This document shows positions 1-64,000 of a DNA stretch of 64,000 nt, piece by piece. The number at the start of each line of letters is the position of its first letter. The first letter of the stretch is position 1. Source of the stretch: an uncultured Actinomycetota bacterium (lineage in GTDB: Bacteria > Actinomycetota > Humimicrobiia > Humimicrobiales > Humimicrobiaceae); assembly GCA_964595565.1 (NCBI GenBank), contig CAZQQX010000006.1:2817-66816 (forward strand), in the 5' to 3' direction. The notes beneath the pieces were generated by a model, which saw only the letters and a program-made list of their open reading frames with translations, was not told where the DNA came from and did not search any database. The translations under genes and the position numbers were made by a program.

Positions 1-163
1 ACTCCGGAATCAAATACTCCTATTGCTCTGTTATCCAAATTTACTCTTTCAAATCATTTATAATTACTTAAAAATTTAACCTACAAAAACACTATCTAAT
101 TTTAATAATAACAGAAATTATCCAAATTTACGCATAAATGTCCAACTTCCTTCTAATTTAATC

Positions 164-838
164 TCAATCTTTTCTTTCTCCGAATATTTTGGTTCCCACT
201 CTTACTATATTTGCTCCTTCCTCAAGGGCAACTCTATAAGAATTGGTCATCCCCATAGACAGGTATTTCATTCCCACACCGGGTAAGTTCATTTTTTTAA
301 TCCGGTCAAATAGTGCCCTGGTTTTTGTAAAATAGAGCCTGGAGTCTTCCGGATTCCCGAAGCGGGGCCCCATTGTCATTAGCCCCATTACCCTGATGCT
401 GGAAAGAGATGAAATTTCTTTTATTAAACCGACCGCGTCTTCCGGTAAAACTCCGAATTTCTGGGGTTCTGTGCCGCTATTTACTTCAATTAAAACTGGC
501 ATTATTTTATTCAATCCGGCACATTTTGCATTGACCTCTTCTGCAATCTCCATACAATCAATAGTTTCAATCATATCGAATATTTGAAGATTCTTCCTCC
601 TTAAAAGGTCGTGTTTCTCAACCTGCGGAATACCGATAAAATGCCATTTTACTTTTCTCCCTATGGCCTCATAGGCTTTCTTTGCTTCTTTAATATAATT
701 TTCACCGATAATTTTTATTCCAGCATCAATCGCTTCTAAAATTTCCTCCGGTCTTCTTCCTTTTGCGGCTGTGACTAATTGAACCCCGTCCGGCAACTCT
801 TCCAATATTTCTCGAACATTTTCTTTAATAGAAGGCAC
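164..838 (-). CDS. yggS: YggS-family pyridoxal-phosphate homeostasis protein (alanine-racemase-N-like fold)
   Basis: 224-aa ORF; the N-terminal region and the GMTNSYRVALEEGANIVRVGTKIFG C-terminus match the YggS/PLPBP family. Confidence 0.75.
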   Translation of the reverse strand: MPSIKENVREILEELPDGVQLVTAAKGRRPEEILEAIDAGIKIIGENYIKEAKKAYEAIGRKVKWHFIGIPQVEKHDLLRRKNLQIFDMIETIDCMEIAEEVNAKCAGLNKIMPVLIEVNSGTEPQKFGVLPEDAVGLIKEISSLSSIRVMGLMTMGPRFGNPEDSRLYFTKTRALFDRIKKMNLPGVGMKYLSMGMTNSYRVALEEGANIVRVGTKIFGERKD

Positions 839-890
839 TTATTTCCCCTCCCTGTATAAGCACCGGCATAAATCCTGCAGTGCTTCTTTT

Positions 891-1151
891 TTATACTTTT
901 ATTTCTCTTTCATATTCCGGAAAGTAATTTTTAATTATGCTTAAATTAAATTCCGAAAGTATGGATTCCTTGGGCTCCCTCTTAAGTAGGAACTCAAAAG
1001 ATTTTTTTATAAGTTCTTTCGCAGTTATTTTTCCACCGGTTAATTTCCGGTAATAATCATTATCAAGATTAACTGCATGCTCTGACCTGATACCTTTCTC
1101 TTCTACTGTTACCAGGAATCTTCCATCATTTTCTTTTTCTACCTTAATCAT
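891..1151 (-). CDS. hypothetical small protein (86 aa)
   Basis: Clean ORF between yggS and ilvD on the same strand; no family recognised. Confidence 0.35.
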   Translation of the reverse strand: MIKVEKENDGRFLVTVEEKGIRSEHAVNLDNDYYRKLTGGKITAKELIKKSFEFLLKREPKESILSEFNLSIIKNYFPEYEREIKV

Positions 1152-1182
1152 CCAATTCTCCTTTAAAACTTACTTTTCATTA

Positions 1183-2925
1183 TCAAAGGGACATAACAGC
1201 TCCTTTATCAGCACTCTCTACAAATTTTGAATATCTTGCCAGCCACCCGCCTGTAACTTTTGATTTAAAGGGAGCAATCTTCTTTTTTCTTTTCATTAAT
1301 TCTTTTTCTGAAAGTTTAACATTTATTTTATGATTATTGACGTCTATTTCAATTATATCACCATTCTCAATCAGCCCTATTTCGCCACCGCTGGCAGCCT
1401 CCGGAGATATGTGACCGATACAGAGCCCCCTTGTACCTCCCGAAAAACGACCATCGGTAATTAAAGCCGCTTTTATATCTGCTCCTCTTATTGCTGCGGT
1501 AGGTGCAAGCATTTCCTGCATCCCCGGACCTCCCCTGGGCCCCTCGTAACGTATGACCACCACATCGCCGTCTTTAACCTTATTTTTTAAGATAGCTTCT
1601 AAAGCTTCCTCCTGAGAATTATAAACCAGAGCTTTTCCCTCAAAACAGAGCATATCTTTGTCTACCCCGCTTGTCTTTAAAACAGAGCCATCTTTTGCTA
1701 TGTTCCCAAAAAGAACCGACAGCCCTCCTTCTGGAGAAAAAGCATTCTCTTGAGGACGGATTACTTCTCCATCGGGTCCCGGGGTTTTTAATACATAATC
1801 TCCTAACTTTCCATAAACAGTTTTAGCCTCAAGGTCAAGCCTGGAGCTTCCGCTTTCATAAACGGTTCTTAAAATAGCGCCCACGCCCCCTGCTCTGTTA
1901 ATATCTTCCATGTGAATCTCCGGCCTGGAGGGTGAAACCCTGACCACGTTAGCAGTCGTTTTTGACAGCTTATTAAGATACCCCAGGTCATAATCTATAC
2001 CTGCTTCGTGTGCCAGAGCCAGAAGATGCAGGACCGTATTTGTCGAACCCCCCATGGCCATGTCTAAAATAAAGGCATTATCAATAGATTTCTTATTTAA
2101 AATATCCAGGGGCCTGATTTTGTTTTCCATAAGAAAGATAAGTTTTTTTGCTGCTTCCCTGACCAGTTTTATTCTTTCAGGATTCAATTGAAACTGCCTC
2201 TTTTCTCCCTTTACTCTTTCGGTAGCAGGTATGGTACCATTGCCCGGTAAGGCGAACCCCAGTACTTCTCCCAGTGAATTCATTGAATTTGCAGTAAACA
2301 TACCCGCACAGCTCCCGTAACCGGGACATGCAGCCTCGGCCAGCTCTTCCAGTTCTCTTTTTTTCATTTTTCCACTGCTGCAACGGCCGACAGCTTCGGA
2401 AACTGAAATTAAGTCTGTATTGCCCAATCCACTTAACATCGGGCCGCCGCTAACATACAGTGAGGGTATGTTAATCCTTACCATAGCATTGTACATGGCA
2501 GGAACAATCTTGTCACAGTTGCCCAGGCCGATCCAGGCATCCGGCGGATGGGCGCCAATAATAGTTTCTATCTGGTCGGTAATCAGCTCCCTTGAGGGCA
2601 GAGAATATTTCATTCCAAAATGCCCCATAGCTATTCCATCTCCGACTGCTCCACCAATATTTGCATACCAGACATTCACGCCCTTCTTTTCTAACTCCTC
2701 CTTTAAAATAGCCCCCAGTCTATCAAGATGAGCATGGCCGGGAATCTGATTGGTGTAAGAATTTACTATGGTCACAAAGGGCCTGTCTAAATCTTTTAAG
2801 GATTTAATAACCCCTGAGGCCATCATAAGGGATACCCCCGGTAGCATGTGAATTCCTTCTCTAAAAACGCCGCTTCCTTTTTTTCTGACGTTTAAAATAC
2901 CTGCGTTTACTGTTCTTCCTTTCAT
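1183..2925 (-). CDS. ilvD: dihydroxy-acid dehydratase
   Basis: Carries the CPGYGSCAGMFTANSMN Fe-S motif of IlvD/EDD family dehydratases; ATG at 2925 is preceded by AAGGAG. Confidence 0.9.
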   Translation of the reverse strand: MKGRTVNAGILNVRKKGSGVFREGIHMLPGVSLMMASGVIKSLKDLDRPFVTIVNSYTNQIPGHAHLDRLGAILKEELEKKGVNVWYANIGGAVGDGIAMGHFGMKYSLPSRELITDQIETIIGAHPPDAWIGLGNCDKIVPAMYNAMVRINIPSLYVSGGPMLSGLGNTDLISVSEAVGRCSSGKMKKRELEELAEAACPGYGSCAGMFTANSMNSLGEVLGFALPGNGTIPATERVKGEKRQFQLNPERIKLVREAAKKLIFLMENKIRPLDILNKKSIDNAFILDMAMGGSTNTVLHLLALAHEAGIDYDLGYLNKLSKTTANVVRVSPSRPEIHMEDINRAGGVGAILRTVYESGSSRLDLEAKTVYGKLGDYVLKTPGPDGEVIRPQENAFSPEGGLSVLFGNIAKDGSVLKTSGVDKDMLCFEGKALVYNSQEEALEAILKNKVKDGDVVVIRYEGPRGGPGMQEMLAPTAAIRGADIKAALITDGRFSGGTRGLCIGHISPEAASGGEIGLIENGDIIEIDVNNHKINVKLSEKELMKRKKKIAPFKSKVTGGWLARYSKFVESADKGAVMSL

Positions 2926-3239
2926 TATTTTTACTCCTTTTTAAGACCAATTAAAAAAAATTAAAAAAACTTCATGTTAATAACTAAATAATGCCTTTAA
3001 TATTTAAAAAAGATGTCCCCGCACCTTTCAAATCCCCATCCAATTATAATTTGAATCTTTTTTATAATCCATAGTTTTAAGTTAAGATTTAATACTTCTT
3101 TTTTTATTTTTTAACCGTTTCCCGCGTTTATTTACTATCACTCTTTGATAATTAATAAGAGAAGGATTTATAAAATATATGTGCTATCTGTCAGCCCGGA
3201 AATAACAATATCTATCTACAATTTTCTCATCCTGCGCAA

Positions 3240-3980
3240 TCAGTTCAGTTCTCCCGCGACACTTTTAATTTTCTTTTCTGCTCCTTCCGGGTCACCATAG
3301 TAATAATGTCCGGTAACCTTGAGATCAGAATCAAATTCATAAGCAAAAGGTATTCCTGTAGGGATATTAAGCTCTATGACATCCTCGTCAGATATATTAT
3401 CCAGATATTTAACCAGAGCCCTCAGGCTGTTTCCATGAGCCGCTACCAGCACCTTTTTACCCTTTTTTACTTCGGAAATAATATCATCTGCCCAGTAAGG
3501 AATTAATCTTTCCTGAACATCTCTCAGGCTCTCGGTAACAGGAAGTAAACTTTTATCCACATTTCTGTATTTAATATCGTTACCCGGGTACCTTTTATCT
3601 CTAACATCCAGGGCAGGGGGTTTTACATCGTAGCTTCTCCGCCACATCATGACTTTATTTTTTCCATATTTCCTGGCAGTTCCGGGCTTGCTGAGGCCCT
3701 GAAGTGCCCCGTAATGCCGCTCATTCAACCTCCAGCTCTTCCTTACCGGTATCCACATCAGGTCCATCCGGTAAAGGATTGTCCACAGTGTCCTTATTGC
3801 TTTCTTAAGATAGGAGGTGAAAGCAATATCAAAATATAATCCTTCTTTTTTTAAAATAAAAGCCGCCTTTCTGGCCTCTCTTATACCCCCGGGGGTCAGG
3901 TCCACATCAGACCATCCGGTAAAAATTTTCTTTTTGTTCCAGATGCTCTGCCCATGCCTTATAAATACCACCCTGTACAT
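3240..3980 (-). CDS. gpmA: 2,3-bisphosphoglycerate-dependent phosphoglycerate mutase
   Basis: RHGQSIWN histidine-phosphatase motif; full-length similarity to dPGM. Confidence 0.85.
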   Translation of the reverse strand: MYRVVFIRHGQSIWNKKKIFTGWSDVDLTPGGIREARKAAFILKKEGLYFDIAFTSYLKKAIRTLWTILYRMDLMWIPVRKSWRLNERHYGALQGLSKPGTARKYGKNKVMMWRRSYDVKPPALDVRDKRYPGNDIKYRNVDKSLLPVTESLRDVQERLIPYWADDIISEVKKGKKVLVAAHGNSLRALVKYLDNISDEDVIELNIPTGIPFAYEFDSDLKVTGHYYYGDPEGAEKKIKSVAGELN

Positions 3981-4166
3981 AAAAATACTCCTTCATTCGC
4001 TAGCTTTATCAGCCACAGCAACCAGTTATTATATTAAATTAAATACCTGTGTAACAACGATAGCGCCTAACATACTATTAGCTACCGGCATTATTTCCTG
4101 CTACTCCGGGGATATTAAATCTATATTCATACAGCAGTTCCGTGTAATATTAATAAATTAAAGGGG

Positions 4167-5159
4167 TCAATCTGTTCTCTCTATTTTTACTTCTGTTTTT
4201 AGAACTTCTTTTTCTGCCTGCTCGTATGTAAGTAATTTTTCCTTCGCGCCCCTGTACTGCAATACAGATTTTGAATTTACCGCAGCAAGTTTAAGGGCAT
4301 ATCCAACACCTTTATTTTTAATAATGCCGGCCAGAAACGAGGCTGCAAAAGAGTCCCCGGCGCCGGTAGTCTCCACCACCCTAACATTTGGGGGATATAA
4401 TATGAAACGCCTGTTTTTATCATCCATGCAGTGGACAGGTCCGGCTCCGTCAGTTATTATCACTATCCCCGGGCCAAGCTCTTTTAAGGACCTCAGCTTG
4501 TTTGATTTTCTCTTCTTACCTACCAGAATATCCGCTTCCTCTTCATTAAGTACAAGAATAGTGGTGTTTTTAATGATTTCATTTAAAAAGTCCACGCCTT
4601 TTTCACACAGATAATTGCTCGGGTTAAACAATATTTTTATATTATTTTTCACGGCATAACGGGAAAGTTTTTCCATGGTTTTAAAAGATTCTCCCATCAT
4701 GCTGGTCATACAGAGCCACCGGGTTTTTATTTTTTTCAGGTCAATTTCATCATAGAAAAGAAAATCATTTATTCCCTTGTAGACGAGCACGGTTCTCCTT
4801 TTCTCCAGACTATCAAGAATAACAGAATAGCCTGTTCTGTAATTTTTATAATTATCCTCAACCCCCAGAAAATCTATTTTTTCCTTTTTCAGGTTCTCCA
4901 GAATATCCATTGACCTTATATTTTTTGCAAGTTTACCGATGTATCCCGTCTTTAATCCCAGTCTCGAAAGGCAAACTGCGGTATTGGTTCCACCGCCCCC
5001 GATATAAAAATCAAGTTTATCTATCAATAATTTTGACCCTACAGGATAGGATATATAGTGCTCTTCTTCGTTAAGCGTCCTTATATAAAATGATCTGGTC
5101 TTATCGGTATAAACAAATACGTCAGTGGTATTTGACCCTATTGTTATTACGTCATACAT
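4167..5159 (-). CDS. PfkB-family carbohydrate/ribokinase-like kinase
   Basis: GGGGTNTA and TTGAGDSF motifs. The ORF track starts at a TTG at 5201; the ATG at 5159 (MYDVITIG) with an upstream GGAGG is the more likely start. Confidence 0.75.
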   Translation of the reverse strand: MYDVITIGSNTTDVFVYTDKTRSFYIRTLNEEEHYISYPVGSKLLIDKLDFYIGGGGTNTAVCLSRLGLKTGYIGKLAKNIRSMDILENLKKEKIDFLGVEDNYKNYRTGYSVILDSLEKRRTVLVYKGINDFLFYDEIDLKKIKTRWLCMTSMMGESFKTMEKLSRYAVKNNIKILFNPSNYLCEKGVDFLNEIIKNTTILVLNEEEADILVGKKRKSNKLRSLKELGPGIVIITDGAGPVHCMDDKNRRFILYPPNVRVVETTGAGDSFAASFLAGIIKNKGVGYALKLAAVNSKSVLQYRGAKEKLLTYEQAEKEVLKTEVKIERTD

Positions 5160-5426
5160 ATAATATTTTTCCTCCTTAATATTCTCCTTCCCCGGCGACA
5201 ATCTTTATTTAAATGCAGGTATAAAAATCCTGCTCCGCCATTACCAGCCAAAAAAAGAAATGAGGTTACCATTTAAAAGAAGTGGGATTCCGCCTACCGG
5301 AAGTGGAATTTTAATTTTTTGTTTCATTGTATCGCTGAGCTCCCATAACCGGGGAAAATTACTGTATTACTATTCCGTTCATATAAATTTCATATCCTGC
5401 ATTCATCTACTTCAAATTAAGTTAAT

Positions 5427-6110
5427 TTAATCTCCGTAACCGGGGAAATAATCTACTATCATATTCTCTTCTTTTAAATTCATTTCCAGCAGGGTTTTTA
5501 CTATTATCTCTACCATCTTTCGAGGTCCTGAGGTGTAATAAACACTGTTAAAGATATCACTGACACTTCTTTTTATTACATCACTGTCTATTAATCGTGG
5601 CTCAATTATGTAATTTAAATCCAGCCAGTCATTACTGGCTGCCAGCCCGTCCAGAACATCCTTAAAAACAATATCCATGTTTTTGTTCCCGTAAAGCACA
5701 GTTATATCAGGACCCCTGCCCCTATGGGCAAGATCAAGCATAATAGAACGGTAGGGAGTAACACCTATGCCCCCGGCTATGAAAACAAATTTTTTATCCT
5801 CACTTTTAATTGTAAAATCACCCTGGATATCAGATGCTTCAACAATGCTACCCGGCTCCAGATTATAAAGAGCCCTTTTGAAAGAACTCCCTTTTTTAAA
5901 ATCAAACCTGGTGGTAAGCATAATATTTTTCTCATGGGGAGCAGAAGATATGGTAAAATGCCTTTCTATCCCTCTGCTATCAGGATTCCTGTGGGGTATG
6001 CGATAAAAAACAAACTGACCGGCTTTCCAGTATATTTCCTTTTCTGGTTTAAAAATAAAAGAAAATGTATCCCTGGTTTCCTTAATCCTTTTAATTAGCT
6101 CAACTCTCAT
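5427..6110 (-). CDS. FAD/NAD(P)-binding oxidoreductase (ferredoxin-NADP reductase-like)
   Basis: RHFTISS FAD-binding motif and GGIGVTP NAD(P)-binding motif, typical of ferredoxin-NADP reductase (FNR)-type reductases. Confidence 0.7.
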   Translation of the reverse strand: MRVELIKRIKETRDTFSFIFKPEKEIYWKAGQFVFYRIPHRNPDSRGIERHFTISSAPHEKNIMLTTRFDFKKGSSFKRALYNLEPGSIVEASDIQGDFTIKSEDKKFVFIAGGIGVTPYRSIMLDLAHRGRGPDITVLYGNKNMDIVFKDVLDGLAASNDWLDLNYIIEPRLIDSDVIKRSVSDIFNSVYYTSGPRKMVEIIVKTLLEMNLKEENMIVDYFPGYGD

Positions 6111-6513
6111 CAGGCTAGTGCGCCTTTCTGCTTCTAATTATCTATAAGAAGACCGGTAGAAATTAATTAATTAATTAAATAAAAAGTTTTATAAAAATCT
6201 TTATATTTAAAATATCATATAAACCCTCTTTTTTTAAGTTTTACTTTTAACAAAATTTTTACTGTATAATAATTAAACTCTTTGCCTTTGCAGTAGAAAA
6301 TAGCCAGAGACCTGTTATAGAGAGAAAGACCGGGATATTCTTTACTATCTGAAACCATACCGGTAATCTAAAACAGTTTCCGATAGAACTCTGTAACAAA
6401 AATAAGCTGTTCTGCTATTATAAATATAATAACTACCATTAGAGCAGCAGGGCCTGGCAGGATCAATTAAAAACTATAGTAAAATTAAATACGGCGGTCA
6501 TTGGAGGTTAAAT

Positions 6514-7302
6514 ATGCCGGAGTTACCTGATGTAGAACACTTCAGGCGCATTTTCTATCATACTTCTTTAAATAAGGAGATTATAAATGTTAAAAGACTG
6601 GATTCTAAAATAATAAAGAATACCGGCATACAATCTTTTAAAGAATGCCTTACGGGCTCAAAATTCATCACCACGGAAAGGCAGGGAAAATATCTTTTTG
6701 CAAAGACCAGCAAGGAAAAATGGGTTGTCTTTCATTTTGGCATGACTGGAAATTTTATTTATCAGAAGAATAAAAATAATATCCCCGAACATACCAGGGC
6801 CCATTTTGAATTTAGGGATTCAGCAATTTCATATATATCCGTGAGAAAACTGGGAAAAATTTTTCTGGTTGATTCAAAACAATCTTTTATAGAACAAAAA
6901 AAATTAGGGCCAGATGCACTGGACATAAATCTTAAGACATTCAGCAAAAAAATTAAAAACAAAAAAAAGATAAAATCAGCATTCCTTGACCAGTCAGTTA
7001 TTGCAGGAGTGGGAAATATGTATGCTGATGAGATATTGTTCCAGTCCGGTATTCATCCTGAAACCAGAGCCGATAGCCTCAGTGATGAATCCATTAAGAA
7101 ATTACACCGGAATACTCTTAAAATATTAAGGACTGCAATAGATAGAAAAGTTGATATAGACAAATTCCCTGATAACTGGCTCATACTTAAAAGAAAAATA
7201 GAGGCAGACTGTCCGTATGAATGTGGCGGGAAAATTAAAAGGATAAAAATTAACAACAGGTCTACCTATTACTGTCCTGTATGTCAGAAATTGCAAAAAT
7301 AA
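6514..7302 (+). CDS. mutM: formamidopyrimidine-DNA glycosylase / endonuclease VIII family (Fpg/Nei)
   Basis: N-terminal MPELPDVE with catalytic Pro2, an H2TH region, and a C-terminal CPYECGG...CPVCQK zinc finger; SD GGAGG upstream. Confidence 0.85.
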   Translation: MPELPDVEHFRRIFYHTSLNKEIINVKRLDSKIIKNTGIQSFKECLTGSKFITTERQGKYLFAKTSKEKWVVFHFGMTGNFIYQKNKNNIPEHTRAHFEFRDSAISYISVRKLGKIFLVDSKQSFIEQKKLGPDALDINLKTFSKKIKNKKKIKSAFLDQSVIAGVGNMYADEILFQSGIHPETRADSLSDESIKKLHRNTLKILRTAIDRKVDIDKFPDNWLILKRKIEADCPYECGGKIKRIKINNRSTYYCPVCQKLQK

Positions 7303-7465
7303 GTTTTAGGGACTGCTTTCATTAATATTAATATTATCATTATTATTATATTTTCTTTTCTCTTTCCTTATTAATGGTTAATACTATTATTCTTTTATAA
7401 TTTTACGGCCCGCGATTTATTGCCCGGTAATGAAAAATAAGGGTACCTATAATAAATCTGTATTC

Positions 7466-7494
7466 TTGTTAAAATTCCCAATTGCTTCTAAAAT
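7466..7494 (+). promoter_or_regulatory. candidate sigma-A-type promoter (TTGTTA-17 nt-TAAAAT) for the LigD-PE/DUF72 pair
   Basis: Near-consensus -35 and -10 hexamers with 17-nt spacing, about 40 nt upstream of the ATG at 7532. Confidence 0.35.
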
Positions 7495-7531
7495 TAAAAG
7501 ATAAAGAAAATAAATTATATTTCTTAATTCT

Positions 7532-8107
7532 ATGAATGACCTGGACCAGTATAAGAAAAAAAGAGATTTTGGAAAAACCGGCGAGCCTGGAGCTAAAATA
7601 AAGAAAGGCAAAAGCAATAATCTTATTTACGTTATCCAGAAACATAAGGCAAGCAATCTGCATTATGATTTAAGGCTGGAATTAAACGGGGTTCTTAAAT
7701 CCTGGGCAATCCCAAAAGGGCCTTCTGCTGACCCTTCGCAGAAGAAACTCGCAGTACCCACTGAAGACCACCCTATTGATTATGCTTACTTTGAGGGGGT
7801 AATCCCCGCCGGACAGTATGGGGCAGGAACTGTTATTGTCTGGGATAAAGGAACCTATAAAAATCTAAAAGATAACATTTCTCTTAAAGAGGCCTACCGG
7901 AAAGGTAGGTTAGAAATTTTTATTGATGGAGAAAAATTAAAGGGTGGCTATGCCTTAATCAGAACCGGGAAAAATCAGGAAACCGACCGCCGGTGGCTCC
8001 TGATAAAAATGAAAGATAGCTATGCAGATGCCAGAAGAAATCCGGTAAAGACCGAGCCCAATTCGGTTATAAGCAATAAAACCATCGAAGAACTGGAAGA
8101 AAAATAA
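7532..8107 (+). CDS. standalone DNA ligase D 3'-phosphoesterase (PE) domain protein
   Basis: RDFGKTGEP...VIQKHKASNLHYDLRLE...GVLKSWAIPKGPS matches the LigD PE-domain signature; no ligase or polymerase domain is attached. Confidence 0.75.
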   Translation: MNDLDQYKKKRDFGKTGEPGAKIKKGKSNNLIYVIQKHKASNLHYDLRLELNGVLKSWAIPKGPSADPSQKKLAVPTEDHPIDYAYFEGVIPAGQYGAGTVIVWDKGTYKNLKDNISLKEAYRKGRLEIFIDGEKLKGGYALIRTGKNQETDRRWLLIKMKDSYADARRNPVKTEPNSVISNKTIEELEEK

Positions 8108-8114
8108 TTTAATA

Positions 8115-8849
8115 ATGGCTCATAAACATAAAATATTTATAGGAACATCAGGCTGGAACTATAAAAGCTGGAAAAAAAAGTTTTATCCTGAAGAATTGTC
8201 TCAGAAAGAATGGCTTAGCTATTATTCAAAAAAATTTAATTCAGTTGAGATAAACAATACTTTTTACCAGCTCCCCGGTAAAAACACCTTCCGTAACTGG
8301 TCCTCCAGTACACCTGAAAGCTTTACCTTTTCGGTTAAAGCCTCGAGGTATATAACTCACCTTAAAAAATTAAATGATTGTGATGACGCTGTTAGCAGGC
8401 TAATTGACCATTCCACAGGGCTCGGTAAAAAGCTTGGAATTTTTTTATTCCAGCTGCCGGGTAATCAGCACAGAGATAAAAAAAAATTAAAAAAATTTTT
8501 ATCTCTGCTGCCGGATAAATACAGATATGTCTTTGAGTTCAGGCATGACTCCTGGTTTGATAATGATATATTTGAACTCCTGGACAATAATAACTGCGGA
8601 ATAGTAATTAATTCTTCACCTGACTTTCCTTTTTATGACATTGCTACAGGAAAGATATGTTATATAAGAATGCACGGCAGTAAAACCCTGTATTCATCCA
8701 GATATACAGATAAAGAACTAAAAAATTTTGCAGAGATAGTGCTTAAATACCATAAAAAAGGGTATGAATTATTTGTATTTTTTAATAATGACGTTCACGG
8801 CTATGCAGTAGAAAATGCAGATACCCTGCAGAAAATTATTATATCTTAA
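8115..8849 (+). CDS. DUF72 (YecE-like) family protein
   Basis: GTSGWNYKSWKKKFYP...FNSVEINNTFYQLP matches the DUF72 N-terminal signature; starts 8 nt after the PE gene, so likely co-transcribed. Confidence 0.75.
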   Translation: MAHKHKIFIGTSGWNYKSWKKKFYPEELSQKEWLSYYSKKFNSVEINNTFYQLPGKNTFRNWSSSTPESFTFSVKASRYITHLKKLNDCDDAVSRLIDHSTGLGKKLGIFLFQLPGNQHRDKKKLKKFLSLLPDKYRYVFEFRHDSWFDNDIFELLDNNNCGIVINSSPDFPFYDIATGKICYIRMHGSKTLYSSRYTDKELKNFAEIVLKYHKKGYELFVFFNNDVHGYAVENADTLQKIIIS

Positions 8850-8861
8850 ATGCCCTATTTT

Positions 8862-9053
8862 TTAACATTGAAAACAGTATTCCTGAATTTTCAAAAGCCC
8901 TGATGCCTTAATCAAAAAGATACCATGGAGGCTAAAAAAACTTACCAGCCCTCCTGTATTGGGAGTTTTTTCATAGATTAGAGCACGGACACCATTTTTA
9001 TTCATGTAGGCTGCACAGGTTAAATCAGTCAGACCGGCACCTACTACAATCAC
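8862..9053 (-). pseudogene. N-terminal fragment (63 aa) of an FAD-dependent oxidoreductase (phytoene-desaturase/amine-oxidase-like)
   Basis: IVVGAGLTDLTCAAYMNKNGVRALIYEK...GG is a Rossmann FAD-binding N-terminus; the ORF ends after 63 aa, right where the convergent DUF72 gene ends. Confidence 0.5.
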
Positions 9054-9232
9054 ATCATAATAATTTATTAGGGCTGCCCACCCTGCGATAAAAAAACTAC
9101 AGACTTAATATGTATTCTACCCATATTAATTACTGCACCATAATAATTAGTCTGGATAGGTTTAAAAACAAGCCTGTTCCTATCCAGGTTAATTATTCTC
9201 CTGGAGCTTCAAAGCTCCTTAACCTGCCTTTT

Positions 9233-9568
9233 CTAATAAGCGCTCCAACCGCCATCCGCAATAACTACTGCTCCATTTACAAAGCTGGAGTCCTGACTTG
9301 CTAAAAATAAGGCTATGGAAGCAATTTCTTTAGATTTTCCAGCCCCGGGGTTAAGCTTCATACCCGGGGTGGCTCTTTCCATTCCGAATTGGCTCGGTTC
9401 AGTTATTGTATCCCCTATACTGTTCTCTACTGCGCCCGGAACTATAGCATTACACCTAATACCCTTTTTAGCGTACTGGAACCCAACATTTTTAGTTAAA
9501 CCTACTATTGCATGTTTTGAAGCAGTATAAACAGCACCTGCTCTGAGATAACAGACATATTTGAACAT
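9233..9568 (-). pseudogene. C-terminal fragment (111 aa) of a short-chain dehydrogenase/reductase
   Basis: YTASKHAIVGLTK (YxxxK active site) ...PGAV...FVNGAVVIADGG is an SDR C-terminal half; no N-terminal TGxxxGxG region exists upstream in any frame before the tmRNA. Confidence 0.55.
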
Positions 9569-9746
9569 TTCTTTTTTCGCAAAAAAGTTTATAAATCCTG
9601 CACGTTCATTTTGTCAAGGGCCTTTTTACGCCTTTGTTTTCCCCTGCAGGCGAAGTAAATCACAAGCAGAATGAAAGTTGGGATTTTCAGCCCACAAAGG
9701 TTAATTCTAAAACATATGGAACCCATGGGATTGCCGGGTGCTAATA

Positions 9747-10099
9747 TGGTGGAGGCGGCGGGAATCGAACCCGCGTCCGGAGATATCGCCACTTAAATAT
9801 CTACAAGTTTAGTCCATATTTTAAATCTCACTTTTTTACTCGTGTGAACACGATTAAACAAGCCAGCCCGCGTAATGTTTCCCCTGATACTACCGCAGGC
9901 GAACTATATCAGAGTATCCTGCTAAACGGCGCCTATCGAAAAGCACAGGAAACTTTCCGTAGACGTAGCAACTTTATATTAAGCTGCTAAGGCTAATTCA
10001 TTATCATTAGCGTTTATGTTTATTTCAGTTATTTACGAGTTCTGATACTCGACTTGCAATTTAAGCTCAACCTATCACCGTCGAACCCGGATCGCCCCC
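9747..10099 (-). ncRNA. ssrA: tmRNA (transfer-messenger RNA, ssrA)
   Basis: The minus strand reads 5'-GGGGGCGATCCGGGTTCGACGG...GGACGCGGGTTCGATTCCCGCCGCCTCCACCA-3'. The acceptor stem GGGGGCG/CGCCUCC pairs, a T-arm is present, and an internal tag ORF GCT AAT GAT AAT GAA TTA GCC TTA GCA GCT TAA gives ANDNELALAA. Confidence 0.9.
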
Positions 10100-10151
10100 A
10101 TAAACTCAGGGAAGGCATCCTTCTAAACACCGGTTGTATATTATACTAAAA

Positions 10152-10634
10152 TTAATAATTTTTCAAAGCCCTTTTTATTTCAATCTCCTGCTCTTTTTTC
10201 TGTATATCCCTGCGCTTATCTCTTTTTAACTTTCCTTTGACCAGAGCAAGCTCAACTTTGACCCTGTTTTTCTTAAAATATACTTTTAACGGAACCAGTG
10301 TCAGGCTTCTGTCAGTTAACTTTCCTTCTATTCTGTCAATTTCTTTTCTGTGCATGAGAAGTCTTCTCGTACGGGTGGGGTCTATTTCCGATACCCTGCT
10401 TTTATCATAAGGTGATATATGCATATTATAAAGAAATAACTGGTTTTTTTTTATCCGGCTATAACTATCCTTTAGATTTATCCTATGATTACGAATGGAT
10501 TTTACCTCACATCCCTGCAGTTCTATCCCGGCTTCGTAAGTATCTAAAATAAAAAAATCCCTTAAGGCTTTTTTATTTTGAGCAATTATTTTCTTATCTT
10601 CTTCAGAATCTTTTTTCTTTTTTGGTTTACTCAT
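10152..10634 (-). CDS. smpB: SsrA-binding protein
   Basis: Full-length SmpB similarity (GIELQGCEVKSIR...LLMHRKEI) with a basic C-terminal tail; immediately upstream of ssrA. Confidence 0.9.
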   Translation of the reverse strand: MSKPKKKKDSEEDKKIIAQNKKALRDFFILDTYEAGIELQGCEVKSIRNHRINLKDSYSRIKKNQLFLYNMHISPYDKSRVSEIDPTRTRRLLMHRKEIDRIEGKLTDRSLTLVPLKVYFKKNRVKVELALVKGKLKRDKRRDIQKKEQEIEIKRALKNY

Positions 10635-11881
10635 TTATTATCACTTAATATAAGTTCCATCTCTTCTATGGCTCTATTTAACTGGATATCTTCCCCGGCA
10701 TCCAGTTCAAGCTCTATCACTATATCGGGCCTTATTCCCACCCCTTCAACTGAAACTCCGGATGGTAAAAAATATTCAGCGGTGGTAAATTTAACCCCCG
10801 AACCATCCGAAAGCTCATAAAGCGCCTGTACCAGACCTTTACCAAAGCTCCTCTCCCCTACCAGAACAGCCCTGTCGTTATCCTTTAACGCTCCTGCAAC
10901 GAGCTCTGAAGCACTTGCCGAGTAACCATTGATTAATACCACCATGGGTATTTCAGTATATTTTCCTTCACGCGCAAAGAATTCTTCTGACCTTTCTTCA
11001 TTATCCAATCTTCCCTTAACTGTAACAATCTTACCTTCATTTAAAAATAAATCACAAACGCTAACAGCGTCATCCCATGCGCCACCCGGATTATTTCTTA
11101 AATCCAGTATCAGGCCCCTGGCACCACTGTCAATTAATCTCTGTATCTCTTTATCAAGCTGTTCTACCCCGCTTATCTGAAAATCATAATACCAGACATA
11201 GCCTATTTCCTGTTCATAAATATCAGTTATTAAATTCGGAATATCAAACTTTGCTCTGGTAACAGTTACTAAAAAAGTACTGTCATCAGAAGGCCTGTAA
11301 ATAGTAAGATTGACATCGGTACCCTCTTTACCTTTAATCATAGCCACTATTTTTTCAAGGTCCATATCTTTTATATCCACACCTTCAACTCTGGTTATGA
11401 TATCTCCTTCCCTTATATCTGACGCATAAGCCGGGGTACCTTCAATCACTCTTACAACCACCACTCTTTCTTCATCATCAAGGGTGACTACAACGCCTAT
11501 TCCACTCATAGTCCCGCTATATGATTCCATAATTTTTTCATATTCTTCATCTGTAAAATATTCTGCATAATCGTCGCCGAGAGACAAAAGCATACCTTCA
11601 ATAGCCGCCTGGAGCAGGGCTTCCTCGCTTTCTTCTTTCATAGAATTACCCAGAATCAGTCCCATGACTTCCTCAATAGTATCCCTGCGATACTGACTGT
11701 CTGCTTCATCCAGATTGCTGTCTGGAACGTCGCTATCGTAATCCTCTCCGCTAATATTACTCTGCCATTTCTTAAGGTAATCCTTCAAAAAATCAAAACT
11801 AACTCCCGTCCATACCCCGGCAGAAAATACAAATATAATTACGACTATTGAAACTATCACCCTCAAAACATTTTTCTTCAT
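10631..11881 (-). CDS. ctpA: S41-family C-terminal processing peptidase
   Basis: PDZ region followed by LILDLRNNPGG...S-K catalytic region; N-terminal TM anchor. Confidence 0.85.
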   Translation of the reverse strand: MKKNVLRVIVSIVVIIFVFSAGVWTGVSFDFLKDYLKKWQSNISGEDYDSDVPDSNLDEADSQYRRDTIEEVMGLILGNSMKEESEEALLQAAIEGMLLSLGDDYAEYFTDEEYEKIMESYSGTMSGIGVVVTLDDEERVVVVRVIEGTPAYASDIREGDIITRVEGVDIKDMDLEKIVAMIKGKEGTDVNLTIYRPSDDSTFLVTVTRAKFDIPNLITDIYEQEIGYVWYYDFQISGVEQLDKEIQRLIDSGARGLILDLRNNPGGAWDDAVSVCDLFLNEGKIVTVKGRLDNEERSEEFFAREGKYTEIPMVVLINGYSASASELVAGALKDNDRAVLVGERSFGKGLVQALYELSDGSGVKFTTAEYFLPSGVSVEGVGIRPDIVIELELDAGEDIQLNRAIEEMELILSDNK

Positions 11882-11921
11882 TTAAATATCACCCTGTAAA
11901 TTATCTTAAATATTCAGGCTA

Positions 11922-13100
11922 TCATTGTAAATAAGCAAGCGGGTTCTGCGCAGCCCCGTTTATCCTGACCTCAAAATGAAGGTGCGGTCCTGTGCTCCAG
12001 CCGGTGGAGCCAACCAGCCCTATTACCTGCCCTCTTTCAACAAACTGACCTACTGAAACACGGATGCTGGAGAGATGAGCATACCAGGTGGCAAAACCTC
12101 CCCCGTGATAAACCATAATAGAATAACCATACCCACCGAAATAACCGGCCTGGACAACCTGGCCACCATCTGCCGCCTTTATCAGCGTTCCGTAGGGAGC
12201 CGCTATATCAATACCTGAATGAAACCTCCATACTCCGAATATAGGATGGATCCTGTTGCCAAAACCCGATGTTATCCTGCCTGCCACGGGCCACATAAAT
12301 TTACCGGAGGGTGCGGAACCATATTTATAGCTCTCAAGAATTCTTTTAACCTCTGCTTCCTTAATCTCAAGTTCTTTCTCCATCCGTATCAGAGCATTTT
12401 TATTGGCAGTGGTCTTTGAGAGCAGGCTCTTTTTTTCGCCGTACAGGTCCTCAATTTCGCTGGTTTTCTGTTCGGCTTCTGCTACCAGCTTTTCAACTTT
12501 TTCCTGGTATTCTTTCTGCTTCTCCCTCAAATCAATTATGGATTTTTTTATCCCTATAGTTGCATCCCTTTTCTCCTTTATTGAAATAACAGTTCTGGCA
12601 TCCTGCTCGGCAAAAAGGTTCATGATTTTTAATTTTGATATAAAGTCAAGAAAATCTTCTGCATTAAGTATAATCTCAAGTACATTGCCCTTCCCGTTCT
12701 TGTAAATAGCTGCAACCCTTTCATTTAGCACCTTTACTTTCTCTTCAAGTTCATCTTCTATCCGGTTTAATTCTTCCTCTTTTAGAATCATTTCTATAGT
12801 GGTTTTGTCAACTTCACTTTTTGCATGGGATAATTCACTGTTAAGGTCTTCAAGTTCCGAAAGCGCCCCGAGCAGATTCTCTTCCACCTGTTGCACTTCA
12901 TTTCTATACTGTGCCTCTGTCTTTTTTACCTCTTCAATTTTTTCCTGGGTTTGTTTTCTTTCTTCCTGTATTTGCTCCAGTTCTTCCTCAAGGGTCTGGG
13001 CATAAACAGGTTCGGGCATGGAAAAAGATAAAAAAGTGAAACTGGTGAGTGTTATAATTATTACTATGAATATTGCTATAATATTTTTACTTTTAACCAT
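11922..13100 (-). CDS. M23-family peptidoglycan endopeptidase with N-terminal coiled coil (EnvC/PcsB-like)
   Basis: Signal/TM anchor, a long coiled-coil region, and a C-terminal M23 domain (HSGIDIAAP...GSTGWSTGPHLHFE). Confidence 0.8.
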   Translation of the reverse strand: MVKSKNIIAIFIVIIITLTSFTFLSFSMPEPVYAQTLEEELEQIQEERKQTQEKIEEVKKTEAQYRNEVQQVEENLLGALSELEDLNSELSHAKSEVDKTTIEMILKEEELNRIEDELEEKVKVLNERVAAIYKNGKGNVLEIILNAEDFLDFISKLKIMNLFAEQDARTVISIKEKRDATIGIKKSIIDLREKQKEYQEKVEKLVAEAEQKTSEIEDLYGEKKSLLSKTTANKNALIRMEKELEIKEAEVKRILESYKYGSAPSGKFMWPVAGRITSGFGNRIHPIFGVWRFHSGIDIAAPYGTLIKAADGGQVVQAGYFGGYGYSIMVYHGGGFATWYAHLSSIRVSVGQFVERGQVIGLVGSTGWSTGPHLHFEVRINGAAQNPLAYLQ

Positions 13101-13175
13101 CGTTCTATTTCATTTTTTATTGCAATTATTTTAATACTAATTGTTAAAAATTTAAAACTTCTAATTTTTAAGGTA

Positions 13176-14084
13176 CTAAGTTTTAACATATCTTCTTAAG
13201 GCAATGCCGCTGCTTACAATACCGATGAGTCCGCCCAGTATCGCTATCCCGATATAAACATAAAATATAACATTACCGCTGCCAATTATTGACAGTTCTT
13301 TGATGTGCATGGTATCAGCAATTATTCTCTCGGCCTTAATTAACAGGAAATTGCTGATAAAATACATAAGTATAATTGAGATAATACTTCCGGTAAATCC
13401 TTCAAAAAATCCTTCAAACAGGAAAGGTATTCTTACAAACCAGTTAGTGGCGCCCACAAGCTTCATAACTTCTATTTCCTTCCGGCGTGCATAAATAGAG
13501 AGTCTTATGGTATTAAATATTAAAACGATAGCTGCCAGCAGCAGCACCAATATTATAAGCAATGCTATGGTGCCAATAATTGCAGTAATAGAAAAAAGCT
13601 TATTAACATATTCTTTTCCATATATTACGTCATTAATTCCATCTATGAAATTTCCATCTTTATCATAAAAACGGAGTGCCACCCGGTCAATTTTTTCAGG
13701 GCTTTTCAATGCTATCTCAAAAGATGCCGGAAGAGGATTGCCTTCTATTTCTTTAAGGATATCACTTCCCTCGTTCTGCTGTCTGAATCTTTCAAGTGCC
13801 TGGTCCTTGGATACATAATTTACAGAACCAGTCTCTTCCCAGCTTAATATCTCCTGCTGGATAAAATCTTTTAATTCTTCGGAAATATCATCTTCAAGAT
13901 ATACAGCCAGCTCAACATCGCTTTCAACTGACTTTATGATGCCCTGTACGTCATAAACTATCAGTGAAAAAAGCCCCACTATAAATAAAGTAATAGCTAC
14001 GGTAGTAATAGCTGTGAATCCCATAAAAAAGTTGCGTCTGAGGCTGATAAAAGTTTCACTAAAAAAATATTTTGGTTTTACCAT
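13176..14084 (-). CDS. ftsX: cell-division permease FtsX
   Basis: FtsX topology with a large extracellular loop and C-terminal TM bundle; directly downstream of ftsE. Confidence 0.85.
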   Translation of the reverse strand: MVKPKYFFSETFISLRRNFFMGFTAITTVAITLFIVGLFSLIVYDVQGIIKSVESDVELAVYLEDDISEELKDFIQQEILSWEETGSVNYVSKDQALERFRQQNEGSDILKEIEGNPLPASFEIALKSPEKIDRVALRFYDKDGNFIDGINDVIYGKEYVNKLFSITAIIGTIALLIILVLLLAAIVLIFNTIRLSIYARRKEIEVMKLVGATNWFVRIPFLFEGFFEGFTGSIISIILMYFISNFLLIKAERIIADTMHIKELSIIGSGNVIFYVYIGIAILGGLIGIVSSGIALRRYVKT

Positions 14085-14770
14085 CAGTCTCCGTATACCC
14101 CTCTCTTCTGGTCCCTTATTATCTCTCCTTCTTCCAGCTCCACAACTCTTCTCCTCATTGAATTTACAATATTCCTATCATGCGTAGCCATGAGCACGGT
14201 AGTGCCAATAAGATTTATCCGGGAAAGTATCTTCATAATTCCCTCGGATGTCGTGGGGTCAAGATTCCCGGTTGGTTCATCAGCAAGAAGTATGGGCGGT
14301 CTGTTAACAAATGCTCTCGCAATTGAGACCCTCTGCTGCTCGCCGCCTGACAGCTGATGGGGATATGAATTTAATTTGTTATGCAGGCCCACCAGCTTTA
14401 GAACCTGCGGTACCTGAATTTTTATTTCATAACCCGGTTTTCCTATTACTTCAAGAGCGAATGCCACATTTTCAAAAATAGTTCTGTTCGGCAGAAGTTT
14501 AAAATCCTGAAAAACACATCCTACATTTCTTCTCAGCTGAGGAATTCTCCCGGGTTTCAGGTTGCATATATTTCTCCCTGCAATAAATATGCTTCCGCTG
14601 CTTTCGTTAATTTCTTTTATAATCAATTTTATAAAGGTGGATTTACCGGAACCGCTCGGTCCCACCAGAAAGAGGAATTCACCTTTCTTCATAACCAGAT
14701 TAATATTTTTTAGGGCAACTGTATTATCCTCATATATTTTACTAACATTTTTAAATTCAATCATATTCAA
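14084..14770 (-). CDS. ftsE: cell-division ATP-binding protein FtsE
   Basis: ABC ATPase with Walker A GPSGSGKST, LSGGEQQR signature and Walker B LLADEPTGNLD. Confidence 0.9.
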   Translation of the reverse strand: MNMIEFKNVSKIYEDNTVALKNINLVMKKGEFLFLVGPSGSGKSTFIKLIIKEINESSGSIFIAGRNICNLKPGRIPQLRRNVGCVFQDFKLLPNRTIFENVAFALEVIGKPGYEIKIQVPQVLKLVGLHNKLNSYPHQLSGGEQQRVSIARAFVNRPPILLADEPTGNLDPTTSEGIMKILSRINLIGTTVLMATHDRNIVNSMRRRVVELEEGEIIRDQKRGVYGD

Positions 14771-14813
14771 CTGTAGCTACCTCTCCCAGTCATCCTGATT
14801 TTTAATAGAGAGT

Positions 14814-15918
14814 TTACGCTTTGTATAATTTTTTTTCAAGAAAACCCCTGATTAATAAATCTATATCTCCATCCAGCACCGACTGGACGTCGCCAATTTC
14901 AATTCCGGTTCGGTGGTCCTTGATTAACTGATAGGGCTGGAGGGTGTAACTCCTTATCTGGTTACCCCATCCAATATCTTTCTTTTCTCCCCTTAGATTA
15001 TTAATTTCTTCAATTTTTTTCTCTCTCTCAAGCTCGAATAATTTTGACCTTAAAATCTGGACGGCAGTCTGCCTGTTAAGTATCTGCGACCTCTCATTCT
15101 GGCACTGAACAACTATGTTTGTTGACAGGTGAGTAATCCTTACCGCTGAATCTGTTACATTGACATGCTGGCCGCCCGCACTGCTTGATTTAAAGGTTTC
15201 TACTTTTAAATCCTCCTTATTTAATTTTACGTCAATATCCTTATTCACTAACGGCACTACATCCACGGAAGCAAAAGAAGTATGCCTTCGCCGGGATGAA
15301 TCAAAGGGTGAGATTCTAACCAGCCTGTGAATTCCTTTCTCCGACTTTAGCAAACCATAAGCATTCTTACCGGTAACAGTAAAAGTTACATTTTTTATTC
15401 CTGCTTCCTCACCGCTCTGGTAATCATTAATACTGTGCGAGAATCCCTTTTTATCAATCCAGCGCCTGTACATACGAAGTAACATCTCTGCCCAGTCCTG
15501 TGATTCCGTCCCCCCTGCGCCGGGATGAATGGTTACCACCGCAGGGTATGAATCGTATTTATCATTTAAAACCAGGCTCTCTTCCAGGTCAGCCAGCAGT
15601 TTCTCAATATCATCCAGAGTTTCTTCTAATTCTTTCTCCAGGCTGCTATCTTCTTCGCTTACAAGAATTTCCAGTGCCAGTTCTGCATTTCCTATTTTTT
15701 CTTCCAGGTCCTCAATTTTAGCTACTACTTCCTTGATTTCAGAAATTTCCCTGGTTATAGCCTGTGCTTTTGTATTGTCATCCCAGAAATTCTCCGATAG
15801 GGCTGCCTTCTGAAGTTCTTTTAACCTGACATTTTTTTTATCCAGTTCAAAGACAGTTCTTTAAAAAAACCAGCTTTTTAAGTATTTTATCTAATCTAAG
15901 TCTGCTATCCTCTATCAT
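14814..15918 (-). CDS. prfB: peptide chain release factor 2, requiring a +1 programmed ribosomal frameshift
   Basis: Frame 0 runs ATG 15918 (SD GGAGG) ... MIEDSRLRLDKILKKLVFLKNCL then CTT TGA at 15852-15847. The +1 frame continues ELDKKNVRLKELQKAALSENFWDD ... GGQHVNVTDSAVRITH (GGQ motif) to the stop at 14814, for about 367 aa in total. The ORF track shows only the N-truncated 14814..15539 piece. Confidence 0.85.
15847..15852 (-). other. prfB autoregulatory +1 frameshift site (CUU UGA A)
   Basis: In-frame UGA at codon 24 preceded by a CUU slippery Leu codon, exactly as in the canonical RF2 recoding site. Confidence 0.8.
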
Positions 15919-16018
15919 TAAAACCTCCGTTTACCTTTACATAATTTTGTACTTTTTTATATATATTTACATATTAATTTAAACTTATTTGTTTTTTAAA
16001 CTGTATATTTTATTTATA

Positions 16019-18580
16019 TTACGTTACATACCTTCCGCAACAATTTTTATATTTTTTACCGCTCCCGCAGGGGCAGGGGTCATTGCGGCCTATTTTCTTT
16101 TTCCTGGTTACCGTGCCAGCCTGCCTGGTGCTGGCACCGGTTTTTGACGGCCCGCTTGCAGTTAAATTAGCCACCCCGACAGGTTTTTCAACCCCCATTT
16201 TCTCCTGCTCCTCTTTTTTAACCACCCTGACATTATATAATAACCTTACAGTATCAAACTTTATCTCATCTATAAGCTCCCTGAATAAATTAAATGCTTC
16301 CCTCCTGTATTCAACCAGGGGGTCCCTCTGCCCGATGGCCCTGAGCCCGATACCCTCTTTTAAATAGTCCATCTCCAGAAGGTGCCCTCTCCACATACTA
16401 TCAATAACATTCAGGCTGATTATTTTTTCCAGTCTTCTCATAACATCAGGTGTATATTTCATTTCTCTCTCATCGTAAATTTTATAAGCTTTTTCTACCA
16501 GCTTTTCTTTTAGAGTTCCGGGATTCCATTTACAGCCACTTATTTTATCCCGGTTTATGACATCACTTATAATATCTCCTGAAAACAAAGGGCTCATTTG
16601 ACTGGAAAGAGTGTCCAGGTCCCATTTTTCAGGATAATCTGAAGGATTTATAGTGGTATCAACACTTTTTTCTATTACATCTTTAATTGTATCAAGAATA
16701 ATTTCTTTCAGGTCATCCCTCTCAAGAATATTTTTTCTCTTAGTATAAATTATTTCCCTCTGCTTATTCATAACATCATCATACTCAAGCACATGCTTCC
16801 TTATCTCAAAGTTCCTTGATTCTACCTGCCTCTGGGCATTTTCAATAGACCTCGTAATCATAGCGTTCTGGATAGGTAAATCATCAGGAAAATTAAAAGC
16901 TTCCATTACTTTATAGATTCTTTCGGAGCCGAAAAGCCTCAGTAAATCATCCCCGGTGCTTAAATAAAACTGGCTTGAACCATTATCCCCCTGACGGCCG
17001 CTTCTACCCCTGAGCTGATTATCAATCCTTCTGCTCTCGTGCCTTTCAGTTCCAAGCACATGCAGACCCCCGAGCTCAACCACTCCTCCCCCGAGCACTA
17101 TATCAGTTCCTCTCCCGGCCATATTTGTAGCAATGGTCACTGCTTTATTTTGTCCTGCCCTGGCAATAATCTCTGCTTCTTTCTCGTGATATCTGGCATT
17201 TAAAACCTCGTGGGGCACACCCCTTCTTTTTAACATACTGCTTAATCTCTCCGATTTCTCAATTGATATGGTCCCCACCAGAACAGGCTGGCCCTTTTCA
17301 TATCTGGAAACTATATCTTCAACTACTTTATTAAATTTAATTTCTTCGGTCTTATAAATCAAATCGGGAAGGTCCTTTCTTATCATTGGCCTGTTGGTAG
17401 GTATAACCACGGTCTCAAGATTATAGATGTGCCTGAACTCCTCAGCTTCTGTCAGCGCGGTGCCTGTCATTCCTGCCAGCTTCTCGTACATTCTAAAATA
17501 ATTTTGAATTGTAATTGTGGCAAGGGTTTGATTTTCATCTCTTATCTTCACCCTTTCTTTTGCTTCTATCGCCTGGTGCAGTCCCTCGCTGTATCTCCTT
17601 CCGGGCATGAGCCTGCCCGTAAATTCATCAACAATGACAACCTGGTTATCCTTTATCATGTAATCTACATCTCTTTTAAAAAGGTAATAAGCTTTAAGAG
17701 ATTGGTTTAAGGCATGTATATATAAATAATTAGACGGGCTGTATAAATTTTCAATATTAAGTATTCTCTCTACCCTTTCCACTCCATTTTCGGTAACAGC
17801 CGCCGTTTTTGCTTTTTCATCAATTTCAAAATCTTCGTTTATCTTCAGTTGAGGAACTATATACGCAAATTTTTTAAAAATATCCGTGGTCCCCTGGGCA
17901 ACTCCGGAAATTATAAGGGGGGTTCTCGCCTCGTCTATTAAGATACTGTCTACTTCATCAATAATTGCGTACCAGTGGCCGTTCTGCACCATATCCTCTT
18001 TACTCATTACCATATTATCCCTCAGGTAATCAAAACCGAACTCATTGTTAGTCCCATATACCACATCAGATCGGTACTGCTGCTTTTTTTCAAAAGCCTG
18101 CATGCCATGCTGAATAAGCCCCACCTTTAGACCCAGAAATTTATAAATTCCACCCATCCATTCACTATCTCTCCTTGCCAGGTAATCATTTACGGTAACC
18201 AGATGGGTACTTTTACCTGTAAAGGAATTTAAATACACGGGCAGGGTTGCTACCAGAGTCTTTCCTTCGCCCGTTCTCATTTCAGCAATTTTACCTTCAA
18301 AGAGAACTATCCCACCCATTACCTGCACATCAAAATGCCTCATATTGAGAGTCCTTTTTGCCACCTCTCTGACCACCGCAAATGCTTCGGGCATTAATTC
18401 TTCGCATGTTCCGCCATTTTCATATCTCTGCTTAAATTCTGATGTCTTTTCTGCCAGCCTGCTATCCGGCAGAGAACTAATATCTTTTTCAAGATTATTT
18501 ACAGCATTTATTATTTCACTATATTTTTTTACTCTCTTGCCCTCACCAAATTTAAGTATATTAGCCATTTTTTCAAACAT
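16019..18580 (-). CDS. secA: preprotein translocase ATPase SecA
   Basis: 853 aa with DEAD-like motor motifs and a C-terminal zinc-binding [14 protein letters not shown] tail. Confidence 0.95.
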
Positions 18581-18629
18581 ATGCTGTCACCCTTTATTTA
18601 TTTAACCGGGTTAATCAATTATATAAAAA

Positions 18630-19196
18630 TTATATAGAAGGTTCTATTAAACCATAATTCTTATCTTTCCTGCGGTACACAACCGCCGTTCGTTCGGTTT
18701 CAGAATTAATAAAAACAAAAAAATCATGCCCCAGCATCTCCATCTGCAGTACCGCCTCTTCAGGAGGTATCGGTTTCAAAGCAAAAGTTTTTGTCTTTAC
18801 TATTGATTTTCTAATTTTATCCTCGGTGTCTCCGATTTTTCGATCAATTTTTTCTACCTCACCGGCTTCTTTCCTGGCGTTACTTTTCCTGGCTTTATCT
18901 ACCAGCTTGTCTTTATACTTCTTTATTAACCTCTCCAGCTTATTATTAACTTTATCTACCGCCTCAAAAACATCTCCTCCGGAGTCAGTGGCTCTTATAA
19001 CCGAACCTGAAGTAAATACAGTAACTTCTGCCACATTATTTAAATTAATCCTCGGATTTTTCTCAAATATAAATTTTACTTCAAGTTTTATTACCTTATC
19101 CAGAATCTTATCTATTTTATTTTTTATCTTTTTTTCTGTATAGCTTTTTATCTTATCATCCAGCTCTATATTTCTACTTCTAATTATAAAATCCAC
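18630..19196 (-). CDS. hpf: ribosome hibernation-promoting factor (long form)
   Basis: N-terminal RaiA/YfiA domain plus a C-terminal dimerisation domain (LGHDFFVF...AVVYRR). Confidence 0.85.
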   Translation of the reverse strand: MDFIIRSRNIELDDKIKSYTEKKIKNKIDKILDKVIKLEVKFIFEKNPRINLNNVAEVTVFTSGSVIRATDSGGDVFEAVDKVNNKLERLIKKYKDKLVDKARKSNARKEAGEVEKIDRKIGDTEDKIRKSIVKTKTFALKPIPPEEAVLQMEMLGHDFFVFINSETERTAVVYRRKDKNYGLIEPSI

Positions 19197-19276
19197 AATA
19201 TCTACCTCCTCTTTTATAGATTAAACAAACAATTTAAAAAACATATAATAGCATACCTTATCCAGTAATAAATAAA

Positions 19277-19498
19277 TCACTTTACTATAACTACCTTTCT
19301 GGCAATATTACCCCTGTCGTCCCTGTCCAGTTCAAACTTTACTTTCTGGCCTCTTTCTAAAACCTTAAAACCTTTCATTCGTATGGCAGGGTATTCAACA
19401 AAAACATCCCCCGGTTCCTTCAGCTCCGGCTCTATAAATCCAAAACCATTTTCCGGGCTGAACCATTTTACCGTTCCTTTTAACACTGAACGCTTCAC
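19277..19498 (-). CDS. cold-shock domain protein
   Basis: [15 protein letters not shown]...DVFVEY RNP motifs of the CspA family. Confidence 0.85.
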
Positions 19499-20223
19499 TA
19501 TGCACCCCTTGCCAGAGTCAATAAATAAATCTTATCAGCACCGGCTTTTTTTAATATATCGGCAATCTCCATCAACGTACTTCCTGTTGTCCAGACATCA
19601 TCCACCACAAGAATATTTTTCCCGTAATAAAGAAGACAATTTTTAATTTTAAAAGCCTGTTTTATATTATTTTTTCTCTGTATCAAATTTAAGCCCTGCT
19701 GTTTTAAAACTTTTTTTATTCTTATTATATTACCAGCAAATGGGATTTTAATTAACTTTGAAAACGATTCACAGAGAACTTCCATATGCTCCCCGGGAAC
19801 CGACTCTATATAGTCAATTTTCTCATATTTATAATTTCTTTCATAAGCACGCTTGAGTAACATTCCAATAATCCCCTTCAGGGCATATATTTTATTGTAC
19901 TTATATTTTTTTATTATCTTTTTTATTTCCCCTCTGTATATGGTAAAGCTCCTGTGCATGAAAAAATTAAAGCCCTCATTTTTACTTAAATTACATTTCA
20001 AACTACCCGGTGCGTTTCCATTTAATTTATTTCCTGGTAGTGGTCTGCCGCAATAAATGCATATGTTGTCTTTGATTTCTTTAATTCTGGATAAGCATTC
20101 GCAGCACAGGAATTCAGGACTGACCCTTCCGCATACTGCGCACAATGGCGGTGCAATAATATCTTTAAAGATATCCAATAAATTTTTATTAATCTTCTTC
20201 GGAATTTTTCTTATCAATATCAA
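19498..20223 (-). CDS. comFC: ComF-family protein (double zinc-ribbon plus phosphoribosyltransferase domain)
   Basis: N-terminal CxxC...CxxC pairs and a C-terminal PRTase motif [14 protein letters not shown]. Confidence 0.75.
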
Positions 20224-21334
20224 TTATCTCATTGGACATAATTTTTACACTTGGATGAATTTTTATTCCATCCTTTATAACACTTTTTGAACCTATAACA
20301 GCCTTTTCCAGAATTGATGCTTTATCTTTTATCTTCGCATTATATCCTATAATAGCACCAATCAGAGACGCGTCTTTTCCTATGTAACCGCTACCCCATT
20401 TTATACCTCTGTACAGCACTGCCCTTTCATCTACCATCGTATTATTGCCAAGAATTATGGGGCCAAAAAGCTTTGCATCTTTTTTTATGGTGCAGTTATC
20501 TCCAATACACACCGGCGGGATTATTATTACCCCTTCCTGAATCTTACAATTTTTTCCTATCCAGACACCTTCCTTTATTCTTTTCCCGGGAATGCTCACA
20601 TTCACTTTGCCTTCAAGAGCATCAAAATTCCCCTGCTGGTATTCGTCCAGACTTCCTACATCGTTCCAGTATTGCCTGTGCTGATACCCATAATATGTAA
20701 CATCCTTATCCAGAAGATAGGGAAAAACATTTTTACCAAAATCACAGAACTTACCCCCCGGAGGCATATAATTAAATATATCCGGCTCAAAAAAATATAT
20801 TCCACTATTTGCCAGATTTGATTCAGCTTCGCCACTCAACGGTTTTTCCTGAAACCCCTTTATTTGATTATTTTCGTCAATTATCACTACTCCATATTGA
20901 GAGGTGTCACCAACTTCAGTTAGCACCATGGTAGCAATACCTTCATTTTTTTTGTGAAATTTCAGTGCATCTTTTAAATCTATATCAGTCAGAGCATCTC
21001 CGCTTATAACCAGAAACGTATTATTCTCAAAAAAATCCTGCACATTTTTTACTCCCCCTGCAGTACCCAGAAGTTCTTTTTCATAGGAATACACTATGTT
21101 CACGCCCCACCTTGAACCATCACCAAAATAGTTCCGTATCTCATCCGGATACCAGTGAAGATTGCAGACAATATCCGTAAAACCATGCCGCGCCAGAAGT
21201 CTAACAATATGTTCCATAACCGGTCTATTTACTATTGGAGCCATTGGCTTTGATATCAGGTCAGTAAGCGGTCTCAATCTTGTCCCGAGACCGGCAGCAA
21301 GTATCATAGCCTTGTTTTTTTTCACTTTTATCAA
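20189..21334 (-). CDS. sugar-1-phosphate nucleotidyltransferase with C-terminal left-handed beta-helix (NDP-sugar pyrophosphorylase)
   Basis: N-terminal ILAAGLGTRLRPLT nucleotidyltransferase motif and hexapeptide repeats at the C-terminus. Confidence 0.7.
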   Translation of the reverse strand: MIKVKKNKAMILAAGLGTRLRPLTDLISKPMAPIVNRPVMEHIVRLLARHGFTDIVCNLHWYPDEIRNYFGDGSRWGVNIVYSYEKELLGTAGGVKNVQDFFENNTFLVISGDALTDIDLKDALKFHKKNEGIATMVLTEVGDTSQYGVVIIDENNQIKGFQEKPLSGEAESNLANSGIYFFEPDIFNYMPPGGKFCDFGKNVFPYLLDKDVTYYGYQHRQYWNDVGSLDEYQQGNFDALEGKVNVSIPGKRIKEGVWIGKNCKIQEGVIIIPPVCIGDNCTIKKDAKLFGPIILGNNTMVDERAVLYRGIKWGSGYIGKDASLIGAIIGYNAKIKDKASILEKAVIGSKSVIKDGIKIHPSVKIMSNEIIDIDKKNSEED

Positions 21335-22446
21335 ACACCACTTTCTATGTTTAAATTTTTATTTCCAAAAATTTTAATAAACTTATCCTTATAAGGCGGA
21401 TATATCAAGCCTCTCTCTGTAATTATAGCAGTTACGTTATCAGCCGGTGTAACATCAAAAGCCGGATTCTTTACCGGCATAAATTCCGGAATTATAGTTT
21501 TTCCTGAAATTTCTCTTACTTCTCTTTCGTCCCTCTGCTCTATAGGAATATCATCTCCGGTCTTTATTTTTATATCAATCGTTGAAATTGGAGCGGCTAC
21601 ATAAAAGGGTATGTGGTAAAAACGGGCAAGGATGGATAAACTCAGGGTACCTATTTTATTTGCGGTATCTCCATTCAATGCTATTCTATCCGCACCAACT
21701 ATCACAGCATCAACCTCTTTTTTTGACATAAAATATCCTGCCATGCTGTCAGATATGATAAAAAAGGGGATTTCTTCCTGATAAAGTTCCCATGAAGTCA
21801 GTCTTGCTCCCTGGAGAAATGGCCTGGTCTCGTCCACTATTACACTGGCCAGCCTGCCCTCTTTGTTTAAACTTTTTATCACTCCAATGGCAGTGCCATA
21901 TCCCGAAGTAGCAAGCGCTCCCGCATTGCAATGAGTAAGAATCTTAATTTTTTTACCCGTTTCTTTAAAAATTTTTATACCGTTCCTGCTCAGCTTAAAA
22001 TTTATTTCTAAATCCTCCCTTTCAATTTCTCTGGCTTCTTCAATCACTTTTTCTCTGGTCTCATCAATTCCGAGGCCAACATGTCTGGACAGCGCGCCTC
22101 TCATCCTATCCAGTGCCCAGAATAGATTTGCGGCTGTAGGCCTGGTTTCCTCAAGTATTTTTAGACTTTTATTTATATAACTTTTAAATTCTTTCTTACT
22201 CTTACCCCCATACCTTAACGCTGCCAGCGCAACGCCATAAGCAGCGGCAACACCTATTGCCGGAGCTCCCCTTACAACCATATCCTTTATAGCTCTGGCA
22301 ACATTCTCAGCCGAGCGGCAGTTTATGTATGTTTCTCTAAAAGGAAGTTTTCTCTGGTCCACCAGTTTTAAAACATTATTTTCCCATATGAGGGTTTTTA
22401 CCCTGCTCTGTGCTTCACTGTTAGAAATTAAGTCCCGATCTCCCAT
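21331..22446 (-). CDS. mtnA: S-methyl-5-thioribose-1-phosphate isomerase (eIF-2B alpha/beta/delta family)
   Basis: LVDQRKLP...[14 protein letters not shown]... matches the MtnA/eIF2B-like family. Confidence 0.7.
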
Positions 22447-23684
22447 GAGTTAAGATATTCCTCCTGTTCACTGGTTAATCTGTCTATTTTAACTCCCATG
22501 CTTTTAAGTTTTAGCTCAGCTATTTTTTTATCAATTTCCTCAGGAACCGGGTAAACCTTTTTTGAAAGTTTTTCGCTATTTTCAAATATGTACCTTGCGC
22601 TTAAAGACTGATTTGCAAAACTCATATCCATAACACTCGCCGGATGGCCCTCGGCAGCACTGAGATTTACCAGCCTTCCCTCCGCAAGCACATATATCCT
22701 CCTGCCGTCATTCATTAAATATTCTTCAACAAAAGGTCTTACTTTTCTTTTTGACTTACTGTTCGCATTCAAATACTTTAAATCAATCTCGACATCAAAA
22801 TGTCCCGCATTTGCCAGAATCGTATTGTCCCTGCAGTTCTTTATAATTTCCTTTCCTATGGCATTTTTATCCCCGGTTACCGAAAGAAAAATGTCTCCAA
22901 TCTTTGCTGCTTCTGTAGAGCTCATAACATCAAATCCATCCAGCCTGGCTTCCAGAGCCTTCAAAGGGTCCACTTCAAGTACAATCACCGACGCACCCAT
23001 ACCCTTTGCTCTTGCAGCCACACCCCTGCCGCACCAGCCATAGCCAGCCACTACGAACTTTCTACCTGCCAGCAATATATTCGTTGCCCTCAAAATCCCA
23101 TCAATCGTACTCTGCCCGGTCCCGTAACGATTGTCAAAAAAATGTTTTGTCCTTGCGTCATTTACAGCAATTATCGGGTAATAAAGAACCCCCTTTTTCT
23201 CCATGCTCTTAAGTCTTATAACTCCGGTGGTGGTTTCTTCTGTTCCCCCGTATACATCTTCCAGAAGTTCTTTCCTCTTGCTGTGAATGGTAGAGATTAA
23301 GTCTGCCCCGTCATCCATGGTAACCCGTGGTTTTGTATCAAGAACACTGTTTATATGACTGTAATATCTCTTATTATCCTCACCCTTCACTGCAAAAACT
23401 TTTATGCCAAAATCCTTTACCAGTGAAGCAGCAACATCGTCCTGTGTGCTCAGAGGATTGGAAGCGCATAAAGCAACTCTGGCACCCCCTGCTTTCAAAG
23501 TAATCATAAGATTCGCCGTTTCAGAAGTAACATGCAGACACGCTCCCACGATTAAATTCTTAAGAGGCTTTTTTTTTGAAAAATCTTCTCTTATTCCCCT
23601 TAGCACCGGCATCTCTATTGCCGCCCATTCTATCTTACTTTTACCATCTCCGGCCAGATTAATATCCTTTACATCAAATTCCAT
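22428..23684 (-). CDS. ahcY: adenosylhomocysteinase
   Basis: Full-length SAH hydrolase similarity including the NAD-binding GYGWCGRG motif. Confidence 0.9.
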
Positions 23685-23729
23685 TAAACTTTCCTCTCCA
23701 GGCTTTTTGCCCTGTTACTTTTTCTTAAT

Positions 23730-24806
23730 TTATCTTTTATCCAGCTTTTTAAGTTCAGCTTTGAGTGATTCTATTTTTTCTACCGGACCGGGGTTAATCC
23801 CGTTAAGAAGTGCCAGATATACACTGGCTATATCCCCGAGATACATGGCCGACAATGCCTTTGCTAATTTTGACTTTCCTTCTACTGGTATTTCTATTAT
23901 CTTACCTGCATTTTTACTCACCAGGCTTAAAGTTACTTCTATGCGTGTTTTCATTCTTACCCATTCCGGCCTGTCTCTAAAAACCAGGATTACAAATTTT
24001 TTTGTAGTCTCTTTTAACCTCTCCCAGCCCACAGTTTCATTATGGTTTAATTCCGAAAATTCATTGCACCAGGAAGGGGTTTTTGAATTTTCATTTAGCT
24101 CACATTTTAACCTGTATGCAATGGTGCTCAATATGCCTTCTGCTCCGTATACTATAGGAAGATAATCTGAAATCTCCAGGGCTATTTTCTTCGCAGGGTT
24201 TTTACCGGATTCCACTTCCCTGTTATACAGGCCTGCCTTTTCCCTTATCAAATTTAGCGCTTCATCAATATCGCCGGAAGGTATGTTAACCAAATCTAAA
24301 TAAGCCATTGCAAGATAGGTAGGAAAGAATAAATAACCGATCGCACCTCTGGGCTGCATCCCTGATGGTATCTTTATTATAGTTTTATCGTTGACTCTGC
24401 CAATTTTTTCCAGCCTGCCGCCCGAACATATAATAACAATCTCACATCCACGCTCAAGTGCCTGATTGGTTGCAGATATTGTTTCTTCAGTATTTCCGGA
24501 GTAACTTATGGAAACGACCAGCCATCCTTTTTTTATAAATAAAGGCAGGCTATATCCTTTAACAATTTCTACCGGTATGTAAATATCATCCCTTATTAAG
24601 GCTTTGATAATATCCCCGGCGAATCCAGAACCTCCCATTCCCAGGAAAGCGATACCGGCAAATTTTTTATCTTTTACCTTTTTCAAATCTGCACTGTCCG
24701 CAATTTTTTTTGCTTCAACCAGCTGCCGGTAAAAATTTTCTTCAGCCTCAAGCATCCCTTCTGTATCAATTTCTCTGATTTTTTTTAGATTATCAAGAAC
24801 ATTCAT
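23730..24806 (-). CDS. bifunctional phosphoglucose/phosphomannose isomerase (SIS-domain, archaeal-type PGI/PMI)
   Basis: Two SIS-like halves (FLGMGGSGFAGD...; SYSGNTEET) characteristic of the PGI/PMI family. Confidence 0.7.
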   Translation of the reverse strand: MNVLDNLKKIREIDTEGMLEAEENFYRQLVEAKKIADSADLKKVKDKKFAGIAFLGMGGSGFAGDIIKALIRDDIYIPVEIVKGYSLPLFIKKGWLVVSISYSGNTEETISATNQALERGCEIVIICSGGRLEKIGRVNDKTIIKIPSGMQPRGAIGYLFFPTYLAMAYLDLVNIPSGDIDEALNLIREKAGLYNREVESGKNPAKKIALEISDYLPIVYGAEGILSTIAYRLKCELNENSKTPSWCNEFSELNHNETVGWERLKETTKKFVILVFRDRPEWVRMKTRIEVTLSLVSKNAGKIIEIPVEGKSKLAKALSAMYLGDIASVYLALLNGINPGPVEKIESLKAELKKLDKR

Positions 24807-24860
24807 AATACCTGCCTCTCTATAAACTTTCTTAAATTATTTTCCTGAAATTCTTTCTAA

Positions 24861-26306
24861 TTAAATTGCGCTATCAATTATTGCTTTGCCCAGTTTATGG
24901 AGATAATTTGTTTTCTCTTCACTGTCACCCTCTGCATATACTCTTACCACTGCTTCCGTTCCCGAGGGTCTTATCATCAGCCAGCTGCCGTCTTCCATAA
25001 TATATTTATACCCGTCCAGGGTAACAACATTCTTTACTCCGGCTTCCTTTAGTACACCGGGAATACCCTTTAGGGTAATAGCCTGGAGGTTCTTCTTCTG
25101 CTTTAAATCGGTCTCATAATCAATTCTGGTAAATACAAAATAACCAAATTCATTATAAATCTTCTCCAGAACCTGATTTACGGTCATACCCAGTGTGGAT
25201 AATATCTCCAGAAGTTTTAATCCCATCAGCATTCCATCTCTTTCAGGTATACTCCCTCCTGCCCACAGGCCACCGCTTTCTTCACCGCCCATGATAACTC
25301 CGCCTTTCATTATTTCCTCTACTATATACTTGAAGCCCACAGGAGTGGTGACGAGTTCCAGGTTATAACGGGCGCATATCTTATCAATTGTTGATGAAAG
25401 GTTCACAGACTTTACTACCTTACCCTTTATTTTCTTTACATGTGCCAGATACCATAAAATTATAGAATACAGGTGATGGGAACTAATATAATTGCCGTCT
25501 TCCCCGAGAGCCGCTATCCTGTCGCCATCACCATCCAGGCATATTGCTAATTTATAATCTTTATTTTTTAGAACCTCCCTGGCCTCATTCAGATTATCCC
25601 CGATAGGCTCCGGGTTTATGCCTCCAAAACCCGGGTTAAGAATTGAATGCATTTCATAAATATTTGCCCGGCTAATTGACTTGAGGATATCAATGAATAT
25701 GCCCCGGGAAGCGCCATACATCGGCTCCAGCAGCAAACTAAAATTCAAATCTTTTATAATATCTCTGTCTATCTGGCTTAAAATATTTTCCCTGTAGGCG
25801 GACAAAAAATCAAATCCCTTTATATCAACATCATCTTCACCCTCAAAGTTTAAAGATTTCTCATATCTTGCAATGTTCCCCATAACTTCGTCTAATTCCA
25901 CTTCTATTCCCTTTATTATATCCATGGTAGCCGAGCTGCCAAAAGAACCTTTTATTTTATAGCCATTATAATAATAAGGATTGTGGCTGGCAGTAATCAT
26001 AACTCCCAGGTCAGCTTTTTTATTAACTACTGCATAAGATAAAACCGGAGTGGGTATGATTCTCTCTGAAAGATATGTTTCTATGTTATTCATGGTAAAA
26101 ACACCTGCCGCCGTCCGTGCAAATTGATCCGAAAGAAACCTGGTATCATATCCCAGCACCACGCGCGGCTTCCTTCTGCCGCCAGACTTTTTATTAAGAT
26201 AATTGCTTACAGCCCGGGATACAATTTTTACTCCCCGGAAAGTGAACCTTTCAGCTATTATCCCCCGCCAGCCATCTGTTCCAAACTGTATATTTATTTC
26301 ATTCAT
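24861..26306 (-). CDS. phosphomannomutase/phosphoglucomutase
   Basis: TASHNP active-site serine loop, GTDGWRG start and DGDGDR metal-binding loop. Confidence 0.85.
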   Translation of the reverse strand: MNEINIQFGTDGWRGIIAERFTFRGVKIVSRAVSNYLNKKSGGRRKPRVVLGYDTRFLSDQFARTAAGVFTMNNIETYLSERIIPTPVLSYAVVNKKADLGVMITASHNPYYYNGYKIKGSFGSSATMDIIKGIEVELDEVMGNIARYEKSLNFEGEDDVDIKGFDFLSAYRENILSQIDRDIIKDLNFSLLLEPMYGASRGIFIDILKSISRANIYEMHSILNPGFGGINPEPIGDNLNEAREVLKNKDYKLAICLDGDGDRIAALGEDGNYISSHHLYSIILWYLAHVKKIKGKVVKSVNLSSTIDKICARYNLELVTTPVGFKYIVEEIMKGGVIMGGEESGGLWAGGSIPERDGMLMGLKLLEILSTLGMTVNQVLEKIYNEFGYFVFTRIDYETDLKQKKNLQAITLKGIPGVLKEAGVKNVVTLDGYKYIMEDGSWLMIRPSGTEAVVRVYAEGDSEEKTNYLHKLGKAIIDSAI

Positions 26307-26345
26307 AACCCAAAACTTACTTATTAATTATTTATCAATTTATTA

Positions 26346-27311
26346 TTAAATTAGCTTTTTTAAATTATTATAATCATATTCCACCATAATCTTTACCAGC
26401 TGCTCAAACTTCGTTTTTTGTTTCCATCCCAGTTTTTCTCTTGCTTTCGTGGAATCTCCCACCAGAAGTTCTACATCAGCCGGCCGCATAAATCTTTTAT
26501 CAACCTTTACATACTTCTCCCATTCAAGGTCAAGGTACTGAAAAGAAAGCTTTACCCACTCTTTCACCGAATGCGTCTCTCCGGTACTTATAACATAATC
26601 TCCGGGCTCATCCTGCTGGAGCATGAGCCACATTGCTTCAATATAGTCCTCTGCATAACCCCAGTCCCTCTTAGCATCCAGATTCCCGAGCAGCAGTTCA
26701 TCGGCCAGCCCCAGCTTTATTCTGGCCGCTCCACTGGTTACTTTTTTGGTAACAAATTCAAGCCCGCGCCTGGGTGATTCATGATTAAAAAGTATACCAC
26801 TACAGGCGAACATATCATAACTTTCCCTGTAATTAACAGTCATGTAATGACCGTAAACCTTGGCTACCCCGTAAGGACTGCGGGGATAAAAAGGAGTTTT
26901 TTCGTTCTGGGGCACTTCGCGCACCTTTCCAAACATTTCTGAGCTGGAAGCCTGATAAAATTTTATCTTCCTGTTCATGTGCCTCACCGCTTCCAGCATT
27001 CTTGTTACCCCCAGTCCCGTAAATTCTCCGGTCAGCACCGGCTGCTTCCATGATGTCGGCACAAATGACATCGCAGCAAGATTATAAATTTCATCAGGCT
27101 GCGATTCTTTTATAGCATCTATTATGGACAGCTGGTCAAGGAGGTCAGCCTGTACAAATTTTATCCTGTCCTTTATATGATTTATCCTCTCAAAATTTTC
27201 CACCGAGGAACGCCTTATCATGCCATAAATTTCATAACCCCTGTCAAGCAGGAACTCTGCCAGATAAGAGCCATCCTGACCTGTAATTCCTGTTATAAGT
27301 GTTTTTACCAT
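26346..27311 (-). CDS. gmd: GDP-mannose 4,6-dehydratase
   Basis: [36 protein letters not shown] is an almost canonical Gmd N-terminus; ATG at 27311 with an upstream GGAGG (the ORF track begins at an upstream TTG at 27335). Confidence 0.9.
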
Positions 27312-27376
27312 TATTTCTCCCCTGCCTCCACTCAATTTAAAAAAATTTTACGCTAATTAAATAGCCGGATTCTGAT

Positions 27377-28492
27377 TTAGAAAGTAATCTGGCCTTCCAT
27401 AATATCAGAATTTATACCAATCCTGATACCATTCTTTAATATGTTATTTCCCCTTATAATGCTATTATCTCCAATAACCGAATAGTCTTCAATAATTACG
27501 TTATCTCTTACGCTCACATTATTAGAAATTATAGCTTTCTTTATGTGATTCCCCCTGCCTATCTTACAATTATTGAATATCACACTTTCAGATATCTCTG
27601 TCCCTCCTGATATCAAGCAGCTATCCCCAATTACGCCAAGGGGTAATATTCTGGCATTTTTATCTATTTTTGTGTTCTCACCGATAACTATCGGCCCGGA
27701 GATAAAATTACTTTTTGAATACTCCGTATTCTTACCTATATATATATTCTCCATTACTTCTTCACCGGGGAACTTAAAATCTATTTTTTTAAGCAGAACG
27801 TCCAGGTTGGCCGTTAAATATTTCATGGGTGTCCCAACGTCAATCCAGTAAGAATTAAAAATATAGCCGAAGATTTTATAACCCTTTTTCAGAACTTCAG
27901 GGAATAGCTGCCTTTCAAAGGAATATCTTTCGCATTCCGGTACAAGTTTCATTACATGGGGCTCTATAATATATATCCCTGCATTAATTAAATCAGTTAT
28001 AATTTCATCCTGCCCCGGTTTTTCCAGAAATTTCGATACCTTCCCTTCACCATCAACAGGCACAAGGCCGTATGCCGAAGGGTCTTCAACAGGTGTCAGA
28101 GATATGGTTATATCTGCTTCTTTCTCTCTATGAAAGGCTACCATATCAGTCAGATTAACAGACGAAAGTATATCACCGTTAAATACCATAAAACTATCAT
28201 TATCTAAATATTTCTCTACATTTTTAACCCCTCCACAGGTATCAAGTGGCTCTTTTTCCTCAACAAATGTAATTCTTACTCCAAATCTCTCCCCATTTCC
28301 AAAGTAATTTTTAAAAACCTCTGACATGTAACCGGCAGAGAAAATTATATCTTTTATACCATGGGATTTAATCCATAGAACAAAATTTTCCATAAAAGGT
28401 CTGTTGACAAGCGGAAGCATGGGTTTTGGGTTCAGAAAAGTAATCGGGCGCAATCTCGTCCCTTCACCCCCTACCAGTATCACTGCTTTCAA
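27377..28492 (-). CDS. mannose-1-phosphate guanylyltransferase-like NDP-sugar pyrophosphorylase with beta-helix C-terminus
   Basis: MKAVILVGGEGTRLRPITFLNPKPMLPL nucleotidyltransferase motif; a paralogue of 20189..21334. Confidence 0.7.
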   Translation of the reverse strand: MKAVILVGGEGTRLRPITFLNPKPMLPLVNRPFMENFVLWIKSHGIKDIIFSAGYMSEVFKNYFGNGERFGVRITFVEEKEPLDTCGGVKNVEKYLDNDSFMVFNGDILSSVNLTDMVAFHREKEADITISLTPVEDPSAYGLVPVDGEGKVSKFLEKPGQDEIITDLINAGIYIIEPHVMKLVPECERYSFERQLFPEVLKKGYKIFGYIFNSYWIDVGTPMKYLTANLDVLLKKIDFKFPGEEVMENIYIGKNTEYSKSNFISGPIVIGENTKIDKNARILPLGVIGDSCLISGGTEISESVIFNNCKIGRGNHIKKAIISNNVSVRDNVIIEDYSVIGDNSIIRGNNILKNGIRIGINSDIMEGQITF

Positions 28493-28520
28493 TTTAGCCC
28501 CTTTCCAGTTTTATTTTAAT

Positions 28521-29480
28521 TTACAGATTAAGTTTTTGTCTCCAATAGTAAAGCGTATCCTCAAGTGATTCTTTAATAGAATAATCCCGGGTCCATCCCG
28601 TATGGGTTTTTAATTTATTATTATTACCATATATTATTTTAACATCAATCGCCCTGAATTTTATTCTGTCAATTTCAACTCTTATTTCCTTTATTTTACT
28701 CATAGATATAAGTATATCCAGTATATCAGATATTTTTCTCTTTTCTCCCGAACAGACATTGTAAACCTGCCCGCAGGTACCTTTATTTACAATGTAATAA
28801 TACGCTTTAACAGCATCCCTCACATCCAGGAAGTCCCTGTAAACATCAATGTTGCCCACTTTTATTACCGGAGGTCTATCTCCTTTTTCAATCAAGGCTA
28901 TCTGCCTTGCAAAATCCGAAGCAACAAATTTCTCAGATTGCCCGGGCCCGATATGGTTAAATGACCTGCTTATAAATACCGGAAGCCCGTATGCTTTAAA
29001 ATACACAGAGGAAAAAAAATCCAGCGCCGATTTACTTATGGCATAGGGATTCTGGGGATAAATCATGTAATTCTCGTCAATTGCTCTGTCCTCTCCTTCA
29101 GTTTCACCATATTCTTCAGCGGTACACACCACAAGAATTCTGCAGTTGTGACAAAAATTCCTCATACCCTCTAAAATATTTATACTCCCAAAAACATTAA
29201 TCCGGAAAGTTTCCACCGGGTTTTCCCAGGAATGGCTCACGGAACTCTGGGCCGCCAGGTGATACACCTGGTCCGGCTTAAATTTTTTAATGACATTGAA
29301 AACTTTCTGTCTGTCTGTCAGGCCCACCTTTTCAAGCTCTACTTTTTGACCATAATTATCTGGATTGAAATCCTTAAAATCATGATCGACACCTATAATC
29401 TTATTATTATCATCACCGGCCAGATATGAGCAGAGATGCCTCCCAACAAATCCTGCAACACCGGTTATTAGAATTTTCAA
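28521..29480 (-). CDS. NAD-dependent epimerase/dehydratase (SDR); a GDP-4-keto-6-deoxy-D-mannose reductase-like enzyme is plausible from context
   Basis: ILITGVAGFVGRHL Rossmann motif and a YxxxK catalytic region; adjacent to gmd and the GDP-mannose pyrophosphorylase. Confidence 0.65.
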   Translation of the reverse strand: MKILITGVAGFVGRHLCSYLAGDDNNKIIGVDHDFKDFNPDNYGQKVELEKVGLTDRQKVFNVIKKFKPDQVYHLAAQSSVSHSWENPVETFRINVFGSINILEGMRNFCHNCRILVVCTAEEYGETEGEDRAIDENYMIYPQNPYAISKSALDFFSSVYFKAYGLPVFISRSFNHIGPGQSEKFVASDFARQIALIEKGDRPPVIKVGNIDVYRDFLDVRDAVKAYYYIVNKGTCGQVYNVCSGEKRKISDILDILISMSKIKEIRVEIDRIKFRAIDVKIIYGNNNKLKTHTGWTRDYSIKESLEDTLYYWRQKLNL

Positions 29481-29589
29481 AAGTTTTTCTCCTGTATTAA
29501 TTTAGGTTTAGTGATTATTTTAATATAAAATCCCAAATTTAAAAAACCCGAACCTGTCAAATTCCATAAAAACAAATGAAGCCCCACCT

Positions 29590-30492
29590 TTAAAAGCGTA
29601 TTTTTTTTATCTTTGAAAAGAAACTTTTCAAAATGGAAAGAAATAACCTGAACCCGAGAATCAATATAAGCAGGGGCATTAAAATAACCCGCCAGTTTCT
29701 TCTATAATTTTTCCAGAAAAAATGAAATACGCTTCTCTGCATCCTGAAACTTGATTTTATTTTCCCGCTGCCACTGCTCCCTGCAATATGATGCATTATT
29801 TTAGCATCGGGGCAGTAGTAGACCTCCCAGTTCTTCTGCCACATCCTGTAACAGATATCCAGGTCCTCCACATACATAAAATATCTTTCATCAAGGAGAC
29901 CGGTTTCATTTAAAGCTTCTCTTCTTATAATCATGCATGACCCTGAAACCCAGTCTACTTTAAAGGGCCTGTCTCTGGATACTCCGGCAAGCTTGTAACT
30001 TTTTGAAAAGGGATTCTGCGGAAAAACATCTCCCAGTATAGTGTGAAGAGCCGCATTAAATATAGAGGGAAACTTCCTGCATGATAATTGAATGGTTCCG
30101 TCACTATTTATTATTTTCGGTCCGGCAATTCCAACTGTGGGATTTTTTTCCATAAATCCTACCAGGTTGTCCAGTGATTTTTCATAAACCCTGCAGTCGC
30201 TGTTCATAAGAAGGATATGTTTTGAGTTTGTTTTTTTTACGGCTATATTATTTGCGGCAGCAAACCCGGTATTTCTGGTGTTTGATATAAGTTTTATCCC
30301 GGAATAATTCTTTTTTATATATTCAGAAGTTCCATCTATGGAAGCATTGTCCACCACTATAACCTCATAATCTACTGAAGGAGGGTTTTTAAGAATCGAT
30401 TCGAGACACTCTTTCAGGAAATCAAAGCTATTATAGCTTACAATGCTTATAGTTAAATCTTTAGTTTTTTTGTCTTTATTAAATTGCAGCAT
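29590..30492 (-). CDS. family-2 glycosyltransferase
   Basis: LTISIVSYNSFDFLKECLESI...VVDNASIDGTSEY GT-A fold DxD region. Confidence 0.8.
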   Translation of the reverse strand: MLQFNKDKKTKDLTISIVSYNSFDFLKECLESILKNPPSVDYEVIVVDNASIDGTSEYIKKNYSGIKLISNTRNTGFAAANNIAVKKTNSKHILLMNSDCRVYEKSLDNLVGFMEKNPTVGIAGPKIINSDGTIQLSCRKFPSIFNAALHTILGDVFPQNPFSKSYKLAGVSRDRPFKVDWVSGSCMIIRREALNETGLLDERYFMYVEDLDICYRMWQKNWEVYYCPDAKIMHHIAGSSGSGKIKSSFRMQRSVFHFFWKNYRRNWRVILMPLLILILGFRLFLSILKSFFSKIKKIRF

Positions 30493-30802
30493 TTTTTCTC
30501 TTGTTTATTAATAAAATCTCTGGTTTAAGCAGTAACTGATAACATAAATCTACTACAAATTATATTATTTTAATATCATATCCAAAAAGAATAAACAGAA
30601 ATTCTCTGCTTCATAGTAATTTATTCATCTTATAGTTAATATTGAAACCAATATAGTATACCGGTTCCATGGAGCCAGATAATAAAAAACTTTTATCTCA
30701 TGTATATTTTATAGTTCTGGAACACATAACTCCATTTTTTATATATATTTGGAATTGTTAATTCCATTTTACAACATATTTTTTTTGAGATAGTGGAACG
30801 CC

Positions 30803-31618
30803 CTATAATAATTTTAGTGTTTTGTTTACATCTAAAGCAAAACTTTCCACTGCATTTATGCCTTCTTTAAACCTATCTGCCTCCAGGATAAGGGATAAGA
30901 TTTTGCTTCCTATAATAATCCCGTCACAGTAATCTTTTACCCGGTTAATTTGCTGACTGTTTGAGAGCCCAAAACCCAGTGCAAGTGGAAGTTCTGTTAT
31001 CTTTCTTAAATCCTTTAAAAATTTTATAACTTCCGGATTTACATTACTTCTAACACCGGTTACTCCCTTAACTGATACACAGTAAATAAAACCTCTTGCT
31101 TTTTCCGTAACCACTTTAAGCCTTTCTTTGCCCGAGGTCAGGGAAGCAAACATAATATTATCAATATCTGCTTTTCCAAAATAACTCTTGTAATTATTAA
31201 ATTCCTCCAGGGAAAGATCGGGCACTATAATACCATTTACCCCCGAATCTCCTGCCTTTTTTAAAAACTTTTCTACCCCATACCGGTATATGGTATTAAA
31301 GTAGGTCATAATTGCTATCGGGGTATTGCTTTTCTTTCTTATTCTGGTTACAGATTTAAAAACAGTATCTGTATTTATCCCATTATCCAGTGCAATCTTT
31401 GAAGTAGCCTGGATAACCGGACCATCTGCCAGAGGGTCGGAGAAGGGAATACCTATCTCTATTATATCTGCCCCACTTCTGTCAAGGGCCTCAAATAATT
31501 CAAAAAAGTTTTTGCGGTCCGGAAACCCGCAGGTTATAAATGGGATGAAAGCCTTTTGATTATTTTTCCATAAATCTTCAAAGACTGCTTCTATAATGCT
31601 GGTGCCATTTTTATGCAT
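30803..31618 (-). CDS. trpA: tryptophan synthase alpha chain
   Basis: FIPFITCGFPD...ADIIEIGIPFSDPLADGPVIQ is conserved in TrpA. Confidence 0.9.
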   Translation of the reverse strand: MHKNGTSIIEAVFEDLWKNNQKAFIPFITCGFPDRKNFFELFEALDRSGADIIEIGIPFSDPLADGPVIQATSKIALDNGINTDTVFKSVTRIRKKSNTPIAIMTYFNTIYRYGVEKFLKKAGDSGVNGIIVPDLSLEEFNNYKSYFGKADIDNIMFASLTSGKERLKVVTEKARGFIYCVSVKGVTGVRSNVNPEVIKFLKDLRKITELPLALGFGLSNSQQINRVKDYCDGIIIGSKILSLILEADRFKEGINAVESFALDVNKTLKLL

Positions 31619-31698
31619 AACACACTCCAGACATAAGCCGGAATATCCAGAGAATATCCCGGATTAATAGTTTTCTTTTTTTTGGTATTTTTAAAAAA

Positions 31699-32883
31699 TT
31701 ATTTATTATCAATATCCTTATCCCCGCGGCCGGATAGATTTACCACTATTATTTTATCCCTGCCCAGTCTCGGTGCCAGTTTCGCCACATAAGCCAGCGC
31801 ATGCGCACTTTCGTAGGCGGGAATAATCCCTTCGTAAAGCGAAAGCGTCCTGAACGCTTCCAGGGCCTCGCTATCAAGAGCATACTCATATTTAACTATT
31901 CCGTTCTCCTTAAAATAAGCATGTTCGGGTCCCACACCGGGATAATCAAGGCCAGCCGATACCGAATAAGCTTCTTCTATCTGCCCGTAATTATCCTGAA
32001 GCACATAACTAAAAGCACCGTGGAATATTCCTTTATTCCCGTTTGCCAGTGTTGCTCCATGTTTCCCGCTCCTGATGCCTTTACCCCCCGCTTCCACTCC
32101 TATAAGCTTGACCCTATCACAATTTTTTAAAAACGGATAAAATATCCCTATAGAATTACTGCCACCGCCCACGCAGGCTACAATGCAATCAGGAAGTCTT
32201 CTCTCTTCTTTAAGTATCTGCATTCTGGTTTCTCTGCCAATAACTATCTGGAAATCTCTCACCATCGTAGGATACGGATGGGGACCCACTACCGAACCAA
32301 GGACATAGAAAGTATCTTCCACTCTTGATGCCCAGTAACGAAGAGTCTCATTAACTGCATCTTTTAATGTCCTGCTCCCTGATGAAACTTCTACTACTTC
32401 TGCTCCCATAAGTTTCATCCTGTATACATTTGAAGACTGCCTCTTTATATCCTTACTGCCCATAAAAATTTTACACTTCATATTAAATAATGCAGCTGCC
32501 GCTGCAGTCGCCACCCCGTGCTGACCGGCACCGGTTTCTGCAATGATAAATTTCTTCCCCATTTTTTTAGCCAGAAGCACCTGACCGATAGTATTATTAA
32601 TCTTATGAGCTCCAAGATGGCACAGGTCCTCGCGCTTTAAATATATCTTTGCTCCACCAAGTTTCCTGGAAAGCCTTTCTGCATAATAGAGAGGAGTCGG
32701 CCTTCCGGCATAATTTTTTAAATAATATCCCAGCTCTTTCTTAAAATTTTTATCCTTTTTGTACCTGAAATAATTTTTTTCAAGCTCCTTTAAGGCATTG
32801 ACCAGTATCTCGGGTACATACATACCTCCAAACATCCCGAAATAGCCATTTTTAAAACTGTACCGTTTTTTTTCTTCTCCCAT
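31699..32883 (-). CDS. trpB: tryptophan synthase beta chain
   Basis: PLP-lysine region HLGAHKINN and the GGGSNSIG glycine loop. Confidence 0.95.
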
Positions 32884-32972
32884 GTTAATTAAAACCCCAT
32901 TATATTTTACAGCAACCTGTATTTTATTCTGTATAATAATTAACCATTTATAACTTCCTCCGATAAAGCAGG

Positions 32973-33653
32973 CTACTGCATTTTTTTCACAATATTAACA
33001 AACCTTCTCACTTTCTCTGCATCTTTTTTCCCGGGATATTCTTCCAGCAGGGAAGACGCATCCACCCCGAATGGTTTTGCTATACTTACTGCCTCCCCGA
33101 CATTTCCAGGCTCAAGGCCCCCTGATAATATAACCGGCAGAATACCTCTGAAATTCTTTACAACTCCCCAGTTAAAAATTTGCCCCGTACCCCCGTAAAC
33201 ATTTTTCTTATAACTATCCAGCAGAATAAAATCTGCATATTTTCGCAATCTCTCCGTTTGTTTAATTATGACTGGTTCATCCAGCCCGTTACCAGAATAA
33301 ATTTTATTTATATCCCGGATTCTTAAAGCTTTTATAATTTTTAGCCTGCGTGCCTCTTTTCTTAGTGTTCTCAGGAAATCTATATCTTCGTCTCCTGAAA
33401 GCTGAATATAATTTAGCTCCAATTTCTCACAGTACTCACGAATCAATTCCACTCTTTCATTTACGAACACACCGACTTTTGAAATCCTGTTTTCCTCATC
33501 ACGCAGCCCATTATTTATTTTTTCTGCTTCGCTCAATCCTATTCTCCTCGGACTGTCCGTGGAGAATATAAAGCCCAATGCATCAGCTTTTAATCGCGAT
33601 ACCAGCATTGCATCTTCTAAATTTGTGACTCCACATATCTTAATCCATACCAT
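32973..33653 (-). CDS. trpF: phosphoribosylanthranilate isomerase
   Basis: [16 protein letters not shown]-terminus and a TIM-barrel PRAI pattern. Confidence 0.85.
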
Positions 33654-33699
33654 ATCTTAATTCACCCTTGAATTTAATCCTGAAGTTATATTTTTAAAC

Positions 33700-34533
33700 T
33701 TAAATTAGACTGGCCCTCTTAAAATCCATCTCCATATCATTTAAAGTTTCTTCCAGATTACCGGCACTCATAAAAAACTCTCCAATTAAAAAAGTGTTTA
33801 TGCCCTCTGAGAACAGGTCTTTTATATAATTGACATTTTTTACCCCGCTTTCACAGACAATAATTCTATCAGTAATGCTGATTTTTTTACTATGTTCTAT
33901 AAAATCATAAATCAGCCTTTCATTAACCTTCATATCTTTAAGGTTACGGTTATTTATGCCTATAAATTTTGCTCCTGTATCCAGAACTTTACTCAGCTCC
34001 TTTAAAGTATGCAACTCAACCAGCACATCCAGGCCCAGGCTGACTGCAAGGTTATATAATTTTTCCAGCTTTTTAAATCCCAGAAGCGAGCCTATGAGCA
34101 GGATGCAATCTGCTCCCAGCTCCGCGCTCCGGTAAACCTGAACTTCATTAAAAATAAAATCCTTTCTCAGGACAGGAAGTGTTATCCTTTCTTTAACTAT
34201 TTTTATATTGCCTGGATCACCTTTAAAATATAAAGGTTCTGTAAGAATAGAGACACCACAGATAAAACTTTTAAATTTTTCATAGAGTAAGGCTACTCTT
34301 TCAATATCAATTTCATCATTTATAATTCCTCTGGAGGGTGAAGCCTTCTTAATCTCGGCAATAATATTAACCTTCCCCTTTTTAATATTTTTAATAAAAT
34401 GCCCTCCACATTCTTTAACATCTTTTCCTGCCTCTGTTGTACCTGCCGCTGGTAGACGATAACCCTGCTTTATTTTTTTAATTTCTTTAATCTCTTTCTT
34501 TTTCACGAGCAAAATTTCTTTTAGATATTTCAA
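33700..34533 (-). CDS. trpC: indole-3-glycerol-phosphate synthase
   Basis: IIAEIKKASPSRG and a LIGE C-terminal phosphate-binding region. Confidence 0.85.
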   Translation of the reverse strand: MKYLKEILLVKKKEIKEIKKIKQGYRLPAAGTTEAGKDVKECGGHFIKNIKKGKVNIIAEIKKASPSRGIINDEIDIERVALLYEKFKSFICGVSILTEPLYFKGDPGNIKIVKERITLPVLRKDFIFNEVQVYRSAELGADCILLIGSLLGFKKLEKLYNLAVSLGLDVLVELHTLKELSKVLDTGAKFIGINNRNLKDMKVNERLIYDFIEHSKKISITDRIIVCESGVKNVNYIKDLFSEGINTFLIGEFFMSAGNLEETLNDMEMDFKRASLI

Positions 34534-34577
34534 ATTGACCTCTCCCTGACCAATCTTATCCGGCTATTGTTTTTACT

Positions 34578-35603
34578 TCAGTCCTGGCCGGCTTTTTTAT
34601 TTGTAAACCTTATTAAACTTATTAACTTATCATATGCCCTGCCGCTCTCAATTGAATAGCTGGCCAGCTTTAGAGCTTCTTTAAGGTCGCCGGCCCTTTT
34701 TCCCGAGACAATTGCCGCTGCAGCATTGACCAGGGCGGAATCTCTTTTGGGTCCCTTTTCTTTTCCGGTAAGAATATCGGTAAGTATTTTTGCATTTTCT
34801 CTGGCATCTCCACCGGCAAGGTCCGAAATAGTTGATTTTTTAAAACCAAACTCCCCGGGATCAAAAACATACTTCATAATTTTCCCGTCTTTTAGCTCCG
34901 CTACCATGCTTTTACCCGAAACAGAGAACTCATCAAGCCCTTCGTCACTGTTAACTACATAGGCCCTTTCAACGCCCAGATTTTTTAATGTATTTATCAT
35001 AATGTCAATTAACCCTTCATCAAATACTCCGAGAACCCTCCCCCTTGCCAGAGCCGGATTTGTTATGGGGCCAAGAATATTAAAAACAGTTCTTATTCCC
35101 ATATCTTTTCTTGCCCTGGCCACATATTTCATAGCCTTATGCGCCCTGGGAGCAAAAATAAAACCAATACCAATACTATCAAGACACTCTGCAACGTCTT
35201 CACATTCAAGGTTTATATTTACTCCTAACTCCTCAAGAACATCGGCACTTCCGCTCCTGCTTGAAACACTCCTGTTGCCATGCTTTGCAATTTTAACCCC
35301 CGCACCTGCAGCTATAAATGCTGCGGTGGTTGAAATGTTAAAAGTATACAGCCCATCTCCGCCTGTTCCGCAGGTGTCCACAAGGTCGGGATATCTGCTT
35401 TTTACCTTTACCGCCTTATCCAGCATTGCTCTCGAAAACCCGCTTATTTCAGTAGCTGTTTCTCCCTTCATCTTCAATGCGGTAAGAAAAGAAGCAATCT
35501 GACAGTCATTTGCCCCGCCTTCCATTATAAGCTCCATTGCTCTGTATGACTGCTCTTCGCCAAGGTCTTTTCCATTTAAAATTATATCCAGGAAATCTTT
35601 CAT
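34578..35603 (-). CDS. trpD: anthranilate phosphoribosyltransferase
   Basis: DTCGTGGDG and KHGNRSVSS motifs. Confidence 0.9.
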   Translation of the reverse strand: MKDFLDIILNGKDLGEEQSYRAMELIMEGGANDCQIASFLTALKMKGETATEISGFSRAMLDKAVKVKSRYPDLVDTCGTGGDGLYTFNISTTAAFIAAGAGVKIAKHGNRSVSSRSGSADVLEELGVNINLECEDVAECLDSIGIGFIFAPRAHKAMKYVARARKDMGIRTVFNILGPITNPALARGRVLGVFDEGLIDIMINTLKNLGVERAYVVNSDEGLDEFSVSGKSMVAELKDGKIMKYVFDPGEFGFKKSTISDLAGGDARENAKILTDILTGKEKGPKRDSALVNAAAAIVSGKRAGDLKEALKLASYSIESGRAYDKLISLIRFTNKKAGQD

Positions 35604-35660
35604 TCTTAATCTCCCCGCTATTTTTTATATTGTTATTTATATATATTGTTATTTTTTAGT

Positions 35661-37151
35661 TTATTTAAATAAACTGATAGCCCTGAAAATAGCAGCTGCC
35701 TTATTTAAGGTCTCATCATATTCATTCTCAGGTCTTGAATCATAAACAATACCCGCACCAGCCTGGATATAGGCCACCCCGTCTTTAATCACTGCTGTTC
35801 TTATGGTTATACAGCTGTCAAGACTTCCATCATATCCAAAATATCCCACTGCTCCTCCATATGGCCCGCGCCTGTCAGGTTCCAGTTCACTTATAATCTG
35901 CATCGCCCTTATTTTTGGGGCTCCCGACAGTGTCCCTGCAGGAAAAACACTTTTCAGCGCGTCGTATATTGAACGTTTTTTTTCCAGAACCCCTTCCACC
36001 CTGGATACCAGGTGTATTACATGGGAATATTTTTCCACACCCATATATTTCTTTACTTTTACACTGTTATATTTACATACCCTCCCCAGGTCATTTCTGG
36101 CAAGGTCAACCAGCATATTATGCTCCGCTTTTTCCTTTTCATCATTTAATAAACTTTTTACCAGAATCCTGTCTTCCCCGGGGTCCCTGCCTCTTTTTCT
36201 TGTACCTGCAATGGGGCAGGTTAATATTTTTCTGCCTTTAATTTTAATAAGAGGCTCCGGTGAAGCGCCTGCAATTTTAAACCCGCCAAAATCAAAATAA
36301 TACATGTATGGAGAGGGATTTACCGCTCTGAGGCCTCGGTAGACACTAAAAGAATCTGAAAATATTCTGGTGTGAAACCTCTGTGACAGGACTATCTGGA
36401 AAGCATACCCTCCAGCGATATATCTTTTTGCTTTCTCCACTCCTTTGAGGAATTCATTCTTACCAAAATTTGAATTTAATTTTAAATCCATTCCGGTATG
36501 GTCAATACCCGCAGGGTTAAAGCTTTCTTTAAAATCATTTTTAACATTTTTATTAATTTTATCTTCAACACTCTCAATATTACCGGCTGAAATATCATAA
36601 GCCTTCCCGGCACTAATTTTACCTCCGCTCTTAACTGTTGAGATTATTTTTACCCTGTTAAGCAGGTGGTCAAAAACAACTACGAGGTCTGTAAGATAGA
36701 GCATGATTTCAGGAATAGACAGATTATTCTCGGGCAGGGGAATATTTTCAAAATTCTTTACCAGATCATAACCCAGATAACCTGCGGCTCCGCCCACAAA
36801 ATGGTTGAGCCGGGGATTTTTATAAAGATGGTAACTTCCCAACACTTTTCCCAGCTCCCCGAGGGGGTTTTCTGTTTTTATCTGATATAGCTCTTCCCCA
36901 TTGTTTATTAAAGAAAAAACTCCGTCATTAAACTTAATTAAATTACTGCATCCAATTCCTATAAAGGAATATCTTGCCAGATTCTTTATACCCTCAATGC
37001 TTTCCAGTAAAAATCCTTTCTTCCCCGGTCCCACAGTTTTTATAAATAAGGAAGCCGGAGTTTCGGTGTCAACAATATACTCTTTATATACCGGAATTAA
37101 ATTATAATTTTCTGCTTCTAAAATATATTCACTTTTATTCGGATAAAACAT
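35661..37151 (-). CDS. trpE: anthranilate synthase component I
   Basis: Chorismate-binding-enzyme C-terminal core (LSGAPKIRAM, GGAVGYFGYDG). Confidence 0.9.
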   Translation of the reverse strand: MFYPNKSEYILEAENYNLIPVYKEYIVDTETPASLFIKTVGPGKKGFLLESIEGIKNLARYSFIGIGCSNLIKFNDGVFSLINNGEELYQIKTENPLGELGKVLGSYHLYKNPRLNHFVGGAAGYLGYDLVKNFENIPLPENNLSIPEIMLYLTDLVVVFDHLLNRVKIISTVKSGGKISAGKAYDISAGNIESVEDKINKNVKNDFKESFNPAGIDHTGMDLKLNSNFGKNEFLKGVEKAKRYIAGGYAFQIVLSQRFHTRIFSDSFSVYRGLRAVNPSPYMYYFDFGGFKIAGASPEPLIKIKGRKILTCPIAGTRKRGRDPGEDRILVKSLLNDEKEKAEHNMLVDLARNDLGRVCKYNSVKVKKYMGVEKYSHVIHLVSRVEGVLEKKRSIYDALKSVFPAGTLSGAPKIRAMQIISELEPDRRGPYGGAVGYFGYDGSLDSCITIRTAVIKDGVAYIQAGAGIVYDSRPENEYDETLNKAAAIFRAISLFK

Positions 37152-37604
37152 TCTTTTTATGCCTTCTCTGTATTTTCATTTATTTCTTTAAGTATTTACC
37201 TTTTAAGTATTCACATAATTTAATTAAATCTAATATTCATTATTTATTCCTTAAAAGAAGATAGTATTCCCCCCGGGGGTGTTTTTACCTGGTTAACACA
37301 GGAATTTTTTAGAATTTTTATTTATATGTAAATAAATTTGTAGATGCAGTTTAATGGAAATATATATATAAAATAAAAATTCCAGCCGGCCAGGCTTAGA
37401 GACTTCGCCAGCAGGAATTATCTTTTAGCCATAAAAACGTACTTATTAGCTTTTTTGTTCGACTAAATTTTATTTTACAAATTCCCATGACCTGTTAGTG
37501 AAACACGCTTATTAATGCTACTTTTAAAAAGTTTAGATATAATAGCATAACTACTGTGCAAGTCAACTCAAAAAAATATTAAAACTAAAACTTTTATCTA
37601 AAAA

Positions 37605-37646
37605 AATAATGGCACATATTTTATGAACAAAATATGTGCCATTATT
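37605..37646. terminator. bidirectional intrinsic terminator (perfect 18-bp stem, 6-nt loop)
   Basis: AATAATGGCACATATTTT-atgaac-AAAATATGTGCCATTATT, flanked by an A-run on the 5' side and a T-run on the 3' side, so both transcription directions see a U-tract after the hairpin. Confidence 0.6.
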
Positions 37647-37695
37647 TTCATTATTTTTACCGGTAATCCAGGCTGCCTGCAATATTTTATATTTT

Positions 37696-37920
37696 TTATT
37701 TCTTCTGATTCTTTTCTTTTTCTGCAGCTTCCAGCATTTTTTTTGCTATTCTGAGCTCAGTTTTTCTCCTGGTTTCTTCGGTATAAACTCTGAGCTCGGC
37801 TACCAGCCGATTGTATCTGGTAATATATATAGTATCCCCTAAATTTTCTGTTAAATACTTCGTAAGATTGACCCTTAATTCATTGGTATCAATCTTTTTT
37901 ACTTCTTCTTCGTAAGTCAT
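37696..37920 (-). CDS. Phd/YefM-family antitoxin-like protein (orphan)
   Basis: IDTNELRVNLTKYLTENLGDTIYITRYNRLVAELRV matches the Phd/YefM N-terminal fold signature; SD AAGGGGTG 5 nt upstream of the ATG; no toxin partner in either flank. Confidence 0.55.
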   Translation of the reverse strand: MTYEEEVKKIDTNELRVNLTKYLTENLGDTIYITRYNRLVAELRVYTEETRRKTELRIAKKMLEAAEKEKNQKK

Positions 37921-38140
37921 TTTTCACCCCTTAAAATCTTTAACATATACAGAAATTACCCTTTACAATATTTTAAAAATATAAATTTTTATCATTATCT
38001 CATATTTAAATAATAATATCTATAATAAATTTATTAAATTTTATATTTTAGATTATATTATAAAACAAATTCAAAATTATTTAAATACTTTTTTGAAAAT
38101 TATATTTTTAATTTATAATAATTATAAATTAAAAATATTT

Positions 38141-39238
38141 TTAACCGGGATGTCTGAGCAGTACATATATATACCCCAGCATTTTTGAGATATCAATATG
38201 GATAAGTAAAAGAGGAACAAAAAGAACCGATAACAACTTTTCTTTCAGGTTAAAACTACAGCCATCTTTATTTTTAAATAATTTAAAGAGCCTCCAGTAC
38301 GATTTATATATATAAAGAGCAAAAAGAGGAATATATACAAACAGAATCCAGCCGCTTATATAAATCGCCATCAATATAATTAATACAAATACCAGAAGTG
38401 CAGCAAATCTTATAATGTGCCGGTATGCATACATCCTGCCCGCCGCATCTCCTCCTGCATACCTGAAAAACTGTTTAAATATCTGTACAGGATTCTTCCT
38501 CATTATCCAGTAGACTACGGCATCAGAATTAAACTTTATCCGGTAGCCTGCTTTTTTTATTTTAAAATTAAATTTCATATCCTCGCCATAATCCATATCC
38601 TCGGGGTAACCACCTGCATCAGCCCATACTTTCTTTTTAAAACTTGCATTTCTGGATGAAGGCATATAATTACCACTTTTTATTTCTTCTTTAAAAGGCA
38701 TAATACACGCGGCCAGGCACTTCTGCACAAAATTACTGCAGTATGGTATACTCAATCCTCCTATTACATCGCATGAAGGATCATCATAAAACTTCGTAAT
38801 TTCCACTAGCCAGTTCCTGTCAAGGATACATCCGGCATCGCTCACGCAGATAATCTTGCCTGATGCATTTTTTATTGCTTCATTTCTTCCCCTGGAAATA
38901 TTTGCCCCGTCTTTCTTTATTATCTTCACCTTTACCGGCCCGGAATCATTCTTAATGTTTTTAAGCTCTTTCTTTTTTTCTTCTTTCATTTTTCGGTCCG
39001 GCAGTGCTACCGAAAATACTTTATTTTTATCCCTTGCTGCCCTGTCTTTAAAAAAGGTTAATATACTCTCACGGGTACCATCTTCCGAGCCCCCGTCAAC
39101 TATAACTATTTCTCCCGGGATATGGCTCTGTTCAACCAGGCTTTCCATAAATTTAACAATGCTTTCCTTTTCATTGTAAACTGTAGTTACAAAGCTGACA
39201 TTGCCAAGAATTTCTCTTTTATTTTCTTTCCCGTTCAT
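38141..39238 (-). CDS. family-2 glycosyltransferase with C-terminal membrane anchor
   Basis: GT-A motifs (VSFVTTVYNEKESI...IVIVDGGSEDGT) plus about three C-terminal TM helices. Confidence 0.8.
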   Translation of the reverse strand: MNGKENKREILGNVSFVTTVYNEKESIVKFMESLVEQSHIPGEIVIVDGGSEDGTRESILTFFKDRAARDKNKVFSVALPDRKMKEEKKKELKNIKNDSGPVKVKIIKKDGANISRGRNEAIKNASGKIICVSDAGCILDRNWLVEITKFYDDPSCDVIGGLSIPYCSNFVQKCLAACIMPFKEEIKSGNYMPSSRNASFKKKVWADAGGYPEDMDYGEDMKFNFKIKKAGYRIKFNSDAVVYWIMRKNPVQIFKQFFRYAGGDAAGRMYAYRHIIRFAALLVFVLIILMAIYISGWILFVYIPLFALYIYKSYWRLFKLFKNKDGCSFNLKEKLLSVLFVPLLLIHIDISKMLGYIYVLLRHPG

Positions 39239-40185
39239 ATTAATTTTCTGTAATATAATTTAAACCCTTTAAAATAAGAAAAAAGCCTGGGCCTGTTTTC
39301 CCCGCCCGGCCTGAATACGGTTAATATTGAAAAAAGCAGTATCCGGTTTAAAATTCCTGCCTGATAAATCAGGCTTAACAACACAGCATGCATCCTGGAG
39401 TAATTCTTTTTAAAATATAACCTCCTGCTTTTCCATATCCCGGCTTCCCTTGCAGCCTGGTTTCTGGAAGCAATACCACTATCGGAATGTTTTATCACCA
39501 CACCGGGAAAAAAATAATTTTTAAAATTTTTCCGGTGTAATTTCAGACAGAGGTCGGTATCCTCACTGAACATAAAATAATCTTCATCAAACATGCCAGC
39601 CTGAAAAAAATAATCTTTTTTTATAAACATAAACGAACCTGTCAGCCAGTCTACTTCTCTTATCCTGCCATGGTCCCACCGGCTTAAAAAATATGCACCA
39701 AAAATGCGGCTTTTTTTAAATATTCTGTAAAGGAAATAGCTTTCATAAAACTGGCGGGCCAGTGTAGGAAAAGACCTCGGGCTATATTGCAGGGTTCCGT
39801 TCGGGTTTAATGTTTTTGCTCCAACCACACCCACCTTTTCACTTTTTTCCTTTTCATTATAAAAATTAATCAAATCATTAAGATTCCCGCTTATAAGCTC
39901 CGTATCAGGATTTAAGAATAAAAGGTATTTCCCTTTCGCTTTCAATACGCCTGTGTTTGAAGCTTTTGAAAAACCGGGATTACTTTTATTTTCTATTAAA
40001 TGTAGTCTGTCCTTTCCTTTGCTCAGTCTTTTTAGATATTCAACACTTCCATCATCTGAGTTATTATCAACAACCAGTATTTCACAGTCAGGTCCCTTTT
40101 CTTTTGCATCACAATCAATACTTTTAAGACATCTCTTTATAAAATCAAGACTGTTATAATTTACAATTACAATACTAATATCCAA
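39235..40185 (-). CDS. family-2 glycosyltransferase
   Basis: ISIVIVNYNSLDFIKRCLKSI...VVDNNSDDGSVEY. Confidence 0.8.
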   Translation of the reverse strand: MDISIVIVNYNSLDFIKRCLKSIDCDAKEKGPDCEILVVDNNSDDGSVEYLKRLSKGKDRLHLIENKSNPGFSKASNTGVLKAKGKYLLFLNPDTELISGNLNDLINFYNEKEKSEKVGVVGAKTLNPNGTLQYSPRSFPTLARQFYESYFLYRIFKKSRIFGAYFLSRWDHGRIREVDWLTGSFMFIKKDYFFQAGMFDEDYFMFSEDTDLCLKLHRKNFKNYFFPGVVIKHSDSGIASRNQAAREAGIWKSRRLYFKKNYSRMHAVLLSLIYQAGILNRILLFSILTVFRPGGENRPRLFSYFKGFKLYYRKLI

Positions 40186-40222
40186 TTATTATCCCCGTAT
40201 TAACTCATTTTTATTATTTAAA

Positions 40223-41863
40223 TTAATTTCCTGCCTGATGCTCTTCCATGATTTTATTGATTATTGAAATCAAATTCTCCTCAAATTTAATATCTGAAAA
40301 CCTCCTGCAGCTTAAAATTGCATTATTTATTATTCTCTTTACATCTACCTTCCCTTTTATTATATCCAGAGTTATATCCTTAAGCTCCTTCCGGCTACTG
40401 AATAAAAATCCATTATATCCGTGTTCAATAATTTCTTTCTGCCCGCCTTTATTTATGACCACAGGGATACAGCCTGCGGCCATTGCTTCTACGGTAGTAA
40501 TCCCAAAATGCTCAAATTTCTCGGGATGGGCTTCTTCGTCCTCCCCCATTCCCGAAGCATGCCAGAAAATAAATGACCCGGCAAAAACTTTAACCAGTTC
40601 TTTCCATTCAATATTGGTAATCACTTTTACAGGATAGCCTCTGGCTGCAGCAATTACCTTTTCTACATATTTCAGGTGGTCCGGCCTTTTGCTCGCTCCC
40701 CCCGCCAGGTACAGGGTATATCCCTTCATTTGCCCGGGATATTGTTCCAGCAGCTGCTTGAAAATCTCTACCATCTCAAGCTGCTTCTTATTATGATGCT
40801 CGGGGAAAAACCTGCCGACGCTTAAAATAATCTTTTCTTTCTTTTCTACCCTGAAACTGTCCGTATCTACAGGGGGATAAAGAATCACACTATCCCTTTT
40901 CCATAATTTCTTTATCCATTTTTTTGAGTACTCGGATATAGTAATAATTTTATGATAAGTTTCAAGAAACCTTAAATTGTCGGGAAAAGTTATCAGGAAT
41001 AAAGGGATATATCCCAGAACTTTTAAAATAAATTTTTTTAAAAGGTTTATTTTCCTCTCATCATATATAACCACTCCCAGACTCCTGGAATCTTCTGAAT
41101 CACTGTATTCTTCAGAGGGTTTAAAGGTGCTGGATGAAACCTGTATAATTGTAAATTCATTTCTGGTATCCAGTGGAACCCTGACAATTTCCATGGAACC
41201 CTTTACTAAACTGATATCCTTATCATAAATAGGTCTGTTCTCTTTTGCCTTCCCTTCAAAAACCTTAATGTTTACTTTCATCAGGTCCAGCGCGCTCGCT
41301 TCCGGATTCTTTAAACCCAGCTCCATATACTGTTCGGATTTCATTACCTTTAATTTAATCTTTCCGCTGCTCCAGCTGCCCCTCCTGAGTAAAAATCTTT
41401 TGGGCTCATATATACCCTCTTCCACCTCTATCTTATCAAAACCCTCTATCAACCTGCCTGCAACCTTAAACAGCCATATTGCCGGTTTTCTGAAAAAAAA
41501 TAGTAAAAACCGGTGAATAAATTTGAAATCTACATCAAAAGGAGTCGGGAAATAACACAAATATAAATTCCCGGAGCTATACGCAGGAAGCGAGCTTAAA
41601 TAAGTGGCATTTATAAAGAGGTCATATTTTTTAGTTATTTTTGCAGCATAATCTTCCGATATAAAGGGAAATATTTTTAAATTAACTTTATTTAAATCAA
41701 GATTCAGCCTTCTTGACACCTCTTTAAGGTCGGCAAATATATCGGTTATTATATCTACACTGTATTCTTTTTTTTTAGATAAGACTTCTGCAATTTTGCA
41801 ACTGTATCGTTCCCCGCCTCCGGCCGTTGAAAGGTACCTATCGTAAATAGCAATCCTTTTCAT
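40223..41863 (-). CDS. family-4 (GT-B) glycosyltransferase with extended N-terminal region
   Basis: C-terminal EHFGITTVEAMAAGCIPVV...GFLF retaining GT4 signature. Confidence 0.75.
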   Translation of the reverse strand: MKRIAIYDRYLSTAGGGERYSCKIAEVLSKKKEYSVDIITDIFADLKEVSRRLNLDLNKVNLKIFPFISEDYAAKITKKYDLFINATYLSSLPAYSSGNLYLCYFPTPFDVDFKFIHRFLLFFFRKPAIWLFKVAGRLIEGFDKIEVEEGIYEPKRFLLRRGSWSSGKIKLKVMKSEQYMELGLKNPEASALDLMKVNIKVFEGKAKENRPIYDKDISLVKGSMEIVRVPLDTRNEFTIIQVSSSTFKPSEEYSDSEDSRSLGVVIYDERKINLLKKFILKVLGYIPLFLITFPDNLRFLETYHKIITISEYSKKWIKKLWKRDSVILYPPVDTDSFRVEKKEKIILSVGRFFPEHHNKKQLEMVEIFKQLLEQYPGQMKGYTLYLAGGASKRPDHLKYVEKVIAAARGYPVKVITNIEWKELVKVFAGSFIFWHASGMGEDEEAHPEKFEHFGITTVEAMAAGCIPVVINKGGQKEIIEHGYNGFLFSSRKELKDITLDIIKGKVDVKRIINNAILSCRRFSDIKFEENLISIINKIMEEHQAGN

Positions 41864-41874
41864 AAAAATACCCG

Positions 41875-43287
41875 CTAAAAATTTCTAATCCAGCTTTTTA
41901 TAATTTTATCCTGAATCCTGTGGTCAGTTCTTATTTTAATCCTTCCTGTCAGATTTTTGGGCAATAAATAGAAAAGTTCAAAAAATACTCTAATTCTTGC
42001 AGGTATGTCAACCCTTTTTTGCCTCATACCCTTTAACAGACCTGATAGATAATATAAAATATGAATCAAACCTGAAACAACAAACGTCAGATAACACCTG
42101 ATAAACAGGAGCGGCCAGCCACACTTGAAAATCATTAGAAGCCTATTTCTTATTACATAATAGGTAAAATCATAAGACCATTCCCTGCCCGTGCCACAAT
42201 GAAAATGCCTGGCAACAGAACCGGGAGCAAAGAAATTTTTCCAGCCTGCCAGTCTTGCCCTCCAGAACAAATCAATATCCTCATAATAGGTAAAAAAACT
42301 TTCGTCGAAATAACCTGTTTCCTCCAGCATTTCCCTGTCAAGCATAATACTGCTTCCGGAAAGGCCAAAAACTTCCTCAACGCGATTATACTGGCCTTCA
42401 TCAATACTTTCCATACCCCTGTCTCTGCTGTAAAAAGATTTATTTATCTTAACGCCACAACTATTGATTATATCCTTACAGTTAATAAAATACTTTTTAG
42501 GGATTTTTATTTTTATTGTCTTTAATCTTTTTGAGAGTTTTACATCCTTTACTATTTCTTCACCTACTACTACCTGTAAGTTATTCGGTGAGATATAAGT
42601 TGCCGCTTTGAACTGCAACTCCATATCTCTTTCAGTGTTTGCCACCGGTATGGCAAGTATCGCATTGTCCTGTGTCCAGTGATAACTTCTCCCGTTACTG
42701 TCAGACTCAGCAGGATAGAACCCGTCCAGGTACTTAATATTATTTTCTAAAGGGTTATTATAATCTACGGCACCATTACCATCATTTATTATGGTTAAGT
42801 CACATATTTTAACCCCCAGTCTTCTTGATTTTTTGCTGTTTTTATTTTCACTCTGGCCGGTACAGCGGGTAATAATCTGAAAAGGAAGATAACTGTAATA
42901 AAAAACCACTTTGGAGCCCACAGCTCCTATTTTTGAATCACCGGTTGATTGTTTGAAAATAGACAGCATTTCAGACAACCAATCTTTTTCTACGATACAG
43001 TCATTATTTATTAAAGCTATATATCTGCCTTTTGAATGTCTGAATCCTTCATTATTCCCGCCGGCATAGCCCCTGTTCTCCCCGAGTGCGATTACTTCCA
43101 CCCACGGAAATTCTTTTTTTACAAATTCTACTGAACCATCGGTAGAGCCGTTATCGACCATTATTATCTGAATTTTATCAGCAGAGTAATTAAGACTAAT
43201 AATAGAATTAAAAAGATTTTTTAAAAATAATTTGCCATTAAAATTTACTGTTATGATTGATATTAAAGGGTCATCATCCTCGCTCAA
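41875..43287 (-). CDS. family-2 glycosyltransferase (large, about 470 aa)
   Basis: LISIITVNFNGKLFLKNLFNSI...MVDNGSTDGSVEFV. Confidence 0.75.
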   Translation of the reverse strand: MSEDDDPLISIITVNFNGKLFLKNLFNSIISLNYSADKIQIIMVDNGSTDGSVEFVKKEFPWVEVIALGENRGYAGGNNEGFRHSKGRYIALINNDCIVEKDWLSEMLSIFKQSTGDSKIGAVGSKVVFYYSYLPFQIITRCTGQSENKNSKKSRRLGVKICDLTIINDGNGAVDYNNPLENNIKYLDGFYPAESDSNGRSYHWTQDNAILAIPVANTERDMELQFKAATYISPNNLQVVVGEEIVKDVKLSKRLKTIKIKIPKKYFINCKDIINSCGVKINKSFYSRDRGMESIDEGQYNRVEEVFGLSGSSIMLDREMLEETGYFDESFFTYYEDIDLFWRARLAGWKNFFAPGSVARHFHCGTGREWSYDFTYYVIRNRLLMIFKCGWPLLFIRCYLTFVVSGLIHILYYLSGLLKGMRQKRVDIPARIRVFFELFYLLPKNLTGRIKIRTDHRIQDKIIKSWIRNF

Positions 43288-43318
43288 TTAAAACCTCACC
43301 TTACCTTTAATCAGGATA

Positions 43319-43717
43319 CTAGCTTCTGGAAATTACAATTACCCCGATCGTTATTACAATTGCTCCTATCCAGCGCACAGGATTAACATCCTCTTTCAAT
43401 ATAAATTTTGAAAGAACAAGCACCATTACATATGTAAAACCAATAAATGGATAAGCAAAGCTCAAATCCACTACAGATATTACTATAAGCCATATAGCAG
43501 CAGAAATTACATATAAAAACAGGCCGGTTAAAATCAGGGGGCTTTTTATCACCCCCAGAAATAATTGCTTTAAAAAATCAAACCCTTCAATATTGACTAT
43601 TCCGATACGATTTATCCCTATTTTTAATAGTAATTGTCCCCCGACGGCTATGGAAATACTCAGCAGTATTAGAAGTATAGAACCTGTTAAACTCAAATGC
43701 CCGCTCCTTTTAATCAT
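43319..43717 (-). CDS. small 4-TM EamA/SMR-like membrane protein (putative lipid-linked sugar flippase subunit)
   Basis: 132 aa, four predicted TM helices, DMT-superfamily half-size architecture, embedded in a GT cluster. Confidence 0.5.
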   Translation of the reverse strand: MIKRSGHLSLTGSILLILLSISIAVGGQLLLKIGINRIGIVNIEGFDFLKQLFLGVIKSPLILTGLFLYVISAAIWLIVISVVDLSFAYPFIGFTYVMVLVLSKFILKEDVNPVRWIGAIVITIGVIVISRS

Positions 43718-43772
43718 AATTTTAAGTATTTATTCTTATTAAACCCGCTTTTAGAAAAATCACCAGTTAAAA

Positions 43773-46094
43773 TTATATTTTCTTTACAAGATAATATCTA
43801 TTGGAAACTGAAAGCCCGATTATCCTGTCAATATTCTCAAAATCCCGCAACAGGACTTCCAGTTTCTGGTCAATGTCTATAACCGTTCCCGATTTATTTC
43901 TGGGTTTAAATCCCCCCAGAATTTCTCTCAGGCTGCTGATATTATAACCCAGATTTTTAACTTCTTCATAAAGAGTCCTGAAAATATTAAAGTATATAAG
44001 TAAGAGCCTCTCACGGTTTTTACGATTTAGTTCATTAATTTCCCTGTTTATCTGTAGCTGGATATTATTATTAATGGCTTTAATTGATTCATTGTAGCTC
44101 TTTCTTAAATTCTCAAAATACATACTGGTAAGAAGATACATATATCTTCTTAGCTTTCCTTTTATGGTTTTATCTTCCGTAAGCTCCTCTGAACCCAGAA
44201 TATCCAGCCGGCTCAAAAGTTTCAATTCATCAAAGTTTTCCTTATTTAATTTTATTTCAAAAAGTTCAAATAATTCATTTTCTCCATATACCTCGTCCGT
44301 CTTATTACCACCGACAAATACCGGATTCTTTTCAAACTTATCCCATATTCCTTTTTCCATGATTTCAAATCCTGCATTTTTAAATATAAATTCAATGGTA
44401 AAATCATCAATCCTTGAACCTGTTCTATCTTCCCTGCTTCCCTCACCCAGAAGTTTATAAATTCCTCTCTTTTCTGGCATGGAAAAAAATAACAGGCCTT
44501 CTTTTTTTAATTTTGAAGCCAGCACATTTGTCAGGTCATAGAAAAATTTTGGAGTAATTTTTAGAAAAGCGTTATTTAAAATAATTCCATCAAACTTTGT
44601 TCTCTGGGTTATTTTAGATTTCAAAATCCCGACTTTATCCAGGCCCGAATATTCATCTTCATCATCAGATAAAACAAAGTCACCGTCCACTTCAAGATTA
44701 AAAATTTTACCCACATCTTTTTTATTTATAATATCTTCGTCCCTGTATTTATTAGAAGTTATTTTTAAAACATTCGCGCAACCCTCAAAATTCTTCTTTA
44801 TAATTCGCGAAATCTTACTATTCTGTAAATCTATCATCTCAACTATTTTTTTCTTATCCAGTGAATAATAAGAATTAACACAATATTTAACCAGTGGTTC
44901 AGTTACATTTTCCCAGTAAAACCGGGGAGCAATCCTATTTAAATTTTTACTATAAATTTCTTTTAAGCTTTTATTGGTAACCACACTTTCTATTACTCTG
45001 GCAAGCTGGTGCGTATCCTCATAACTTACCACCTCACCAATATTCTCGCTCTTTACAATTCGTGCAATAGAATCACCCTCGGTGGTTATTACAGGAAGCC
45101 TCGCCCATATGTAATCAATGACCCTGGTCCTGTAGGAAAATTCCGTTTCAATCCTGTCACTATGAATGGATAATCCCGCATCCGAATCCAGCAGAACAGC
45201 CTGCCTCAGGTCATACGGGGTCCATTCATTAAAAAATATATTTTTATCATATAAATCCAGCTCTTTTGCCAGATTTATAGCTTCCACACACTTTTTCATC
45301 CGGGGAAGCTTGGGGTCAGGGTGATTTACCCCCATAAACACCAGCTTTATATCTTTCCTGTTTCTTGTAATTTCCCATATTGCTTTTATCGCTGTGGTAG
45401 GGTCAAGCCAGTTCCATATTCCACCTCCCCATAAAACTAACTTATCTTCTTCACTAACGTCAGGTACAATATCCCTTATGGAAAAATTATTGCGCCGGGG
45501 CGGTTCGGAAGGTATGCCGGAAGGTACTATATCTATCAAATTTCTTAAAGTATTGTCGGAGTCATAATTGTATGGATTGATCCTGCCCATAGCATTCAAC
45601 ATTCCTACCCAGTAATCCCTCTGTTTTTCACTTGCACAGATAAAAAAATCTCCAATGGTAAGCTGGAGCTTTAATATATTTAAATTATTCTTATCAATCC
45701 TGAGTCTTTCTACCATATCACTTTCCCTGAACATCTCCAGGCTCTCAAGATTAAAGGGATTATAAAGGTCTACAATAATCTTTCCCTTAAAGTTTTTCAG
45801 GAAAGGAAAATAATAAAGGATATGCCCCTGTATTAATATAATTTCAGAATTCTCAATGCTTCTCTGCAGGCTCTTATAGCTATTTAATTTATACTGCCTG
45901 GTTCTAAATCCTTCGATATCAATATCTACTCTGTTGGGAGTAAGTAAAGTAACATCAAGATAATTGGATAGAATCTTTGCAAATTCATAGAAACGTATGC
46001 CGGGCCCGGCCATTTTTTTACCAATTACATCATAGCTTATGATACATATTCTTGATCGATTTTTCTTGCCAGGTTCAACAACTTCTTTCTCCAT
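43773..46094 (-). CDS. multidomain protein: GT4-like glycosyltransferase fused to a methyltransferase-like domain and a C-terminal coiled coil
   Basis: The N-terminal approximately 400 aa carries a GT-B retaining motif (ETEFSYRTRVIDYIWARLPVITTEGD). The middle region FDGIILNNAFLKI...GLLFFS resembles class-I SAM-MTase motifs. The tail is heptad-rich. Confidence 0.6.
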   Translation of the reverse strand: MEKEVVEPGKKNRSRICIISYDVIGKKMAGPGIRFYEFAKILSNYLDVTLLTPNRVDIDIEGFRTRQYKLNSYKSLQRSIENSEIILIQGHILYYFPFLKNFKGKIIVDLYNPFNLESLEMFRESDMVERLRIDKNNLNILKLQLTIGDFFICASEKQRDYWVGMLNAMGRINPYNYDSDNTLRNLIDIVPSGIPSEPPRRNNFSIRDIVPDVSEEDKLVLWGGGIWNWLDPTTAIKAIWEITRNRKDIKLVFMGVNHPDPKLPRMKKCVEAINLAKELDLYDKNIFFNEWTPYDLRQAVLLDSDAGLSIHSDRIETEFSYRTRVIDYIWARLPVITTEGDSIARIVKSENIGEVVSYEDTHQLARVIESVVTNKSLKEIYSKNLNRIAPRFYWENVTEPLVKYCVNSYYSLDKKKIVEMIDLQNSKISRIIKKNFEGCANVLKITSNKYRDEDIINKKDVGKIFNLEVDGDFVLSDDEDEYSGLDKVGILKSKITQRTKFDGIILNNAFLKITPKFFYDLTNVLASKLKKEGLLFFSMPEKRGIYKLLGEGSREDRTGSRIDDFTIEFIFKNAGFEIMEKGIWDKFEKNPVFVGGNKTDEVYGENELFELFEIKLNKENFDELKLLSRLDILGSEELTEDKTIKGKLRRYMYLLTSMYFENLRKSYNESIKAINNNIQLQINREINELNRKNRERLLLIYFNIFRTLYEEVKNLGYNISSLREILGGFKPRNKSGTVIDIDQKLEVLLRDFENIDRIIGLSVSNRYYLVKKI

Positions 46095-46179
46095 TATTTC
46101 TCCTCTGCCGCTTTAAAAATTATCCAAAAGCCTTTTTACGTTAAAAACTCCAGGTTATTTCTTTATTTCAAGATTGCAA

Positions 46180-47226
46180 TCATTTTAACTCTAATTTATT
46201 TAAGATTAAATGATTTTTTAATTTAATTATCAAATTACAGGGTAGAAACAGAAAATTTATAAAATAAGCATAAAATAAAGGCAGAAACTGGTCAACTGTT
46301 GACTCTTTCTTTAACCATCTCAGCTCGGCTCTAAAAAAAACTTTTAAAAATGTCAAAAAATCCATATTGATTATTGCACATCTGATTCTGTTTTTATGGT
46401 AAAACCTGTAGAAATTTCTGCTGAATTTTTTTACTGAAGCTCCTTCAAAATGCCGGGCAACAGAATCGGGGTTTACTACAACTCGCCTTTTAATTTTTTT
46501 AAGTTTAAGACAATAATCAAGTTCCTCAAAATAAGCAGGGCGATACCCGGCATCAAACCCGCCCAGATTACTGAATAACCTGAAATCCGTAACAAAAAAA
46601 GCTCCGGTAACATAATCTACATCTTTTATTCTATCTTCACGGTACAGCTCGCCTTTCCCATTTTCAGTCTTCCCTGTTTCATTCTTAATAACAGAATAAT
46701 CTTTTCCGGAATTTATATGATAGGTAATGAAATTATCTCGTATTCTCCCTCCATAATGCTGGATGGTGACACTGTTATAATCAAGAATGAGTCCTCCTGC
46801 AGCTCCTATCCTGACTGACCGGGATTGTCCCCTGTTTATTTTTTCATTTACCGCTTTATAAAAAGAAACCATTTTCTTTAAAGAGCCCCTGTTAATATAG
46901 ATATCCGGATTTAATAAAATTAAAAACTCCGGCCCTCTGCCGGTATTTTCCTTTTTTGCTTTTATGAAATTAAAAAACGCATGATTAACCGCACCTGCAA
47001 ATCCGATATTTTTCCTGAGTGCAATTAGTTTGAAATTACCGGCATCTAACCCGGGATACATATTCCTGAATTCTCTTATTTTTGTAACTGTTTCATCTTT
47101 AGAAGCATTGTCGGCTACAATCAGAAACCACTCTGTATAATCCTGGGCAATTATTGAATGAAGGCATTTTTCAATAAAATTCTCACTGTTATAAGTAACA
47201 ATTATTATCAGGCTTTTATAATTCAT
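46180..47226 (-). CDS. family-2 glycosyltransferase
   Basis: IIIVTYNSENFIEKCLHSIIAQDY...VADNASKDETV. Confidence 0.8.
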   Translation of the reverse strand: MNYKSLIIIVTYNSENFIEKCLHSIIAQDYTEWFLIVADNASKDETVTKIREFRNMYPGLDAGNFKLIALRKNIGFAGAVNHAFFNFIKAKKENTGRGPEFLILLNPDIYINRGSLKKMVSFYKAVNEKINRGQSRSVRIGAAGGLILDYNSVTIQHYGGRIRDNFITYHINSGKDYSVIKNETGKTENGKGELYREDRIKDVDYVTGAFFVTDFRLFSNLGGFDAGYRPAYFEELDYCLKLKKIKRRVVVNPDSVARHFEGASVKKFSRNFYRFYHKNRIRCAIINMDFLTFLKVFFRAELRWLKKESTVDQFLPLFYAYFINFLFLPCNLIIKLKNHLILNKLELK

Positions 47227-47302
47227 AACGAAAAAATTAATAACAGAAATATTTTGAATACTTGCATCTTTTTAAATATAGCATCCGTGCTTGCTTAAAT
47301 AT

Positions 47303-48877
47303 TCAGTGAAATATTCTCCTTTTAGCAACTTTAAAATAACCATATATTTTATAAATCAGATTCTTGCTGACGATTCCTTCAAGCTCGGATATTCTCCTGT
47401 CCCTTTCTTCTATCATTTGCTTCTGCCGGAGAACTATCTCATCAATATTCCTCAGGGCTTCTTCTCTGTTTAGAAATAATTTCCTTTCCTTCCCTTTATC
47501 CGGGGAAAATACAGGGTTTCTAACCCATTCTCTCAATCTTAAGGTAGTCCTAGTGAAATTAAAATTTTTCAATGCATAAATTTTTCCCGCAGCTGCAGTT
47601 TTTTCCACCTCACTGCGATGTGCTGCCATGTAAATTAATTTATCGCTTAATTCATTATAATCATAAGGTTTAAATGTATAACCAATTTCTTCTTTTTCTA
47701 TAATATCTGTCAATTCACACACATTTGAAGACAGCACGCACAGACCGGCTCTGAACCAATCCATAATACGGTTTTTACTGCCCAGCCTGACTTCATAAAT
47801 ATCTTTATCAATGTTTATACCGGCATCAGCTTCAAGGTAGTAATTCGGGACATCTTCTCCGGGTACCCATCCTTTCATTATAAATCTATCTTTATAAGAG
47901 CTTTCATTTATCATGGAAAGAAAATGAGGATAAGTTTTCAGGTCCTGTTCGGGAATCTCGCCTCCAGTTGATACAAATTTAATATCAGGATTTCTTTTCA
48001 TGGCAATTATCAGTCCTTTAAACAGGGTATCAACATCTGTCCAGGTGTTATATCCACCGGTCCAGAGAACCACGAAATCCCCTTCTTTTATGCCATATTT
48101 TCCCCTGATTACTTTTCTGGTATGTTTATACCCCGTTTCAGGGATACCACATGGAATCACATCTGTAAAATCATAACCGGCGGTATAGCGGTTAAGCCTG
48201 CCCGCGGCTCCCAGCTCTCCTATTAAAGCATACTTCTGTCTTGAAGATACACAGGAAAAACCATCCGCCGCGGATATAATATTATACTCACTGTTCCAGT
48301 AATGGAAAAGACACTCATCACTGCCGTCCATACAGGCGCGCGCCTGTGCTTCGGCCATTACATGGCCAAACAAATCAGCCCGAAACGGTATATCTTTATT
48401 AGAATAACTGATTAGTTTGGACAGAATATATGAAGGATAAAAAGTACATCCAATAGCACAGTCAGGTTCGAATTCATTAAATATCCGGGACATAATTTCA
48501 ACATTCTCAAAATCCTCTTTTCTCAATATGTTGTACTCAAAGCTATATTCAGGACTGCCCTTTATCCCACTATCAACACTGACAGAATTACCGGCATACG
48601 CTTTCCTGTCCCCCATGCCTCCGGAGTTGCTGCTTTTAAAATAACCGGAATTCTTTTTATTTACCGGGCCACCTTCACTATAAACAAAATTTTTCTTATG
48701 CTCTGACTTGTAACCATCAGGATATGCTGAAGGAACAGCATAATTACATACACAAATTTTATGGCCCTCCTCTAACAGTGGCAGCAAAAACTGCCATGTT
48801 CTTATACCGGTTCCATATACCTTCCTGTCATTTTCAAATGGAAGGGGGCTCATGCCTGCTATAAATATTCTGCTCAT
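47303..48877 (-). CDS. GT-B (GT4-like) glycosyltransferase with C-terminal coiled-coil tail
   Basis: Two Rossmann-like halves and a heptad-rich C-terminus; weaker signature than the other GT4 genes. Confidence 0.55.
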   Translation of the reverse strand: MSRIFIAGMSPLPFENDRKVYGTGIRTWQFLLPLLEEGHKICVCNYAVPSAYPDGYKSEHKKNFVYSEGGPVNKKNSGYFKSSNSGGMGDRKAYAGNSVSVDSGIKGSPEYSFEYNILRKEDFENVEIMSRIFNEFEPDCAIGCTFYPSYILSKLISYSNKDIPFRADLFGHVMAEAQARACMDGSDECLFHYWNSEYNIISAADGFSCVSSRQKYALIGELGAAGRLNRYTAGYDFTDVIPCGIPETGYKHTRKVIRGKYGIKEGDFVVLWTGGYNTWTDVDTLFKGLIIAMKRNPDIKFVSTGGEIPEQDLKTYPHFLSMINESSYKDRFIMKGWVPGEDVPNYYLEADAGINIDKDIYEVRLGSKNRIMDWFRAGLCVLSSNVCELTDIIEKEEIGYTFKPYDYNELSDKLIYMAAHRSEVEKTAAAGKIYALKNFNFTRTTLRLREWVRNPVFSPDKGKERKLFLNREEALRNIDEIVLRQKQMIEERDRRISELEGIVSKNLIYKIYGYFKVAKRRIFH

Positions 48878-49060
48878 ATTAAAAAATTAAGAATATATTA
48901 CTTTTTGGTTTATTTTTGCTTTAATTATAATAATTTATCCCGGACTTATCACTTTACTGTTTTTATTTTTTAAAGATTTCTTAATTATAATTGTACTAAT
49001 TAAAAATTTATACTACCATAACAAAAACAATAAAATTATTGTAAACAGCCTGAATCCTAT

Positions 49061-51070
49061 ATGAGATTTATAATAATAATACTTCTAATTATTTTTTTAT
49101 CAATAAGCACCCTTTTAAGCATCGCCGTAATCAGTACAACAAAAGACGCCGAAAGCCGGGAAACCACTGCAGAAGGGCCGCTATCAGCAAAACCAAAAGA
49201 TAAAAATAAATTACCTGTCTCAAGGGTAGAAACAATAAATGATATACAAAAATTTTTTATTACTAATCGCGAATACATAAGTAAAGATATCAGTGACACC
49301 CCGGCCGGGGATACTGCTGATGGCCCTGAAACTCCGGATGATAAGGATGACAGTTCTTTAGATTCTGCAAACCAGGATGCAGAAGTAGCTGATAATAAAC
49401 AAAACGAAGATAGAGAAAATACGGATGAAGAAGAAACTACGGAAGAAGAGGAAGAAAACAGAGAAGAGATAAAAGCCGGTACCATAAAATTTTTTCTGGA
49501 TGGAGATATGGAAAACGGCATATACCTCGGGGAAACAACTTCAAACCTTGAATCTGCGGAAGCATTACAGCTGTACGGTGAGGATTTTATAAATACAGGT
49601 TTTAAATTTAACATTAAAAATGACAGTAATCTTAATCTTGAAGCCGGCTCTAACCACTATATTTATATTTACTTTTACACCCGGCAGTCAGAATGGGGCT
49701 ACACAAGACAACAGGTAAGTTTATCCGGAGAAGAAAAATGTGAGAAAAAAATTACCATATTTGTAGAAAAACCGGAAGATAAGATTATAACCTCCAGCCT
49801 AAAGATAATTAAAGGATGGGCTGTTGACCTTAGAAACAAAGAAAACCCCGGAATATCAAACATTGAAATCTACCTTGATGGACCGGAGAGTTATGGAAAA
49901 TTTATCGGGAACGCTGAATATGGAACCCCTAGAGAGGACGTTGCCGGCTATCTTGAAAATTCAAACTACTTAAATAGCGGTTATACATTTGAAAATCTGA
50001 TTGACCTTGAGCCCGGTTCCACCCACACTATATTCATTTATGCCTTTAGCTCCGTGGACAATTCGTTTAATTATGAAACAAGAGATATTTACTTATCCGG
50101 GATAAGAGAAGAAAAAGCAATAATTAATGCCAGGATTGACACACAAAAGTTCAATGATGAGAACATTATTGAAATAACCGGACTGGCAATTGATAAAAAT
50201 GTCCTTGAACAGTACCTTGAAGAAAAACGAAAGGCCGTGGAAGAGTCTTCAACAGATACCGGCCGGTACAATACCAAAAAAATAATATTTAATTCCAATA
50301 GAGATGGTAATGAAAATATATACAGTATAAATATTGACGGTACAGGACTCACCCGCCTGACCGGCAGCACTGGCAGCGACCTGTATCCGGAAGTATCGCC
50401 TGATGGAGAAAAAATTGCCTATACTGCTGATATAGGCGGGGTCTGGCAGATTATGGTTATGGACTGGAATGGTGATAATAAAAAGCAAATTACCACGGGC
50501 AACCATAGATGTGCCTATCCTTCCTGGTCTTATGACGGAAAATATATATATTTTGAGATATATAGTGATGGAGACTGGGAAATATATAGAATTAAAAGCG
50601 ACGGAACAGAGCAAAAAAGGCTTACCTTTAACCGCGACTCCCATGACTGGCACCCAACCGGGCATCCTTCTGAATATATGGTTATCTACGAATCAGGAAC
50701 TACCGGACATGAAAATATTTATGTAATGAATCACGACGGCTCCGGAAAAAGAAAAATATGTACTGATGGGCCAAGAAGAAGGGTCCCGGATGTATCACCG
50801 GACGGAAGTAAAATAACTTATATGAGATATTCTGATAGATACGCTGATATCTGGATTATGGATTATACCGGCCAGAATGAAACCAGGTTAAACAGCAACC
50901 CTGAAGAGGACGGCCACCCATCTTTTTCACCTGATGGGAAATATATAATTTATGAAGAAAGAAAAGGCTCCCGCGAAGATTTAATTTTAATAGATCTTGT
51001 CACTGGAGAAAAAACCAATCTGACTAATTCTTCATATATTGATAAAGATGGCAGTTTCCTTTACCGATAA
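49061..51070 (+). CDS. signal-anchored protein: acidic linker, two copies of an approximately 100-aa unassigned domain, and a C-terminal PD40/TolB-like beta-propeller
   Basis: N-terminal hydrophobic anchor, a D/E-rich segment, two internal repeats (IKFFLDGDMENGIYLGE... / IEIYLDGPESYGKFIGNAEYG...) and TolB-type PD40 repeats (NSNRDGNENIYSINIDG...SPDGEKIAYT... WSYDGKYIYFE). Confidence 0.7.
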   Translation: MRFIIIILLIIFLSISTLLSIAVISTTKDAESRETTAEGPLSAKPKDKNKLPVSRVETINDIQKFFITNREYISKDISDTPAGDTADGPETPDDKDDSSLDSANQDAEVADNKQNEDRENTDEEETTEEEEENREEIKAGTIKFFLDGDMENGIYLGETTSNLESAEALQLYGEDFINTGFKFNIKNDSNLNLEAGSNHYIYIYFYTRQSEWGYTRQQVSLSGEEKCEKKITIFVEKPEDKIITSSLKIIKGWAVDLRNKENPGISNIEIYLDGPESYGKFIGNAEYGTPREDVAGYLENSNYLNSGYTFENLIDLEPGSTHTIFIYAFSSVDNSFNYETRDIYLSGIREEKAIINARIDTQKFNDENIIEITGLAIDKNVLEQYLEEKRKAVEESSTDTGRYNTKKIIFNSNRDGNENIYSINIDGTGLTRLTGSTGSDLYPEVSPDGEKIAYTADIGGVWQIMVMDWNGDNKKQITTGNHRCAYPSWSYDGKYIYFEIYSDGDWEIYRIKSDGTEQKRLTFNRDSHDWHPTGHPSEYMVIYESGTTGHENIYVMNHDGSGKRKICTDGPRRRVPDVSPDGSKITYMRYSDRYADIWIMDYTGQNETRLNSNPEEDGHPSFSPDGKYIIYEERKGSREDLILIDLVTGEKTNLTNSSYIDKDGSFLYR

Positions 51071-51119
51071 TAACTACCTTTTGCAGTTTAATATATTTTC
51101 CGGGTCCACTGTACTGCAT

Positions 51120-51581
51120 TTAATCGGTAACCTGATGCCTGAACCTTTTGCTTGAAGCTCTGAGTTTTAATCTAACCGATGTACCCATGGAAATACCGAG
51201 CCACAGGCCCCAGACAGTTTCCCTGGAAAAGAAATAAAAAGCAAGCTCTGAAATAGTAAGACTGGAGTTAAACAGTTCAGTTACTACTGTATTTACCAGA
51301 CCGGTTTTATATAGCAATAGCGCAATAGCAGGTATACAGCCTGAAATCAAAAATGTTTTTATGTCAAAATAGTTCCTATTTACTATCGGCTTCATACTGA
51401 GAATTATCAGTAATCCAATCATAAACCCAAGAATAAGAACAATAATGAGCCTCAAAAAACTTAAAAAACCGGCCGGCAGGCTGTAAGCTGCCAGTGCGGC
51501 GGTAATATTATCAAAATATGCAAAAGCGGTATAATAGAGAATTATATTTATAAAACTGAATATGATAAGAAAAATTCTCAT
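51120..51581 (-). CDS. 4-TM membrane protein, unassigned family (paralogue of 53533..54063)
   Basis: 153 aa, four hydrophobic helices, convergent with the PD40 gene; about 45% identical to 53533..54063. Confidence 0.5.
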   Translation of the reverse strand: MRIFLIIFSFINIILYYTAFAYFDNITAALAAYSLPAGFLSFLRLIIVLILGFMIGLLIILSMKPIVNRNYFDIKTFLISGCIPAIALLLYKTGLVNTVVTELFNSSLTISELAFYFFSRETVWGLWLGISMGTSVRLKLRASSKRFRHQVTD

Positions 51582-51812
51582 TTTTTTATCCGCTGTCTTC
51601 TTTCTATTTATATCATTTTTTTTAAAATGACTGATAAGCAGATGTTAACTTAAAAAAATACTAATTTCAATTAATATTGTATTCTGTTATACTTTAAAAC
51701 TTGAAAAAATATTAAATGCATTTATAGTTTATAATTATTATCAGTTTATTTAACTTAATCTTAATGTCCAAATCCTATAATCTGTAATATAGATAAAAAG
51801 GTATAAAAAAAA

Positions 51813-53579
51813 ATGAGAACAGTAACTACAATTATTATAGTTTTGCTCCTGGTAGCTGTTATATTCCTCGGGTTTATAGTCTTAAAATATTCCGGAACAG
51901 GAACTCCTGCCGAAGAAGAAACTGCCGGGCCTGAAACAGGCGAACCCATAGTTGAAGAAGAGGAGCCAGAGCCTGTAGTTGAAGAAGAACCGGTTCAGGA
52001 AGTGAAAGAGGATGAAATCGCAGTAATCGAAATATATCTTGATGGTGACAGGAATAATGGCATACTGCTGGGAGAAGCAGAATATGGTATGGCCTCCCCG
52101 GAAGCTTATAATATCTATGGCGGGGAATTCTCAGAAAGCGGTTTTCTCCTGGCCGAAAAAAACAGAGCATACACCTTTGAGCCCGGCTCTACCCACTACC
52201 TTTATATCTATGTTCTTATACCGGAATATGGATGGAATTATACCCGCCAGAAGGTTAGCATCCCGGGCAGCGAAGAGACAGACGAAAATATCAGGTTATC
52301 TATAGATGACCCTTCCCACAATGAAACAATAAAAGAAGCTGATAAATCAAATATTAAAATTTCAGGCTGGTCAGTTGATGTCAGCCAGCAAAGTGACCCC
52401 GGTATTGACCGTATTGAAATATATCTAAACGGGCCTAAAGAATTCGGGAAGCCTGCCGGTGAAGTGGACTATGGAATTGAAAGACAGGATGTAGCCGGCG
52501 CTCTTGGAAACGCCGGTTATACCAGTTCCGGATATTTATTAAATTTTGACGGTAGTAATCTTGAAGCCGACAGCGAAAACACCCTGTATATCTACTCTTT
52601 CTCTACTTCAGGAACATATAACCTGGGCTTAAGAAATATTGTAATAGAAGGTGAAAAGAAGGAATCAATAGCCCTAATTTCAGCACAGGCTAACCTGAGC
52701 AATGAATCCATAGAGATAAGCGGCTGGGCAATAAATAAAGACCACATTACCGGAGGCAGACCGAGAGACCCCGATACAGAATACTCAACCAGAAAGATAG
52801 TATTTGCTTCCAGCAAAAATGGAAACGAGGATATATTCAGCATGAACATAGATGGTACCGAACTTACGCAGCTGACAGATTATTCCGGAAAAGACAATTA
52901 CCCTGCTGTTTCACCCGATGGTAAAAAAATTGCCTACACTTCAGATATCAATGGTGTCTGGCAGATAGTAGTTATGAACTGGGATGGAACCGAAAAGGAG
53001 CAGATTACCTACAATCCGTGGAGAAGCGGGTATCCTGCCTGGTCCTTTGATGGAAGATATATTTTCTTTGAAGCATACATAGAGGGCGACTATGAAATAT
53101 ACAGGATGAACAGTGATGGAAGCAATATGAAGAGAATTACATTCAATCCAAATATCCCGGACTGGCATCCTTACGGTCATCCTTTCCAGTACAGAGTCAT
53201 TTATGAATCAGGGACGTCAAGGAACGAAAAAATATATATGATGGATTATGACGGTACTAATATTAAACAGCTATCAGACGCAGACATGCGGCAGAGGGTC
53301 CCTGCAATTTCTATTGATGGAGAAACTATCGTTTTTAGTGACAATGAATCCGTTTATACTATAAATATCAATGGAGAAAATTTACAAAAAATCAGCGGGA
53401 ACCTCTCAAACAGCAGACACCCTGACATATCTCCGGATAATAAATATATAACCTTCGAGGGCAATGTTGACGGCCAGCTTGAAATATTTATAGTCAATGC
53501 CGATGGTTCAAACCTAAAGAGACTTACCAGTATTACTGGAAGTGATTATGACCCTGTTTTTCTGTATCAGGCTCCCTAG
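51813..53579 (+). CDS. paralogue of 49061..51070: signal-anchored repeat-domain / PD40 beta-propeller protein
   Basis: Same architecture: TM anchor, an E/P-rich linker, two IEIYL(D/N)G repeats and PD40 repeats; about 60% identical to gene 49061 in the propeller region. Confidence 0.7.
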   Translation: MRTVTTIIIVLLLVAVIFLGFIVLKYSGTGTPAEEETAGPETGEPIVEEEEPEPVVEEEPVQEVKEDEIAVIEIYLDGDRNNGILLGEAEYGMASPEAYNIYGGEFSESGFLLAEKNRAYTFEPGSTHYLYIYVLIPEYGWNYTRQKVSIPGSEETDENIRLSIDDPSHNETIKEADKSNIKISGWSVDVSQQSDPGIDRIEIYLNGPKEFGKPAGEVDYGIERQDVAGALGNAGYTSSGYLLNFDGSNLEADSENTLYIYSFSTSGTYNLGLRNIVIEGEKKESIALISAQANLSNESIEISGWAINKDHITGGRPRDPDTEYSTRKIVFASSKNGNEDIFSMNIDGTELTQLTDYSGKDNYPAVSPDGKKIAYTSDINGVWQIVVMNWDGTEKEQITYNPWRSGYPAWSFDGRYIFFEAYIEGDYEIYRMNSDGSNMKRITFNPNIPDWHPYGHPFQYRVIYESGTSRNEKIYMMDYDGTNIKQLSDADMRQRVPAISIDGETIVFSDNESVYTININGENLQKISGNLSNSRHPDISPDNKYITFEGNVDGQLEIFIVNADGSNLKRLTSITGSDYDPVFLYQAP

Positions 53580-54063
53580 CAAGTGATGGAAGCTCTACTT
53601 TTTCTTTTCCTTCAATTGAAACATGTTTGTATTTTCTTCCGGGAAAACTGAATCGGATTGATGAACCTATAGAAAAGCCCAGCCATATGGACCATATAGT
53701 CTGCCTTGAGAAAAGATAAAATACAAGCTCACTCAATCGTTCACTGGAGTTAAAAAATTTATTAATAATAAAGCTGGTAATTGTACCTTCAGATAGCACC
53801 ATACAGATAAAAGGGAAAAAACCGACTATCACCAGGTTCTTAAAACTAAAAAGGCTTCTTTTTATTTTTAATTTTAATACAAGCATCACTATTACACCTA
53901 TACAGAACCCGACAATTAACAGGACCGCCAGCTTAATATAATTTGCTGCTATTGCTGATATATCTAATCCTTCAAGAATCTCCAGAATCTTATCAAAATA
54001 AGAATAAATAAAAACATAAAAAACAGCATTAATAAAAGAAAAAACTATTAAAAAAACTCTCAA
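53533..54063 (-). CDS. 4-TM membrane protein, paralogue of 51120..51581
   Basis: MRVFLIVFSFINAVFY... / ...FNSSERLSELVFYLFSRQTIWSIWLGFSIGSSIRF align with the other copy; the 3' end overlaps the convergent PD40 gene by about 47 nt. Confidence 0.5.
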   Translation of the reverse strand: MRVFLIVFSFINAVFYVFIYSYFDKILEILEGLDISAIAANYIKLAVLLIVGFCIGVIVMLVLKLKIKRSLFSFKNLVIVGFFPFICMVLSEGTITSFIINKFFNSSERLSELVFYLFSRQTIWSIWLGFSIGSSIRFSFPGRKYKHVSIEGKEKVELPSLAREPDTEKQGHNHFQ

Positions 54064-54173
54064 AATCTATCACCTTCCTACCTGGTCTTGTTCTTCCAAT
54101 ATATTAATTATACTCCGATTATTTTAATAAGGTCGCATATCTTCTACAGCCAGACTATCTCCTGTCCTATAAA

Positions 54174-56012
54174 TCAAAGTCTCTGTCCGATGCTGCCGAG
54201 ATACTGGGAAACATAACTATAGACTGTATGCGCCACAACCGAAGCACCTGCTGAACTGTAGTGCATGCCATCATTTAGATAGCCACCGGGATTCTGAGAA
54301 AGCGGAGTTGTAACATCTATAACCACTGCACCGTGCTTTGCAGCAATCTGCCTTATTGTGTCATTATATTTAGCATAATTTTCTTTTTCCGGCCAGTTCA
54401 GTGGCCCGATAAGGTTAACAAATACCCTTGCGCCAAGACTTTTTGCTTTTACAATCAGGCCCTCCATGCTAACCGAGAATCCGGAATAACGGGGACCCAC
54501 ATCATTGGTTCCATAGGCAATTATAACTATATCCGGATTATGCACAGCAACGGTGCTTTCAAATCTCGCATTCCCCTCACGGGTTAACTCGCCACTCTTC
54601 GCACTGGCAATGGTATTATACTCTGCATAGGGATAATTAGCCTCCAGAAGCTGGTCAAATGTCTGCACCCAGTTTGATTTAGCTATCAGTGAATCGCCCA
54701 TGGCTACAATAGTCACACTGGCATTCCCCCTTACATTCAGGCTTTTAGGCGGCAGCCCAACAACCGCATTGCTGCTTTCAATTTTAAAATGAGTGGTTAT
54801 TGTACCGCCTGAATTAGCCAGATTTTCATTCACCATTATCCTAAAAGTAATCTCTTTTTCCTCTTCTACGCCCAGGTTCTCAAGGTCCCAGATAAGCCCC
54901 CTTATATCATCGCTCCACCTTATACCCTCCGCGGTACCGGACCGGCTGACGTAAGTAGCCCCTTCCGGCGTGGGGCAGATAACACTATAATTTTCTTCTT
55001 TCTTCATACCGGTGTTTCTGACAATAATTTTTACACTTATAGTCTCTCCCGGGTATAGATTGCCTCCATTTGTATCGTATATATAGTTTTCCGATGTAGT
55101 TAAATCAGAAAACAGGCTCAGTTTTTCTTCCACTTTTTTTTCTATTACAATTGACCCGTATTTTAAAATACTTTCACCGGTTATAACTTCTTCGCCCATT
55201 AAGTCTTCTTTCACCCTGACCTTAAAGGAAAGAACCCTTTTTGTATTCACTTTAAGGTTGTCAATTTCCCATAATACGCTGTTATTGTTGTATTCCCCCT
55301 GGCCGGTAATAGAATCTTTGATTATGTCCGTGTATTCTGATATAGCACTTTTTATTTCAACACTGGATGCACTCATATCGCCATCATTTTTCACTGTTAA
55401 ATCATACCTCAGAACATCACCCAGCATGATGACCCCGCCATTCTCATCTACAGCTTTTACACTGAAGCTACTCAAATCAGGGCTACTTTCAACTTCGGCG
55501 GTCAGAACGGGGCTTATGGTATTATTAAACGTCTCTATCCCTATAAGGTAATTAAAATTCACCTTATCCAACATGATTACAGTACCATCATCCAGCGGGC
55601 TAATTACTTCCACCACAAAACACAGAGTACCTCTCTCGTTCTTCTTAACCTCTCCAATGTTAAAACCCAGTTTTTTGCCGTCCCCGGCAATGTTTAAAAC
55701 GTCACTGCGGTCCGATGACACAAAGGAAGTATGTTCCGGTAAACCAACTTCTATAACCAGTTTGCTTACATTCCTGTTACCCGTATTTTTGTAATTTACT
55801 GCATAAGTAATCCTGTCCCCCGGTTTTATATTATCCCCTGTATCACTGTATACATAATTAAAATTTTCATCATCAAAATTGGGTTCTGTCAGATAGAATT
55901 TAAAATAATAAATTAAAAAAGCAGCTGCAGCTATGCCCAGAGAACCGGCCACAATAAAAATCCACTTTTTATTACTTTTTATATAATCCAGTATTTTTTT
56001 AATTATCTTCAT
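54174..56012 (-). CDS. signal-anchored surface protein with DUF11-type repeat domains and a C-terminal SGNH/GDSL hydrolase domain
   Basis: GDRITYAVNYKNTGNRNVSKLVIEVGLPEHTSFVSS DUF11-like repeats. The C-terminus has VTIVAMGDSL (GDS block I) ... IVIIAYGTNDV (block III). The ATG at 56012 is preferred over the upstream TTG at 56084. Confidence 0.65.
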   Translation of the reverse strand: MKIIKKILDYIKSNKKWIFIVAGSLGIAAAAFLIYYFKFYLTEPNFDDENFNYVYSDTGDNIKPGDRITYAVNYKNTGNRNVSKLVIEVGLPEHTSFVSSDRSDVLNIAGDGKKLGFNIGEVKKNERGTLCFVVEVISPLDDGTVIMLDKVNFNYLIGIETFNNTISPVLTAEVESSPDLSSFSVKAVDENGGVIMLGDVLRYDLTVKNDGDMSASSVEIKSAISEYTDIIKDSITGQGEYNNNSVLWEIDNLKVNTKRVLSFKVRVKEDLMGEEVITGESILKYGSIVIEKKVEEKLSLFSDLTTSENYIYDTNGGNLYPGETISVKIIVRNTGMKKEENYSVICPTPEGATYVSRSGTAEGIRWSDDIRGLIWDLENLGVEEEKEITFRIMVNENLANSGGTITTHFKIESSNAVVGLPPKSLNVRGNASVTIVAMGDSLIAKSNWVQTFDQLLEANYPYAEYNTIASAKSGELTREGNARFESTVAVHNPDIVIIAYGTNDVGPRYSGFSVSMEGLIVKAKSLGARVFVNLIGPLNWPEKENYAKYNDTIRQIAAKHGAVVIDVTTPLSQNPGGYLNDGMHYSSAGASVVAHTVYSYVSQYLGSIGQRL

Positions 56013-56115
56013 TATTAATACACAATTATTTTTACCACCATTAAATTCGTTAAAAACAATTCCAATATTATAGCAAAAAGACAACCTCTAGATAAAGTAT
56101 TATTTGAGCGGGCTT

Positions 56116-57717
56116 TTACCTTATCTCTATTTCAATATCATCACAATTAATATAATTATTTTTGTAAGTCGCCCTGAATTTTACAACAGACCGTCCGGAA
56201 TCGGTGCCCCTGACTTTAACCATTAAATTAATCTGACCATTACTATCTATAATATATGAATCGCTTACCCACATATATACACCCTCACTTAAACCCGGAT
56301 ATTGTTTTACGTATCCTTCAGGGCTGACTCCGGTCAGCTCAACGTTATCCGGAAGCTCAAGTTCCAGTGAAGTGATCCCGGCCCCATCTTCACCGGTATT
56401 GCCTATAATAAATTCTATGATAAATTCTTCTCCCTCTTTTTTTATCTTATCACCAGCTTCATAGCTAATTTCAATACTTCTATCCAGATTTAAATAATTA
56501 ACATACTGTTCGGGAGAAATCAGGCTGTTAAACTCCACTCTCTTCATATTAAAGAGGTCAATTGTCTCTGTATCCTCTGCCCCGCCGGCATGCCTTAACG
56601 CACCTCTGTAGCCGGCTTCCACAAATAAAGGCGTTTTATCAGGATTATAATTTCCCTTTGGTAGCGCAACAAATAAAACTTCATTTCCCAGATGGGATTC
56701 AATATCCTCTTTTGATCGGGTAAGTTCATATAAAATTGTCTCATCGTAAGCAATTCCCAGCCTGACATGATTTACTGTATGGGATTGAAACTCGCAACCA
56801 TATTCATACATTTCTTTAATCTCGGGCCATATAAGTATCGGGCGTATGGGCCTGTCCGCACTGGCTTCTTTCTCAAAATATGCATTTGTTTTTCTATCAG
56901 CTTCAGTATCCCCTATTGCGCCGGTTACCAGAAATACAGTCATCCTGTACCCGTACTTTTTAAGAATGGGGAACCCATTGGTATAAACATCCTGAAACCC
57001 GTCATCGGATGTTATAATTACCGGTTTTTCAGGCAGCGACCTGCCGAAATCTATGTAATCTAAAAGCTCCTTCAACGTAATAGTCTCGTAACCATACTCT
57101 TTTAATACGCCGCACAGTTTGTCAAAGTGGCCGGTATAAAGCTCTATCGGCTCTTCAATATGATCCTCTATGGCATGCATGCCTATTATGGGAATAAAAA
57201 CTCCATCAAATTGTCTTTCACCGTAAACCAGCATTTTACAATCAGGACCTATAAAAGAGTCTACTTCATCTGAAGATATCTCCAGCCCGACCTCAGCCCG
57301 GGTGTCCTCATTTATATCATCTATTAAAGTCAGACCGGTTACAAAATTACTTTCTTCCCCCGCTCCAAGAACATCTATATTCCATGATGTCCGCCCGATG
57401 CCTGGTTCAAACAGGTCGTGAGTTATAAGATTAACTTCCACATTTTTTGCTTCCGCACCGCCGCTATTTACCACACTTATATTTACCTTTATATCTTCAC
57501 CTCCATATGTATTTCCGCCATTTGCATCAATTAGTTCTATATAAGAACCGGAAAATGATGGCAATGGCCCCTCTCCGGACGAACTGGCGTCACTATCACC
57601 GCTGCTTATAACCTGTTCAAACCCAGAACAGCCGGTAAAAATTACCGGAAAAATTATTATAAAAGCAAATAAAACTTTTATATTATTCTTTTTAATGAGT
57701 TTTCTCACTGCAAACAT
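56116..57717 (-). CDS. lipoprotein with a NodB-type polysaccharide deacetylase domain and a C-terminal DUF11-like beta-sandwich domain
   Basis: Lipobox VIFTGCSG. PIITSDDGFQDVYTNGFPILKKYGYRMTVFLV is the NodB motif 1/2 region. The C-terminal approximately 105 aa are shared with the gene at 57823. Confidence 0.75.
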   Translation of the reverse strand: MFAVRKLIKKNNIKVLFAFIIIFPVIFTGCSGFEQVISSGDSDASSSGEGPLPSFSGSYIELIDANGGNTYGGEDIKVNISVVNSGGAEAKNVEVNLITHDLFEPGIGRTSWNIDVLGAGEESNFVTGLTLIDDINEDTRAEVGLEISSDEVDSFIGPDCKMLVYGERQFDGVFIPIIGMHAIEDHIEEPIELYTGHFDKLCGVLKEYGYETITLKELLDYIDFGRSLPEKPVIITSDDGFQDVYTNGFPILKKYGYRMTVFLVTGAIGDTEADRKTNAYFEKEASADRPIRPILIWPEIKEMYEYGCEFQSHTVNHVRLGIAYDETILYELTRSKEDIESHLGNEVLFVALPKGNYNPDKTPLFVEAGYRGALRHAGGAEDTETIDLFNMKRVEFNSLISPEQYVNYLNLDRSIEISYEAGDKIKKEGEEFIIEFIIGNTGEDGAGITSLELELPDNVELTGVSPEGYVKQYPGLSEGVYMWVSDSYIIDSNGQINLMVKVRGTDSGRSVVKFRATYKNNYINCDDIEIEIR

Positions 57718-57822
57718 TACATGCTTCCATCTTTTTACTTTATCTATTTACCCGCCTTATTTTTTATCAATATAGCAGAATAAATCTAATAAACTAATAA
57801 ATCCAGGTTAATTCTTTTTAAT

Positions 57823-59715
57823 TTAATCTTTTATCTCTATTCCTAAACTGTCACAGTCAACGTAAAACCCGCCGGTTGTCAGTCTAAATTTTATAAATGA
57901 CTCACCGGGCGCCATTCCTTTTAGTTTTACAATCAAGTTTATCTCTTCCCCGCCCTCTATGACATATGAATCACTTACCCACATATATATACCCTGGCTC
58001 AGGCCGGGGTCCTGGCTGATATACCCTCCGGGGGAAGTTTCTATGAATTCAATATTTTCAGGAAGCTCAAGCTCAAATGATGTAATCTTAATTCTTTCTT
58101 TATTCTTATTCCTGACAATATATTCAATGGTGAATTCCTCCCCGAACCTTCTGGTATAACTATCGCTAAAGTAGCTAATTTCAGGAATAGACGCTGCAGG
58201 TTCAGTAACCCTGAACAGTCTTAACCATTCGTCATACCTGCTCCATAAATAACTTTTCCCCACCTGTTCGGCATTAAATAATTTTTTTATTACCTCTTCA
58301 TTGCCCACATAATATACTGTAATACCATCTTCAAGAGCTTCCATCATATTGCTTGCCGTATATTCCGGCACCTTATGAGATATATATTTTATGTTTTTGT
58401 CTCCATACTCATATTTGTCCACAAACATCCCGATATTTGTTGATTTAGCCAGGGCATACACCCTGGAATTACTTTCCATATTCTTAAACGCTTCATCCCA
58501 GAATTTATAAACGTAAGAAACCTCCGAATGGTCAAGCGAAGGATAATTTTCTATTATCAGGCCGGCCGGTATAAAAAGAAAAAACAATAATATGATAGTG
58601 ACCAGAAAATATTTTAAGAATTTATCAATCCCCAGAACCTTTCTTCCCATTAATGACTTAATAAACAGCAGAATCACCCCATCCAGTATAAACAGCAACC
58701 CGAAAGCAATATAAAAAGAAAATACAATCATTGAATACAGTAAATAATTTCTGAGTGCATGCCCTGCATATAATGGAGGAAAAACAAAGTTTACAATCAC
58801 CAGCAAAAATGTGCACAGGGCAAACTTTACATTTTTTTTGACCAGAATGATAAATCCTATAAGCGCTATGATAAGAAGCAGGATACCATAACTTTCATAA
58901 AACATACCAAGGTAATCTTTAATTACCTTTAATATTAATGAAATGCTCTTGTCCCCAAAACTTCCTCCATGGACTTCCCCTGTTACACCCCTTCCGGTTA
59001 TATAATAGAAAAATTTTAAAGGGCCGGTTACTTCCCCGTAACCCTGGAGCGACCTTATGGGAAGATACAGATATGATAAAAGAGGCAGAATAAAATATAA
59101 TATGCTGATTATAATTGCCTTTGCGCTTTTAAAAATCCCCGGATTCACAATAATAACATATAAAATAATGACCGGGACCAGGAAAAAAACAAGAGGGTGG
59201 TTGGTTAAACTTAACCCCAGGCAGAAAGCAAAAAAATAAAGATACTTTCTGGTTTTATTTTCATTATAGGTAATAGCCGAAAAAAACAATAAAGTCATAA
59301 AAAAAGTCTGTAATGTATCAAATTCCAGCCTGTTTGCCACTTCCCAGAAAGGCACGGCAAAAGCAAATATCATTGAACTTATAAAGCTTACGAACACATT
59401 TTTTACCAGTTTATTAATTGATAGGAATAAAAATAAAATGGTAAGTGCGCCGAAGATTGCTGAAAAAAGATTGAGCCTGTAAGCTATATCTCCAACCGGC
59501 AGTAAGGTAAAAAGCTTTTCCAGCATGGAAAAAACCGGATATCCGGTAGGAACCATAAGACTCATTTCGGTAACCTGAAGAGCGTACCATGCAGTATCCC
59601 CGCCTATTAGTTTACGTTCCAGAGTCATAAGATAAATAACCAGGGGAACAGCAAAAGAAAGAATTGATAATATAACTGCCTGTTTTCCTGTTATGAATGC
59701 TTTAACCTTCTCCAA
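57823..59715 (-). CDS. polytopic GT-C-fold membrane glycosyltransferase-like protein (DUF2723/TMEM260- and ArnT/PMT-like) with a C-terminal DUF11-like extracytoplasmic domain
   Basis: More than 10 predicted TM helices. An early loop GGDTAWYALQV...VPTGYPVF resembles the DUF2723 HPPGYPL region. The soluble C-terminal domain is about 55% identical to the C-terminus of the deacetylase. Confidence 0.55.
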   Translation of the reverse strand: MEKVKAFITGKQAVILSILSFAVPLVIYLMTLERKLIGGDTAWYALQVTEMSLMVPTGYPVFSMLEKLFTLLPVGDIAYRLNLFSAIFGALTILFLFLSINKLVKNVFVSFISSMIFAFAVPFWEVANRLEFDTLQTFFMTLLFFSAITYNENKTRKYLYFFAFCLGLSLTNHPLVFFLVPVIILYVIIVNPGIFKSAKAIIISILYFILPLLSYLYLPIRSLQGYGEVTGPLKFFYYITGRGVTGEVHGGSFGDKSISLILKVIKDYLGMFYESYGILLLIIALIGFIILVKKNVKFALCTFLLVIVNFVFPPLYAGHALRNYLLYSMIVFSFYIAFGLLFILDGVILLFIKSLMGRKVLGIDKFLKYFLVTIILLFFLFIPAGLIIENYPSLDHSEVSYVYKFWDEAFKNMESNSRVYALAKSTNIGMFVDKYEYGDKNIKYISHKVPEYTASNMMEALEDGITVYYVGNEEVIKKLFNAEQVGKSYLWSRYDEWLRLFRVTEPAASIPEISYFSDSYTRRFGEEFTIEYIVRNKNKERIKITSFELELPENIEFIETSPGGYISQDPGLSQGIYMWVSDSYVIEGGEEINLIVKLKGMAPGESFIKFRLTTGGFYVDCDSLGIEIKD

Positions 59716-59762
59716 TATATGCTTCCTTTTATTTTTTTATTTAAAAATTTAAAAACCGACAT

Positions 59763-60101
59763 TTACAGATTAAATATTATAACTCCGGCAATAACCAGGA
59801 TATTGCCCGCAATTCTTAACCTGTCAATATCTTCTCTGAGAATACACCATGAAAATAACATTATAAAAAAGTAGCTCAGCGCCGTAAAGGAATAAAAATT
59901 TGAAAAATCAATCACTCTCATAGTGATTATGGAAAGAACCGGAACAAGCAAAAATAAAAATATACTTATTAAAAGATATTTATTCTTAAAATTGCAGGTA
60001 AAGGGCTTCCTGAAATCTACCTTTTTTGCTCCTATCTTGAGTATAACCTGGGCCAGGGCAACCAGAAATTGAGTTACAACCGCCAAAAAAATATAAAGCA
60101 T
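59763..60101 (-). CDS. small 4-TM EamA/SMR-type protein (ArnE/ArnF-like flippase subunit)
   Basis: 112 aa half-size DMT protein immediately downstream of a second one: the paired arrangement typical of ArnE/ArnF. Confidence 0.6.
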   Translation of the reverse strand: MLYIFLAVVTQFLVALAQVILKIGAKKVDFRKPFTCNFKNKYLLISIFLFLLVPVLSIITMRVIDFSNFYSFTALSYFFIMLFSWCILREDIDRLRIAGNILVIAGVIIFNL

Positions 60102-60104
60102 AAT

Positions 60105-60527
60105 TTATACCCCTTCCAGCTTCTTACTGGACATAGTTATAATAAAAACTCCTGCTACTATAACAGCCGAACCGATAATTTTTTTTAAAGTAACGGGCTC
60201 GCCAAATAAAATTTTGCCCAGGAACAAAGAAAAAAAGTAATTTAAGCTCAGGAGCGGATATATAAAAGAGAGCTTAAACTTCCTGTGCAGGATAAACCAT
60301 AACACAAATTTAAGGCCGTAAGTCAGAGACATCACAGACAGCCAGAAGGCAAAAACCCTTGAGAGTTCAAGATTCATGCCTATATATTTTCCCGCAATTA
60401 TACTCAGTAGATTAATGCTGATGGCAAGAATAACTATAAGAATATAAAAAATTTTTTTATCGGTATCCCTAAATTTCATTTTTGATTTTTCCCCTGCGAA
60501 AAGGGCCAAACTAATATTTTGAAACAC
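60105..60527 (-). CDS. small 4-TM EamA/SMR-type protein (ArnE/ArnF-like flippase subunit)
   Basis: 140 aa, four TM helices; 3 nt from the partner gene. Confidence 0.6.
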   Translation of the reverse strand: MFQNISLALFAGEKSKMKFRDTDKKIFYILIVILAISINLLSIIAGKYIGMNLELSRVFAFWLSVMSLTYGLKFVLWFILHRKFKLSFIYPLLSLNYFFSLFLGKILFGEPVTLKKIIGSAVIVAGVFIITMSSKKLEGV

Positions 60528-60693
60528 ATTTTATACTAAAACTAATGAAATTATAAGTTTTTATAATTTTTTTCAAATTAAAGGAAAAATATAAAAACAT
60601 CTTAAAGCCTACTATTTTTTATGTTATAGTAATAAAATTATTTTAGTTAAGTTAAAGTCTGTCAAAATATCAGGTAATTTTAAAAAAGGAAAT

Positions 60694-61650
60694 ATGGCTA
60701 AAAAACTGCTGGTTGCGATTCCCGCATATAACGAGGAAGAAAAAATAGGCGAAGTAATACTGAACATTCCCAAAAAAATTAAGGGGATATCAAAAATCCA
60801 TGTCCTTGTTATTGATGACGGTTCCACAGATAAAACGGCAAAAATTGCTGCCGGCTCGGGTGCCGAAGTAATAAAGAACCACTATAATATGGGGTACGGA
60901 GTGGCATTCGGCAGAGCTCTTCAGTACGCTGTTGAAAATAACTTTGATTTAATGGTCAGTATTGACGGAGATTCACAATTCAATCCAGAAGACATACCCC
61001 TGCTCATTTACCCTATCATTAAAAACGAAGCTGATATGGTGACCGCCTCCCGTTTTATTGACAAAAAATACTATCCCGTTATGCCCCTGTCTAAATTCTG
61101 GGGAAATAAAATGATGTCTATTTTAATCAGCAAACTAATCGGGAAAAAATTTTATGATGTATCATGCGGCTTCAGGGCATATTCACAAAAAACCCTTCTT
61201 TCACTGAACCTGCATGGGAAATTTACTTTTTCCCAGGAAACATTTATTGACTTATCTTTTAAAGGAATCAAAATTATGGAGGTCCCCGTGAAGGTAAAAT
61301 ATTTTCCTTCACGTGTCTCAAAAATATCTTCCAACCTTTTCACATACGGTATAAATTCACTCAAAATAATTCTTGAAACTTACAGGGACCACAGGCCATT
61401 TACCTTTTTTTCATATATTGCCCTGTTCTTTTTTATAGTAAGCATCTTCTTCGGTTCTATTTTGCTGTACACTTATATTTCAATTGGCTCATTTCACCCG
61501 AATGTCTGGTCGGGATTTGTAGGAGGAACTTTCCTGTTCATTTCGGTAACTTTTTTTATTATAGGCATATCGGCAGATATAATTAAAAGAATCAGAGTTA
61601 ATCAGGAAGAAATTCTATACCTTTTAAAGAAAAATTCTCAAAGAAAATAA
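60694..61650 (+). CDS. polyprenyl-phosphate glycosyltransferase (GT2; ArnC/GtrB/DPM1-like) with C-terminal TM helices
   Basis: LLVAIPAYNEEEKIGEVI...IHVLVIDDGSTDKTAKIA...SIDGDSQ GT-A motifs followed by two C-terminal TM helices, the GtrB/ArnC architecture; transcribed divergently from the flippase pair. Confidence 0.8.
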   Translation: MAKKLLVAIPAYNEEEKIGEVILNIPKKIKGISKIHVLVIDDGSTDKTAKIAAGSGAEVIKNHYNMGYGVAFGRALQYAVENNFDLMVSIDGDSQFNPEDIPLLIYPIIKNEADMVTASRFIDKKYYPVMPLSKFWGNKMMSILISKLIGKKFYDVSCGFRAYSQKTLLSLNLHGKFTFSQETFIDLSFKGIKIMEVPVKVKYFPSRVSKISSNLFTYGINSLKIILETYRDHRPFTFFSYIALFFFIVSIFFGSILLYTYISIGSFHPNVWSGFVGGTFLFISVTFFIIGISADIIKRIRVNQEEILYLLKKNSQRK

Positions 61651-61915
61651 ACTGATAACCGGCTCCGGGCCATTTTTTTTGATAATTTAAGAAAGATAAT
61701 TATAGTGCTAAAAGTAGTATAATATTAAAGAATACTAATAAAACAGAGCTAACCTGTAAAATGAAAAGCGTTTTAATAATAAAAATTTTATTCTATTTAT
61801 TCTTTGCACTGGTTTTTATCTTTTCACTGATTATTTTTTTTGAGATAACAAACGTCAGCTTTTATAATTACCACTTAAAAGATTTTTTCCATAAAATTTT
61901 AAATATCCTAAATTT

Positions 61916-62932
61916 TTAAGCATCCCTGTCGTCTTCTTCCTTAAATTTTCTTTCAAAATAAGGCCTTACTATATACACAATCCCACCCACCAGTCCGATC
62001 AGAATTAGCATAAATAATATTAATAGAGAGCAAAGGGCAGCTTTCTCATTTACCACACCCATGGCAACCATAATAAAAACCAGTGAATTTTCCCTCAGGC
62101 CTATACCGCCGACAGAGATGGGAATCATAGCTATAGTTGACACCACCGGAACAATGAAAATAAATGCAGCAAGGCTGAGCTCAATTCCAAGAGCCCGGGC
62201 AGCCAGATACCAGTTCAATATAACAGCAAACTGGAGAAGGAAGCTATAGACTAAAACTTTTAAAAGCACTATTTTATGGTTTTTAAAACTCATAAGCGTG
62301 TTATAAGCGCTGGATAACTTTTCCTTTATTTTATTTATAAATCCGAACCTTTTTAAGAATTTGCCTATGCCAAAAATTGACGGTTTAATAATTATTAAAG
62401 CTATAATTACAACAATTACAAAAAAGATAACTATAGGAATTATCACAGGCTGATTCCCAATAGCGGTAAAACCTAAAAATAAGGCTGCTACAGCATAGAC
62501 AGACGCGCTTACCACACCGGAAAATCTTTCTACCAGAATTACAGAAGCCGATGAGCTTAAGGGAATTTTTGCCTTCTTTGAAGCATCAATAGTTCTGAAC
62601 ACATCGCCCCCTATACTGGTGGGCAAAAAATTATTAAAAAATAAACCTATAAGCACCGTAACACTTAAACTGGCTGTGCTTAGTTTCACATTCTGGGTAT
62701 CTAAAAGTGCTTTCCACCTTAATGCTGTTATCCAGGTGCCAAAAATATGAGTGGATAACGAAAGAAGAAGCAGAATTTTACTGGATGATTTTAAAATCTC
62801 AACTATACTGGAAAAATTTTTAAACTGTGTCTTAACCAGATAAAAAATCAGTAAAATACTGATTACAATTCTTAATGTCAGAAGTATTGATTTTCTATTC
62901 TTCTTATAGAAAGAAATAAACTTGTTCTTCAT
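61916..62932 (-). CDS. UPF0104 / lysylphosphatidylglycerol-synthase-TM-region-like flippase-like membrane protein
   Basis: Eight predicted TM helices; TALRWKALLDTQNV...FFNNFLPTSIGGDVFR matches the UPF0104 (MprF TM-domain-like) signature. Confidence 0.6.
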   Translation of the reverse strand: MKNKFISFYKKNRKSILLTLRIVISILLIFYLVKTQFKNFSSIVEILKSSSKILLLLSLSTHIFGTWITALRWKALLDTQNVKLSTASLSVTVLIGLFFNNFLPTSIGGDVFRTIDASKKAKIPLSSSASVILVERFSGVVSASVYAVAALFLGFTAIGNQPVIIPIVIFFVIVVIIALIIIKPSIFGIGKFLKRFGFINKIKEKLSSAYNTLMSFKNHKIVLLKVLVYSFLLQFAVILNWYLAARALGIELSLAAFIFIVPVVSTIAMIPISVGGIGLRENSLVFIMVAMGVVNEKAALCSLLILFMLILIGLVGGIVYIVRPYFERKFKEEDDRDA

Positions 62933-62955
62933 TTTATTATGCAGGTAAAATTTAA

Positions 62956-63699
62956 TTATTTTCTGGACTTTGTAACCTTCGCTGGCACCCCCGAGGCAAT
63001 ACAGTAAGGCGGGATATCTTTTGAGACTACAGCTCCTGCTCCGATTATAGTATCATTACCTATAGAAACCCCATCAAAAACTATAGCCCCTGCTCCTATC
63101 CAGCAATTCTCATCTACTTTTATACCATAGAATGTTTTTTTCTGCTCCGATACCGGGATATCCACCCTGGAATAGTCATGCCCTCCTCCAGTGATATAAA
63201 CATAGGCTGCAATTAAGGTATTTTCCCCTATAGCCACCCTGCTTCCCGAAAATATTTCACTATTAAACCCTATAACCACATTATCTCCGATGCTTATATC
63301 TCCATTTTTACAGCTCAGTATACTATTTCTACCGATAAATATATTTTTGCCCAGATTAATACCATTATTATCCAGCCCCTTGGCATCCAGAACGCAGTAG
63401 TCGTCTATCACAACATTATCATCAATAGTTATTTTATGGGGGTGCCTTACAGTTATTGATTTTCCAAAACTTACTCCCTTTCCCACCTTTTTAAATAACG
63501 CCGGATAAAATAAGTTCCTAAAAAAGATGCCGATGGCTCCGGGCATATCCTGGAAAAGAATGGTTATTATTTCGTATTTTAATAAGTTAAAAAAGCCTTT
63601 CTTTCCCACAAACAGGTCCACATACTTGGCAATTTTTGACTTTTTTCTGGAAAAAAGTTCTTTTTGTATCCTGTCTTCATATCTTTCTATTACAATCAA
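62956..63699 (-). CDS. hexapeptide-repeat (LbH) acetyltransferase, WcaF/NodL/LacA-like sugar O-acetyltransferase
   Basis: C-terminal IGDNVVIGFNSEIFSGSRVAIGENTLIAAYVYI...IGAGAIV hexapeptide repeats. Confidence 0.7.
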   Translation of the reverse strand: MIVIERYEDRIQKELFSRKKSKIAKYVDLFVGKKGFFNLLKYEIITILFQDMPGAIGIFFRNLFYPALFKKVGKGVSFGKSITVRHPHKITIDDNVVIDDYCVLDAKGLDNNGINLGKNIFIGRNSILSCKNGDISIGDNVVIGFNSEIFSGSRVAIGENTLIAAYVYITGGGHDYSRVDIPVSEQKKTFYGIKVDENCWIGAGAIVFDGVSIGNDTIIGAGAVVSKDIPPYCIASGVPAKVTKSRK

Positions 63700-64000
63700 C
63701 CCCCTTTATGCCTGAATTTGACTTTAAGTCAAACACCATGAAAATATCGGGCATAATATCCCGATTTTTTAAAAATAAAAATACCTTTTTCTAATATAAA
63801 CTTTTTTCAGCGTATATTTCTAAAATCCTTAAATGCTTCAATTCAAGATACCTGAAGCTTTAATTTATTTATTATAGCAAAAATATTTTATTTGCCCTGC
63901 AATTAATTATTTTTATTTAATTTAACATTAATATTTCTTACCTAACCGCCCAGATGCTCCCTTATAAATGCCCCCAGATACTCAAGAGGTACCCCGAGAA

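Follow-up and report, generated by a model that had tools for sequence, protein, structure and literature searches.

A Candidate Ku-Independent Base-Excision Repair Cluster in Ca. Humimicrobiia That Links a Loop-Less Fpg and a Stand-Alone LigD-Type Phosphoesterase With a DUF72 Protein

Organization of the Locus

The window analysed here is a stretch of 64,000 nucleotides from an uncultured low-GC actinobacterium of the class Ca. Humimicrobiia, to which SecA homologues assign it. Three adjacent open reading frames on its + strand encode a formamidopyrimidine-type glycosylase (fpg), a LigD-type phosphoesterase (PE) and a protein of the DUF72 family. These are the three frames that a sequence-only reading had placed at 6514-8849, and all of them were recovered there on the + strand. 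The features of the locus are as follows:

6514..7302, + strand, bifunctional glycosylase / AP lyase, Fpg/Nei family, short "loop-less" subfamily (262 aa; Pfam and residues)
7532..8107, + strand, stand-alone LigD-type 3'-phosphoesterase, PE (191 aa; LigD_N, TIGR02777)
8115..8849, + strand, DUF72 family TIM-barrel protein (244 aa; PF01904)
6263..7432, no strand, segment of ~1.17 kb holding fpg and its own flanks, missing from the sister lineage L087/L088 (DNA alignment)
7465..7496, + strand, promoter-like element of the PE-DUF72 unit, TTGTTA -17- TAAAAT (32 nt; 36 nt 5' of the PE start)
8951..8975, + strand, terminator-like hairpin and T-run, ~100 nt 3' of the DUF72 stop (CTCCTGTATTGGGAG then TTTTTTCATA)

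PE and DUF72 lie very close together. The earlier count of 8 nt between the PE stop and the DUF72 start needs a small correction, because the stop ends at 8107 and the ATG begins at 8115, which leaves 7 nt. The promoter/terminator scan found no terminator-like site in this gap, and DUF72 is probably co-transcribed with PE. The call at 8951..8975 is a consensus match only from the same scan, and the hairpin could plausibly be the end of the transcription unit.

The suggestion that PE has a plausible promoter of its own has gained weight. The motif TTGTTA-17-TAAAAT (7466-7494) sits inside the 32-nt element at 7465-7496, which is exact in the window species and in two other lineages (L087/L088 and L091/L092) while the surrounding AT-rich spacer has diverged. 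The element is kept in part in L183 and L089. The pattern occurs nowhere else in the window, and the chance expectation is 0 matches. Promoter-like matches in the region as a whole show no excess over chance (13 observed vs 12.8 expected). The ATG of fpg is preceded by a strong GGAGG at 7 nt.

Rfam matched only the tmRNA in the window, hence the spacers lack a riboswitch or leader. No remnants of fpg or PE were found in the intergenic spacers. A 16-nt repeat (6286-6301 / 8801-8816) raised the idea of a DUF72 pseudogene 5' of fpg; six-frame HMM searches were negative (best E=1), and the repeat is treated as chance. The 27 other window ORFs scanned by Pfam are housekeeping or cell-envelope genes. 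Homologues of Ku, ATP ligase and Prim-Pol were not detected in the 64-kb window (phmmer E<=1e-6), and PADLOC defence-system models gave 0 families for the Fpg, PE and DUF72 proteins.

The LigD-Type Phosphoesterase

The PE protein matches LigD_N (6e-44, 149 bits; cutoff 31.1) and TIGR02777 LigD_PE_dom (219 bits; cutoff 144), and profile searches revealed no ligase or polymerase domain in its 191 aa. Its PDB matches are the Methanocella structure 5dmp (7e-59) and the LigD PE of Pseudomonas aeruginosa (Pae; 2lj6, 2e-50; 3n9b, 2e-48). Together with CkoPE (3p43) and MbaPE (3p4h), these belong to one fold family with the window protein. Six side chains are essential in the Pae active site, namely His42, His48, Asp50, Arg52, His84 and Tyr88, while Arg14, Asp15 and Glu21 of the N-peptide, together with Glu82, are needed for the 3'-phosphomonoesterase reaction (PMC3082917, PMC8656161). 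In the alignment, R11, D12, E18, Q36, H38 and H44 of the window PE correspond to Pae R14, D15, E21, Q40, H42 and H48, and D46, R48, E78, H80 and Y84 correspond to Pae D50, R52, E82, H84 and Y88. All six catalytic residues (H38, H44, D46, R48, H80, Y84) are therefore in place, as are the 3'-phosphomonoesterase residues R11, D12, E18 and E78 (KKRDFGKTGEP...TEDH), and the known LigD-type PEs share both sets. The aligned residues are invariant in 20 stand-alone homologues, with the exception of D12, which is at least 90% conserved. The 3'-phosphatase role proposed for PE had been made to hang on its catalytic His/Asp/Arg residues; the His/His/Asp/Arg/His/Tyr set and the N-peptide Arg-Asp...Glu are intact, in keeping with such an activity. 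From these residues we infer that the window PE would act as a Mn2+-dependent 3'-phosphatase and 3'-ribonuclease.

Stand-alone PEs are common, with thousands of proteins of ~190-205 aa. The window PE differs from the known ones in that it is paired with DUF72 and Fpg and has no adjoining ligase, Prim-Pol or Ku.

A Loop-Less Fpg Subfamily

The three-domain architecture of the Fpg/Nei family is complete in the window Fpg. It comprises an N-terminal Fapy_DNA_glyco domain (1e-25, residues 1-116), an H2TH domain (4e-25, 131-212) and a C-terminal zinc finger (zf-FPG_IleRS, 1e-6, 237-259). The closest solved structure is the Lactococcus lactis Fpg (1tdz, 3e-34). Conserved residues include Pro2, Glu3, Lys59, Met77, Arg111, Asn168 and Arg249; P2, E3, K59 and the zinc-finger cysteines C233, C237, C254 and C257 are kept across 90 subfamily sequences. 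The Pro-Glu dyad, the Lys, the intercalating Met/Arg, the H2TH and the C4 zinc finger are all shared with canonical MutM/Fpg (E. coli, L. lactis) and with plant/fungal Fpg. Since Pro2, Glu3 and Lys59 are kept, a beta,delta-lyase product with a 3'-phosphate would be expected.

The window Fpg differs from canonical MutM/Fpg in its score, which falls under the equivalog cutoffs (TIGR00577, 192.8 bits vs 203.3; NF002211, 188.8 vs 212), and in the loss of the loop that caps 8-oxoG. The loop region carries a 9-residue deletion, so that the linker from H2TH to zinc finger is 26 residues vs 35 in L. lactis Fpg, and the GGSS...G..G.MQ segment is exchanged for DxDxFP. The 26-residue linker is common to 70/90 subfamily sequences, and the window Fpg is assigned to a distinct Fpg subfamily. 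Short-loop plant Fpg is not known to excise 8-oxoG. Given this precedent and the deleted capping loop, the substrates may be Fapy lesions, hydantoins or AP sites, and the substrate range of the loop-less Fpg probably excludes 8-oxoG.

The DUF72 Protein

The third protein matches PF01904 at 1e-70 (238 bits; cutoff 25.3). This family, to which E. coli YecE belongs, has 23,793 representatives at 50% identity. Against the YecE equivalog NF007637 the window protein reaches 83.5 bits vs a cutoff of 412, with a match limited to residues 7-151, and by this profile it is not a YecE equivalog. It is in one family with TM1631 (1vpq, 1e-26); the solved DUF72 structures also include EF0366 (1vpy/1ztv). Its AF2 model (pLDDT 94.6) has a TM-score of 0.83 to 1vpq, and the invariant polar residues S12, E45, N47, K75, Q113, E141, R143, R185, H187, N225 and D226 lie in or beside the barrel strands predicted by that model.

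No experimentally assigned function of DUF72 was found in the literature, nor a paper that links it to LigD, PE or Fpg. A part in DNA repair has been put forward for it on computational grounds, in one paper as an EndoIV-like protein (PMC3828134) and in another as a UVDE-like protein enriched near polB2 (PMC11791011). EndoIV, UVDE and DUF72 share the xylose-isomerase-like barrel group, but DUF72 crystal structures differ from these nucleases in showing no metal and no trinuclear metal site (PMC3828134), and the similarity to UVDE is weak. In a Foldseek search with the model, DUF72 structures come first, followed by xylose-isomerase-like barrels that include SacUVDE. UVDE takes rank 30 (E 7.5e-5), and the best matches outside the family are L-rhamnose isomerase, MbnB and sugar epimerases. 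As sugar isomerases and MbnB are nearer than UVDE, the fold does not point to a nuclease specifically. Rosetta-stone fusions with repair domains are absent among the best 150 of the 23,793 representatives, which are essentially single-domain; the eight longer ones among these 150 have DUF72 as sole domain.

Recurrence of the Gene Association

The survey of loop-less Fpg neighbours covered 80 metagenome loci of the window subfamily, which form 77 clusters at 90% identity. Within 5 kb of the subfamily Fpg, DUF72 is present in 11/80 loci, PE in 5/80, ligase in 5/80, Prim-Pol in 6/80 and Ku in 0/80. Split LigD modules (PE, ATP ligase, Prim-Pol) are found within that distance in 7/80. Where at least 5 kb of flank is available, DUF72 and/or a LigD module is present in 12/34 loci. 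As controls, 47 other window proteins were used as queries, and each was met in at most 1/80 Fpg loci. The positive loci fall into 13 clades with <60% Fpg identity and a GC of 35-69%. In an unbiased count of Pfam families among 118 immediate neighbours of this subfamily, UDG occurs 8 times, NTPase_1 6, DUF72 5, DUF488 5, Prim-Pol 3 and LigD_N 2.

Gene orders differ among these loci. The order is PE>Lig>PrimPol>Fpg>DUF72 in L125, Fpg>PE>Lig>PrimPol in L112, Fpg then <DUF72<PrimPol<Lig<PE in L114 and L143, and LigA>DUF72>Fpg in L108. Fpg is clustered with an ATP-dependent ligase and Prim-Pol in L012, L101, L112, L114, L125 and L143; in the window it is not. No fewer than 8 independent clades have DUF72 next to the Fpg subfamily and to LigD modules. 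The view of the trio as a compact unit needs revision in part. Adjacency of Fpg with PE and with DUF72 is far above controls in many unrelated lineages, but the trio does not stand by itself: a larger set with ATP ligase and Prim-Pol also recurs (L125, L112, L012, L114, L143), of which the trio looks like a reduced form.

A second survey was anchored on PE in 80 GTDB loci. Here DUF72 lies beside or near multi-domain LigD-type genes in 4 loci, a count (4/80) that is not above some multi-copy control families, and the window Fpg subfamily lies beside PE-Lig-PrimPol in 2. One of the DUF72 loci, L056 of the culturable Geomobilimonas luticola JCM 17780, has a PE-ligase gene followed by DUF72. In L095 and L096, 1.5 kb separates DUF72 from Prim-Pol. 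Outside the clade, repair neighbours are missing for most of the DUF72 genes inspected (L097/L098, L179, L180/L181). Co-occurrence of DUF72 with PE or end-joining genes, on which its nomination as a DNA-end-processing partner had been staked, is nonetheless observed with both PE and LigD genes.

These surveys bear on two other functional readings. PE and DUF72 could be accessories of classical Ku/LigD non-homologous end joining, with fpg incidental. PE is the end-healing module of LigD, the usual setting of stand-alone PEs in GTDB is a PE>Lig>PrimPol operon, 16/80 loci have Ku close by, and Ku lies within a few kb in 3/4 of the GTDB DUF72 cases (L056, L057, L086). Among solved structures, PE and the cassette Prim-Pol are closest to the Methanocella proteins 5dmp and 5dmu ("NHEJ Polymerase"), and sister lineages dispense with fpg. 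We nevertheless regard this reading as unlikely. Neither the window nor any of the 80 Fpg-subfamily loci has Ku, not even the 7 with LigD modules, the strongest DUF72 association is with the glycosylase (11/80) and not with Ku, and the theme of the neighbourhoods is base excision (UDG, LigA, ferritin/rubrerythrin).

Less likely still is a reading in which no common function unites the three genes and DUF72 is a small-molecule TIM-barrel enzyme of the sugar-phosphate type that happens to share the PE operon. The Foldseek ranking, the metal-free crystal structures (PMC3828134), the many DUF72 genes in metabolic contexts and the lack of repair fusions among the best 150 representatives are all consistent with it. 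Chance neighbours would not readily account for the recurrence of DUF72, in at least 8 clades, next to the Fpg subfamily and LigD modules, when the 47 control families reach at most 1 locus each, or for the tight spacing of PE and DUF72 described below.

Close Relatives and Origin of the Cluster

The trio is also present on independent metagenome contigs of the window species (L001-L004). PE and DUF72 are adjacent in four lineages (the window, L087/L088, L091/L092 and L182-L184) with a DUF72 identity of 73-92%, and their spacing is 1-33 nt in three of these and ~130 nt in the fourth. Just two of the four have fpg at the cluster, and L087/L088 and L182-L184 carry PE-DUF72 at the matching place without it. 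When the window DNA is aligned with L087, flank identity is >90% as far as ~6262 and again from ~7433, and the intervening stretch is absent from L087. On one contig of the window species fpg is split by a 1-nt deletion in an A8 run. Because fpg is absent in two close relatives and split on one contig, PE-DUF72 cannot depend on the window Fpg. The idea of an Fpg-PE end-cleaning unit therefore needs to be recast: adjacency of Fpg with PE and with DUF72 does recur, but the unit conserved in this lineage is PE-DUF72 and not Fpg-PE. PE-DUF72 is the conserved core, a predicted two-gene operon with its own promoter, and fpg is an accessory located just upstream.

The cluster might be the remnant of a small genomic islet beside the tmRNA gene that was horizontally acquired as cargo, and to this we assign a very low probability. 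The cluster runs on the strand opposite to its neighbours, its GC is 0.337 vs about 0.38-0.39, a distance of 0.9 kb separates it from the ssrA 3' end, two gene fragments follow it, and in L091 the trio stands in another context and adjoins an rve_3 fragment. An ssrA island was rejected, as there is neither an integrase nor a directly repeated copy of the tmRNA 3' end. Moreover, several related lineages have PE-DUF72 next to the same PfkB and flavin-reductase genes, and L087/L088 have it next to the same tmRNA/smpB locus; these shared neighbours argue for vertical inheritance. The islet reading concerns origin and is compatible with any function.

A Proposed Repair Pathway

As the Fpg subfamily recurs beside DUF72 and split LigD modules and never beside Ku, we read the trio as a reduced, Ku-independent, LigC/Prim-PolC-like cassette for short-gap base-excision repair in Ca. 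Humimicrobiia, with DUF72 as an enzyme of the pathway. On balance we consider this reading probable. In the first step, Fpg would remove an oxidised base or cut an abasic site by beta,delta-elimination, and Pro2, Glu3 and Lys59 suggest that the product would be a one-nucleotide gap with a 3'-phosphate and a 5'-phosphate. The Mn-dependent PE, as its residues predict, would then turn the 3'-phosphate into a 3'-OH and could later trim ribonucleotides. Gap filling by Prim-Pol and sealing by the ATP ligase would follow; the window has neither gene, and both are adjacent in related cassettes. As a barrel of the EndoIV/UVDE superfamily, DUF72 would most likely act on DNA, with a blocked end or an abasic site as possible targets. 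Its biochemical role in repair is one that we infer from gene association and fold. More tentatively, and as a possibility that we rate well below the cassette reading itself, DUF72 may be an unrecognised DNA-repair enzyme, an EndoIV/UVDE-superfamily barrel whose targets are abasic sites, 3'/5' ends that are blocked, or embedded ribonucleotides. It would act alongside the loop-less Fpg and stand-alone LigD modules (PE, Prim-Pol, ligase) in a self-contained base-excision pathway that does without Ku, with PE rather than Xth/Nfo clearing the 3'-phosphate.

Comparison With Known Repair Systems

The operon link of Fpg, ligase and PrimPol and the role of LigC/Prim-PolC in base-excision repair are already published (PMC5663958). 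In some mycobacteria the genes for LigC/Prim-PolC share a transcript with FPG; the enzymes mend gaps made by Fpg once a 3'-phosphatase has acted, and they do not bind to Ku (PMC5663958). The window trio and its related cassettes resemble this mycobacterial system (Plocinski et al., 2017, PMC5663958; Brissett et al., 2020, PMC7442782) in linking Fpg, within the related cassettes, to an ATP-dependent ligase and an AEP Prim-Pol, in a predicted independence from Ku (no Ku in the window or the 80 Fpg-subfamily loci) and in the proposed order of an Fpg beta,delta-lyase, 3'-phosphate removal, gap filling and ligation. They differ in that the mycobacterial 3'-phosphate is removed by EndoIV/ExoIII/XthA and the system is described without PE or DUF72, whereas the window has PE and DUF72 and its ligase and Prim-Pol counterparts occur only in related cassettes. 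A part for PE and DUF72 in the Fpg-ligase-PrimPol link appears unreported. For the cassette Prim-Pol, the Methanocella NHEJ Pol (5dmu, 5.5e-79) is a closer match than Prim-PolC (6sa0, 1e-42).

The mammalian NEIL1/2-PNKP-Pol beta-Lig3 route is a form of base-excision repair that is independent of APE. The proposed pathway is like it in coupling an Fpg/Nei-type beta,delta-lyase to a dedicated 3'-phosphatase and not to an AP endonuclease. The two phosphatases are unrelated, PNKP being of the HAD family and PE a beta-barrel Mn enzyme, and the likeness is an analogy only.

Significance

DUF72 is a widespread and structurally solved family, and the gene association gives it a testable role in DNA repair. 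With this association, the search comes down to a small number of inexpensive assays on DNA processed by Fpg. If the proposed pathway is true, the idea of excision repair by LigC/Prim-PolC would reach beyond mycobacteria, and a loop-less Fpg subfamily would be defined whose substrates are probably not 8-oxoG. The LigD phosphoesterase would then serve beyond end joining too, as the 3'-phosphatase in a base-excision route that needs no AP endonuclease, by analogy with mammalian NEIL-PNKP.

The repair genes and their surroundings

The fpg gene, the gene for PE (a stand-alone LigD-type 3'-phosphoesterase) and a DUF72 gene lie side by side as the sequence-only reading described them, and open reading frames together with Pfam and NCBIfam profiles confirm this arrangement.

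Features of the locus
6514-7302, + strand: Fpg/Nei glycosylase, 262 aa; Fapy_DNA_glyco, H2TH and zf-FPG (Pfam/NCBIfam)
7532-8107, + strand: PE, LigD 3'-phosphoesterase domain protein, 191 aa; LigD_N 6e-44, TIGR02777 219 bits (cutoff 144)
8115-8849, + strand: DUF72 protein, 244 aa; DUF72 1e-70
8951: terminator-like site 3' of DUF72
9747-10099, - strand: tmRNA gene; Rfam 216 bits, tag peptide ANDNELALAA
10152-10634, - strand: smpB, directly after the tmRNA gene

The trio is found in identical copies on independent metagenome contigs. It is on the + strand and nearly all genes around it are on the - strand. On its 5' side, in divergent orientation, are genes for a flavin-reductase-like protein and a PfkB kinase, and two gene fragments precede the tmRNA gene and smpB on its 3' side. 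The fragments, both on the - strand between DUF72 and the tmRNA gene, derive from an FAD/NAD(P)-binding oxidoreductase (N-terminal piece, 63 aa; 8862-9053) and a short-chain dehydrogenase (C-terminal half, 111 aa; 9233-9568). The dehydrogenase is whole (252 aa) at the equivalent site of the sister lineage L087/L088, hence the spacer is undergoing decay in the window species. Neither an integrase nor an att-like repeat of the tmRNA end was found at the locus, no defence-system model matched, and Rfam matched no RNA family besides tmRNA. A 16-nt direct repeat occurs 5' of fpg (6286-6301, CTTTGCAGTAGAAAAT) and within the 3' end of the DUF72 gene (8801-8816, CTATGCAGTAGAAAAT). No remnant of DUF72 was detected 5' of fpg by HMM, and the repeat is therefore probably due to chance.

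All other Pfam-scanned ORFs of the window are housekeeping or cell-envelope genes. A release factor 2 gene (14814-15900, - strand) appears to contain a classical programmed +1 frameshift at 15840-15855: its short N-terminal frame MIEDSRLRLDKILKKLVFLKNCL stops at CTT TGA A, and the +1 frame reads ELDKKNVRLKELQ... into a 241-aa ORF with PCRF/RF-1 domains. A long series of glycosyltransferase genes (38141-48877, - strand) is followed on the opposite strand by two large PD40/DUF5050 beta-propeller proteins (49061-53579, +), and GC skew is inverted in this region. SecA of the window shares 79-80% identity with its counterparts in Candidatus Hydromicrobium and Humimicrobiaceae MAGs (Actinomycetota, class Ca. 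Humimicrobiia). Contig names such as MLSed and CSSed suggest that some related contigs may come from lake sediment.

Properties of the three proteins

PE aligns best to 5dmp and also to the P. aeruginosa LigD PE (2lj6/3n9b); no ligase or polymerase domain was detected in it by Pfam or NCBIfam. The alignment shows that it retains the complete catalytic set on which the earlier assignment depended. The six active-site-defining residues (PMC3082917, PMC8656161) are present as H38, H44, D46, R48, H80 and Y84 (Pae His42, His48, Asp50, Arg52, His84 and Tyr88) and are invariant in 20 stand-alone homologues. The N-peptide set for 3'-phosphatase activity specifically is also present (R11, D12, E18 and E78, equivalent to Pae Arg14, Asp15, Glu21 and Glu82). 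Free-standing PEs about 190-205 aa long are very abundant, with 7,995 matches.

Fpg retains Pro2, Glu3, Lys59, Met77, Arg111, Asn168, Arg249 and the four zinc-finger Cys. Its scores fall under all MutM/Nei equivalog cutoffs, and compared with L. lactis Fpg nine residues are missing from the stretch that joins the H2TH domain to the zinc finger, in the region of the 8-oxoG-capping loop, where a TAIDxKxDxDxFP motif is found instead. It is thus a member of the Fpg/Nei family and not a canonical MutM. The resulting 26-residue linker is common to 70 of 90 related Fpg sequences, the short-linker subfamily. Short-loop plant Fpg provides a comparison, from which we infer that the window Fpg may prefer lesions other than 8-oxoG. 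On L001, a contig of the same species, a 1-nt deletion in the A8 run at 6961-6968 splits fpg (871-1658) into ORFs of 152 and 94 aa; the split may reflect a genuine frameshift variant or an error of sequencing or assembly.

The DUF72 protein matches TM1631 (1vpq, 1e-26) and by NCBIfam score is not the YecE equivalog. Its AlphaFold model (pLDDT 94.6) matches DUF72 crystal structures first, followed by xylose-isomerase-like barrels, namely L-rhamnose isomerase, MbnB, SacUVDE (rank 30) and sugar epimerases. The invariant polar residues are within or beside predicted barrel strands, the pattern expected of an enzyme. The modelled fold does not discriminate between a nuclease and a sugar-phosphate enzyme.

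A PE-DUF72 core with an accessory fpg

In the sister lineage L087/L088 (PE 84%, DUF72 92% identical), PE-DUF72 lies between the same flanks as in the window, without fpg; in a DNA alignment the window carries an extra segment of ~1.17 kb (about 6263-7432) that consists of fpg with flanks of its own. In a third lineage (L182-L184; PE 75%, DUF72 73%), PfkB and flavin reductase genes are followed by PE-DUF72, again without fpg. The fourth (L091/L092; Fpg 73%, PE 81%, DUF72 74%) has the complete trio in another context. Because PE-DUF72 is present in all four lineages and fpg is missing from two, PE-DUF72 is the conserved core and fpg is accessory. A gap of 7 nt separates the PE stop from the DUF72 start, and neither the fpg-PE nor the PE-DUF72 spacer has a terminator-like site. 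At 7465-7496 lies a 32-nt element that contains TTGTTA-17-TAAAAT and occurs once in the window; it is exactly kept in the window species, L087/L088 and L091/L092, with the rest of the spacer DNA diverged. This conservation supports a putative promoter of PE-DUF72's own, as had been suggested from the window.

More distant PE relatives adjoin a stand-alone Prim-Pol, and DUF72 relatives at 69% identity have a Prim-Pol 1.5 kb away. A PfkB-family sugar kinase gene is found just 5' of the repair genes in the window (4167-5201) and in the Humimicrobiia-like L093-L095, L182 and L183, and also upstream in a more distant five-gene cassette (L125, 1439-2386); it reflects either old synteny or coincidence.

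Recurrence of the gene association

Eighty metagenome loci anchored on the Fpg subfamily were scanned (382 kb flank, 77 clusters at 90% identity). DUF72 is found within 5 kb in 11/80, and LigD modules within the same distance in 7/80 (PE 5, ATP ligase 5, Prim-Pol 6); Ku was found within 5 kb in 0/80. DUF72 and/or a LigD module occurs in 15/80 loci, and in 12/34 of those with at least 5 kb of flank. Each of 47 other window proteins, used as control queries, matched at most 1/80 loci. A simple Poisson calculation that assumes DUF72 once or twice in a 3-Mb genome gives 0.13-0.26 expected matches (P < 1e-14). The positive loci represent 13 clades (<60% Fpg identity) of 35-69% GC, and their gene orders vary.

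Gene orders at Fpg-subfamily loci
L125: PfkB, PE, ATP ligase, Prim-Pol, Fpg, DUF72
L112, L101: Fpg>PE>Lig>PrimPol
L114, L143: Fpg, then oppositely oriented operon PE>Lig>PrimPol>DUF72
L116, L132: Fpg>PrimPol
L103: DUF72>Fpg
L108 (1945-5575): LigA>DUF72>Fpg
L139: Fpg>DUF72

At L108 the genes for the NAD-dependent DNA ligase LigA, DUF72 and short-linker Fpg run in tandem on a single strand, with an AAA_17 kinase-like gene after them. Among 118 genes directly adjacent to those of the subfamily (loci L099-L178), an unbiased Pfam census counted UDG 8, NTPase_1 6, DUF72 5, DUF488 5, Prim-Pol 3, ferritin/rubrerythrin 3 and LigD_N 2. UDG-superfamily glycosylases, NTPase_1 (THEP1-type) and DUF488 proteins may be further members of this repair neighbourhood. 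Several DUF72 genes outside the window clade have no repair neighbours.

Eighty loci of GTDB species genomes were likewise scanned from the PE side (789 kb flank). Here stand-alone PEs are mostly within PE>Lig>PrimPol operons, with Ku near 16/80 and short-linker Fpg near 2/80, L012 (Fpg>PE>Lig>PrimPol) and L062. The proposed co-occurrence of DUF72 with PE/LigD genes is seen within 6 kb in 4/80 loci (L056, L057, L081, L086), always beside multi-domain LigD-type genes. This signal is modest, and control families with several copies score comparably by way of related genomes.

A proposed Ku-less excision-repair cassette

The recurrent set of short-linker Fpg, PE, ATP ligase, Prim-Pol and DUF72 without Ku follows the same logic as mycobacterial LigC/Prim-PolC. 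In some mycobacteria FPG is co-transcribed with LigC and Prim-PolC. FPG leaves a 3',5'-biphosphorylated gap, EndoIV/ExoIII/XthA acts as 3'-phosphatase in vitro, Prim-PolC fills the gap with ribonucleotides and LigC seals it, and the LigC/Prim-PolC complex does not bind Ku (PMC5663958; review PMC7470946). The recurrent set differs in that its predicted dedicated 3'-phosphatase is cluster-encoded, namely PE with the phosphatase-specific residues intact, and in that DUF72 is a frequent extra member. The window itself has only Fpg, PE and DUF72 of the five genes; a phmmer search with queries from related loci found no ATP ligase, Prim-Pol or Ku in its 64 kb. In the proposed mechanism PE would remove the 3'-phosphate left by Fpg. 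The match to LigC/Prim-PolC logic supports this role, so the original proposal gains comparative evidence, short of proof. A compact stand-alone unit, and PE as a substitute for Xth/Nfo, are so far hypothetical parts of that proposal.

Neither the Fpg-ligase-PrimPol link nor the stand-alone PE is new. In our literature search no publication connected DUF72 or PE with Fpg-containing cassettes, and none described the short-linker Fpg subfamily in a cassette context. A DNA-repair role of DUF72 has been proposed computationally (PMC3828134, PMC11791011). That DUF72 would act in DNA repair, as association and fold suggest, is the weakest step of the argument. The main value of the finding is that it offers a concrete, testable function for DUF72.

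Follow-up and report, generated by a model that had tools for sequence, protein, structure and literature searches.

A conserved glycosyltransferase operon of Ca. Humimicrobiia with a likely role in synthesis of a mannose/6-deoxyhexose cell-envelope glycan

The 64,000-nucleotide stretch of DNA analysed here (the window) belongs to an uncultured member of the Actinomycetota, class Ca. Humimicrobiia, and its region 38141-48877 is the core of a nine-gene operon that is vertically inherited within that class. The operon consists of seven glycosyltransferase (GT) genes, four GT2 and three GT4-like, together with an accessory gene for a small EamA/ArnF-like membrane protein and a gene for a 74-aa protein, and represents an ordinary kind of system in a lineage-specific variant. 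Judged from its gene content, the operon likely specifies a mannose/6-deoxyhexose cell-envelope glycan, because the block ancestrally runs into a fifth GT2 gene and a GDP-mannose/GDP-6-deoxyhexose pathway. We give roughly even chances to the fuller proposal that this polymer is assembled on a lipid-linked primer according to the logic of ABC-transporter-dependent pathways, with the starter enzyme and the exporter encoded elsewhere. The features of the operon, in the order of the genes, are as follows.

47303-48877, minus strand: GT4-like GT-B glycosyltransferase, 524 aa, first gene of the operon (PF13692 38.1 bits, PF00534 35.7 bits, PF13524 29.5 bits)
46180-47226, minus strand: GT2, 348 aa, of a WbbL/"rhamnosyltransferase"-like paralog group; hydropathy shows a single hydrophobic segment at the C-terminus (PF00535 69.2 bits)
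43773-46094, minus strand: 773-aa fusion protein with a GT4-type GT-B domain (aa 1-410), a methyltransferase-like domain (aa ~428-600), a helix (aa 644-714) and a conserved C-terminal tail
44295-44813, minus strand: the methyltransferase-like domain (aa 428-600), motif I lost
43953-44165, minus strand: the single helix of ~70 residues (aa 644-714), by DSSP on the AF2 model
43319-43717, minus strand: small EamA/ArnF-like membrane protein, 132 aa, ~4 TM segments by hydropathy (PF00892 29.8 bits)
41875-43287, minus strand: GT2, 470 aa, whose GT-A domain contains an insertion of ~170 aa and whose C-terminus has a hydrophobic segment (PF00535 85.4 bits; paralogy; hydropathy)
40223-41863, minus strand: GT4, 546 aa; its N-terminal domain is enlarged (PF00534 77.2 bits at aa 338-515)
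39235-40185, minus strand: GT2, 316 aa (PF00535 89.3 bits)
38141-39238, minus strand: membrane-anchored GT2, 365 aa, last GT gene of the operon (PF00535 and PF13632)
37696-37920, minus strand: conserved gene for the 74-aa protein, closing the operon
37603-37648: hairpin with a 20-bp perfect inverted repeat and T-runs on both strands, from a terminator-like scan; likely the operon terminator

The eight ORFs of the block were all found on the minus strand at the coordinates given in the earlier note, and are spaced from a 4-bp overlap up to 85 bp. Gene order was identical in all 70 of the species-representative genomes with a sufficiently long contig (70/70), and the arrangement of the GT genes is therefore not due to chance. 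The 74-aa protein is 77-95% identical across relatives whose GTs share just 42-82% identity; searches of Pfam and NCBIfam with this protein gave no match. Its gene and the terminator hairpin had been left out of the block as the earlier note delimited it.

GT families were assigned by Pfam profile scans against the model cut-offs. PF00535 scored above threshold in all four GT2 proteins of the block, and PF00534/PF13692 did so in the 546-aa and 524-aa GT4s. The 773-aa protein gave a marginal GT4 score at full length (25.8 bits, cut-off 26.4), but its N-terminal 415 aa alone scored 27.5 bits, and Foldseek matched its AF2 model to GT4 GT-B structures, BshA/MshA/WaaG/PimA and the methylmannose-polysaccharide mannosyltransferase 7qsg among them, at E 1e-15 to 1e-11. 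The earlier calls of seven GTs were thus upheld. The 524-aa GT4, an ortholog of which was found in every relative whose contig extends to that position, is 27% identical over 273 aa to the 773-aa protein, to whose N-domain it is paralogous, and in our reading of the sequence it ends in a charged helix followed by the basic amphipathic tail seen in GT4s of the block. In the 546-aa GT4, a weak PF13439 match lies where the domains join, and there is a weak match to a monoglucosyl-DAG synthase model. The 348-aa GT2 is paralogous to the GT2s at 39235, 41875 and 29590, and the PF00535 match of the 470-aa GT2 falls in two separate stretches. Hydropathy placed C-terminal hydrophobic segments on every GT2 of the block; it also agreed with the earlier topology, giving the 365-aa GT2 two or three C-terminal TM segments, N-terminal ones being absent, and the 132-aa protein about four. 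The 365-aa GT2 belongs to a CesA-like class with the signature "D, D, (G)ED, QxxR(W/Y)".

The methyltransferase-like domain of the 773-aa protein had been taken to imply a methylated sugar in the product, a conclusion that inspection of its SAM-binding site did not support. In an alignment to a true methyltransferase (P0252), LKITSNKY stands opposite the motif I sequence LDIGCGQG, and none of the 20 aligned family members has a glycine at that position, which suggests that the domain is probably not a SAM-dependent enzyme. The domain has no significant Pfam match (the best was Methyltransf_23, E 0.23), and its AF2 model has a pLDDT of 72; the top 50 Foldseek matches in the PDB were all class I methyltransferases (E 1e-3 to 2e-2). 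It has a class I fold and is a remote homolog of these enzymes. Full-length homologs of the 773-aa protein (57-95% identity) all come from Humimicrobiia, and the family profile gave no match to PDB sequences at E<=0.01. Just 14 matches to the domain were found among 1.84 billion representatives, and those outside the family were only proteins combining a coiled coil with a true methyltransferase, one of which is flanked by GT4 genes and adjoins Wzm and Wzt with the cap-binding Wzt_C domain. Since its closest genuine relative, a methyltransferase with a coiled coil, belongs to a Wzm/Wzt(Wzt_C) cluster, the domain seems to be what remains of a chain terminator of the WbdD type; the module is degenerate, and this ancestry therefore gives no certainty about present function. 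Helix 644-714, which presumably forms a coiled coil, has low pLDDT, as expected of a monomer prediction.

The genes expected to supply the sugar donors lie downstream, on the same strand, together with the fifth GT2. The five supply genes span 23730-29480; the scores listed are those of NCBIfam models.

29590-30492, minus strand: fifth GT2 paralog, 300 aa, with a family-level resemblance to WbbL (TIGR01556 "rhamnosyltransferase" 84 bits, cut-off 200)
28521-29480, minus strand: extended SDR whose substrate is likely the product of Gmd
27377-28492, minus strand: mannose-1-P guanylyltransferase (ManC), Rv3264c-type (323.9 bits, under the cut-off of 440)
26346-27335, minus strand: GDP-mannose 4,6-dehydratase (Gmd; TIGR01472 446.9 bits, cut-off 415)
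24861-26306, minus strand: PMM/PGM-like protein
23730-24806, minus strand: PGI/PMI (NF006426 342 bits, cut-off 295)

The 300-aa GT2, which source annotations rank only as "GT2 family", has its closest paralog in the 316-aa GT2 (35% identity, blastp E 4e-52). A trp operon separates it from the GT block here, whereas it lies directly 3' of the block in ten related loci, in one of which (L086) the supply genes are contiguous with the block as well. Lineages that lack the trp insertion have a contiguous 15-gene array, in the order GT block, 74-aa gene, GT2, SDR, ManC, Gmd, PMM and PGI/PMI. The 300-aa GT2 thus ancestrally adjoined the downstream end of the operon.

Pfam scans of essentially all window ORFs of at least 100 aa detected no PF00953, PF02397, Wzx, Wzy, Wzz or ABC-2, as the earlier note had maintained for a starter, polymerase, chain-length regulator and exporter, and the sole ABC genes in the window are FtsE/FtsX. 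When a bona fide Wzm served as tblastn query, neither the window nor 82 related loci gave a match, and no starter or exporter was present within 10 kb of the operon across 70 relatives. Wzm/Wzt, Wzx and phosphoglycosyltransferase (PGT) genes were likewise missing from the window, its flanks and the related Humimicrobiia loci around the cluster. A starter and a transporter just outside the window would have undone the earlier interpretation; neither was found, the left flank being made up of housekeeping genes and the right flank of an IS1595 element followed by further GT genes. The starter genes wecA, tagO and wbpL do not lie with the other polymer genes in E. coli O8/O9a, B. subtilis, M. tuberculosis and the P. 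aeruginosa common polysaccharide antigen (CPA). By analogy, a starter and an exporter encoded elsewhere would be ordinary for such pathways, and since an unlinked starter is normal in them, its absence is less remarkable than had been implied. The ABC transporter, in contrast, normally lies inside the cluster in the model systems (O8/O9a, D-rhamnan and galactan), and its absence here counts against our preferred explanation.

The 132-aa protein, which scored 48.6 bits against the NCBIfam ArnF model (cut-off 99), had been named as a candidate export route. Among 57 species that retain all seven GTs, its gene had no match in 15, and a sixteenth retained only a 35-aa remnant; with one exception, the intergenic gap in species without the gene is down to 44-282 bp. 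Because it is absent in about a quarter of the species, the protein is an accessory, often lost component and not an obligatory exporter, which weakens the earlier suggestion. Another export candidate, the UPF0104 protein, passed the NCBIfam "flippase-like domain" model. It belongs to a separate module (56116-63699), considered here as context only.

56116-57717: polysaccharide deacetylase, a lipoprotein with a lipobox in its sequence (Pfam)
57823-59715: GT-C enzyme (Pfam)
59763-60527: ArnE/ArnF-like EamA pair (Pfam)
60694-61650, plus strand: AglJ/ArnC/DPM-like GT2 (NCBIfam AglJ 124.9 bits, under the cut-off of 325)
61916-62932: flippase-like UPF0104 protein (TIGR00374 76.6 bits, cut-off 43.2)
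62956-63699: WcaF-like O-acetyltransferase (WcaF-family 98 bits, under the cut-off of 192)

Beyond the block, the window thus holds two further GT2 genes (29590-30492 and 60694-61650), one GT-C enzyme and two further small EamA genes. The GT-C enzyme, 9 kb from the operon, is TMEM260/PMT-like, of a protein O-mannosyltransferase-type family. The surroundings of the operon are envelope-glycan genes, encoding GT-C enzymes (GT87-like and others), DPM/ArnC-like GT2s, an O-acetyltransferase, a deacetylase and flippase-like proteins. Upstream, divergently oriented genes for PD40/Tricorn-like beta-propeller proteins and small TM partners are present in nearly all relatives with a long enough contig.

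We propose that synthesis of a mannose/6-deoxyhexose glycopolymer would take place on the cytoplasmic side of the membrane, starting from a lipid-linked primer, most likely a polyprenyl-diphosphate-sugar, as in the ABC-transporter-dependent synthesis of E. coli O8/O9a polymannan, P. aeruginosa D-rhamnan and mycobacterial galactan. Donors would come from the ancestrally adjacent pathway leading from GDP-mannose to GDP-4-keto-6-deoxymannose, and three GT4s and a paralogous set of four or five WbbL-like GT2s, tethered to the membrane through hydrophobic helices at their C-termini, would add sugars singly or processively. The paralogous long-helix GT4s (524 and 773 aa) may pair, and the inactivated WbdD-type module of the latter, comprising the methyltransferase-like domain and the coiled coil, may now act as a scaffold or ruler rather than a methylating cap. 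The priming PGT and the exporter would be encoded elsewhere in the genome; after export, the neighbouring GT-C/polyprenyl-P-sugar modules, acetyltransferase and deacetylase probably decorate envelope glycans.

Synthesis of the E. coli O8/O9a polymannose O-antigen involves the GT4 mannosyltransferases WbdA/B/C, the coiled-coil methyltransferase/kinase terminator WbdD, Wzm/Wzt with Wzt_C, and unlinked WecA. The Humimicrobiia operon resembles this system in its cytoplasmic GT4 enzymes, its putative GDP-mannose-derived donors, a methyltransferase-type domain that is attached to a long helix and has its nearest true relative in a Wzm/Wzt(Wzt_C)/GT4 cluster, and a starter outside the cluster. It differs in having no linked Wzm/Wzt, in the fusion of a methyltransferase-like domain, with motif I lost and no kinase domain, to a GT4, and in four or five GT2s besides the GT4s; moreover, the product is not an O-antigen, since the host is an actinobacterium of Gram-positive lineage. 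The D-rhamnan (CPA) system of P. aeruginosa comprises Gmd, Rmd, WbpW, WbpX/Y/Z and Wzm/Wzt, with WbpL encoded elsewhere. It shares with the Humimicrobiia locus the linkage of Gmd, a following SDR, ManC and PMI to several GTs and the unlinked starter, but the Humimicrobiia operon lacks the transporter genes and has a larger GT set that mixes GT2 with GT4. The mycobacterial arabinogalactan linker and galactan depend on unlinked WecA (Rv1302), the manB-wbbL-rmlD operon, the GT2 enzymes GlfT1/2, Wzm/Wzt (Rv3781/3783), GT-C enzymes using polyprenyl-P sugars, and the small Rv3789. The manB-wbbL-rmlD operon builds the linker on the primer made by WecA (PMC9366312). Within the same phylum, the adjacent Rv3264c-type ManC, SDR and ~300-aa GT2 genes of Humimicrobiia mirror this operon, and both lineages have a paralogous GT2 series with GT-C enzymes, DPM-like GT2s and small 4-TM proteins nearby. 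Unlike mycobacteria, the Humimicrobiia region lacks the rmlA-D set, a GDP-6-deoxyhexose route replacing dTDP-L-rhamnose; neither Galf nor Araf genes were recognised in it, and its GT4 fusions have no mycobacterial counterpart. The 300-aa GT2 is WbbL-like at the family level only, its score falling under the family cut-off, and this also counts against our preferred explanation.

One alternative is that diacylglycerol, phosphatidylinositol or a similar lipid is glycosylated directly by the 365-aa GT2 or a PimA-like GT4 and then extended by the other GTs, in parallel with mycobacterial PIM/LM or Gram-positive glycolipid anchors. A PGT would be unnecessary, which accounts for its absence wherever examined, and the D..D..GED..QxxR(Y) signature, common to lipid-acceptor GT2s, and the TM helices of the 365-aa GT2, the PimA and monoglucosyl-DAG synthase matches of the GT4s, the linked GDP-mannose supply genes and the nearby GT87-like and other GT-C enzymes, as in PIM/LM synthesis, are consistent with such a lipoglycan. 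These similarities are, however, generic to fold or family and under curated cut-offs, the 365-aa GT2 is encoded by the last rather than the first GT gene, the WbdD-like module and WbbL-like paralogs point to polyprenyl-PP-linked polymers, and the flippase that would still be needed was not recognised either; we regard a lipoglycan or glycolipid as rather unlikely. Glycosylation of the divergently encoded PD40 proteins, or of other surface proteins, appears quite improbable. These proteins are anchored by a TM segment at the N-terminus, contain long acidic linkers, recur beside the operon, and have the TMEM260/PMT-like enzyme in the vicinity; nevertheless, adjacency by itself is weak evidence, the linkers are not Ser/Thr-rich (S+T 14-16%), Pfam scans of window ORFs revealed no PglB, PglL, AglB or WsaB type oligosaccharyltransferase, and a lipid-linked glycan would likewise require a starter and a flippase.

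Secretion by the 365-aa GT2 itself, acting like cellulose, PNAG or hyaluronan synthases to polymerise and translocate the glycan, was another route considered in the earlier note. In its favour, the protein carries the signature given above and matches PF13632 and, partially, PgaC/IcaA and NodC, including the region of the QxxRW-like motif; a set of 38 sequences, comprising that of the window and its orthologs, shows conservation of both GED and QFFRY. The helices fit the idea poorly, being only two or three and all C-terminal, and PgaD, BcsB or other partner genes are absent. The sole solved sequence relative is 6yv7 (355 aa, annotated as a family-2 glycosyltransferase), which we take to be PcManGT, a crenarchaeal, non-secreting "minimal cellulose-synthase-like" membrane mannosyltransferase that acts on lipid-linked glycans and presumably consists of a GT-A domain with TM helices at its C-terminal end. 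The 365-aa GT2 is similar in size and in its C-terminal helices, although the match is weak (E 6.6e-5) and confined to the GT-A core. The six other GTs of the operon imply a heteroglycan, and to our knowledge synthases do not make these; we therefore consider a synthase very unlikely. The chances are slimmer still for an intracellular polysaccharide resembling the mycobacterial methylmannose/methylglucose polysaccharides, which would dispense with starter and exporter and would agree with the failure to find an exporter or PGT in the window or related loci, the 7qsg match, the adjacent GDP-mannose genes and the methyltransferase-like domain. It is at odds with the loss of motif I, the membrane-association segments on all GT2s, one of them an integral membrane protein, the membrane protein gene within the operon, and a neighbourhood of genes that modify extracytoplasmic glycans.

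The ArnF-like character of the 132-aa protein recalls the three-component systems ArnC/ArnE-ArnF/ArnT and GtrA/B/V, but the seven-GT block has no ArnC-like GT2 or GT-C partner and its single EamA gene is dispensable. The full architecture of such systems, a DPM/ArnC/AglJ-like GT2 with a half-size EamA pair and a GT-C enzyme, is found instead at 57823-61650, with Arn and AglJ model scores all under their cut-offs.

The earlier note had described seven glycosyltransferase (GT) genes and one small membrane protein gene in a block at 38141-48877, and all eight open reading frames were found there on the minus strand. We assigned a gene to GT2 when it matched PF00535 above the Pfam gathering score and carried conserved acidic (DxD-type) motifs, and to GT4 when it matched PF00534/PF13692 above the gathering score and had a GT-B two-Rossmann fold. 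All four GT2 calls (38141-39238, 39235-40185, 41875-43287 and 46180-47226) passed, scoring 67.4, 89.3, 85.4 and 69.2 bits where 23.3 is required, and Pfam, together with the motifs conserved among orthologs of the 365-aa GT2, places them in CAZy GT2 (GT-A, inverting); sequence searches of solved structures with four GT2s returned generic GT-A matches only. Two of the three GT4-like calls fell above the gathering scores of GT1-group/GT4-like families, namely GT4_546 at 40223-41863 (77.2 bits, PF00534) and GT4_524 at 47303-48877 (38.1 and 35.7 bits, PF13692/PF00534). The third, the 773-aa fusion protein at 43773-46094, was marginal at full length (25.8 bits against 26.4), and its N-terminal 415 residues alone passed (27.5 bits). 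An AlphaFold2 model of this protein, whose mean pLDDT was 63.6 with higher values for the N-domain, matched the GT4 GT-B enzymes BshA, MshA, WaaG and PimA in Foldseek at E values of 1e-15 to 1e-11; by eye, no clear canonical EX7E motif was seen around residues 316-327, and the family profile had no sequence match in the PDB. By Pfam scores and modelled fold, the three genes belong to CAZy GT4 (GT-B, retaining).

Neighbouring genes of the block overlap by 4 bp at the closest and lie 85 bp apart at the most, and two features are found at its 3' end:

37696-37920, minus strand: conserved 74-aa ORF that closes the GT operon, 3' of the block
37603-37648: perfect 20-bp hairpin with T-runs, terminator-like, 3' of the 74-aa ORF

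Given this tight packing, the 74-aa ORF and the hairpin, the nine genes probably form one transcription unit of about 37650-48877. An Rfam search of the window matched tmRNA only, with no riboswitch or leader near the operon, and a promoter scan found 57 candidates against a shuffled expectation of 50 +/- 8, which is not above chance.

Homologs of the 773-aa protein carry the names Actinomycetota and 'Candidatus Humimicrobiaceae'. When each GTDB species was represented by a single genome, 70 loci with a homolog were recovered, all in Actinomycetota metagenome-assembled genomes; Ca. Humimicrobium oleiphilum UBA1414 and Ca. Hydromicrobium are among them, and the matches were full-length, at 57-95% identity. 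When the window proteins were compared with these loci by tblastn, the order GT4(524)-GT2(348)-GT4(773)-[EamA]-GT2(470)-GT4(546)-GT2(316)-GT2(365)-74-aa gene was identical wherever the contig reached, and a PD40/Tricorn-like gene pair with small transmembrane (TM) partners lay upstream in nearly all loci extending that far. From the shared gene order we conclude that the operon is a core locus, inherited vertically in the class, rather than a variable serotype locus. Such class-wide conservation, as opposed to the hypervariability of O-antigen and capsule loci, marks the product as a core envelope polymer. Ca. Humimicrobiia is a deep, uncultured, low-GC class of Actinomycetota, and the literature on Humimicrobiia/UBA1414 held nothing on envelope glycans. 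The 74-aa protein is more conserved than any of the GTs, being 77-95% identical even where these are only 42-65% identical. It had no family match in Pfam or NCBIfam, its N-terminal half resembles Phd/YefM antitoxins by eye, and it could be a regulator.

The earlier note had also reported the absence of a canonical starter, polymerase, chain-length regulator and exporter from the window, and this held up. A Pfam scan of essentially every window ORF of at least 100 aa gave no match to PF00953, PF02397, Wzx, Wzy, Wzz or ABC-2 families, and the sole ABC system in the window is FtsE/FtsX. No window ORF matched PF01061 (ABC-2), no Wzm/Wzt pair is encoded in the cluster, and neither the window ORFs nor the inspected flank ORFs matched PF01943, PF13440, PF04932 or PF02706, leaving the Wzx/Wzy pathway equally unrepresented. 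A genuine Wzm permease, taken from locus L084, found no tblastn match in the window or in the 82 related loci searched, and its Wzt partner matched only FtsE and an ABC-F protein in the same set. Neither the window nor, in relatives, the 10 kb around the cluster encodes a WecA/TagO-type phosphoglycosyltransferase (PGT).

A starter and a transporter just beyond the window, the finding that the earlier note said would overturn its claim, did not turn up in the flanks. The left half of the window is housekeeping (IlvD, Fpg, tmRNA/SmpB, a CtpB-like protease, a PcsB-like M23 peptidase, FtsEX, prfB, SecA, HPF and SahH), as is the flank to its left, with YggS, MurI, RNase PH, Ham1, trigger factor (Tig), ClpP and ClpX. 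On the right, the same strain has a radical-SAM/SPASM gene, an IS1595 transposase, an NYN protein and another DPM/ArnC-like GT2 before the contig ends. A relative with a 757-kb contig (Ga0307434_1000001) continues the island with a DPM-like GT2, three epimerase/dehydratase genes and an AsnB-like amidotransferase, as well as a second UPF0104 protein, an 836-aa GT2+GT1 fusion and a protein of 11 TM segments that is weakly GT87-like; these flanking regions contain neither a PGT nor a transporter of the ABC-2 or MOP type. We also collected 117 non-syntenic ORFs (75 clusters) from the 70 loci, read 20 representatives by eye (chosen by TM count, Walker A motif or recurrence) and Pfam-scanned three. 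Those inspected comprised an atp operon, transporters, DedA, epimerases, isoprenoid genes, GT-C enzymes and DPM-like GT2s, with no PGT, Wzx, Wzy or ABC-2 among them.

The C-terminal half of the 773-aa protein bears on how chain length may be controlled. In the model, the GT-B domain is followed by a Rossmann-like domain (aa ~441-573) and a helix of about 70 residues (644-714). Modelled alone, the middle domain (aa 428-600) reached a pLDDT of 72, and all 50 of its best PDB matches in Foldseek were class I SAM methyltransferases, although the matches were weak (E 1e-3 to 2e-2, TM 0.4-0.5); the only Pfam match in this half was Methyltransf_23 (E 0.23). A profile of the domain found just 14 matches in 1.84 billion representative proteins, 12 of which were the family itself (its own representative and apparent fragments of members). 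The other two, P0252 and P0253, each combine a coiled coil with a bona fide methyltransferase, and the pairwise E value between the middle domain and P0252 is 2e-9. Motif I, (D/E)xGxGxG, is the SAM-binding loop after strand 1 of class I methyltransferases; the alignment (FEGCANVLKITSNKYRD / FSGCHNVLDIGCGQGYF) shows it replaced in the window's domain, with LKITSNKY opposite LDIGCGQG of P0252, and a glycine is missing from the motif I positions in all 20 family members compared, which are 40-74% identical to the domain of the window. Because the motif is replaced in all members examined, we rejected an active methyltransferase as improbable, and the methylated sugar that the earlier note had predicted from the fusion loses its support.

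The P0253 gene lies in a textbook ABC-transporter-dependent cluster that encodes Wzm and a Wzt whose Wzt_C domain recognises the cap, with GT4 genes on its flanks, and the methyltransferase-like domain, which in the 773-aa protein is joined to the long helix, is homologous to this coiled-coil methyltransferase. Since motif I is lost and the relative sits in a Wzm/Wzt_C cluster, the C-terminal half can be read as what is left of a chain terminator of the WbdD type that joined a GT4, lost SAM binding and probably persists as a scaffold or ruler. GT4_524 is paralogous to the N-domain of the 773-aa protein (27% identity over 273 aa) and likewise ends in a charged helix and a basic amphipathic tail, making a pairing of the two proteins plausible.

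The genes that would supply the sugar donors lie beyond the trp operon, which directly follows the block in the window and in close relatives:

30803-37151, minus strand: trp operon (trpE, D, C, F, B, A), separating the GT block from the fifth GT2 and the GDP-sugar genes
28521-29480: extended SDR, no specific NCBIfam assignment
27377-28492: mannose-1-P guanylyltransferase, Rv3264c-type (NCBIfam, below the model's cut-off)
26346-27335: GDP-mannose 4,6-dehydratase (NCBIfam, 446.9 bits against a cut-off of 415)
24861-26306: PMM/PGM-type mutase (NCBIfam)
23730-24806: bifunctional PGI/PMI (NCBIfam, 342 bits against a cut-off of 295)

In distant lineages (L039, L041, L045-47, L052, L065, L067, L070 and L086), the block runs directly into the homolog of a fifth GT2 (29590-30492, 300 aa), after which come the homologs of 28521-29480 (SDR), 27377-28492 (NTP transferase) and 26346-27335; in L086 the co-directional array continues with PMM and PGI/PMI and, at the SahH position, with a cut gene that carries no annotation. 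Because these deeper-branching relatives have no trp operon at that position, the trp operon is an insertion into an older glycan cluster. The linked Gmd, PGI/PMI, ManC and PMM genes make it very probable that the donors are GDP-mannose and a GDP-6-deoxyhexose, and the operon product would then be a mannose/6-deoxyhexose heteroglycan. The ManC-SDR-300-aa GT2 trio parallels the manB-wbbL-rmlD operon of mycobacteria, as known from M. tuberculosis (PMC9366312). The 300-aa GT2 itself is paralogous to three GT2s of the block (28-35% identity) and best matched the TIGR01556 'rhamnosyltransferase' subfamily at 84.2 bits, against a cut-off of 200; a homolog search for a WbbL annotation returned only the name 'GT2 family glycosyltransferase'.

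The reading that we favour, and to which we give about an even chance, is that the operon makes a core envelope glycopolymer on a lipid-linked primer from GDP-mannose-derived donors, with starter and exporter genes located elsewhere. Assembly would take place at the inner face of the membrane, where membrane-associated GT2 and GT4 enzymes would add the sugars following the logic of ABC-transporter-dependent pathways, and extracytoplasmic tailoring could be carried out by the GT-C/polyprenyl-P-sugar module at 57823-61650, an O-acetyltransferase and a deacetylase. The gene families and their folds, the synteny, the donor genes, the loss of the motif and the lack of linked export genes are observations; which acceptor and sugars are used, in what order the enzymes act, whether there is a ruler and how the product is exported are inferred. 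A lipoglycan anchored on diacylglycerol (DAG) or PI would need no PGT, and we regard it as unlikely while giving it some weight. Glycosylation of the adjacent PD40 surface proteins by the operon product seems very doubtful, and an intracellular methylmannose-like polysaccharide barely credible. Glycosylation of flagellin or of a serine-rich adhesin was rejected, since neither flagellar nor accessory-Sec genes occur nearby and SecA is of the canonical type.

Three export routes had been suggested in the earlier note, and they fared differently. Synthase-type secretion through GT2_365 (38141-39238) is highly improbable: CesA-like motifs (GED, QFFRY) are conserved across 38 sequences of this enzyme (the window's and its orthologs), but hydropathy predicts only two to three TM helices, all C-terminal, and its sole solved sequence relative is 6yv7, a family-2 glycosyltransferase of 355 aa and a minimal membrane GT2. 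Its score against the PgaC model was 60.8 bits, with a cut-off of 422 (NCBIfam). The protein at 43319-43717 is a half-size EamA protein of about four TM helices whose best NCBIfam match, ArnF, reached 48.6 bits against a cut-off of 99, and the operon contains no ArnC-like GT2 or GT-C gene with which it could form an ArnE/ArnF-type partnership. Its gene had no match in 15 of the 57 species with an intact GT series and is reduced to a 35-aa remnant in one more; in all but one of the loss species the gap between the flanking genes is down to 44-282 bp, and the losses are scattered over close and distant relatives alike. A gene missing from 15-16 of 57 species is not an obligatory exporter. The junction where the 773-aa GT4 gene meets the EamA gene, which is the site of these repeated losses, also holds an insertion in one species (L049, 2954-6582) that brings a citrate-transporter-like gene, an MBL-rhodanese gene and two YeeE/YedE-like genes into the operon, which therefore tolerates insertions at this point.

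The UPF0104 protein at 61916-62932 passes the NCBIfam 'flippase-like domain' model (TIGR00374) and may be considered a speculative export candidate; the window has this one copy, and the 757-kb relative has it together with the second, directly after the 836-aa GT2+GT1 fusion. A joint reading, in which UPF0104/TIGR00374 MprF-flippase-like proteins, which recur in this glycan island, would export a lipid-linked heteroglycan assembled in the cytoplasm with no Wzx, Wzm/Wzt or synthase while the 773-aa and 524-aa pair would act as a cap-independent, WbdD-derived length ruler, is in our judgement quite unlikely.

The systems closest to the envelope glycopolymer pathway that we favour are the E. coli O8/O9a polymannan, the P. 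aeruginosa CPA D-rhamnan and the mycobacterial linker/galactan genes. The Humimicrobiia locus works like these, yet has no Wzm/Wzt in the cluster, and its terminator-like module, unlike a WbdD-type terminator, appears inactivated and is fused to a GT4. In mycobacteria, WbbL works on the polyprenyl-PP-GlcNAc primer made by WecA, and wecA is unlinked. The locus is thus a known type of system in a lineage-specific form for which an unlinked starter is normal, and its sole unusual points are the lack of a linked, recognisable exporter and the fusion to a pseudo-methyltransferase. As things stand, a GT cluster with unlinked starter and exporter is ordinary; should genome-wide scans confirm that no canonical exporter exists, the locus would be a lead to a new lipid-linked glycan flippase. 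The fusion, as an apparently inactivated terminator module joined to a transferase, bears on glycan chain-length control, and the operon could shed light on how the wall glycopolymers of actinobacteria, among them the arabinogalactan linker, lipomannan and rhamnans, evolved.

Several further observations were made around the operon. The region 57823-61650 is a complete three-component module consisting of an AglJ/ArnC/DPM-like GT2 (plus strand), two adjacent ArnE/ArnF-like half-size EamA proteins and a TMEM260/PMT_2-type GT-C enzyme, which implies extracytoplasmic glycosylation from a polyprenyl-P-sugar. The GT-C enzyme (57823-59715) and a lipoprotein polysaccharide deacetylase (56116-57717) have in common a C-terminal domain of about 150 aa (45% identity) that is possibly a substrate- or wall-binding module. 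At 49061-54063 lie tandem duplicated modules, each with a membrane-anchored PD40/Tricorn-like beta-propeller protein bearing an acidic linker and a small multi-TM protein; the propeller proteins are 42% identical to each other, the small partners (153 and 176 aa) are 38% identical and without a family match, and almost every relative with a long enough contig has the pair of modules beside the GT operon.

Farther from the operon, prfB (release factor 2) has a classical programmed +1 frameshift site, CTT TGA, at about 15852 on the minus strand; the ORF at 14814-15539 covers only PCRF positions 103-194 and the RF-1 domain, the N-terminus lying upstream in another frame. A truncated short-chain dehydrogenase of 111 aa at 9233-9568 (minus strand) matches only the C-terminal part of its model, and a 63-aa FAD-binding fragment lies beside it in a sister contig (L007); these fragments (neighbourhood 8850-9700 of the window), next to the tmRNA gene at 9747-10099, are likely pseudogene remnants. 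Just past the right end of the window, an IS1595-family transposase and an NYN-domain gene are inserted (L079, 1729-3478) between the radical-SAM/SPASM gene and the second DPM/ArnC-like GT2, and several assemblies of this strain break at most about 0.3 kb past the radical-SAM gene, about the insertion point. The radical-SAM/SPASM enzyme (332 aa; 63942-64000 plus L001 40-1038) is conserved directly beside a WcaF-like acetyltransferase and the UPF0104 gene.

Follow-up and report, generated by a model that had tools for sequence, protein, structure and literature searches.

A lineage-restricted, anciently duplicated cell-envelope gene pair encoding a membrane-anchored Ig-like/propeller protein and an orphan membrane protein

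What is the function of a large propeller protein and a small membrane protein whose genes face each other, twice over, in the middle of a glycan cluster? We examined this question in a 64,000-nucleotide stretch of DNA (the window) from an uncultured member of the Actinomycetota. A sequence-only reading had picked out two paralogous gene pairs, called A/a and B/b here, and all four open reading frames are present at the coordinates it gave. The genes and the spaces between them are as follows.

48878-49060, no strand: AT-rich divergent intergenic region between a GT4 gene (47303-48877, minus strand) and A, presumed bidirectional promoter region
49061-51070, plus strand: gene A, 669-aa membrane-anchored stalk/Ig/Ig/PD40-propeller protein, the long-stalk paralogue
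51120-51581, minus strand: gene a, 153-aa orphan 4-TM protein, putative cognate partner of A
51582-51812, no strand: AT-rich divergent intergenic region between a and B, with promoter-like sites that are not statistically enriched
51813-53579, plus strand: gene B, 588-aa short-stalk paralogue of A
53533-53579, no strand: 3' overlap of B and b, 47 nt
53533-54063, minus strand: gene b, 176-aa orphan 4-TM protein with a TTG start, putative cognate partner of B

Protein alignments bear out the proposed paralogy, with 42% identity between A and B over 535 aligned positions (E 7e-135) and 38% between a and b over 149 positions (E 1e-38). The convergent geometry is also as described. The stop codons of A and a are separated by 49 nt, and the second pair overlaps at its 3' ends, so that the DNA encoding B's last strand (SDYDPVFLYQ) encodes the tail of b (PDTEKQGHNH) in the opposite direction. 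Overlaps of 47-65 nt between B and b recur in nearly all two-cassette relatives. At the DNA level, the two cassettes still resemble each other in just two places, a 474-bp section of the propeller (66%) and 96 bp of the small gene (71%). The duplication is old rather than a recent tandem repeat. A promoter scan of 48878-49060 found sites, but their regional count was not above shuffle expectation, and this region may serve as a bidirectional promoter.

Both large proteins are type II membrane-anchored proteins in which an acidic stalk leads to a compact pair of Big_7-type Ig-like domains and a terminal TolB-type PD40 propeller:

49061-49144, plus strand: A signal-anchor, residues 1-28 (hydropathy segment 1-28, peak 3.0)
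49145-49477, plus strand: A acidic low-complexity stalk, residues 29-139 (111 residues, 32% D+E, 16% S+T)
49478-49738, plus strand: A Ig-like repeat 1, residues 140-226, Big_7-like core without the first two strands
49799-50116, plus strand: A Ig-like repeat 2, residues 247-352, full Big_7-like domain, GWAVD strand included
50258-51067, plus strand: A PD40 beta-propeller, residues ~400-669 (~270 aa, six-blade size; PD40 88.3 bits, 4 stretches)
51813-51890, plus strand: B signal-anchor, residues 1-26 (hydropathy segment 1-31, peak 3.4)
51891-52016, plus strand: B acidic E/P/T-rich stalk, residues 27-68 (42 residues, 40% D+E, 14% P)
52017-52277, plus strand: B Ig-like repeat 1, residues 69-155 (AF2 model strands E6-84)
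52290-52664, plus strand: B Ig-like repeat 2, residues 160-284, leading strand included (AF2 strands E95-213)
52671-52736, plus strand: B extra beta-hairpin (…IEISGWAINKD), residues 287-308 (AF2 strands E222-230 and E234-243, confidently modelled)
52770-53576, plus strand: B PD40 beta-propeller, residues ~320-588 (PD40 78.6 bits)

The membrane anchor and acidic linker noted from the sequence are thus both present, each protein having a single N-terminal hydrophobic segment by hydropathy. In A, so long a hydrophobic run is more suggestive of an anchor than of a signal peptide that is cleaved. No catalytic domain was found in A or B, the matches to be considered here being propeller models (PD40, DUF5050 and DPPIV_N).

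The domain between stalk and propeller had been seen as two repeats of about 100 aa that could not be assigned to a family. Two copies of ~90-105 aa per protein are indeed there, with Smith-Waterman scores ~10 SD above shuffles (a score equalled by 0 of 300 shuffles), and BLASTP self-comparison of the large proteins did not detect them. The domain can now be assigned. Of the window copies, only B repeat 2 matched the Big_7 model (PF17957). It did so over model positions 4-43 at 14.6 bits (E 0.052), which is below the Pfam threshold of 24.1, and the match of our repeat HMM to A repeat 1 (i-Evalue 6e-37) is circular, since these sequences went into building the HMM. A profile of the repeat, in turn, reached 1,539 protein clusters. 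Big_7 was recovered in 39 of 51 sampled matches, and isolated matching segments of the relatives covered Big_7 positions 1-70, with four of six above the gathering score. AlphaFold modelled the two-repeat module as two beta-sandwiches (pLDDT 92.5), a fold shared with the E-set type sandwich of Big_7, and the motif GWA.D … V.VY.DG … YG..R.DV … NSG … G.H.L.VYA is common to both. By transitive homology, these sequences identify the repeat as a divergent Big_7-type bacterial Ig-like domain. An inserted helix (YG..R.DVA) accounts for its length of about 95-105 aa, compared with 70 positions in the model. Two further departures from Big_7 are the absence of the first two strands from repeat 1 and an orphan hairpin after repeat 2. 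In B, this hairpin resembles strands one and two of what would be a third Big_7 domain, with a sequence like the GWSVD strand of repeat 2, and one could imagine it packing against repeat 1. Relatives carry the domain on secreted and cell-wall enzymes (Peptidase_S8, Amidase_3, M23, Glucosaminidase). The sequence-only reading had held that a well-known Ig-like family with an established role would count against it; the family is Ig-like, but Big_7 is a generic surface module and brings no such role.

The PD40 propeller it had recognized scores well above the 20.9-bit cutoff in both proteins, and its description as TolB-like stands for the propeller and fails for the remainder of the protein. TolB has a C-terminal PD40 propeller (PF07676) of the same sequence family and about equal size, its propellers are the nearest PDB relatives of the B propeller among natural proteins of known function (E 1e-16), and TIGR02800 is the best NCBIfam model. 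These similarities could make A and B TolB orthologues in a Tol-Pal-type trans-envelope system, with a and b as inner-membrane components, but membership tests contradict that identity and we rejected it as extremely improbable. A and B score 164.8 and 157.9 bits, under half the equivalog cutoff of 343, and the matches are confined to the TolB propeller (residues ~236-346). Unlike TolB, both proteins lack its N-terminal domain, are membrane-anchored through an uncleaved-looking signal-anchor and acidic stalk, and carry two Ig-like domains before the propeller. Their partner is an orphan 4-TM protein without similarity to ExbB/TolQ (Foldseek E 10), no tolQ-, tolR-, tolA- or pal-like genes were seen around the cassette in the window or in any related locus, and the hosts are Actinomycetota. 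The analogy with TolB makes it probable that the propeller serves in the envelope as a platform for binding proteins or peptides. It is very unlikely to be the substrate-gating or peptide-binding part of a protease system comparable to S9/DPP-IV or tricorn-like enzymes. Weak matches to the DPPIV_N (E 1.6e-7), Dpp5 and lasso-peptide isopeptidase models, precomputed Tricorn_N/Tricorn_2nd matches in orthologues and the frequent occurrence of Big_7-like relatives on subtilases all point in that direction, but the protease-type matches fall entirely within the propeller, A and B stop at the last blade without a hydrolase domain, and no conserved peptidase gene lies beside the pair.

The small proteins, described previously as 4-TM proteins of unassigned family, retain that status. 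Hydropathy gives about four helices for a and b, and neither has a Pfam match at E<=1 or an NCBIfam match at E<=0.1. They form an orphan family of 245 clusters, in which no cluster has a Pfam domain or a PDB relative. A structure model was poor (pLDDT 61) and gave no Foldseek fold match, and hhalign comparison with the ArnE/F-like proteins indicated that they are unrelated (probability <=1%). Across 52 sequences, G52, G56, G81, P84, Y116, S119, W127, G129, G133, S135, R137 and H147 are invariant. The predicted topology is N-in/C-in, which fits the charge distribution. A protein 99% identical to b (P0019) occurs in public metagenomes.

Is the pairing of large and small genes more than an accident of position? 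All 25 reference genomes found to carry the small protein are Humimicrobiaceae/Hydromicrobium-type Actinomycetota MAGs. This phylum is typically monoderm, which makes the earlier suggestion of a periplasmic complex doubtful in its wording. Every locus that reaches past the small gene has a convergent large gene beside it, and the slot of the pair, within a conserved surface-glycan cluster, is fixed. In single-cassette lineages (L005, L007, L032 and L034) slot and neighbours are unchanged. Neighbor-joining trees give congruent A/a and B/b clades, which indicate one duplication of the pair as a unit, and the small and large proteins have co-diverged. We conclude that the two genes form a lineage-restricted cell-envelope module with a single, ancient duplication in its history, and that their pairing is real and conserved.

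This pairing might nevertheless be functionally meaningless, with the small genes belonging to the minus-strand glycan operon, for example as a transferase or translocase accessory subunit, and the propeller genes being independent surface proteins that lodged antisense by chance and were copied along. We consider this unlikely. It draws on the orientation of the genes: over ~20 kb only A and B lie on the plus strand, the flanking cluster genes are all on the strand of a and b, and GC skew changes sign only at A and B. Being convergent, large and small genes are not co-transcribed, and adjacency with congruent trees is equally expected from plain co-inheritance of any linked neighbours; both points, and the operon to which the small genes could belong, count against a joint function. 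Yet in lineages with one cassette and in those with two, the pair remains adjacent and convergent down to ~45-55% identity, with its other neighbours varying or inverted (L005, L024, L027, L030 and L034). The unit of duplication is exactly the pair, and A and a are missing together in L013, where other envelope genes take the slot.

The surrounding locus is one for making and modifying a cell-surface glycan or glycoconjugate. As previously placed, the cassette lies between a multi-GT block (GT2/GT4, 38141-48877) and an Arn-like module, with a DUF11-GDSL esterase, CARDB-deacetylase, TMEM260-like GT-C, ArnE/F-like pair and ArnC/AglJ-like GT2 on the latter side, all named from similarity scores below equivalog cutoffs. 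The GT4/GT2 enzymes are cytoplasmic, the deacetylase secreted, the GT-C of PMT/TMEM260 type and the last GT2 of polyprenyl-phosphate type. It is the neighbours, not the cassette, that resemble Gtr/Arn-type three-component modules (polyprenyl-P-sugar GT2, small flippase and GT-C) and, through the GT-C, TMEM260/PMT O-mannosyltransferases.

These neighbours raise the possibility that A and B are acceptor surface glycoproteins, O-glycosylated by the GT-C on their T/P/E-rich stalks or Ig-like domains, with the small protein unrelated or accessory. Human TMEM260 specifically O-mannosylates Ig-like IPT domains (PMC10214176; bioRxiv 10.64898/2026.09.21.753134), and A and B could be acceptors on that precedent. 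The PMT_2/TMEM260-like GT-C, ArnE/F-like pair and ArnC/AglJ-like GT2 lie 4-8 kb away and are syntenic in most relatives, and the stalks contain Thr and Pro. Against this, neither the complete TMEM260 sequon (Px6Px3Px2GGx3T/S) nor its core occurs in A, B, the DUF11-GDSL esterase or the CARDB-deacetylase, which is weak evidence given that a distant bacterial homologue need not share it. Stalk S+T is only 12-16%, L005 and L024 showed no GT-C within 10 kb, making the link common rather than strict, and the strictly paired 4-TM protein is left unexplained. As a full account the acceptor role is a minority view, and it is compatible with the reading we prefer; either a scaffold or an acceptor role of the large proteins for the glycosylation machinery is plausible, and the strict pairing at one conserved place of the glycan cluster speaks for a link with the locus.

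We favor, with a probability of roughly 0.4, a non-catalytic, membrane-tethered binding platform and its cognate membrane partner, serving the extracytoplasmic glycan steps of the locus. The Ig-Ig-propeller ectodomain would stand at a set height above the membrane and bind or organise either the polymer or those enzymes of the locus that work outside the cytoplasm. The 4-TM protein would be the membrane partner of the anchored large protein, acting by way of its conserved outer-loop and TM4 region (residues 104-137) or by helix packing with the anchor. A functional analogy for the scaffold role is Vibrio cholerae RbmA, a non-catalytic tandem beta-sandwich (FnIII-type) that organises the exopolysaccharide matrix of biofilms. 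It is the best Foldseek PDB match of the two-domain module (E 2e-5), at a TM-score of only 0.33 and ~10% identity, a generic fold likeness from which homology is not demonstrable. RbmA itself differs in being secreted, with neither propeller nor membrane partner. Stalk length is the main difference between A and B: A-type proteins (660-686 aa) are ~70-100 residues longer than B-type proteins (584-592 aa) in all genomes compared, a difference that suggests subfunctionalisation by reach.

The four genes of the cassette, in which a large gene converges on a small one and the pair is present twice, are all found exactly as the sequence-only reading had described them. We refer to the large genes as A and B and to their small partners as a and b:

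49061-51070, plus strand: gene A, 669 aa
51120-51581, minus strand: gene a, 153 aa
51813-53579, plus strand: gene B, 588 aa
53533-54063, minus strand: gene b, 176 aa, TTG start

Alignment bore out the paralogy of both pairs: A and B are 42% identical over 535 aligned positions (E 7e-135), and a and b are 38% identical over 149 (E 1e-38). Each pair is convergent, with the stops of A and a lying 49 nt apart and the ends of B and b overlapping by 47 nt. As DNA, the two cassettes still align in just two stretches, one in the propeller (66%, 474 bp) and one in the small gene (71%, 96 bp), and the duplication is therefore old. The window holds no further copies of the large or the small family. Both GC skew and AT skew flip sign only over the cassette (48001-54000), where GC skew is about -0.08 to +0.03 as against about -0.2 elsewhere. 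This flip fits the position of A and B, which alone among genes of appreciable size lie on the plus strand within a long minus-strand array.

The large proteins share a simple architecture. Each begins with a single hydrophobic segment of 28-31 residues, and because this is long for a cleaved signal peptide, we read it as a probable signal-anchor. The acidic, low-complexity linker that follows, which we call the stalk, spans 111 residues in A (32% D+E) and 42 residues in B (40% D+E, 14% Pro). After two copies of an internal repeat, the C-terminal ~270 residues score as a PD40 propeller (88.3 bits in A and 78.6 in B, cutoff 20.9) in three to four stretches, and both proteins terminate at the last propeller blade. 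Judging by length, the propeller probably has six blades. Its top-scoring PDB match is a repetitive WD-40 repeat protein (2ymu, E 2.4e-29), with designed repeat propellers also near the top. The nearest natural proteins of known function in the PDB are TolB propellers (E ~1e-16), for which only TolB residues ~236-346 align. Pfam and NCBIfam scans found no catalytic domain in A or B.

TolB is also the closest curated model (TIGR02800), and the PD40 propeller is a feature that A and B have in common with TolB proteins (TIGR02800 / PF04052 + PF07676). However, at 164.8 and 157.9 bits they do not reach the equivalog cutoff of 343.15. There is no Pfam match to TolB_N at E<=1, the region before the propeller being occupied by the anchor, the stalk and two Ig domains. 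Moreover, no Tol-like genes (tolQ-tolR-tolA, pal) were found at 29.6-37.2, 38.1-48.9 or 54.2-63.7 kb of the window, or in the 20-kb related loci. With four of its five defining features failing, we rejected the identification of A and B as the TolB of a Tol-Pal system, which we regard as having next to no chance of being right. The host organisms are probably without an outer membrane. A role as a protease-associated propeller of the S9/DPP-IV or tricorn type is very unlikely as well: models of these peptidases match A and B only through their propeller parts (DPPIV_N, Dpp5 N-part, Tricorn_N/2nd), and the proteins have neither a catalytic domain nor a conserved peptidase neighbor.

The internal repeat is a 90-105-residue unit whose two copies Smith-Waterman comparison confirmed at ~10 SD over shuffles, a score that none of 300 shuffles reached; BLASTP of the N-terminal regions against themselves had missed the repeat, and in the PDB the N-terminal sequence matched nothing at E<=10. 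AlphaFold2 modelled residues 66-315 of B from 20 sequences with confidence (pLDDT 92.5, pTM 0.87) as all-beta, with one short helix per unit, and the window repeats have the fold of an Ig-like beta-sandwich. The Vibrio cholerae protein RbmA matches the repeat module with E 2e-5 and a TM-score of 0.33. We then searched a profile of the four window copies against 1.84 billion representative proteins, which matched 1,539 clusters at E<=1e-3, 595 of them at E<=1e-10; proteins with 3-9 copies in tandem were frequent. Among 51 sampled matches, 39 scored against Pfam Big_7 (PF17957, "Bacterial Ig domain"; best E 9e-48). Their partner domains include Peptidase_S8, Amidase_3, M23, Glucosaminidase, and NHL and SBBP propellers, all typical of secreted and cell-wall enzymes. 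When the profile-matched segments were scanned alone, Big_7 positions 1-70 were spread over ~95 residues, with four of six segments above the gathering score of 24.1 bits.

The sequence-only reading could not assign this repeat to a known family. The window copies do fall below the Pfam threshold of 24.1 bits (14.6 bits, E 0.052, for repeat 2 of B and no match for the other three). From transitive homology and fold rather than from a direct score, we nevertheless assign the repeat to the Big_7-type Ig-like domains, as a divergent form that bears an insert. This places it in an insert-bearing subtype of the Big_7 Ig-like family with more than 1,500 protein clusters and the consensus GWA.D…V.VY.DG…YG..R.DV…NSG…G.H.L.VYA. 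The combination with PD40 is rare (two of the 51 sampled matches), and these two may simply be A/B orthologues. Repeat 1 starts at the IEIYLDG strand and is without the two leading strands present in repeat 2. Two features of B bear on this:

52017-52277: repeat 1 of B, in which the two leading Big_7-like strands are absent
52671-52736: extra hairpin after repeat 2 (B residues 287-308, …IEISGWAINKD), confidently modelled

The hairpin resembles exactly the two strands absent from repeat 1. It may complete repeat 1 and so produce a closed two-domain module.

The small proteins are helical with about four membrane spans, in agreement with the sequence-only reading, and they indeed belong to no named family: scans gave no Pfam match at E<=1 and no NCBIfam match at E<=0.1. 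A profile of 52 sequences found nothing in the PDB at E<=10. Known small membrane families of glycan pathways (GtrA-like, ArnE/ArnF/EamA and others in Pfam/NCBIfam) show no detectable similarity, and kinship with the ArnE/F-like proteins of the same cluster was rejected at an hhalign probability of <=1%. Single-sequence search yields 106 clusters of the family and profile search 245. All of these lack a name or are annotated as "hypothetical," and where an organism is given, as for a few, it is an Actinomycetota MAG. A pattern scan of one genome for each of 185,579 species found 25 carriers, all of them Actinomycetota MAGs and several labelled Candidatus Humimicrobiaceae or Hydromicrobium. By the distribution of Lys and Arg under the positive-inside rule, both termini and the 67-76 loop are predicted to lie inside, while the loops at 24-44 and 93-120 would face outward. 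Twelve residues are invariant in the 52 proteins (G52, G56, G81, P84, Y116, S119, W127, G129, G133, S135, R137 and H147), and conservation is strongest at 104-137, in the outer loop and TM4. Among the residues invariant in both paralogue types, none is acidic or looks catalytic in any other way, which argues weakly for a structural partner over an enzyme. The AlphaFold2 model of b is poor (pLDDT 61), and its Foldseek matches in the PDB, all with E>5, were taken as meaningless. With ~245 clusters and clear invariant residues, this orphan family could be curated as a new one. The large proteins, in turn, are made of known parts, PD40 and Big_7-like Ig domains.

Using tblastn with fourteen proteins of the window, we mapped 33 related loci, and we inspected the gene calls of several. 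Wherever a locus continues past the small gene, the next gene is a large propeller gene in convergent orientation. Both cassettes, together with the window's neighbors, occur in about twenty loci, in the order LPG-synthase-like, GT2, ArnE/F-like pair, TMEM260-like glycosyltransferase (GT-C), CARDB-polysaccharide deacetylase, DUF11-GDSL esterase, b, B, a, A, GT4, GT2 and a 773-aa GT4-like gene. The more divergent loci L005/L006, L007, L032 and L034 have a single cassette in the same slot, with small proteins that are 49-56% identical. These single cassettes adjoin the same GT4 and GT2 genes and, on loci of sufficient length, the GT4-like gene comes next; where the contig allows, a deacetylase and a PMT_2-type GT-C also lie beside them. 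Among relatives whose gene calls were read, A-type proteins are consistently longer than B-type proteins (660-686 versus 584-592 aa); in the window, this difference is located in the stalk. In L034, a 197-kb contig, the large propeller gene (10484-11823) is called as two fragments of 96 and 327 aa with the N-terminal part absent, and the 773-aa GT4-like gene is split as well; these could be pseudogenes or assembly consensus errors.

Neighbor-joining trees of the large and small proteins are congruent, with the A clade mirroring the a clade and the B clade mirroring the b clade. The whole pair thus underwent a single duplication, after which every small protein co-diverged with its neighbor. 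Under midpoint rooting the single-copy forms are sister to B/b, which fits either a loss of A/a in those lineages or a simply faster evolution of A/a. One locus inside the two-cassette clade, L013, lacks both A and a. We rejected a clean deletion there, since other genes fill the slot (12431-15752): a 486-aa membrane protein with weak Sulfatase and Acyl_transf_3 matches, tentatively LtaS-like, an unassigned protein of 463 aa and an ORF of 118 aa. What the cluster carries at this position thus varies. The adjacency of large and small genes might be no more than inherited linkage, given that the small genes are encoded on the same strand as the operon, with A and B as the sole plus-strand genes in ~20 kb. 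We consider this unlikely, however, as the pair persists, was duplicated jointly and is absent jointly.

The 3' overlap of b and B, 47-65 nt and mostly 53, recurs in nearly all two-cassette genomes; a/A pairs, in comparison, are mostly separated by a gap of 12-49 nt. Within the overlap (53533-53579), the DNA for the conserved last strand of B, …SDYDPVFLYQ, when read on its reverse strand gives the b tail …PDTEKQGHNH. Because the tail is missing from some b orthologues and all a-type proteins, it is probably read-through that is tolerated, and B would be what keeps its sequence conserved. One b orthologue, P0056 (L003/L023, ~10480), stops at 159 aa while tblastn similarity runs on to query residue 174, which reflects an in-frame stop or a sequencing error relative to other b-type genes. 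The stop-to-stop distance of -53 obtained for b in L003 was discarded as an artifact, as tblastn reads through this in-frame stop and the gene call ends earlier. Scans of 48700-54300 gave promoters (25 versus 18.8±4.2 in shuffles) and terminators (6 versus 4.5±2.1) in numbers not above expectation.

Near the cassette, two small EamA-type proteins at 59763-61650 resemble ArnF and ArnE (E 1e-4 and 1e-10), and the GT2 in the same interval (60694-61650) best matches models of archaeal AglJ and dolichyl-phosphate hexose transferases, at 125 bits, below the cutoff of 325. Together with the GT-C (57823-59715), these proteins would form a polyprenyl-phosphate-sugar glycosylation module. In addition, the GT-C (630 aa) and the deacetylase (533 aa) have in common a C-terminal module of ~150 residues (45% identity, E 3e-35) marked by …ELELP.N.E…PGLS.G.YMWVSDSY…:

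57823-58290, minus strand: shared C-terminal module of the GT-C
56116-56580, minus strand: shared C-terminal module of the deacetylase

This module matches nothing in Pfam at E<=0.1, and it resembles the DUF11 repeats of the GDSL esterase no more than marginally (E 0.075). Its presence in two neighboring extracytoplasmic enzymes suggests that it may be a common binding or docking domain.

The proximity of the GT-C also raises the possibility that A and B are its acceptor glycoproteins. Human TMEM260 O-mannosylates Ig-like IPT domains (PMC10214176), at an acceptor sequon of the form Px6Px3Px2GGx3T/S (bioRxiv 10.64898/2026.09.21.753134), located in the first two strands of the domain. A regular-expression search found neither the full nor the core sequon in A, B, the DUF11-GDSL esterase or the CARDB-deacetylase, although that of a bacterial homologue may differ. 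The linkage to the GT-C is also not strict, and an acceptor role leaves the 4-TM partner unexplained. We find such a role improbable, while noting that it is compatible with the functional reading that we favor.

That reading builds on what the cassette is: a non-catalytic, membrane-tethered ectoprotein with a stalk, two Ig domains and a propeller, strictly and anciently paired with an orphan 4-TM protein. The pair has a fixed place in a conserved surface-glycan locus, was duplicated once, and has kept a difference in stalk length. We propose that the 4-TM protein would be the membrane partner of the anchored propeller protein, that the ectodomain would serve as a binding platform at a defined height, from which it would organize the locus's extracytoplasmic steps or its product, and that the two paralogues would act at different distances from the membrane. 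We put our confidence in this reading at about 0.4. A bolder version, which we regard as a long shot, is an undescribed envelope complex of this deep-branching actinobacterial lineage, with a membrane base and a TolB-like head of adjustable height that would dock the extracytoplasmic enzymes of the glycan pathway. Docking could occur at the C-terminal module that the GT-C shares with the deacetylase; another possibility is that the head would hold the nascent polymer. Two paralogous complexes would then work at two distances from the membrane.

When we searched the literature on the host lineage, nothing on this locus came up, and no system that we found described has a TolB-type propeller protein with a 4-TM partner of its own. 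If the pairing does correspond to a real complex, it would offer a first point of entry into how the cell surface is built in the uncultured, deep-branching Humimicrobiia-type actinobacterial class, and it would be a case of the TolB-type propeller being re-used outside Tol-Pal with a new membrane partner. Should the bolder version be true, it would represent a new kind of scaffold for cell-surface-glycan assembly. The function of the cassette is so far inferred, and as the large proteins consist of ordinary surface-protein parts, the finding is of moderate, specialist interest and holds no surprise.

Elsewhere in the window, a tryptophan operon (30803-37151, minus strand) encoding TrpE, TrpD, IGPS, PRAI, a TrpB-like protein and TrpA lies within ~1 kb of the glycosyltransferase block, and another GT2 (29590-30492) flanks it on the other side. 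The window also contains a tmRNA gene (9747-10099, minus strand) with the tag peptide ANDNELALAA.

Follow-up and report, generated by a model that had tools for sequence, protein, structure and literature searches.

Probable Big_7-Type Ig-Like Domains Precede the TolB-Like Propellers of Two Paralogous, Putative Envelope Proteins of an Uncultured Actinomycetota Bacterium

The four copies of a repeated domain found in two paralogous proteins of an uncultured Actinomycetota bacterium are very probably diverged members of the bacterial Ig-like family Big_7 (PF17957), with an E-set-type β-sandwich, that stand before a TolB-like β-propeller. They belong to a widespread sub-type characterized by a GWA.D motif in strand B and an inserted 'YG..R.DV' helix loop. 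Both proteins, designated A and B, are encoded in the window, which is the whole stretch of 64,000 nucleotides analysed here, and each contains two copies. The array formed by these copies is out of register with respect to canonical relatives, since it begins with a core that lacks its hairpin and ends with a hairpin that lacks its core, an arrangement that could correspond to a natural circular permutation with a nested domain. A and B are likely membrane-anchored, extracytoplasmic, non-catalytic proteins of the cell envelope, and their genes lie among genes for glycan synthesis.

Architecture of Proteins A and B

A and B are 42% identical across A140-669 and B70-586 in a pairwise comparison, and the layout of their parts is summarized in Table 1. 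Both open reading frames are present as an earlier, sequence-only reading of the window had described them, and the repeat peptides that it quoted were recovered where it had placed them, in A aa 141-345 and B aa 70-275. The annotation obtained with Pfam-A and NCBIfam is confined to the C-terminal halves of the proteins, in which PD40, DUF5050, and a TolB-like propeller are recognized; PD40 (PF07676) passes its gathering score in A and B, with 88.3 and 78.6 bits against a cut-off of 20.9. All copies of the repeated domain are N-terminal to this PD40 propeller, in agreement with the earlier description. Except for the anchor, both proteins are predicted to be located outside the cytoplasmic membrane. 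The acidic linker is also rich in Thr.

Table 1. Parts of proteins A and B and the convergent small membrane proteins, with nucleotide positions in the window and residue numbers in each protein.
Feature	Position	Strand	Residues (aa)	Description
Protein A	49061-51070	+		Open reading frame of 669 aa; PD40/DUF5050 by Pfam; layout by local HMMs
A N-terminus			2-24; ~28-138	Hydrophobic anchor; then long acidic low-complexity linker
A core 1	49481-49732	+	141-224	Big_7-like strands C-G, without A-B hairpin in front
A hairpin 1	49748-49831	+	230-257	ITIFVEKPEDK..IIKGWAVD; A-B strands of domain 2, the canonical one (assigned to core 2 by homology with B, where covariation gives the pairing)
A core 2	49850-50101	+	264-347	YG.PREDV motif
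A hairpin 2	50126-50197	+	356-379	AIINARIDT..IIEITGLAID; extra A-B hairpin, no core behind
A β-propeller	50273-51067	+	405-669	PD40/TolB-like
Small multi-pass membrane protein	51120-51581	-		153 aa; convergent with A; part of a conserved two-gene cassette
Protein B	51813-53579	+		588 aa; paralogue of A
B N-terminus			2-27; 25-62	TM helix; disordered acidic linker (AlphaFold2)
B core 1	52017-52268	+	69-152	
B hairpin 1	52284-52379	+	158-189	IRLSIDDP..IKISGWSVD; pairs with core 2 (DCA)
B core 2	52401-52655	+	197-281	YGIERQDV
B hairpin 2	52671-52739	+	287-309	ALISAQAN..IEISGWAIN
B β-propeller	52788-53570	+	326-586	PD40 by Pfam; nearest solved folds are TolB propellers
Small membrane protein	53533-54063	-		176 aa; convergent with B, overlapping the 3' end of B

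The C-terminal propeller has its closest fold in TolB. The model of the B propeller matches the TolB structures 1c5k/2hqs with a Foldseek E-value of 1e-18 and a target-normalised TM of ~0.6, and resembles the six-bladed propellers of the TolB and YWTD types; moreover, the best NCBIfam match of both proteins is TIGR02800 (158-165 bits). However, the TIGR02800 scores, 165 and 158 bits, come from the propeller only and compare with a cut-off of 343, an anchor, a linker, and two Ig domains take the place of the N-terminal α/β domain of TolB, and the host is a MAG of the monoderm-lineage Actinomycetota with no Tol-Pal genes near A and B. A and B are not TolB orthologues.

Internal Duplication and Size of the Repeat Unit

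In BLASTP comparisons, the two copies match each other within each protein (E 6e-8 for A1/A2 and 1.4e-7 for B1/B2), across the proteins (2.5e-6 for A1/B2 and 8e-12 for B1/A2), and at orthologous positions (3e-24 for A1/B1 and 6e-20 for A2/B2), and extended segments of unit 1 and unit 2 align over ~125 residues with E-values of 1e-8 to 5e-14. Smith–Waterman alignments give z scores of 9.3-15.7, the observed score being reached by none of 1000 shuffles. Since both types of score lie far beyond chance, the duplication is real, and the proposal of two tandem homologous domains in each protein, with four homologous copies distributed two each in A and B, holds.

The size of the domain, which had been put at approximately 100 aa, requires revision. 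The repeat unit comprises ~120 aa instead, made up of an 85-aa core (IEIYLDG...LSG) and a conserved β-hairpin of 25-30 aa (I.I..P....I.I.GWA.D) through which the alignment of units 1 and 2 continues, and an HMM of the four units finds two complete ~120-aa units in every relative. Because the unit has this length and a hairpin follows each core, the spans first delimited were too short and ended before the second hairpin of each protein. The structural domain, composed of a hairpin and a core, measures ~110-125 aa.

Assignment to the Big_7 Family

Direct searches of A and B with Pfam-A and NCBIfam yield nothing significant in the repeated region. The sole match there, of B163-209 to Big_7, scores 14.4 bits (E 0.063) and does not reach the gathering score of 24.1, and no match of A to Big_7 was found in Pfam at E ≤ 1. 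Likewise, CARDB (PF07705), DUF11 (PF01345), and Y_Y_Y (PF07495, gathering score 26.6 bits) have no Pfam match in A or B; CARDB and DUF11 occur instead in the neighbouring genes at 54174-56084 and 56116-57717. Searches of the region against all PDB chains, with phmmer and with profiles, returned chance-level matches only, and SecA, a fibre protein, and a taurine-binding protein were rejected as such (E 0.3-1.3). As A and B lie below the gathering score, their membership of Big_7 rests on transitive and profile evidence.

This evidence comes from a family-only profile, built from a 10-sequence alignment and searched exhaustively against 1.84 billion cluster representatives (50% identity clusters). 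With the E-value limit set to 1e-3, 1e-10, and 1e-30, the profile recovers 2150, 996, and 133 representatives, respectively. Outside the immediate family, the proteins recovered are large, contain several domains, and are matched by the profile in 2-9 stretches each. The best-matching stretch nearly always covers profile positions ~94-200, which correspond to hairpin 1 and core 2, and therefore the structural domain consists of a hairpin followed by a core, with ~105-115 aa. In the ten profile matches scanned with Pfam, Big_7 is found with E-values from 1e-9 to 4e-44, including P0067, with seven Big_7 copies (4e-44), P0065 (2e-26), and P0062 (4e-23), and the whole-library E-values of the profile against Big_7-annotated segments go down to ~1e-87. 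The spans of the window profile and of Big_7 coincide in these proteins (438-532 and 438-522 in P0065, 663-771 and 662-756 in P0072, 368-476 and 366-457 in P0067, respectively). Moreover, Big_7 is matched individually by 30 of 43 diverse domain copies, with a best E-value of 4.9e-12, and directly by 32 of the 82 full-length B orthologues scanned with Pfam, a subset of a larger alignment, at E ≤ 0.01 (best 6.5e-6). P0038, P0040, P0041, and P0051 are bridging proteins whose scores reach gathering level for Y_Y_Y or for Big_7.

The earlier description of the domain as unassigned is accurate for a direct look-up of A and B in Pfam-A and NCBIfam and is superseded by the profile and orthologue searches, which give Big_7; the statement that the domain cannot be placed was mistaken, and the family-HMM search, set beforehand as its refuting test, found a BIG/Ig-like family, namely Big_7. 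A new β-sandwich family unrelated to the described ones, to which the absence of significant matches in the direct Pfam-A, NCBIfam, and PDB-sequence searches with A, B, and the family profile would lend itself, is scarcely credible in view of the retrieved Big_7 segments, the orthologues recognized as Big_7, and the Ig-like fold given by AlphaFold2 and Foldseek. Being a diverged Big_7 Ig-like module and not a new fold, the domain calls for no new family; a false lead is thus removed, and the repeated domain turns out to be largely ordinary.

The copies of the window share with Pfam Big_7 the strand order A-B-C-C'-E-F-G, the motif 'I.sP..g..v.g...I.GWA.D' followed by 'gi..VevylDG', and the occurrence in tandem arrays of extracytoplasmic proteins. 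They differ from Big_7 in scoring below its gathering score and in the presence of an insert of ~25 aa with respect to the 70-position model, deduced from the fact that ~92 residues fall on those 70 positions, which contains the 'YG..R.DV' helix and the 'NSGY' loop; furthermore, strands A-B are absent from the first window copy, and the last one has a surplus A-B hairpin behind it. The Pfam Big_7 model misses this large, insert-bearing sub-type, which comprises at least 2150 clusters at 50% identity and includes many cell-wall hydrolases, and could be widened to include it. Tandem copies of the sub-type are also attached to peptidoglycan amidases, glucosaminidases, subtilases, and glycoside hydrolases.

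Two further Ig-like models, Y_Y_Y and Gmad2 (PF10648), also match portions of the intermediate domains: P0038, P0040, P0041, and P0054 are at or near the gathering scores of these models in the F-G or A-B region. However, these matches are partial (20-40 residues) and do not occur in A or B, and the Y_Y_Y gathering score is reached only by the remote relatives P0038, P0040, and P0041, whereas Big_7 spans the whole domain in far more relatives.

Predicted Fold

The β-sandwich that had been suspected from conserved Tyr/Gly-rich positions is recovered in AlphaFold2 models of B, all of them all-β: the segment B62-322, modelled with a 29-sequence alignment, reaches a pLDDT of 92.8 and a pTM of 0.84, and full-length B, modelled with 114 sequences, 89.8 and 0.79, respectively. 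The full-length model contains five strands and a short helix in each core, two long strands in each hairpin, and the propeller from residue 326 onwards. In core 1, the strands comprise residues 71-76, 84-93, 110-116, 127-136, and 140-149, and the helix residues 96-102. Hairpin 2 is modelled as two strands with a pLDDT of ~90-95 even in B62-322, in which the propeller is not included. The best Foldseek matches of the Ig region are tandem Ig, FnIII, cadherin, and BIg adhesin domains (E ~1e-4). Thus, the predicted fold is an Ig-like β-sandwich with about seven strands per domain, two supplied by the hairpin and five by the core.

No solved structure of the sub-type was found, the sole PDB sequence match being 8c4d_A, which corresponds to EfAmi1, a prophage endolysin of Enterococcus faecium. 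Residues 217-313 of EfAmi1 match a broadened profile with an E-value of 4e-5, share the GW...RPDV...GF motifs, and are joined to a peptidoglycan amidase, as in many relatives. Unlike the arrays of the window, the EfAmi1 domain is single and C-terminal and does not stand in tandem before a propeller. This C-terminal domain is missing from the 8C4D crystal and has no experimental function (PMC10167349), and 8C4D was consequently rejected as a solved template of the sub-type.

Register of the Array and Pairing of Hairpins and Cores

In canonical relatives, such as the single-domain P0047 and the triple-domain P0038, a hairpin with strands A and B is followed by a core with strands C-G. With respect to this order, the array in A and B is out of register: local HMMs detect the order core-hairpin-core-hairpin-propeller in all complete relatives (129 of 129), and, therefore, no hairpin stands before core 1 and no core behind the last hairpin. 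P0075 and P0100, the only seeming exceptions to the order of the array, have diverged hairpins.

In a mean-field DCA of 135 orthologues (Neff 57), the highest-ranked couplings connect hairpin 1 with core 2 (B181-247, 187-262, 188-260, and 183-244). The same contacts appear in an independent DCA of 583 canonical copies from unrelated proteins (Neff 510), in which the coupled pairs include B-F and B-E contacts (187-262, 189-264, and 182-242), Asp165-Arg224, and Trp186-Arg224. Since the couplings of the orthologues and of the canonical copies match, hairpin 1 and core 2 constitute a normal Big_7-like domain.

For hairpin 2, the partner is less evident. When the canonical contacts were used as a template and ranked on a 148-sequence alignment (null SD ~0.087), the mean percentile was 0.72 for hairpin 1-core 2, 0.66 for hairpin 2-core 1, 0.56 for hairpin 2-core 2, and 0.47, which is the chance level, for hairpin 1-core 1. 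The excess of the hairpin 2-core 1 pairing is ~1.9 SD and comes from 11 template pairs. Taken individually, the strongest DCA couplings of hairpin 2 lead to the linker and core 2, and the pairing of core 1 with hairpin 2 presents the fewest top-1% couplings, 15 observed versus 22 expected. Covariation, which with 135-148 orthologues (Neff ~60) is too shallow to fix the partner, weakly favours the folding of hairpin 2 back onto core 1. The loss of the canonical pair formed by Asp in the hairpin and Arg in the core does not co-vary cleanly between core 1 and hairpin 2: Ser95 is almost invariant, position 292 is mostly Asp or Glu, and both Arg and Asp are kept in three distant members only. The high pLDDT of hairpin 2 without the propeller, the high pTM, and the length of both G-to-A linkers, ~8-10 residues, fit with the fold-back.

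In the proposed arrangement, for which the chances seem about evenly balanced, the two domains would form an interlocked pair, domain 1 being a circularly permuted Big_7 with strands C-G first and A-B last, and the canonical Big_7 domain being nested in its G-to-A connection. The last hairpin would complete core 1 by folding back, giving rise to a compact and rigid two-domain module from which the propeller would emerge. If this is correct, a single corner of domain 1 receives the chain from the membrane linker and releases it to the propeller, the module constitutes a rigid side-arm beside the propeller and not a stalk, and the arrangement is fixed throughout a clade of uncultured Actinomycetota proteins. 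The invariant shifted register of the family may then be a natural circular permutation with a nested domain.

Alternatively, each core could form, together with the hairpin that follows it, a self-contained and circularly permuted Ig domain, the two domains being arranged as beads on a string. The repeat register in the sequence, which is core plus hairpin, would be in accordance with this possibility, as would the strongest individual couplings of hairpin 2, directed to core 2 and its linker, and the length of the G-to-A linkers, which exceeds the 3-5 residues of canonical arrays such as that of P0038. Nevertheless, it is improbable, because the couplings that rank highest across the alignment connect hairpin 1 with core 2 instead of core 1 and reproduce the canonical B-F/B-E contacts of the 583 domains (187-262 and others), and the template percentile of hairpin 1-core 1 is at chance. 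It is likewise improbable that hairpin 2 lies outside the Ig module as the first element of the propeller, for instance, a closure strand or a cap; its position directly before the propeller, with nothing Ig-like behind it, would suit such a role, but its strands persist in the propeller-free model, with the confidence values given above, and it keeps the strand B GWA motif.

Genomic Context and Distribution

Behind each propeller gene, in convergent orientation, lies a gene for a small membrane protein without an assigned family. With 38% identity (E 1e-38), these two proteins are paralogous to each other, and the product of 51120-51581 has no Pfam or NCBIfam match. On one side, the genes of A and B are flanked by GT1, GT2, and GT4 glycosyltransferases and, on the other side, by genes for DUF11 with GDSL/SGNH esterase, polysaccharide deacetylase, and a TMEM260/PMT_2-type glycosyltransferase, the PMT_2-like gene being located at 57823-59715. 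The full arrangement, including the duplication, is kept in two other genomes (L001 and L002) with 64-70% identity, and a more distant genome (L003) contains a single cassette in the same neighbourhood. The conserved pair of Ig-propeller protein and small membrane protein in a glycan-synthesis locus represents an uncharacterised envelope component, which belongs to a poorly known subsurface actinomycete lineage (Humimicrobiales). The bacteria concerned are uncultured sediment Actinomycetota.

The family is abundant and taxonomically narrow. At least 909 homologues of B were found at E ≤ 1e-10, more than 110 of them full length with 50-75% identity, under the source names 'DUF5050/PD40 domain-containing' or 'TolB protein', and all 14 genome loci correspond to MAGs of uncultured Actinomycetota or Humimicrobiales. 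A word-indexed search with the N-terminal region of A returned 12 fragments; the rarity that this number suggests was rejected as an artefact of the word index, given that exhaustive and full-length searches yield hundreds to thousands of relatives.

Possible Role in the Cell Envelope

The functional reading of A and B is drawn from their architecture and genomic context. As likely non-catalytic envelope proteins anchored in the membrane, they could combine an Ig module that orients or anchors the TolB-like propeller in the cell envelope with a propeller that would serve as a binding platform. The Ig module may also bind cell-wall glycan, a possibility raised by the association of its relatives with peptidoglycan hydrolases.

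A stronger version of this idea holds that the domains are not spacers or scaffolds and would act as specific carbohydrate-binding modules for the glycan made by the neighbouring glycosyltransferases. The fusion of the sub-type to cell-wall hydrolases and the glycan-synthesis context are compatible with it, and a profile of diverse copies, window copies included, detects the C-terminal domain of EfAmi1, at the E-value given above, which has been proposed as a peptidoglycan-binding module (PMC10167349). Against it, core 1 presents an invariant Ser at the position of the canonical Arg of the R.DV motif, and a spacer-only role is very common among the Ig-like Big domains. This stronger version is, on balance, unlikely.

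Elsewhere, in the ten profile matches scanned with Pfam, the partners of the domain sub-type are Amidase_3, Glucosaminidase, Peptidase_S8, and GH families.

Replacement of a Co-Varying Arg in the First Ig Domain

In the canonical Big_7-like domains, in which a two-strand hairpin precedes the core, the Arg of the 'R.DV' motif co-varies with the Asp and Trp of the hairpin. Core 1 of protein B, the second of the two paralogous propeller proteins A and B, has Ser in place of this Arg, and this Ser is invariant in core 1 throughout nearly all of the family. Arg is kept in core 1 by just three members, all of them distant (P0074, P0075, and P0100), and in them the hairpin motif 'EID' is retained alongside it. 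With the co-varying Arg replaced by Ser, a conserved internal contact has been lost from the first domain.

The paper on the Enterococcus faecium endolysin EfAmi1 (PMC10167349) gives no InterPro homology for the C-terminal domain of this enzyme. A profile broadened with diverse copies of the Big_7-like sub-type, including those of the window, matches residues 217–313 of the EfAmi1 sequence (PDB 8C4D) with an E-value of 4e-5, and the domain carries GW...RPDV...GF motifs; thus, it is probably a member of this Ig-like sub-type.

A Duplicated Two-Gene Cassette and Its Surroundings

The cassette, composed of an Ig-Ig-propeller gene and a small membrane gene, is present in tandem duplicate in the window, as well as in two genomes at 64–70% identity (L001, 5226-10227; L002, 5335-10260), and as one copy in a genome at 53% identity (L003, 8001-10294). 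Therefore, the duplication is old and has been retained within a sub-clade. The two small membrane proteins are themselves paralogues (38% identity, E 1e-38), and neither matched a family in Pfam and NCBIfam searches. The pairing of propeller gene and small membrane gene is kept in all three related loci, which suggests a functional two-gene unit.

The cassette is flanked by a long run of envelope-glycan genes, made up of glycosyltransferases (four GT2, three GT1/GT4, and one further GT2), a DUF11-repeat plus GDSL/SGNH esterase protein, a CARDB plus polysaccharide deacetylase protein, and a TMEM260/PMT_2-like glycosyltransferase. Since this PMT_2-like gene is present, the linkers of A and B, which are rich in Thr and acidic residues, could conceivably be O-glycosylated. 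A-type paralogues have a linker of about 110 aa and B-type ones a linker of about 40 aa; this is the chief difference in length between A and B, and would set their modules at unequal distances from the membrane. The antisense ORF opposite the linker of A seems not to be a gene but a side effect of the GA-rich composition of the coding strand.

The Glycos_transf_1 match of the 773-aa protein (E 9e-6) lies under the gathering score, and its C-terminal half, of about 350 aa, has no family assignment. This protein is conserved: L001, L002, and L003 each encode a counterpart of 769–771 aa in the corresponding place.

Coordinates of features in the cassette region
Feature	Position	Strand	Remark
Envelope-glycan genes	38141-48877	-
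Envelope-glycan genes	54174-59715	-
Envelope-glycan genes	60694-61650	+
773-aa protein	43773-46094	-	N-terminal half: marginal Glycos_transf_1 match
Tandem cassette	49061-54063
Ser-rich antisense ORF, 185 aa	49057-49614	-	opposite acidic linker of A
Disordered acidic linker of A, aa 28-138	49142-49474		anchor to Ig module
Small multi-pass membrane protein, 153 aa	51120-51581	-	convergent with 3' end of gene A
Disordered acidic linker of B, aa 28-66	51894-52010		anchor to Ig module
Core 1 Ser of B, aa 95	52095-52097
Matching core 2 position of B, aa 224	52482-52484
Small multi-pass membrane protein, 176 aa	53533-54063	-	convergent with, and overlapping, 3' end of gene B
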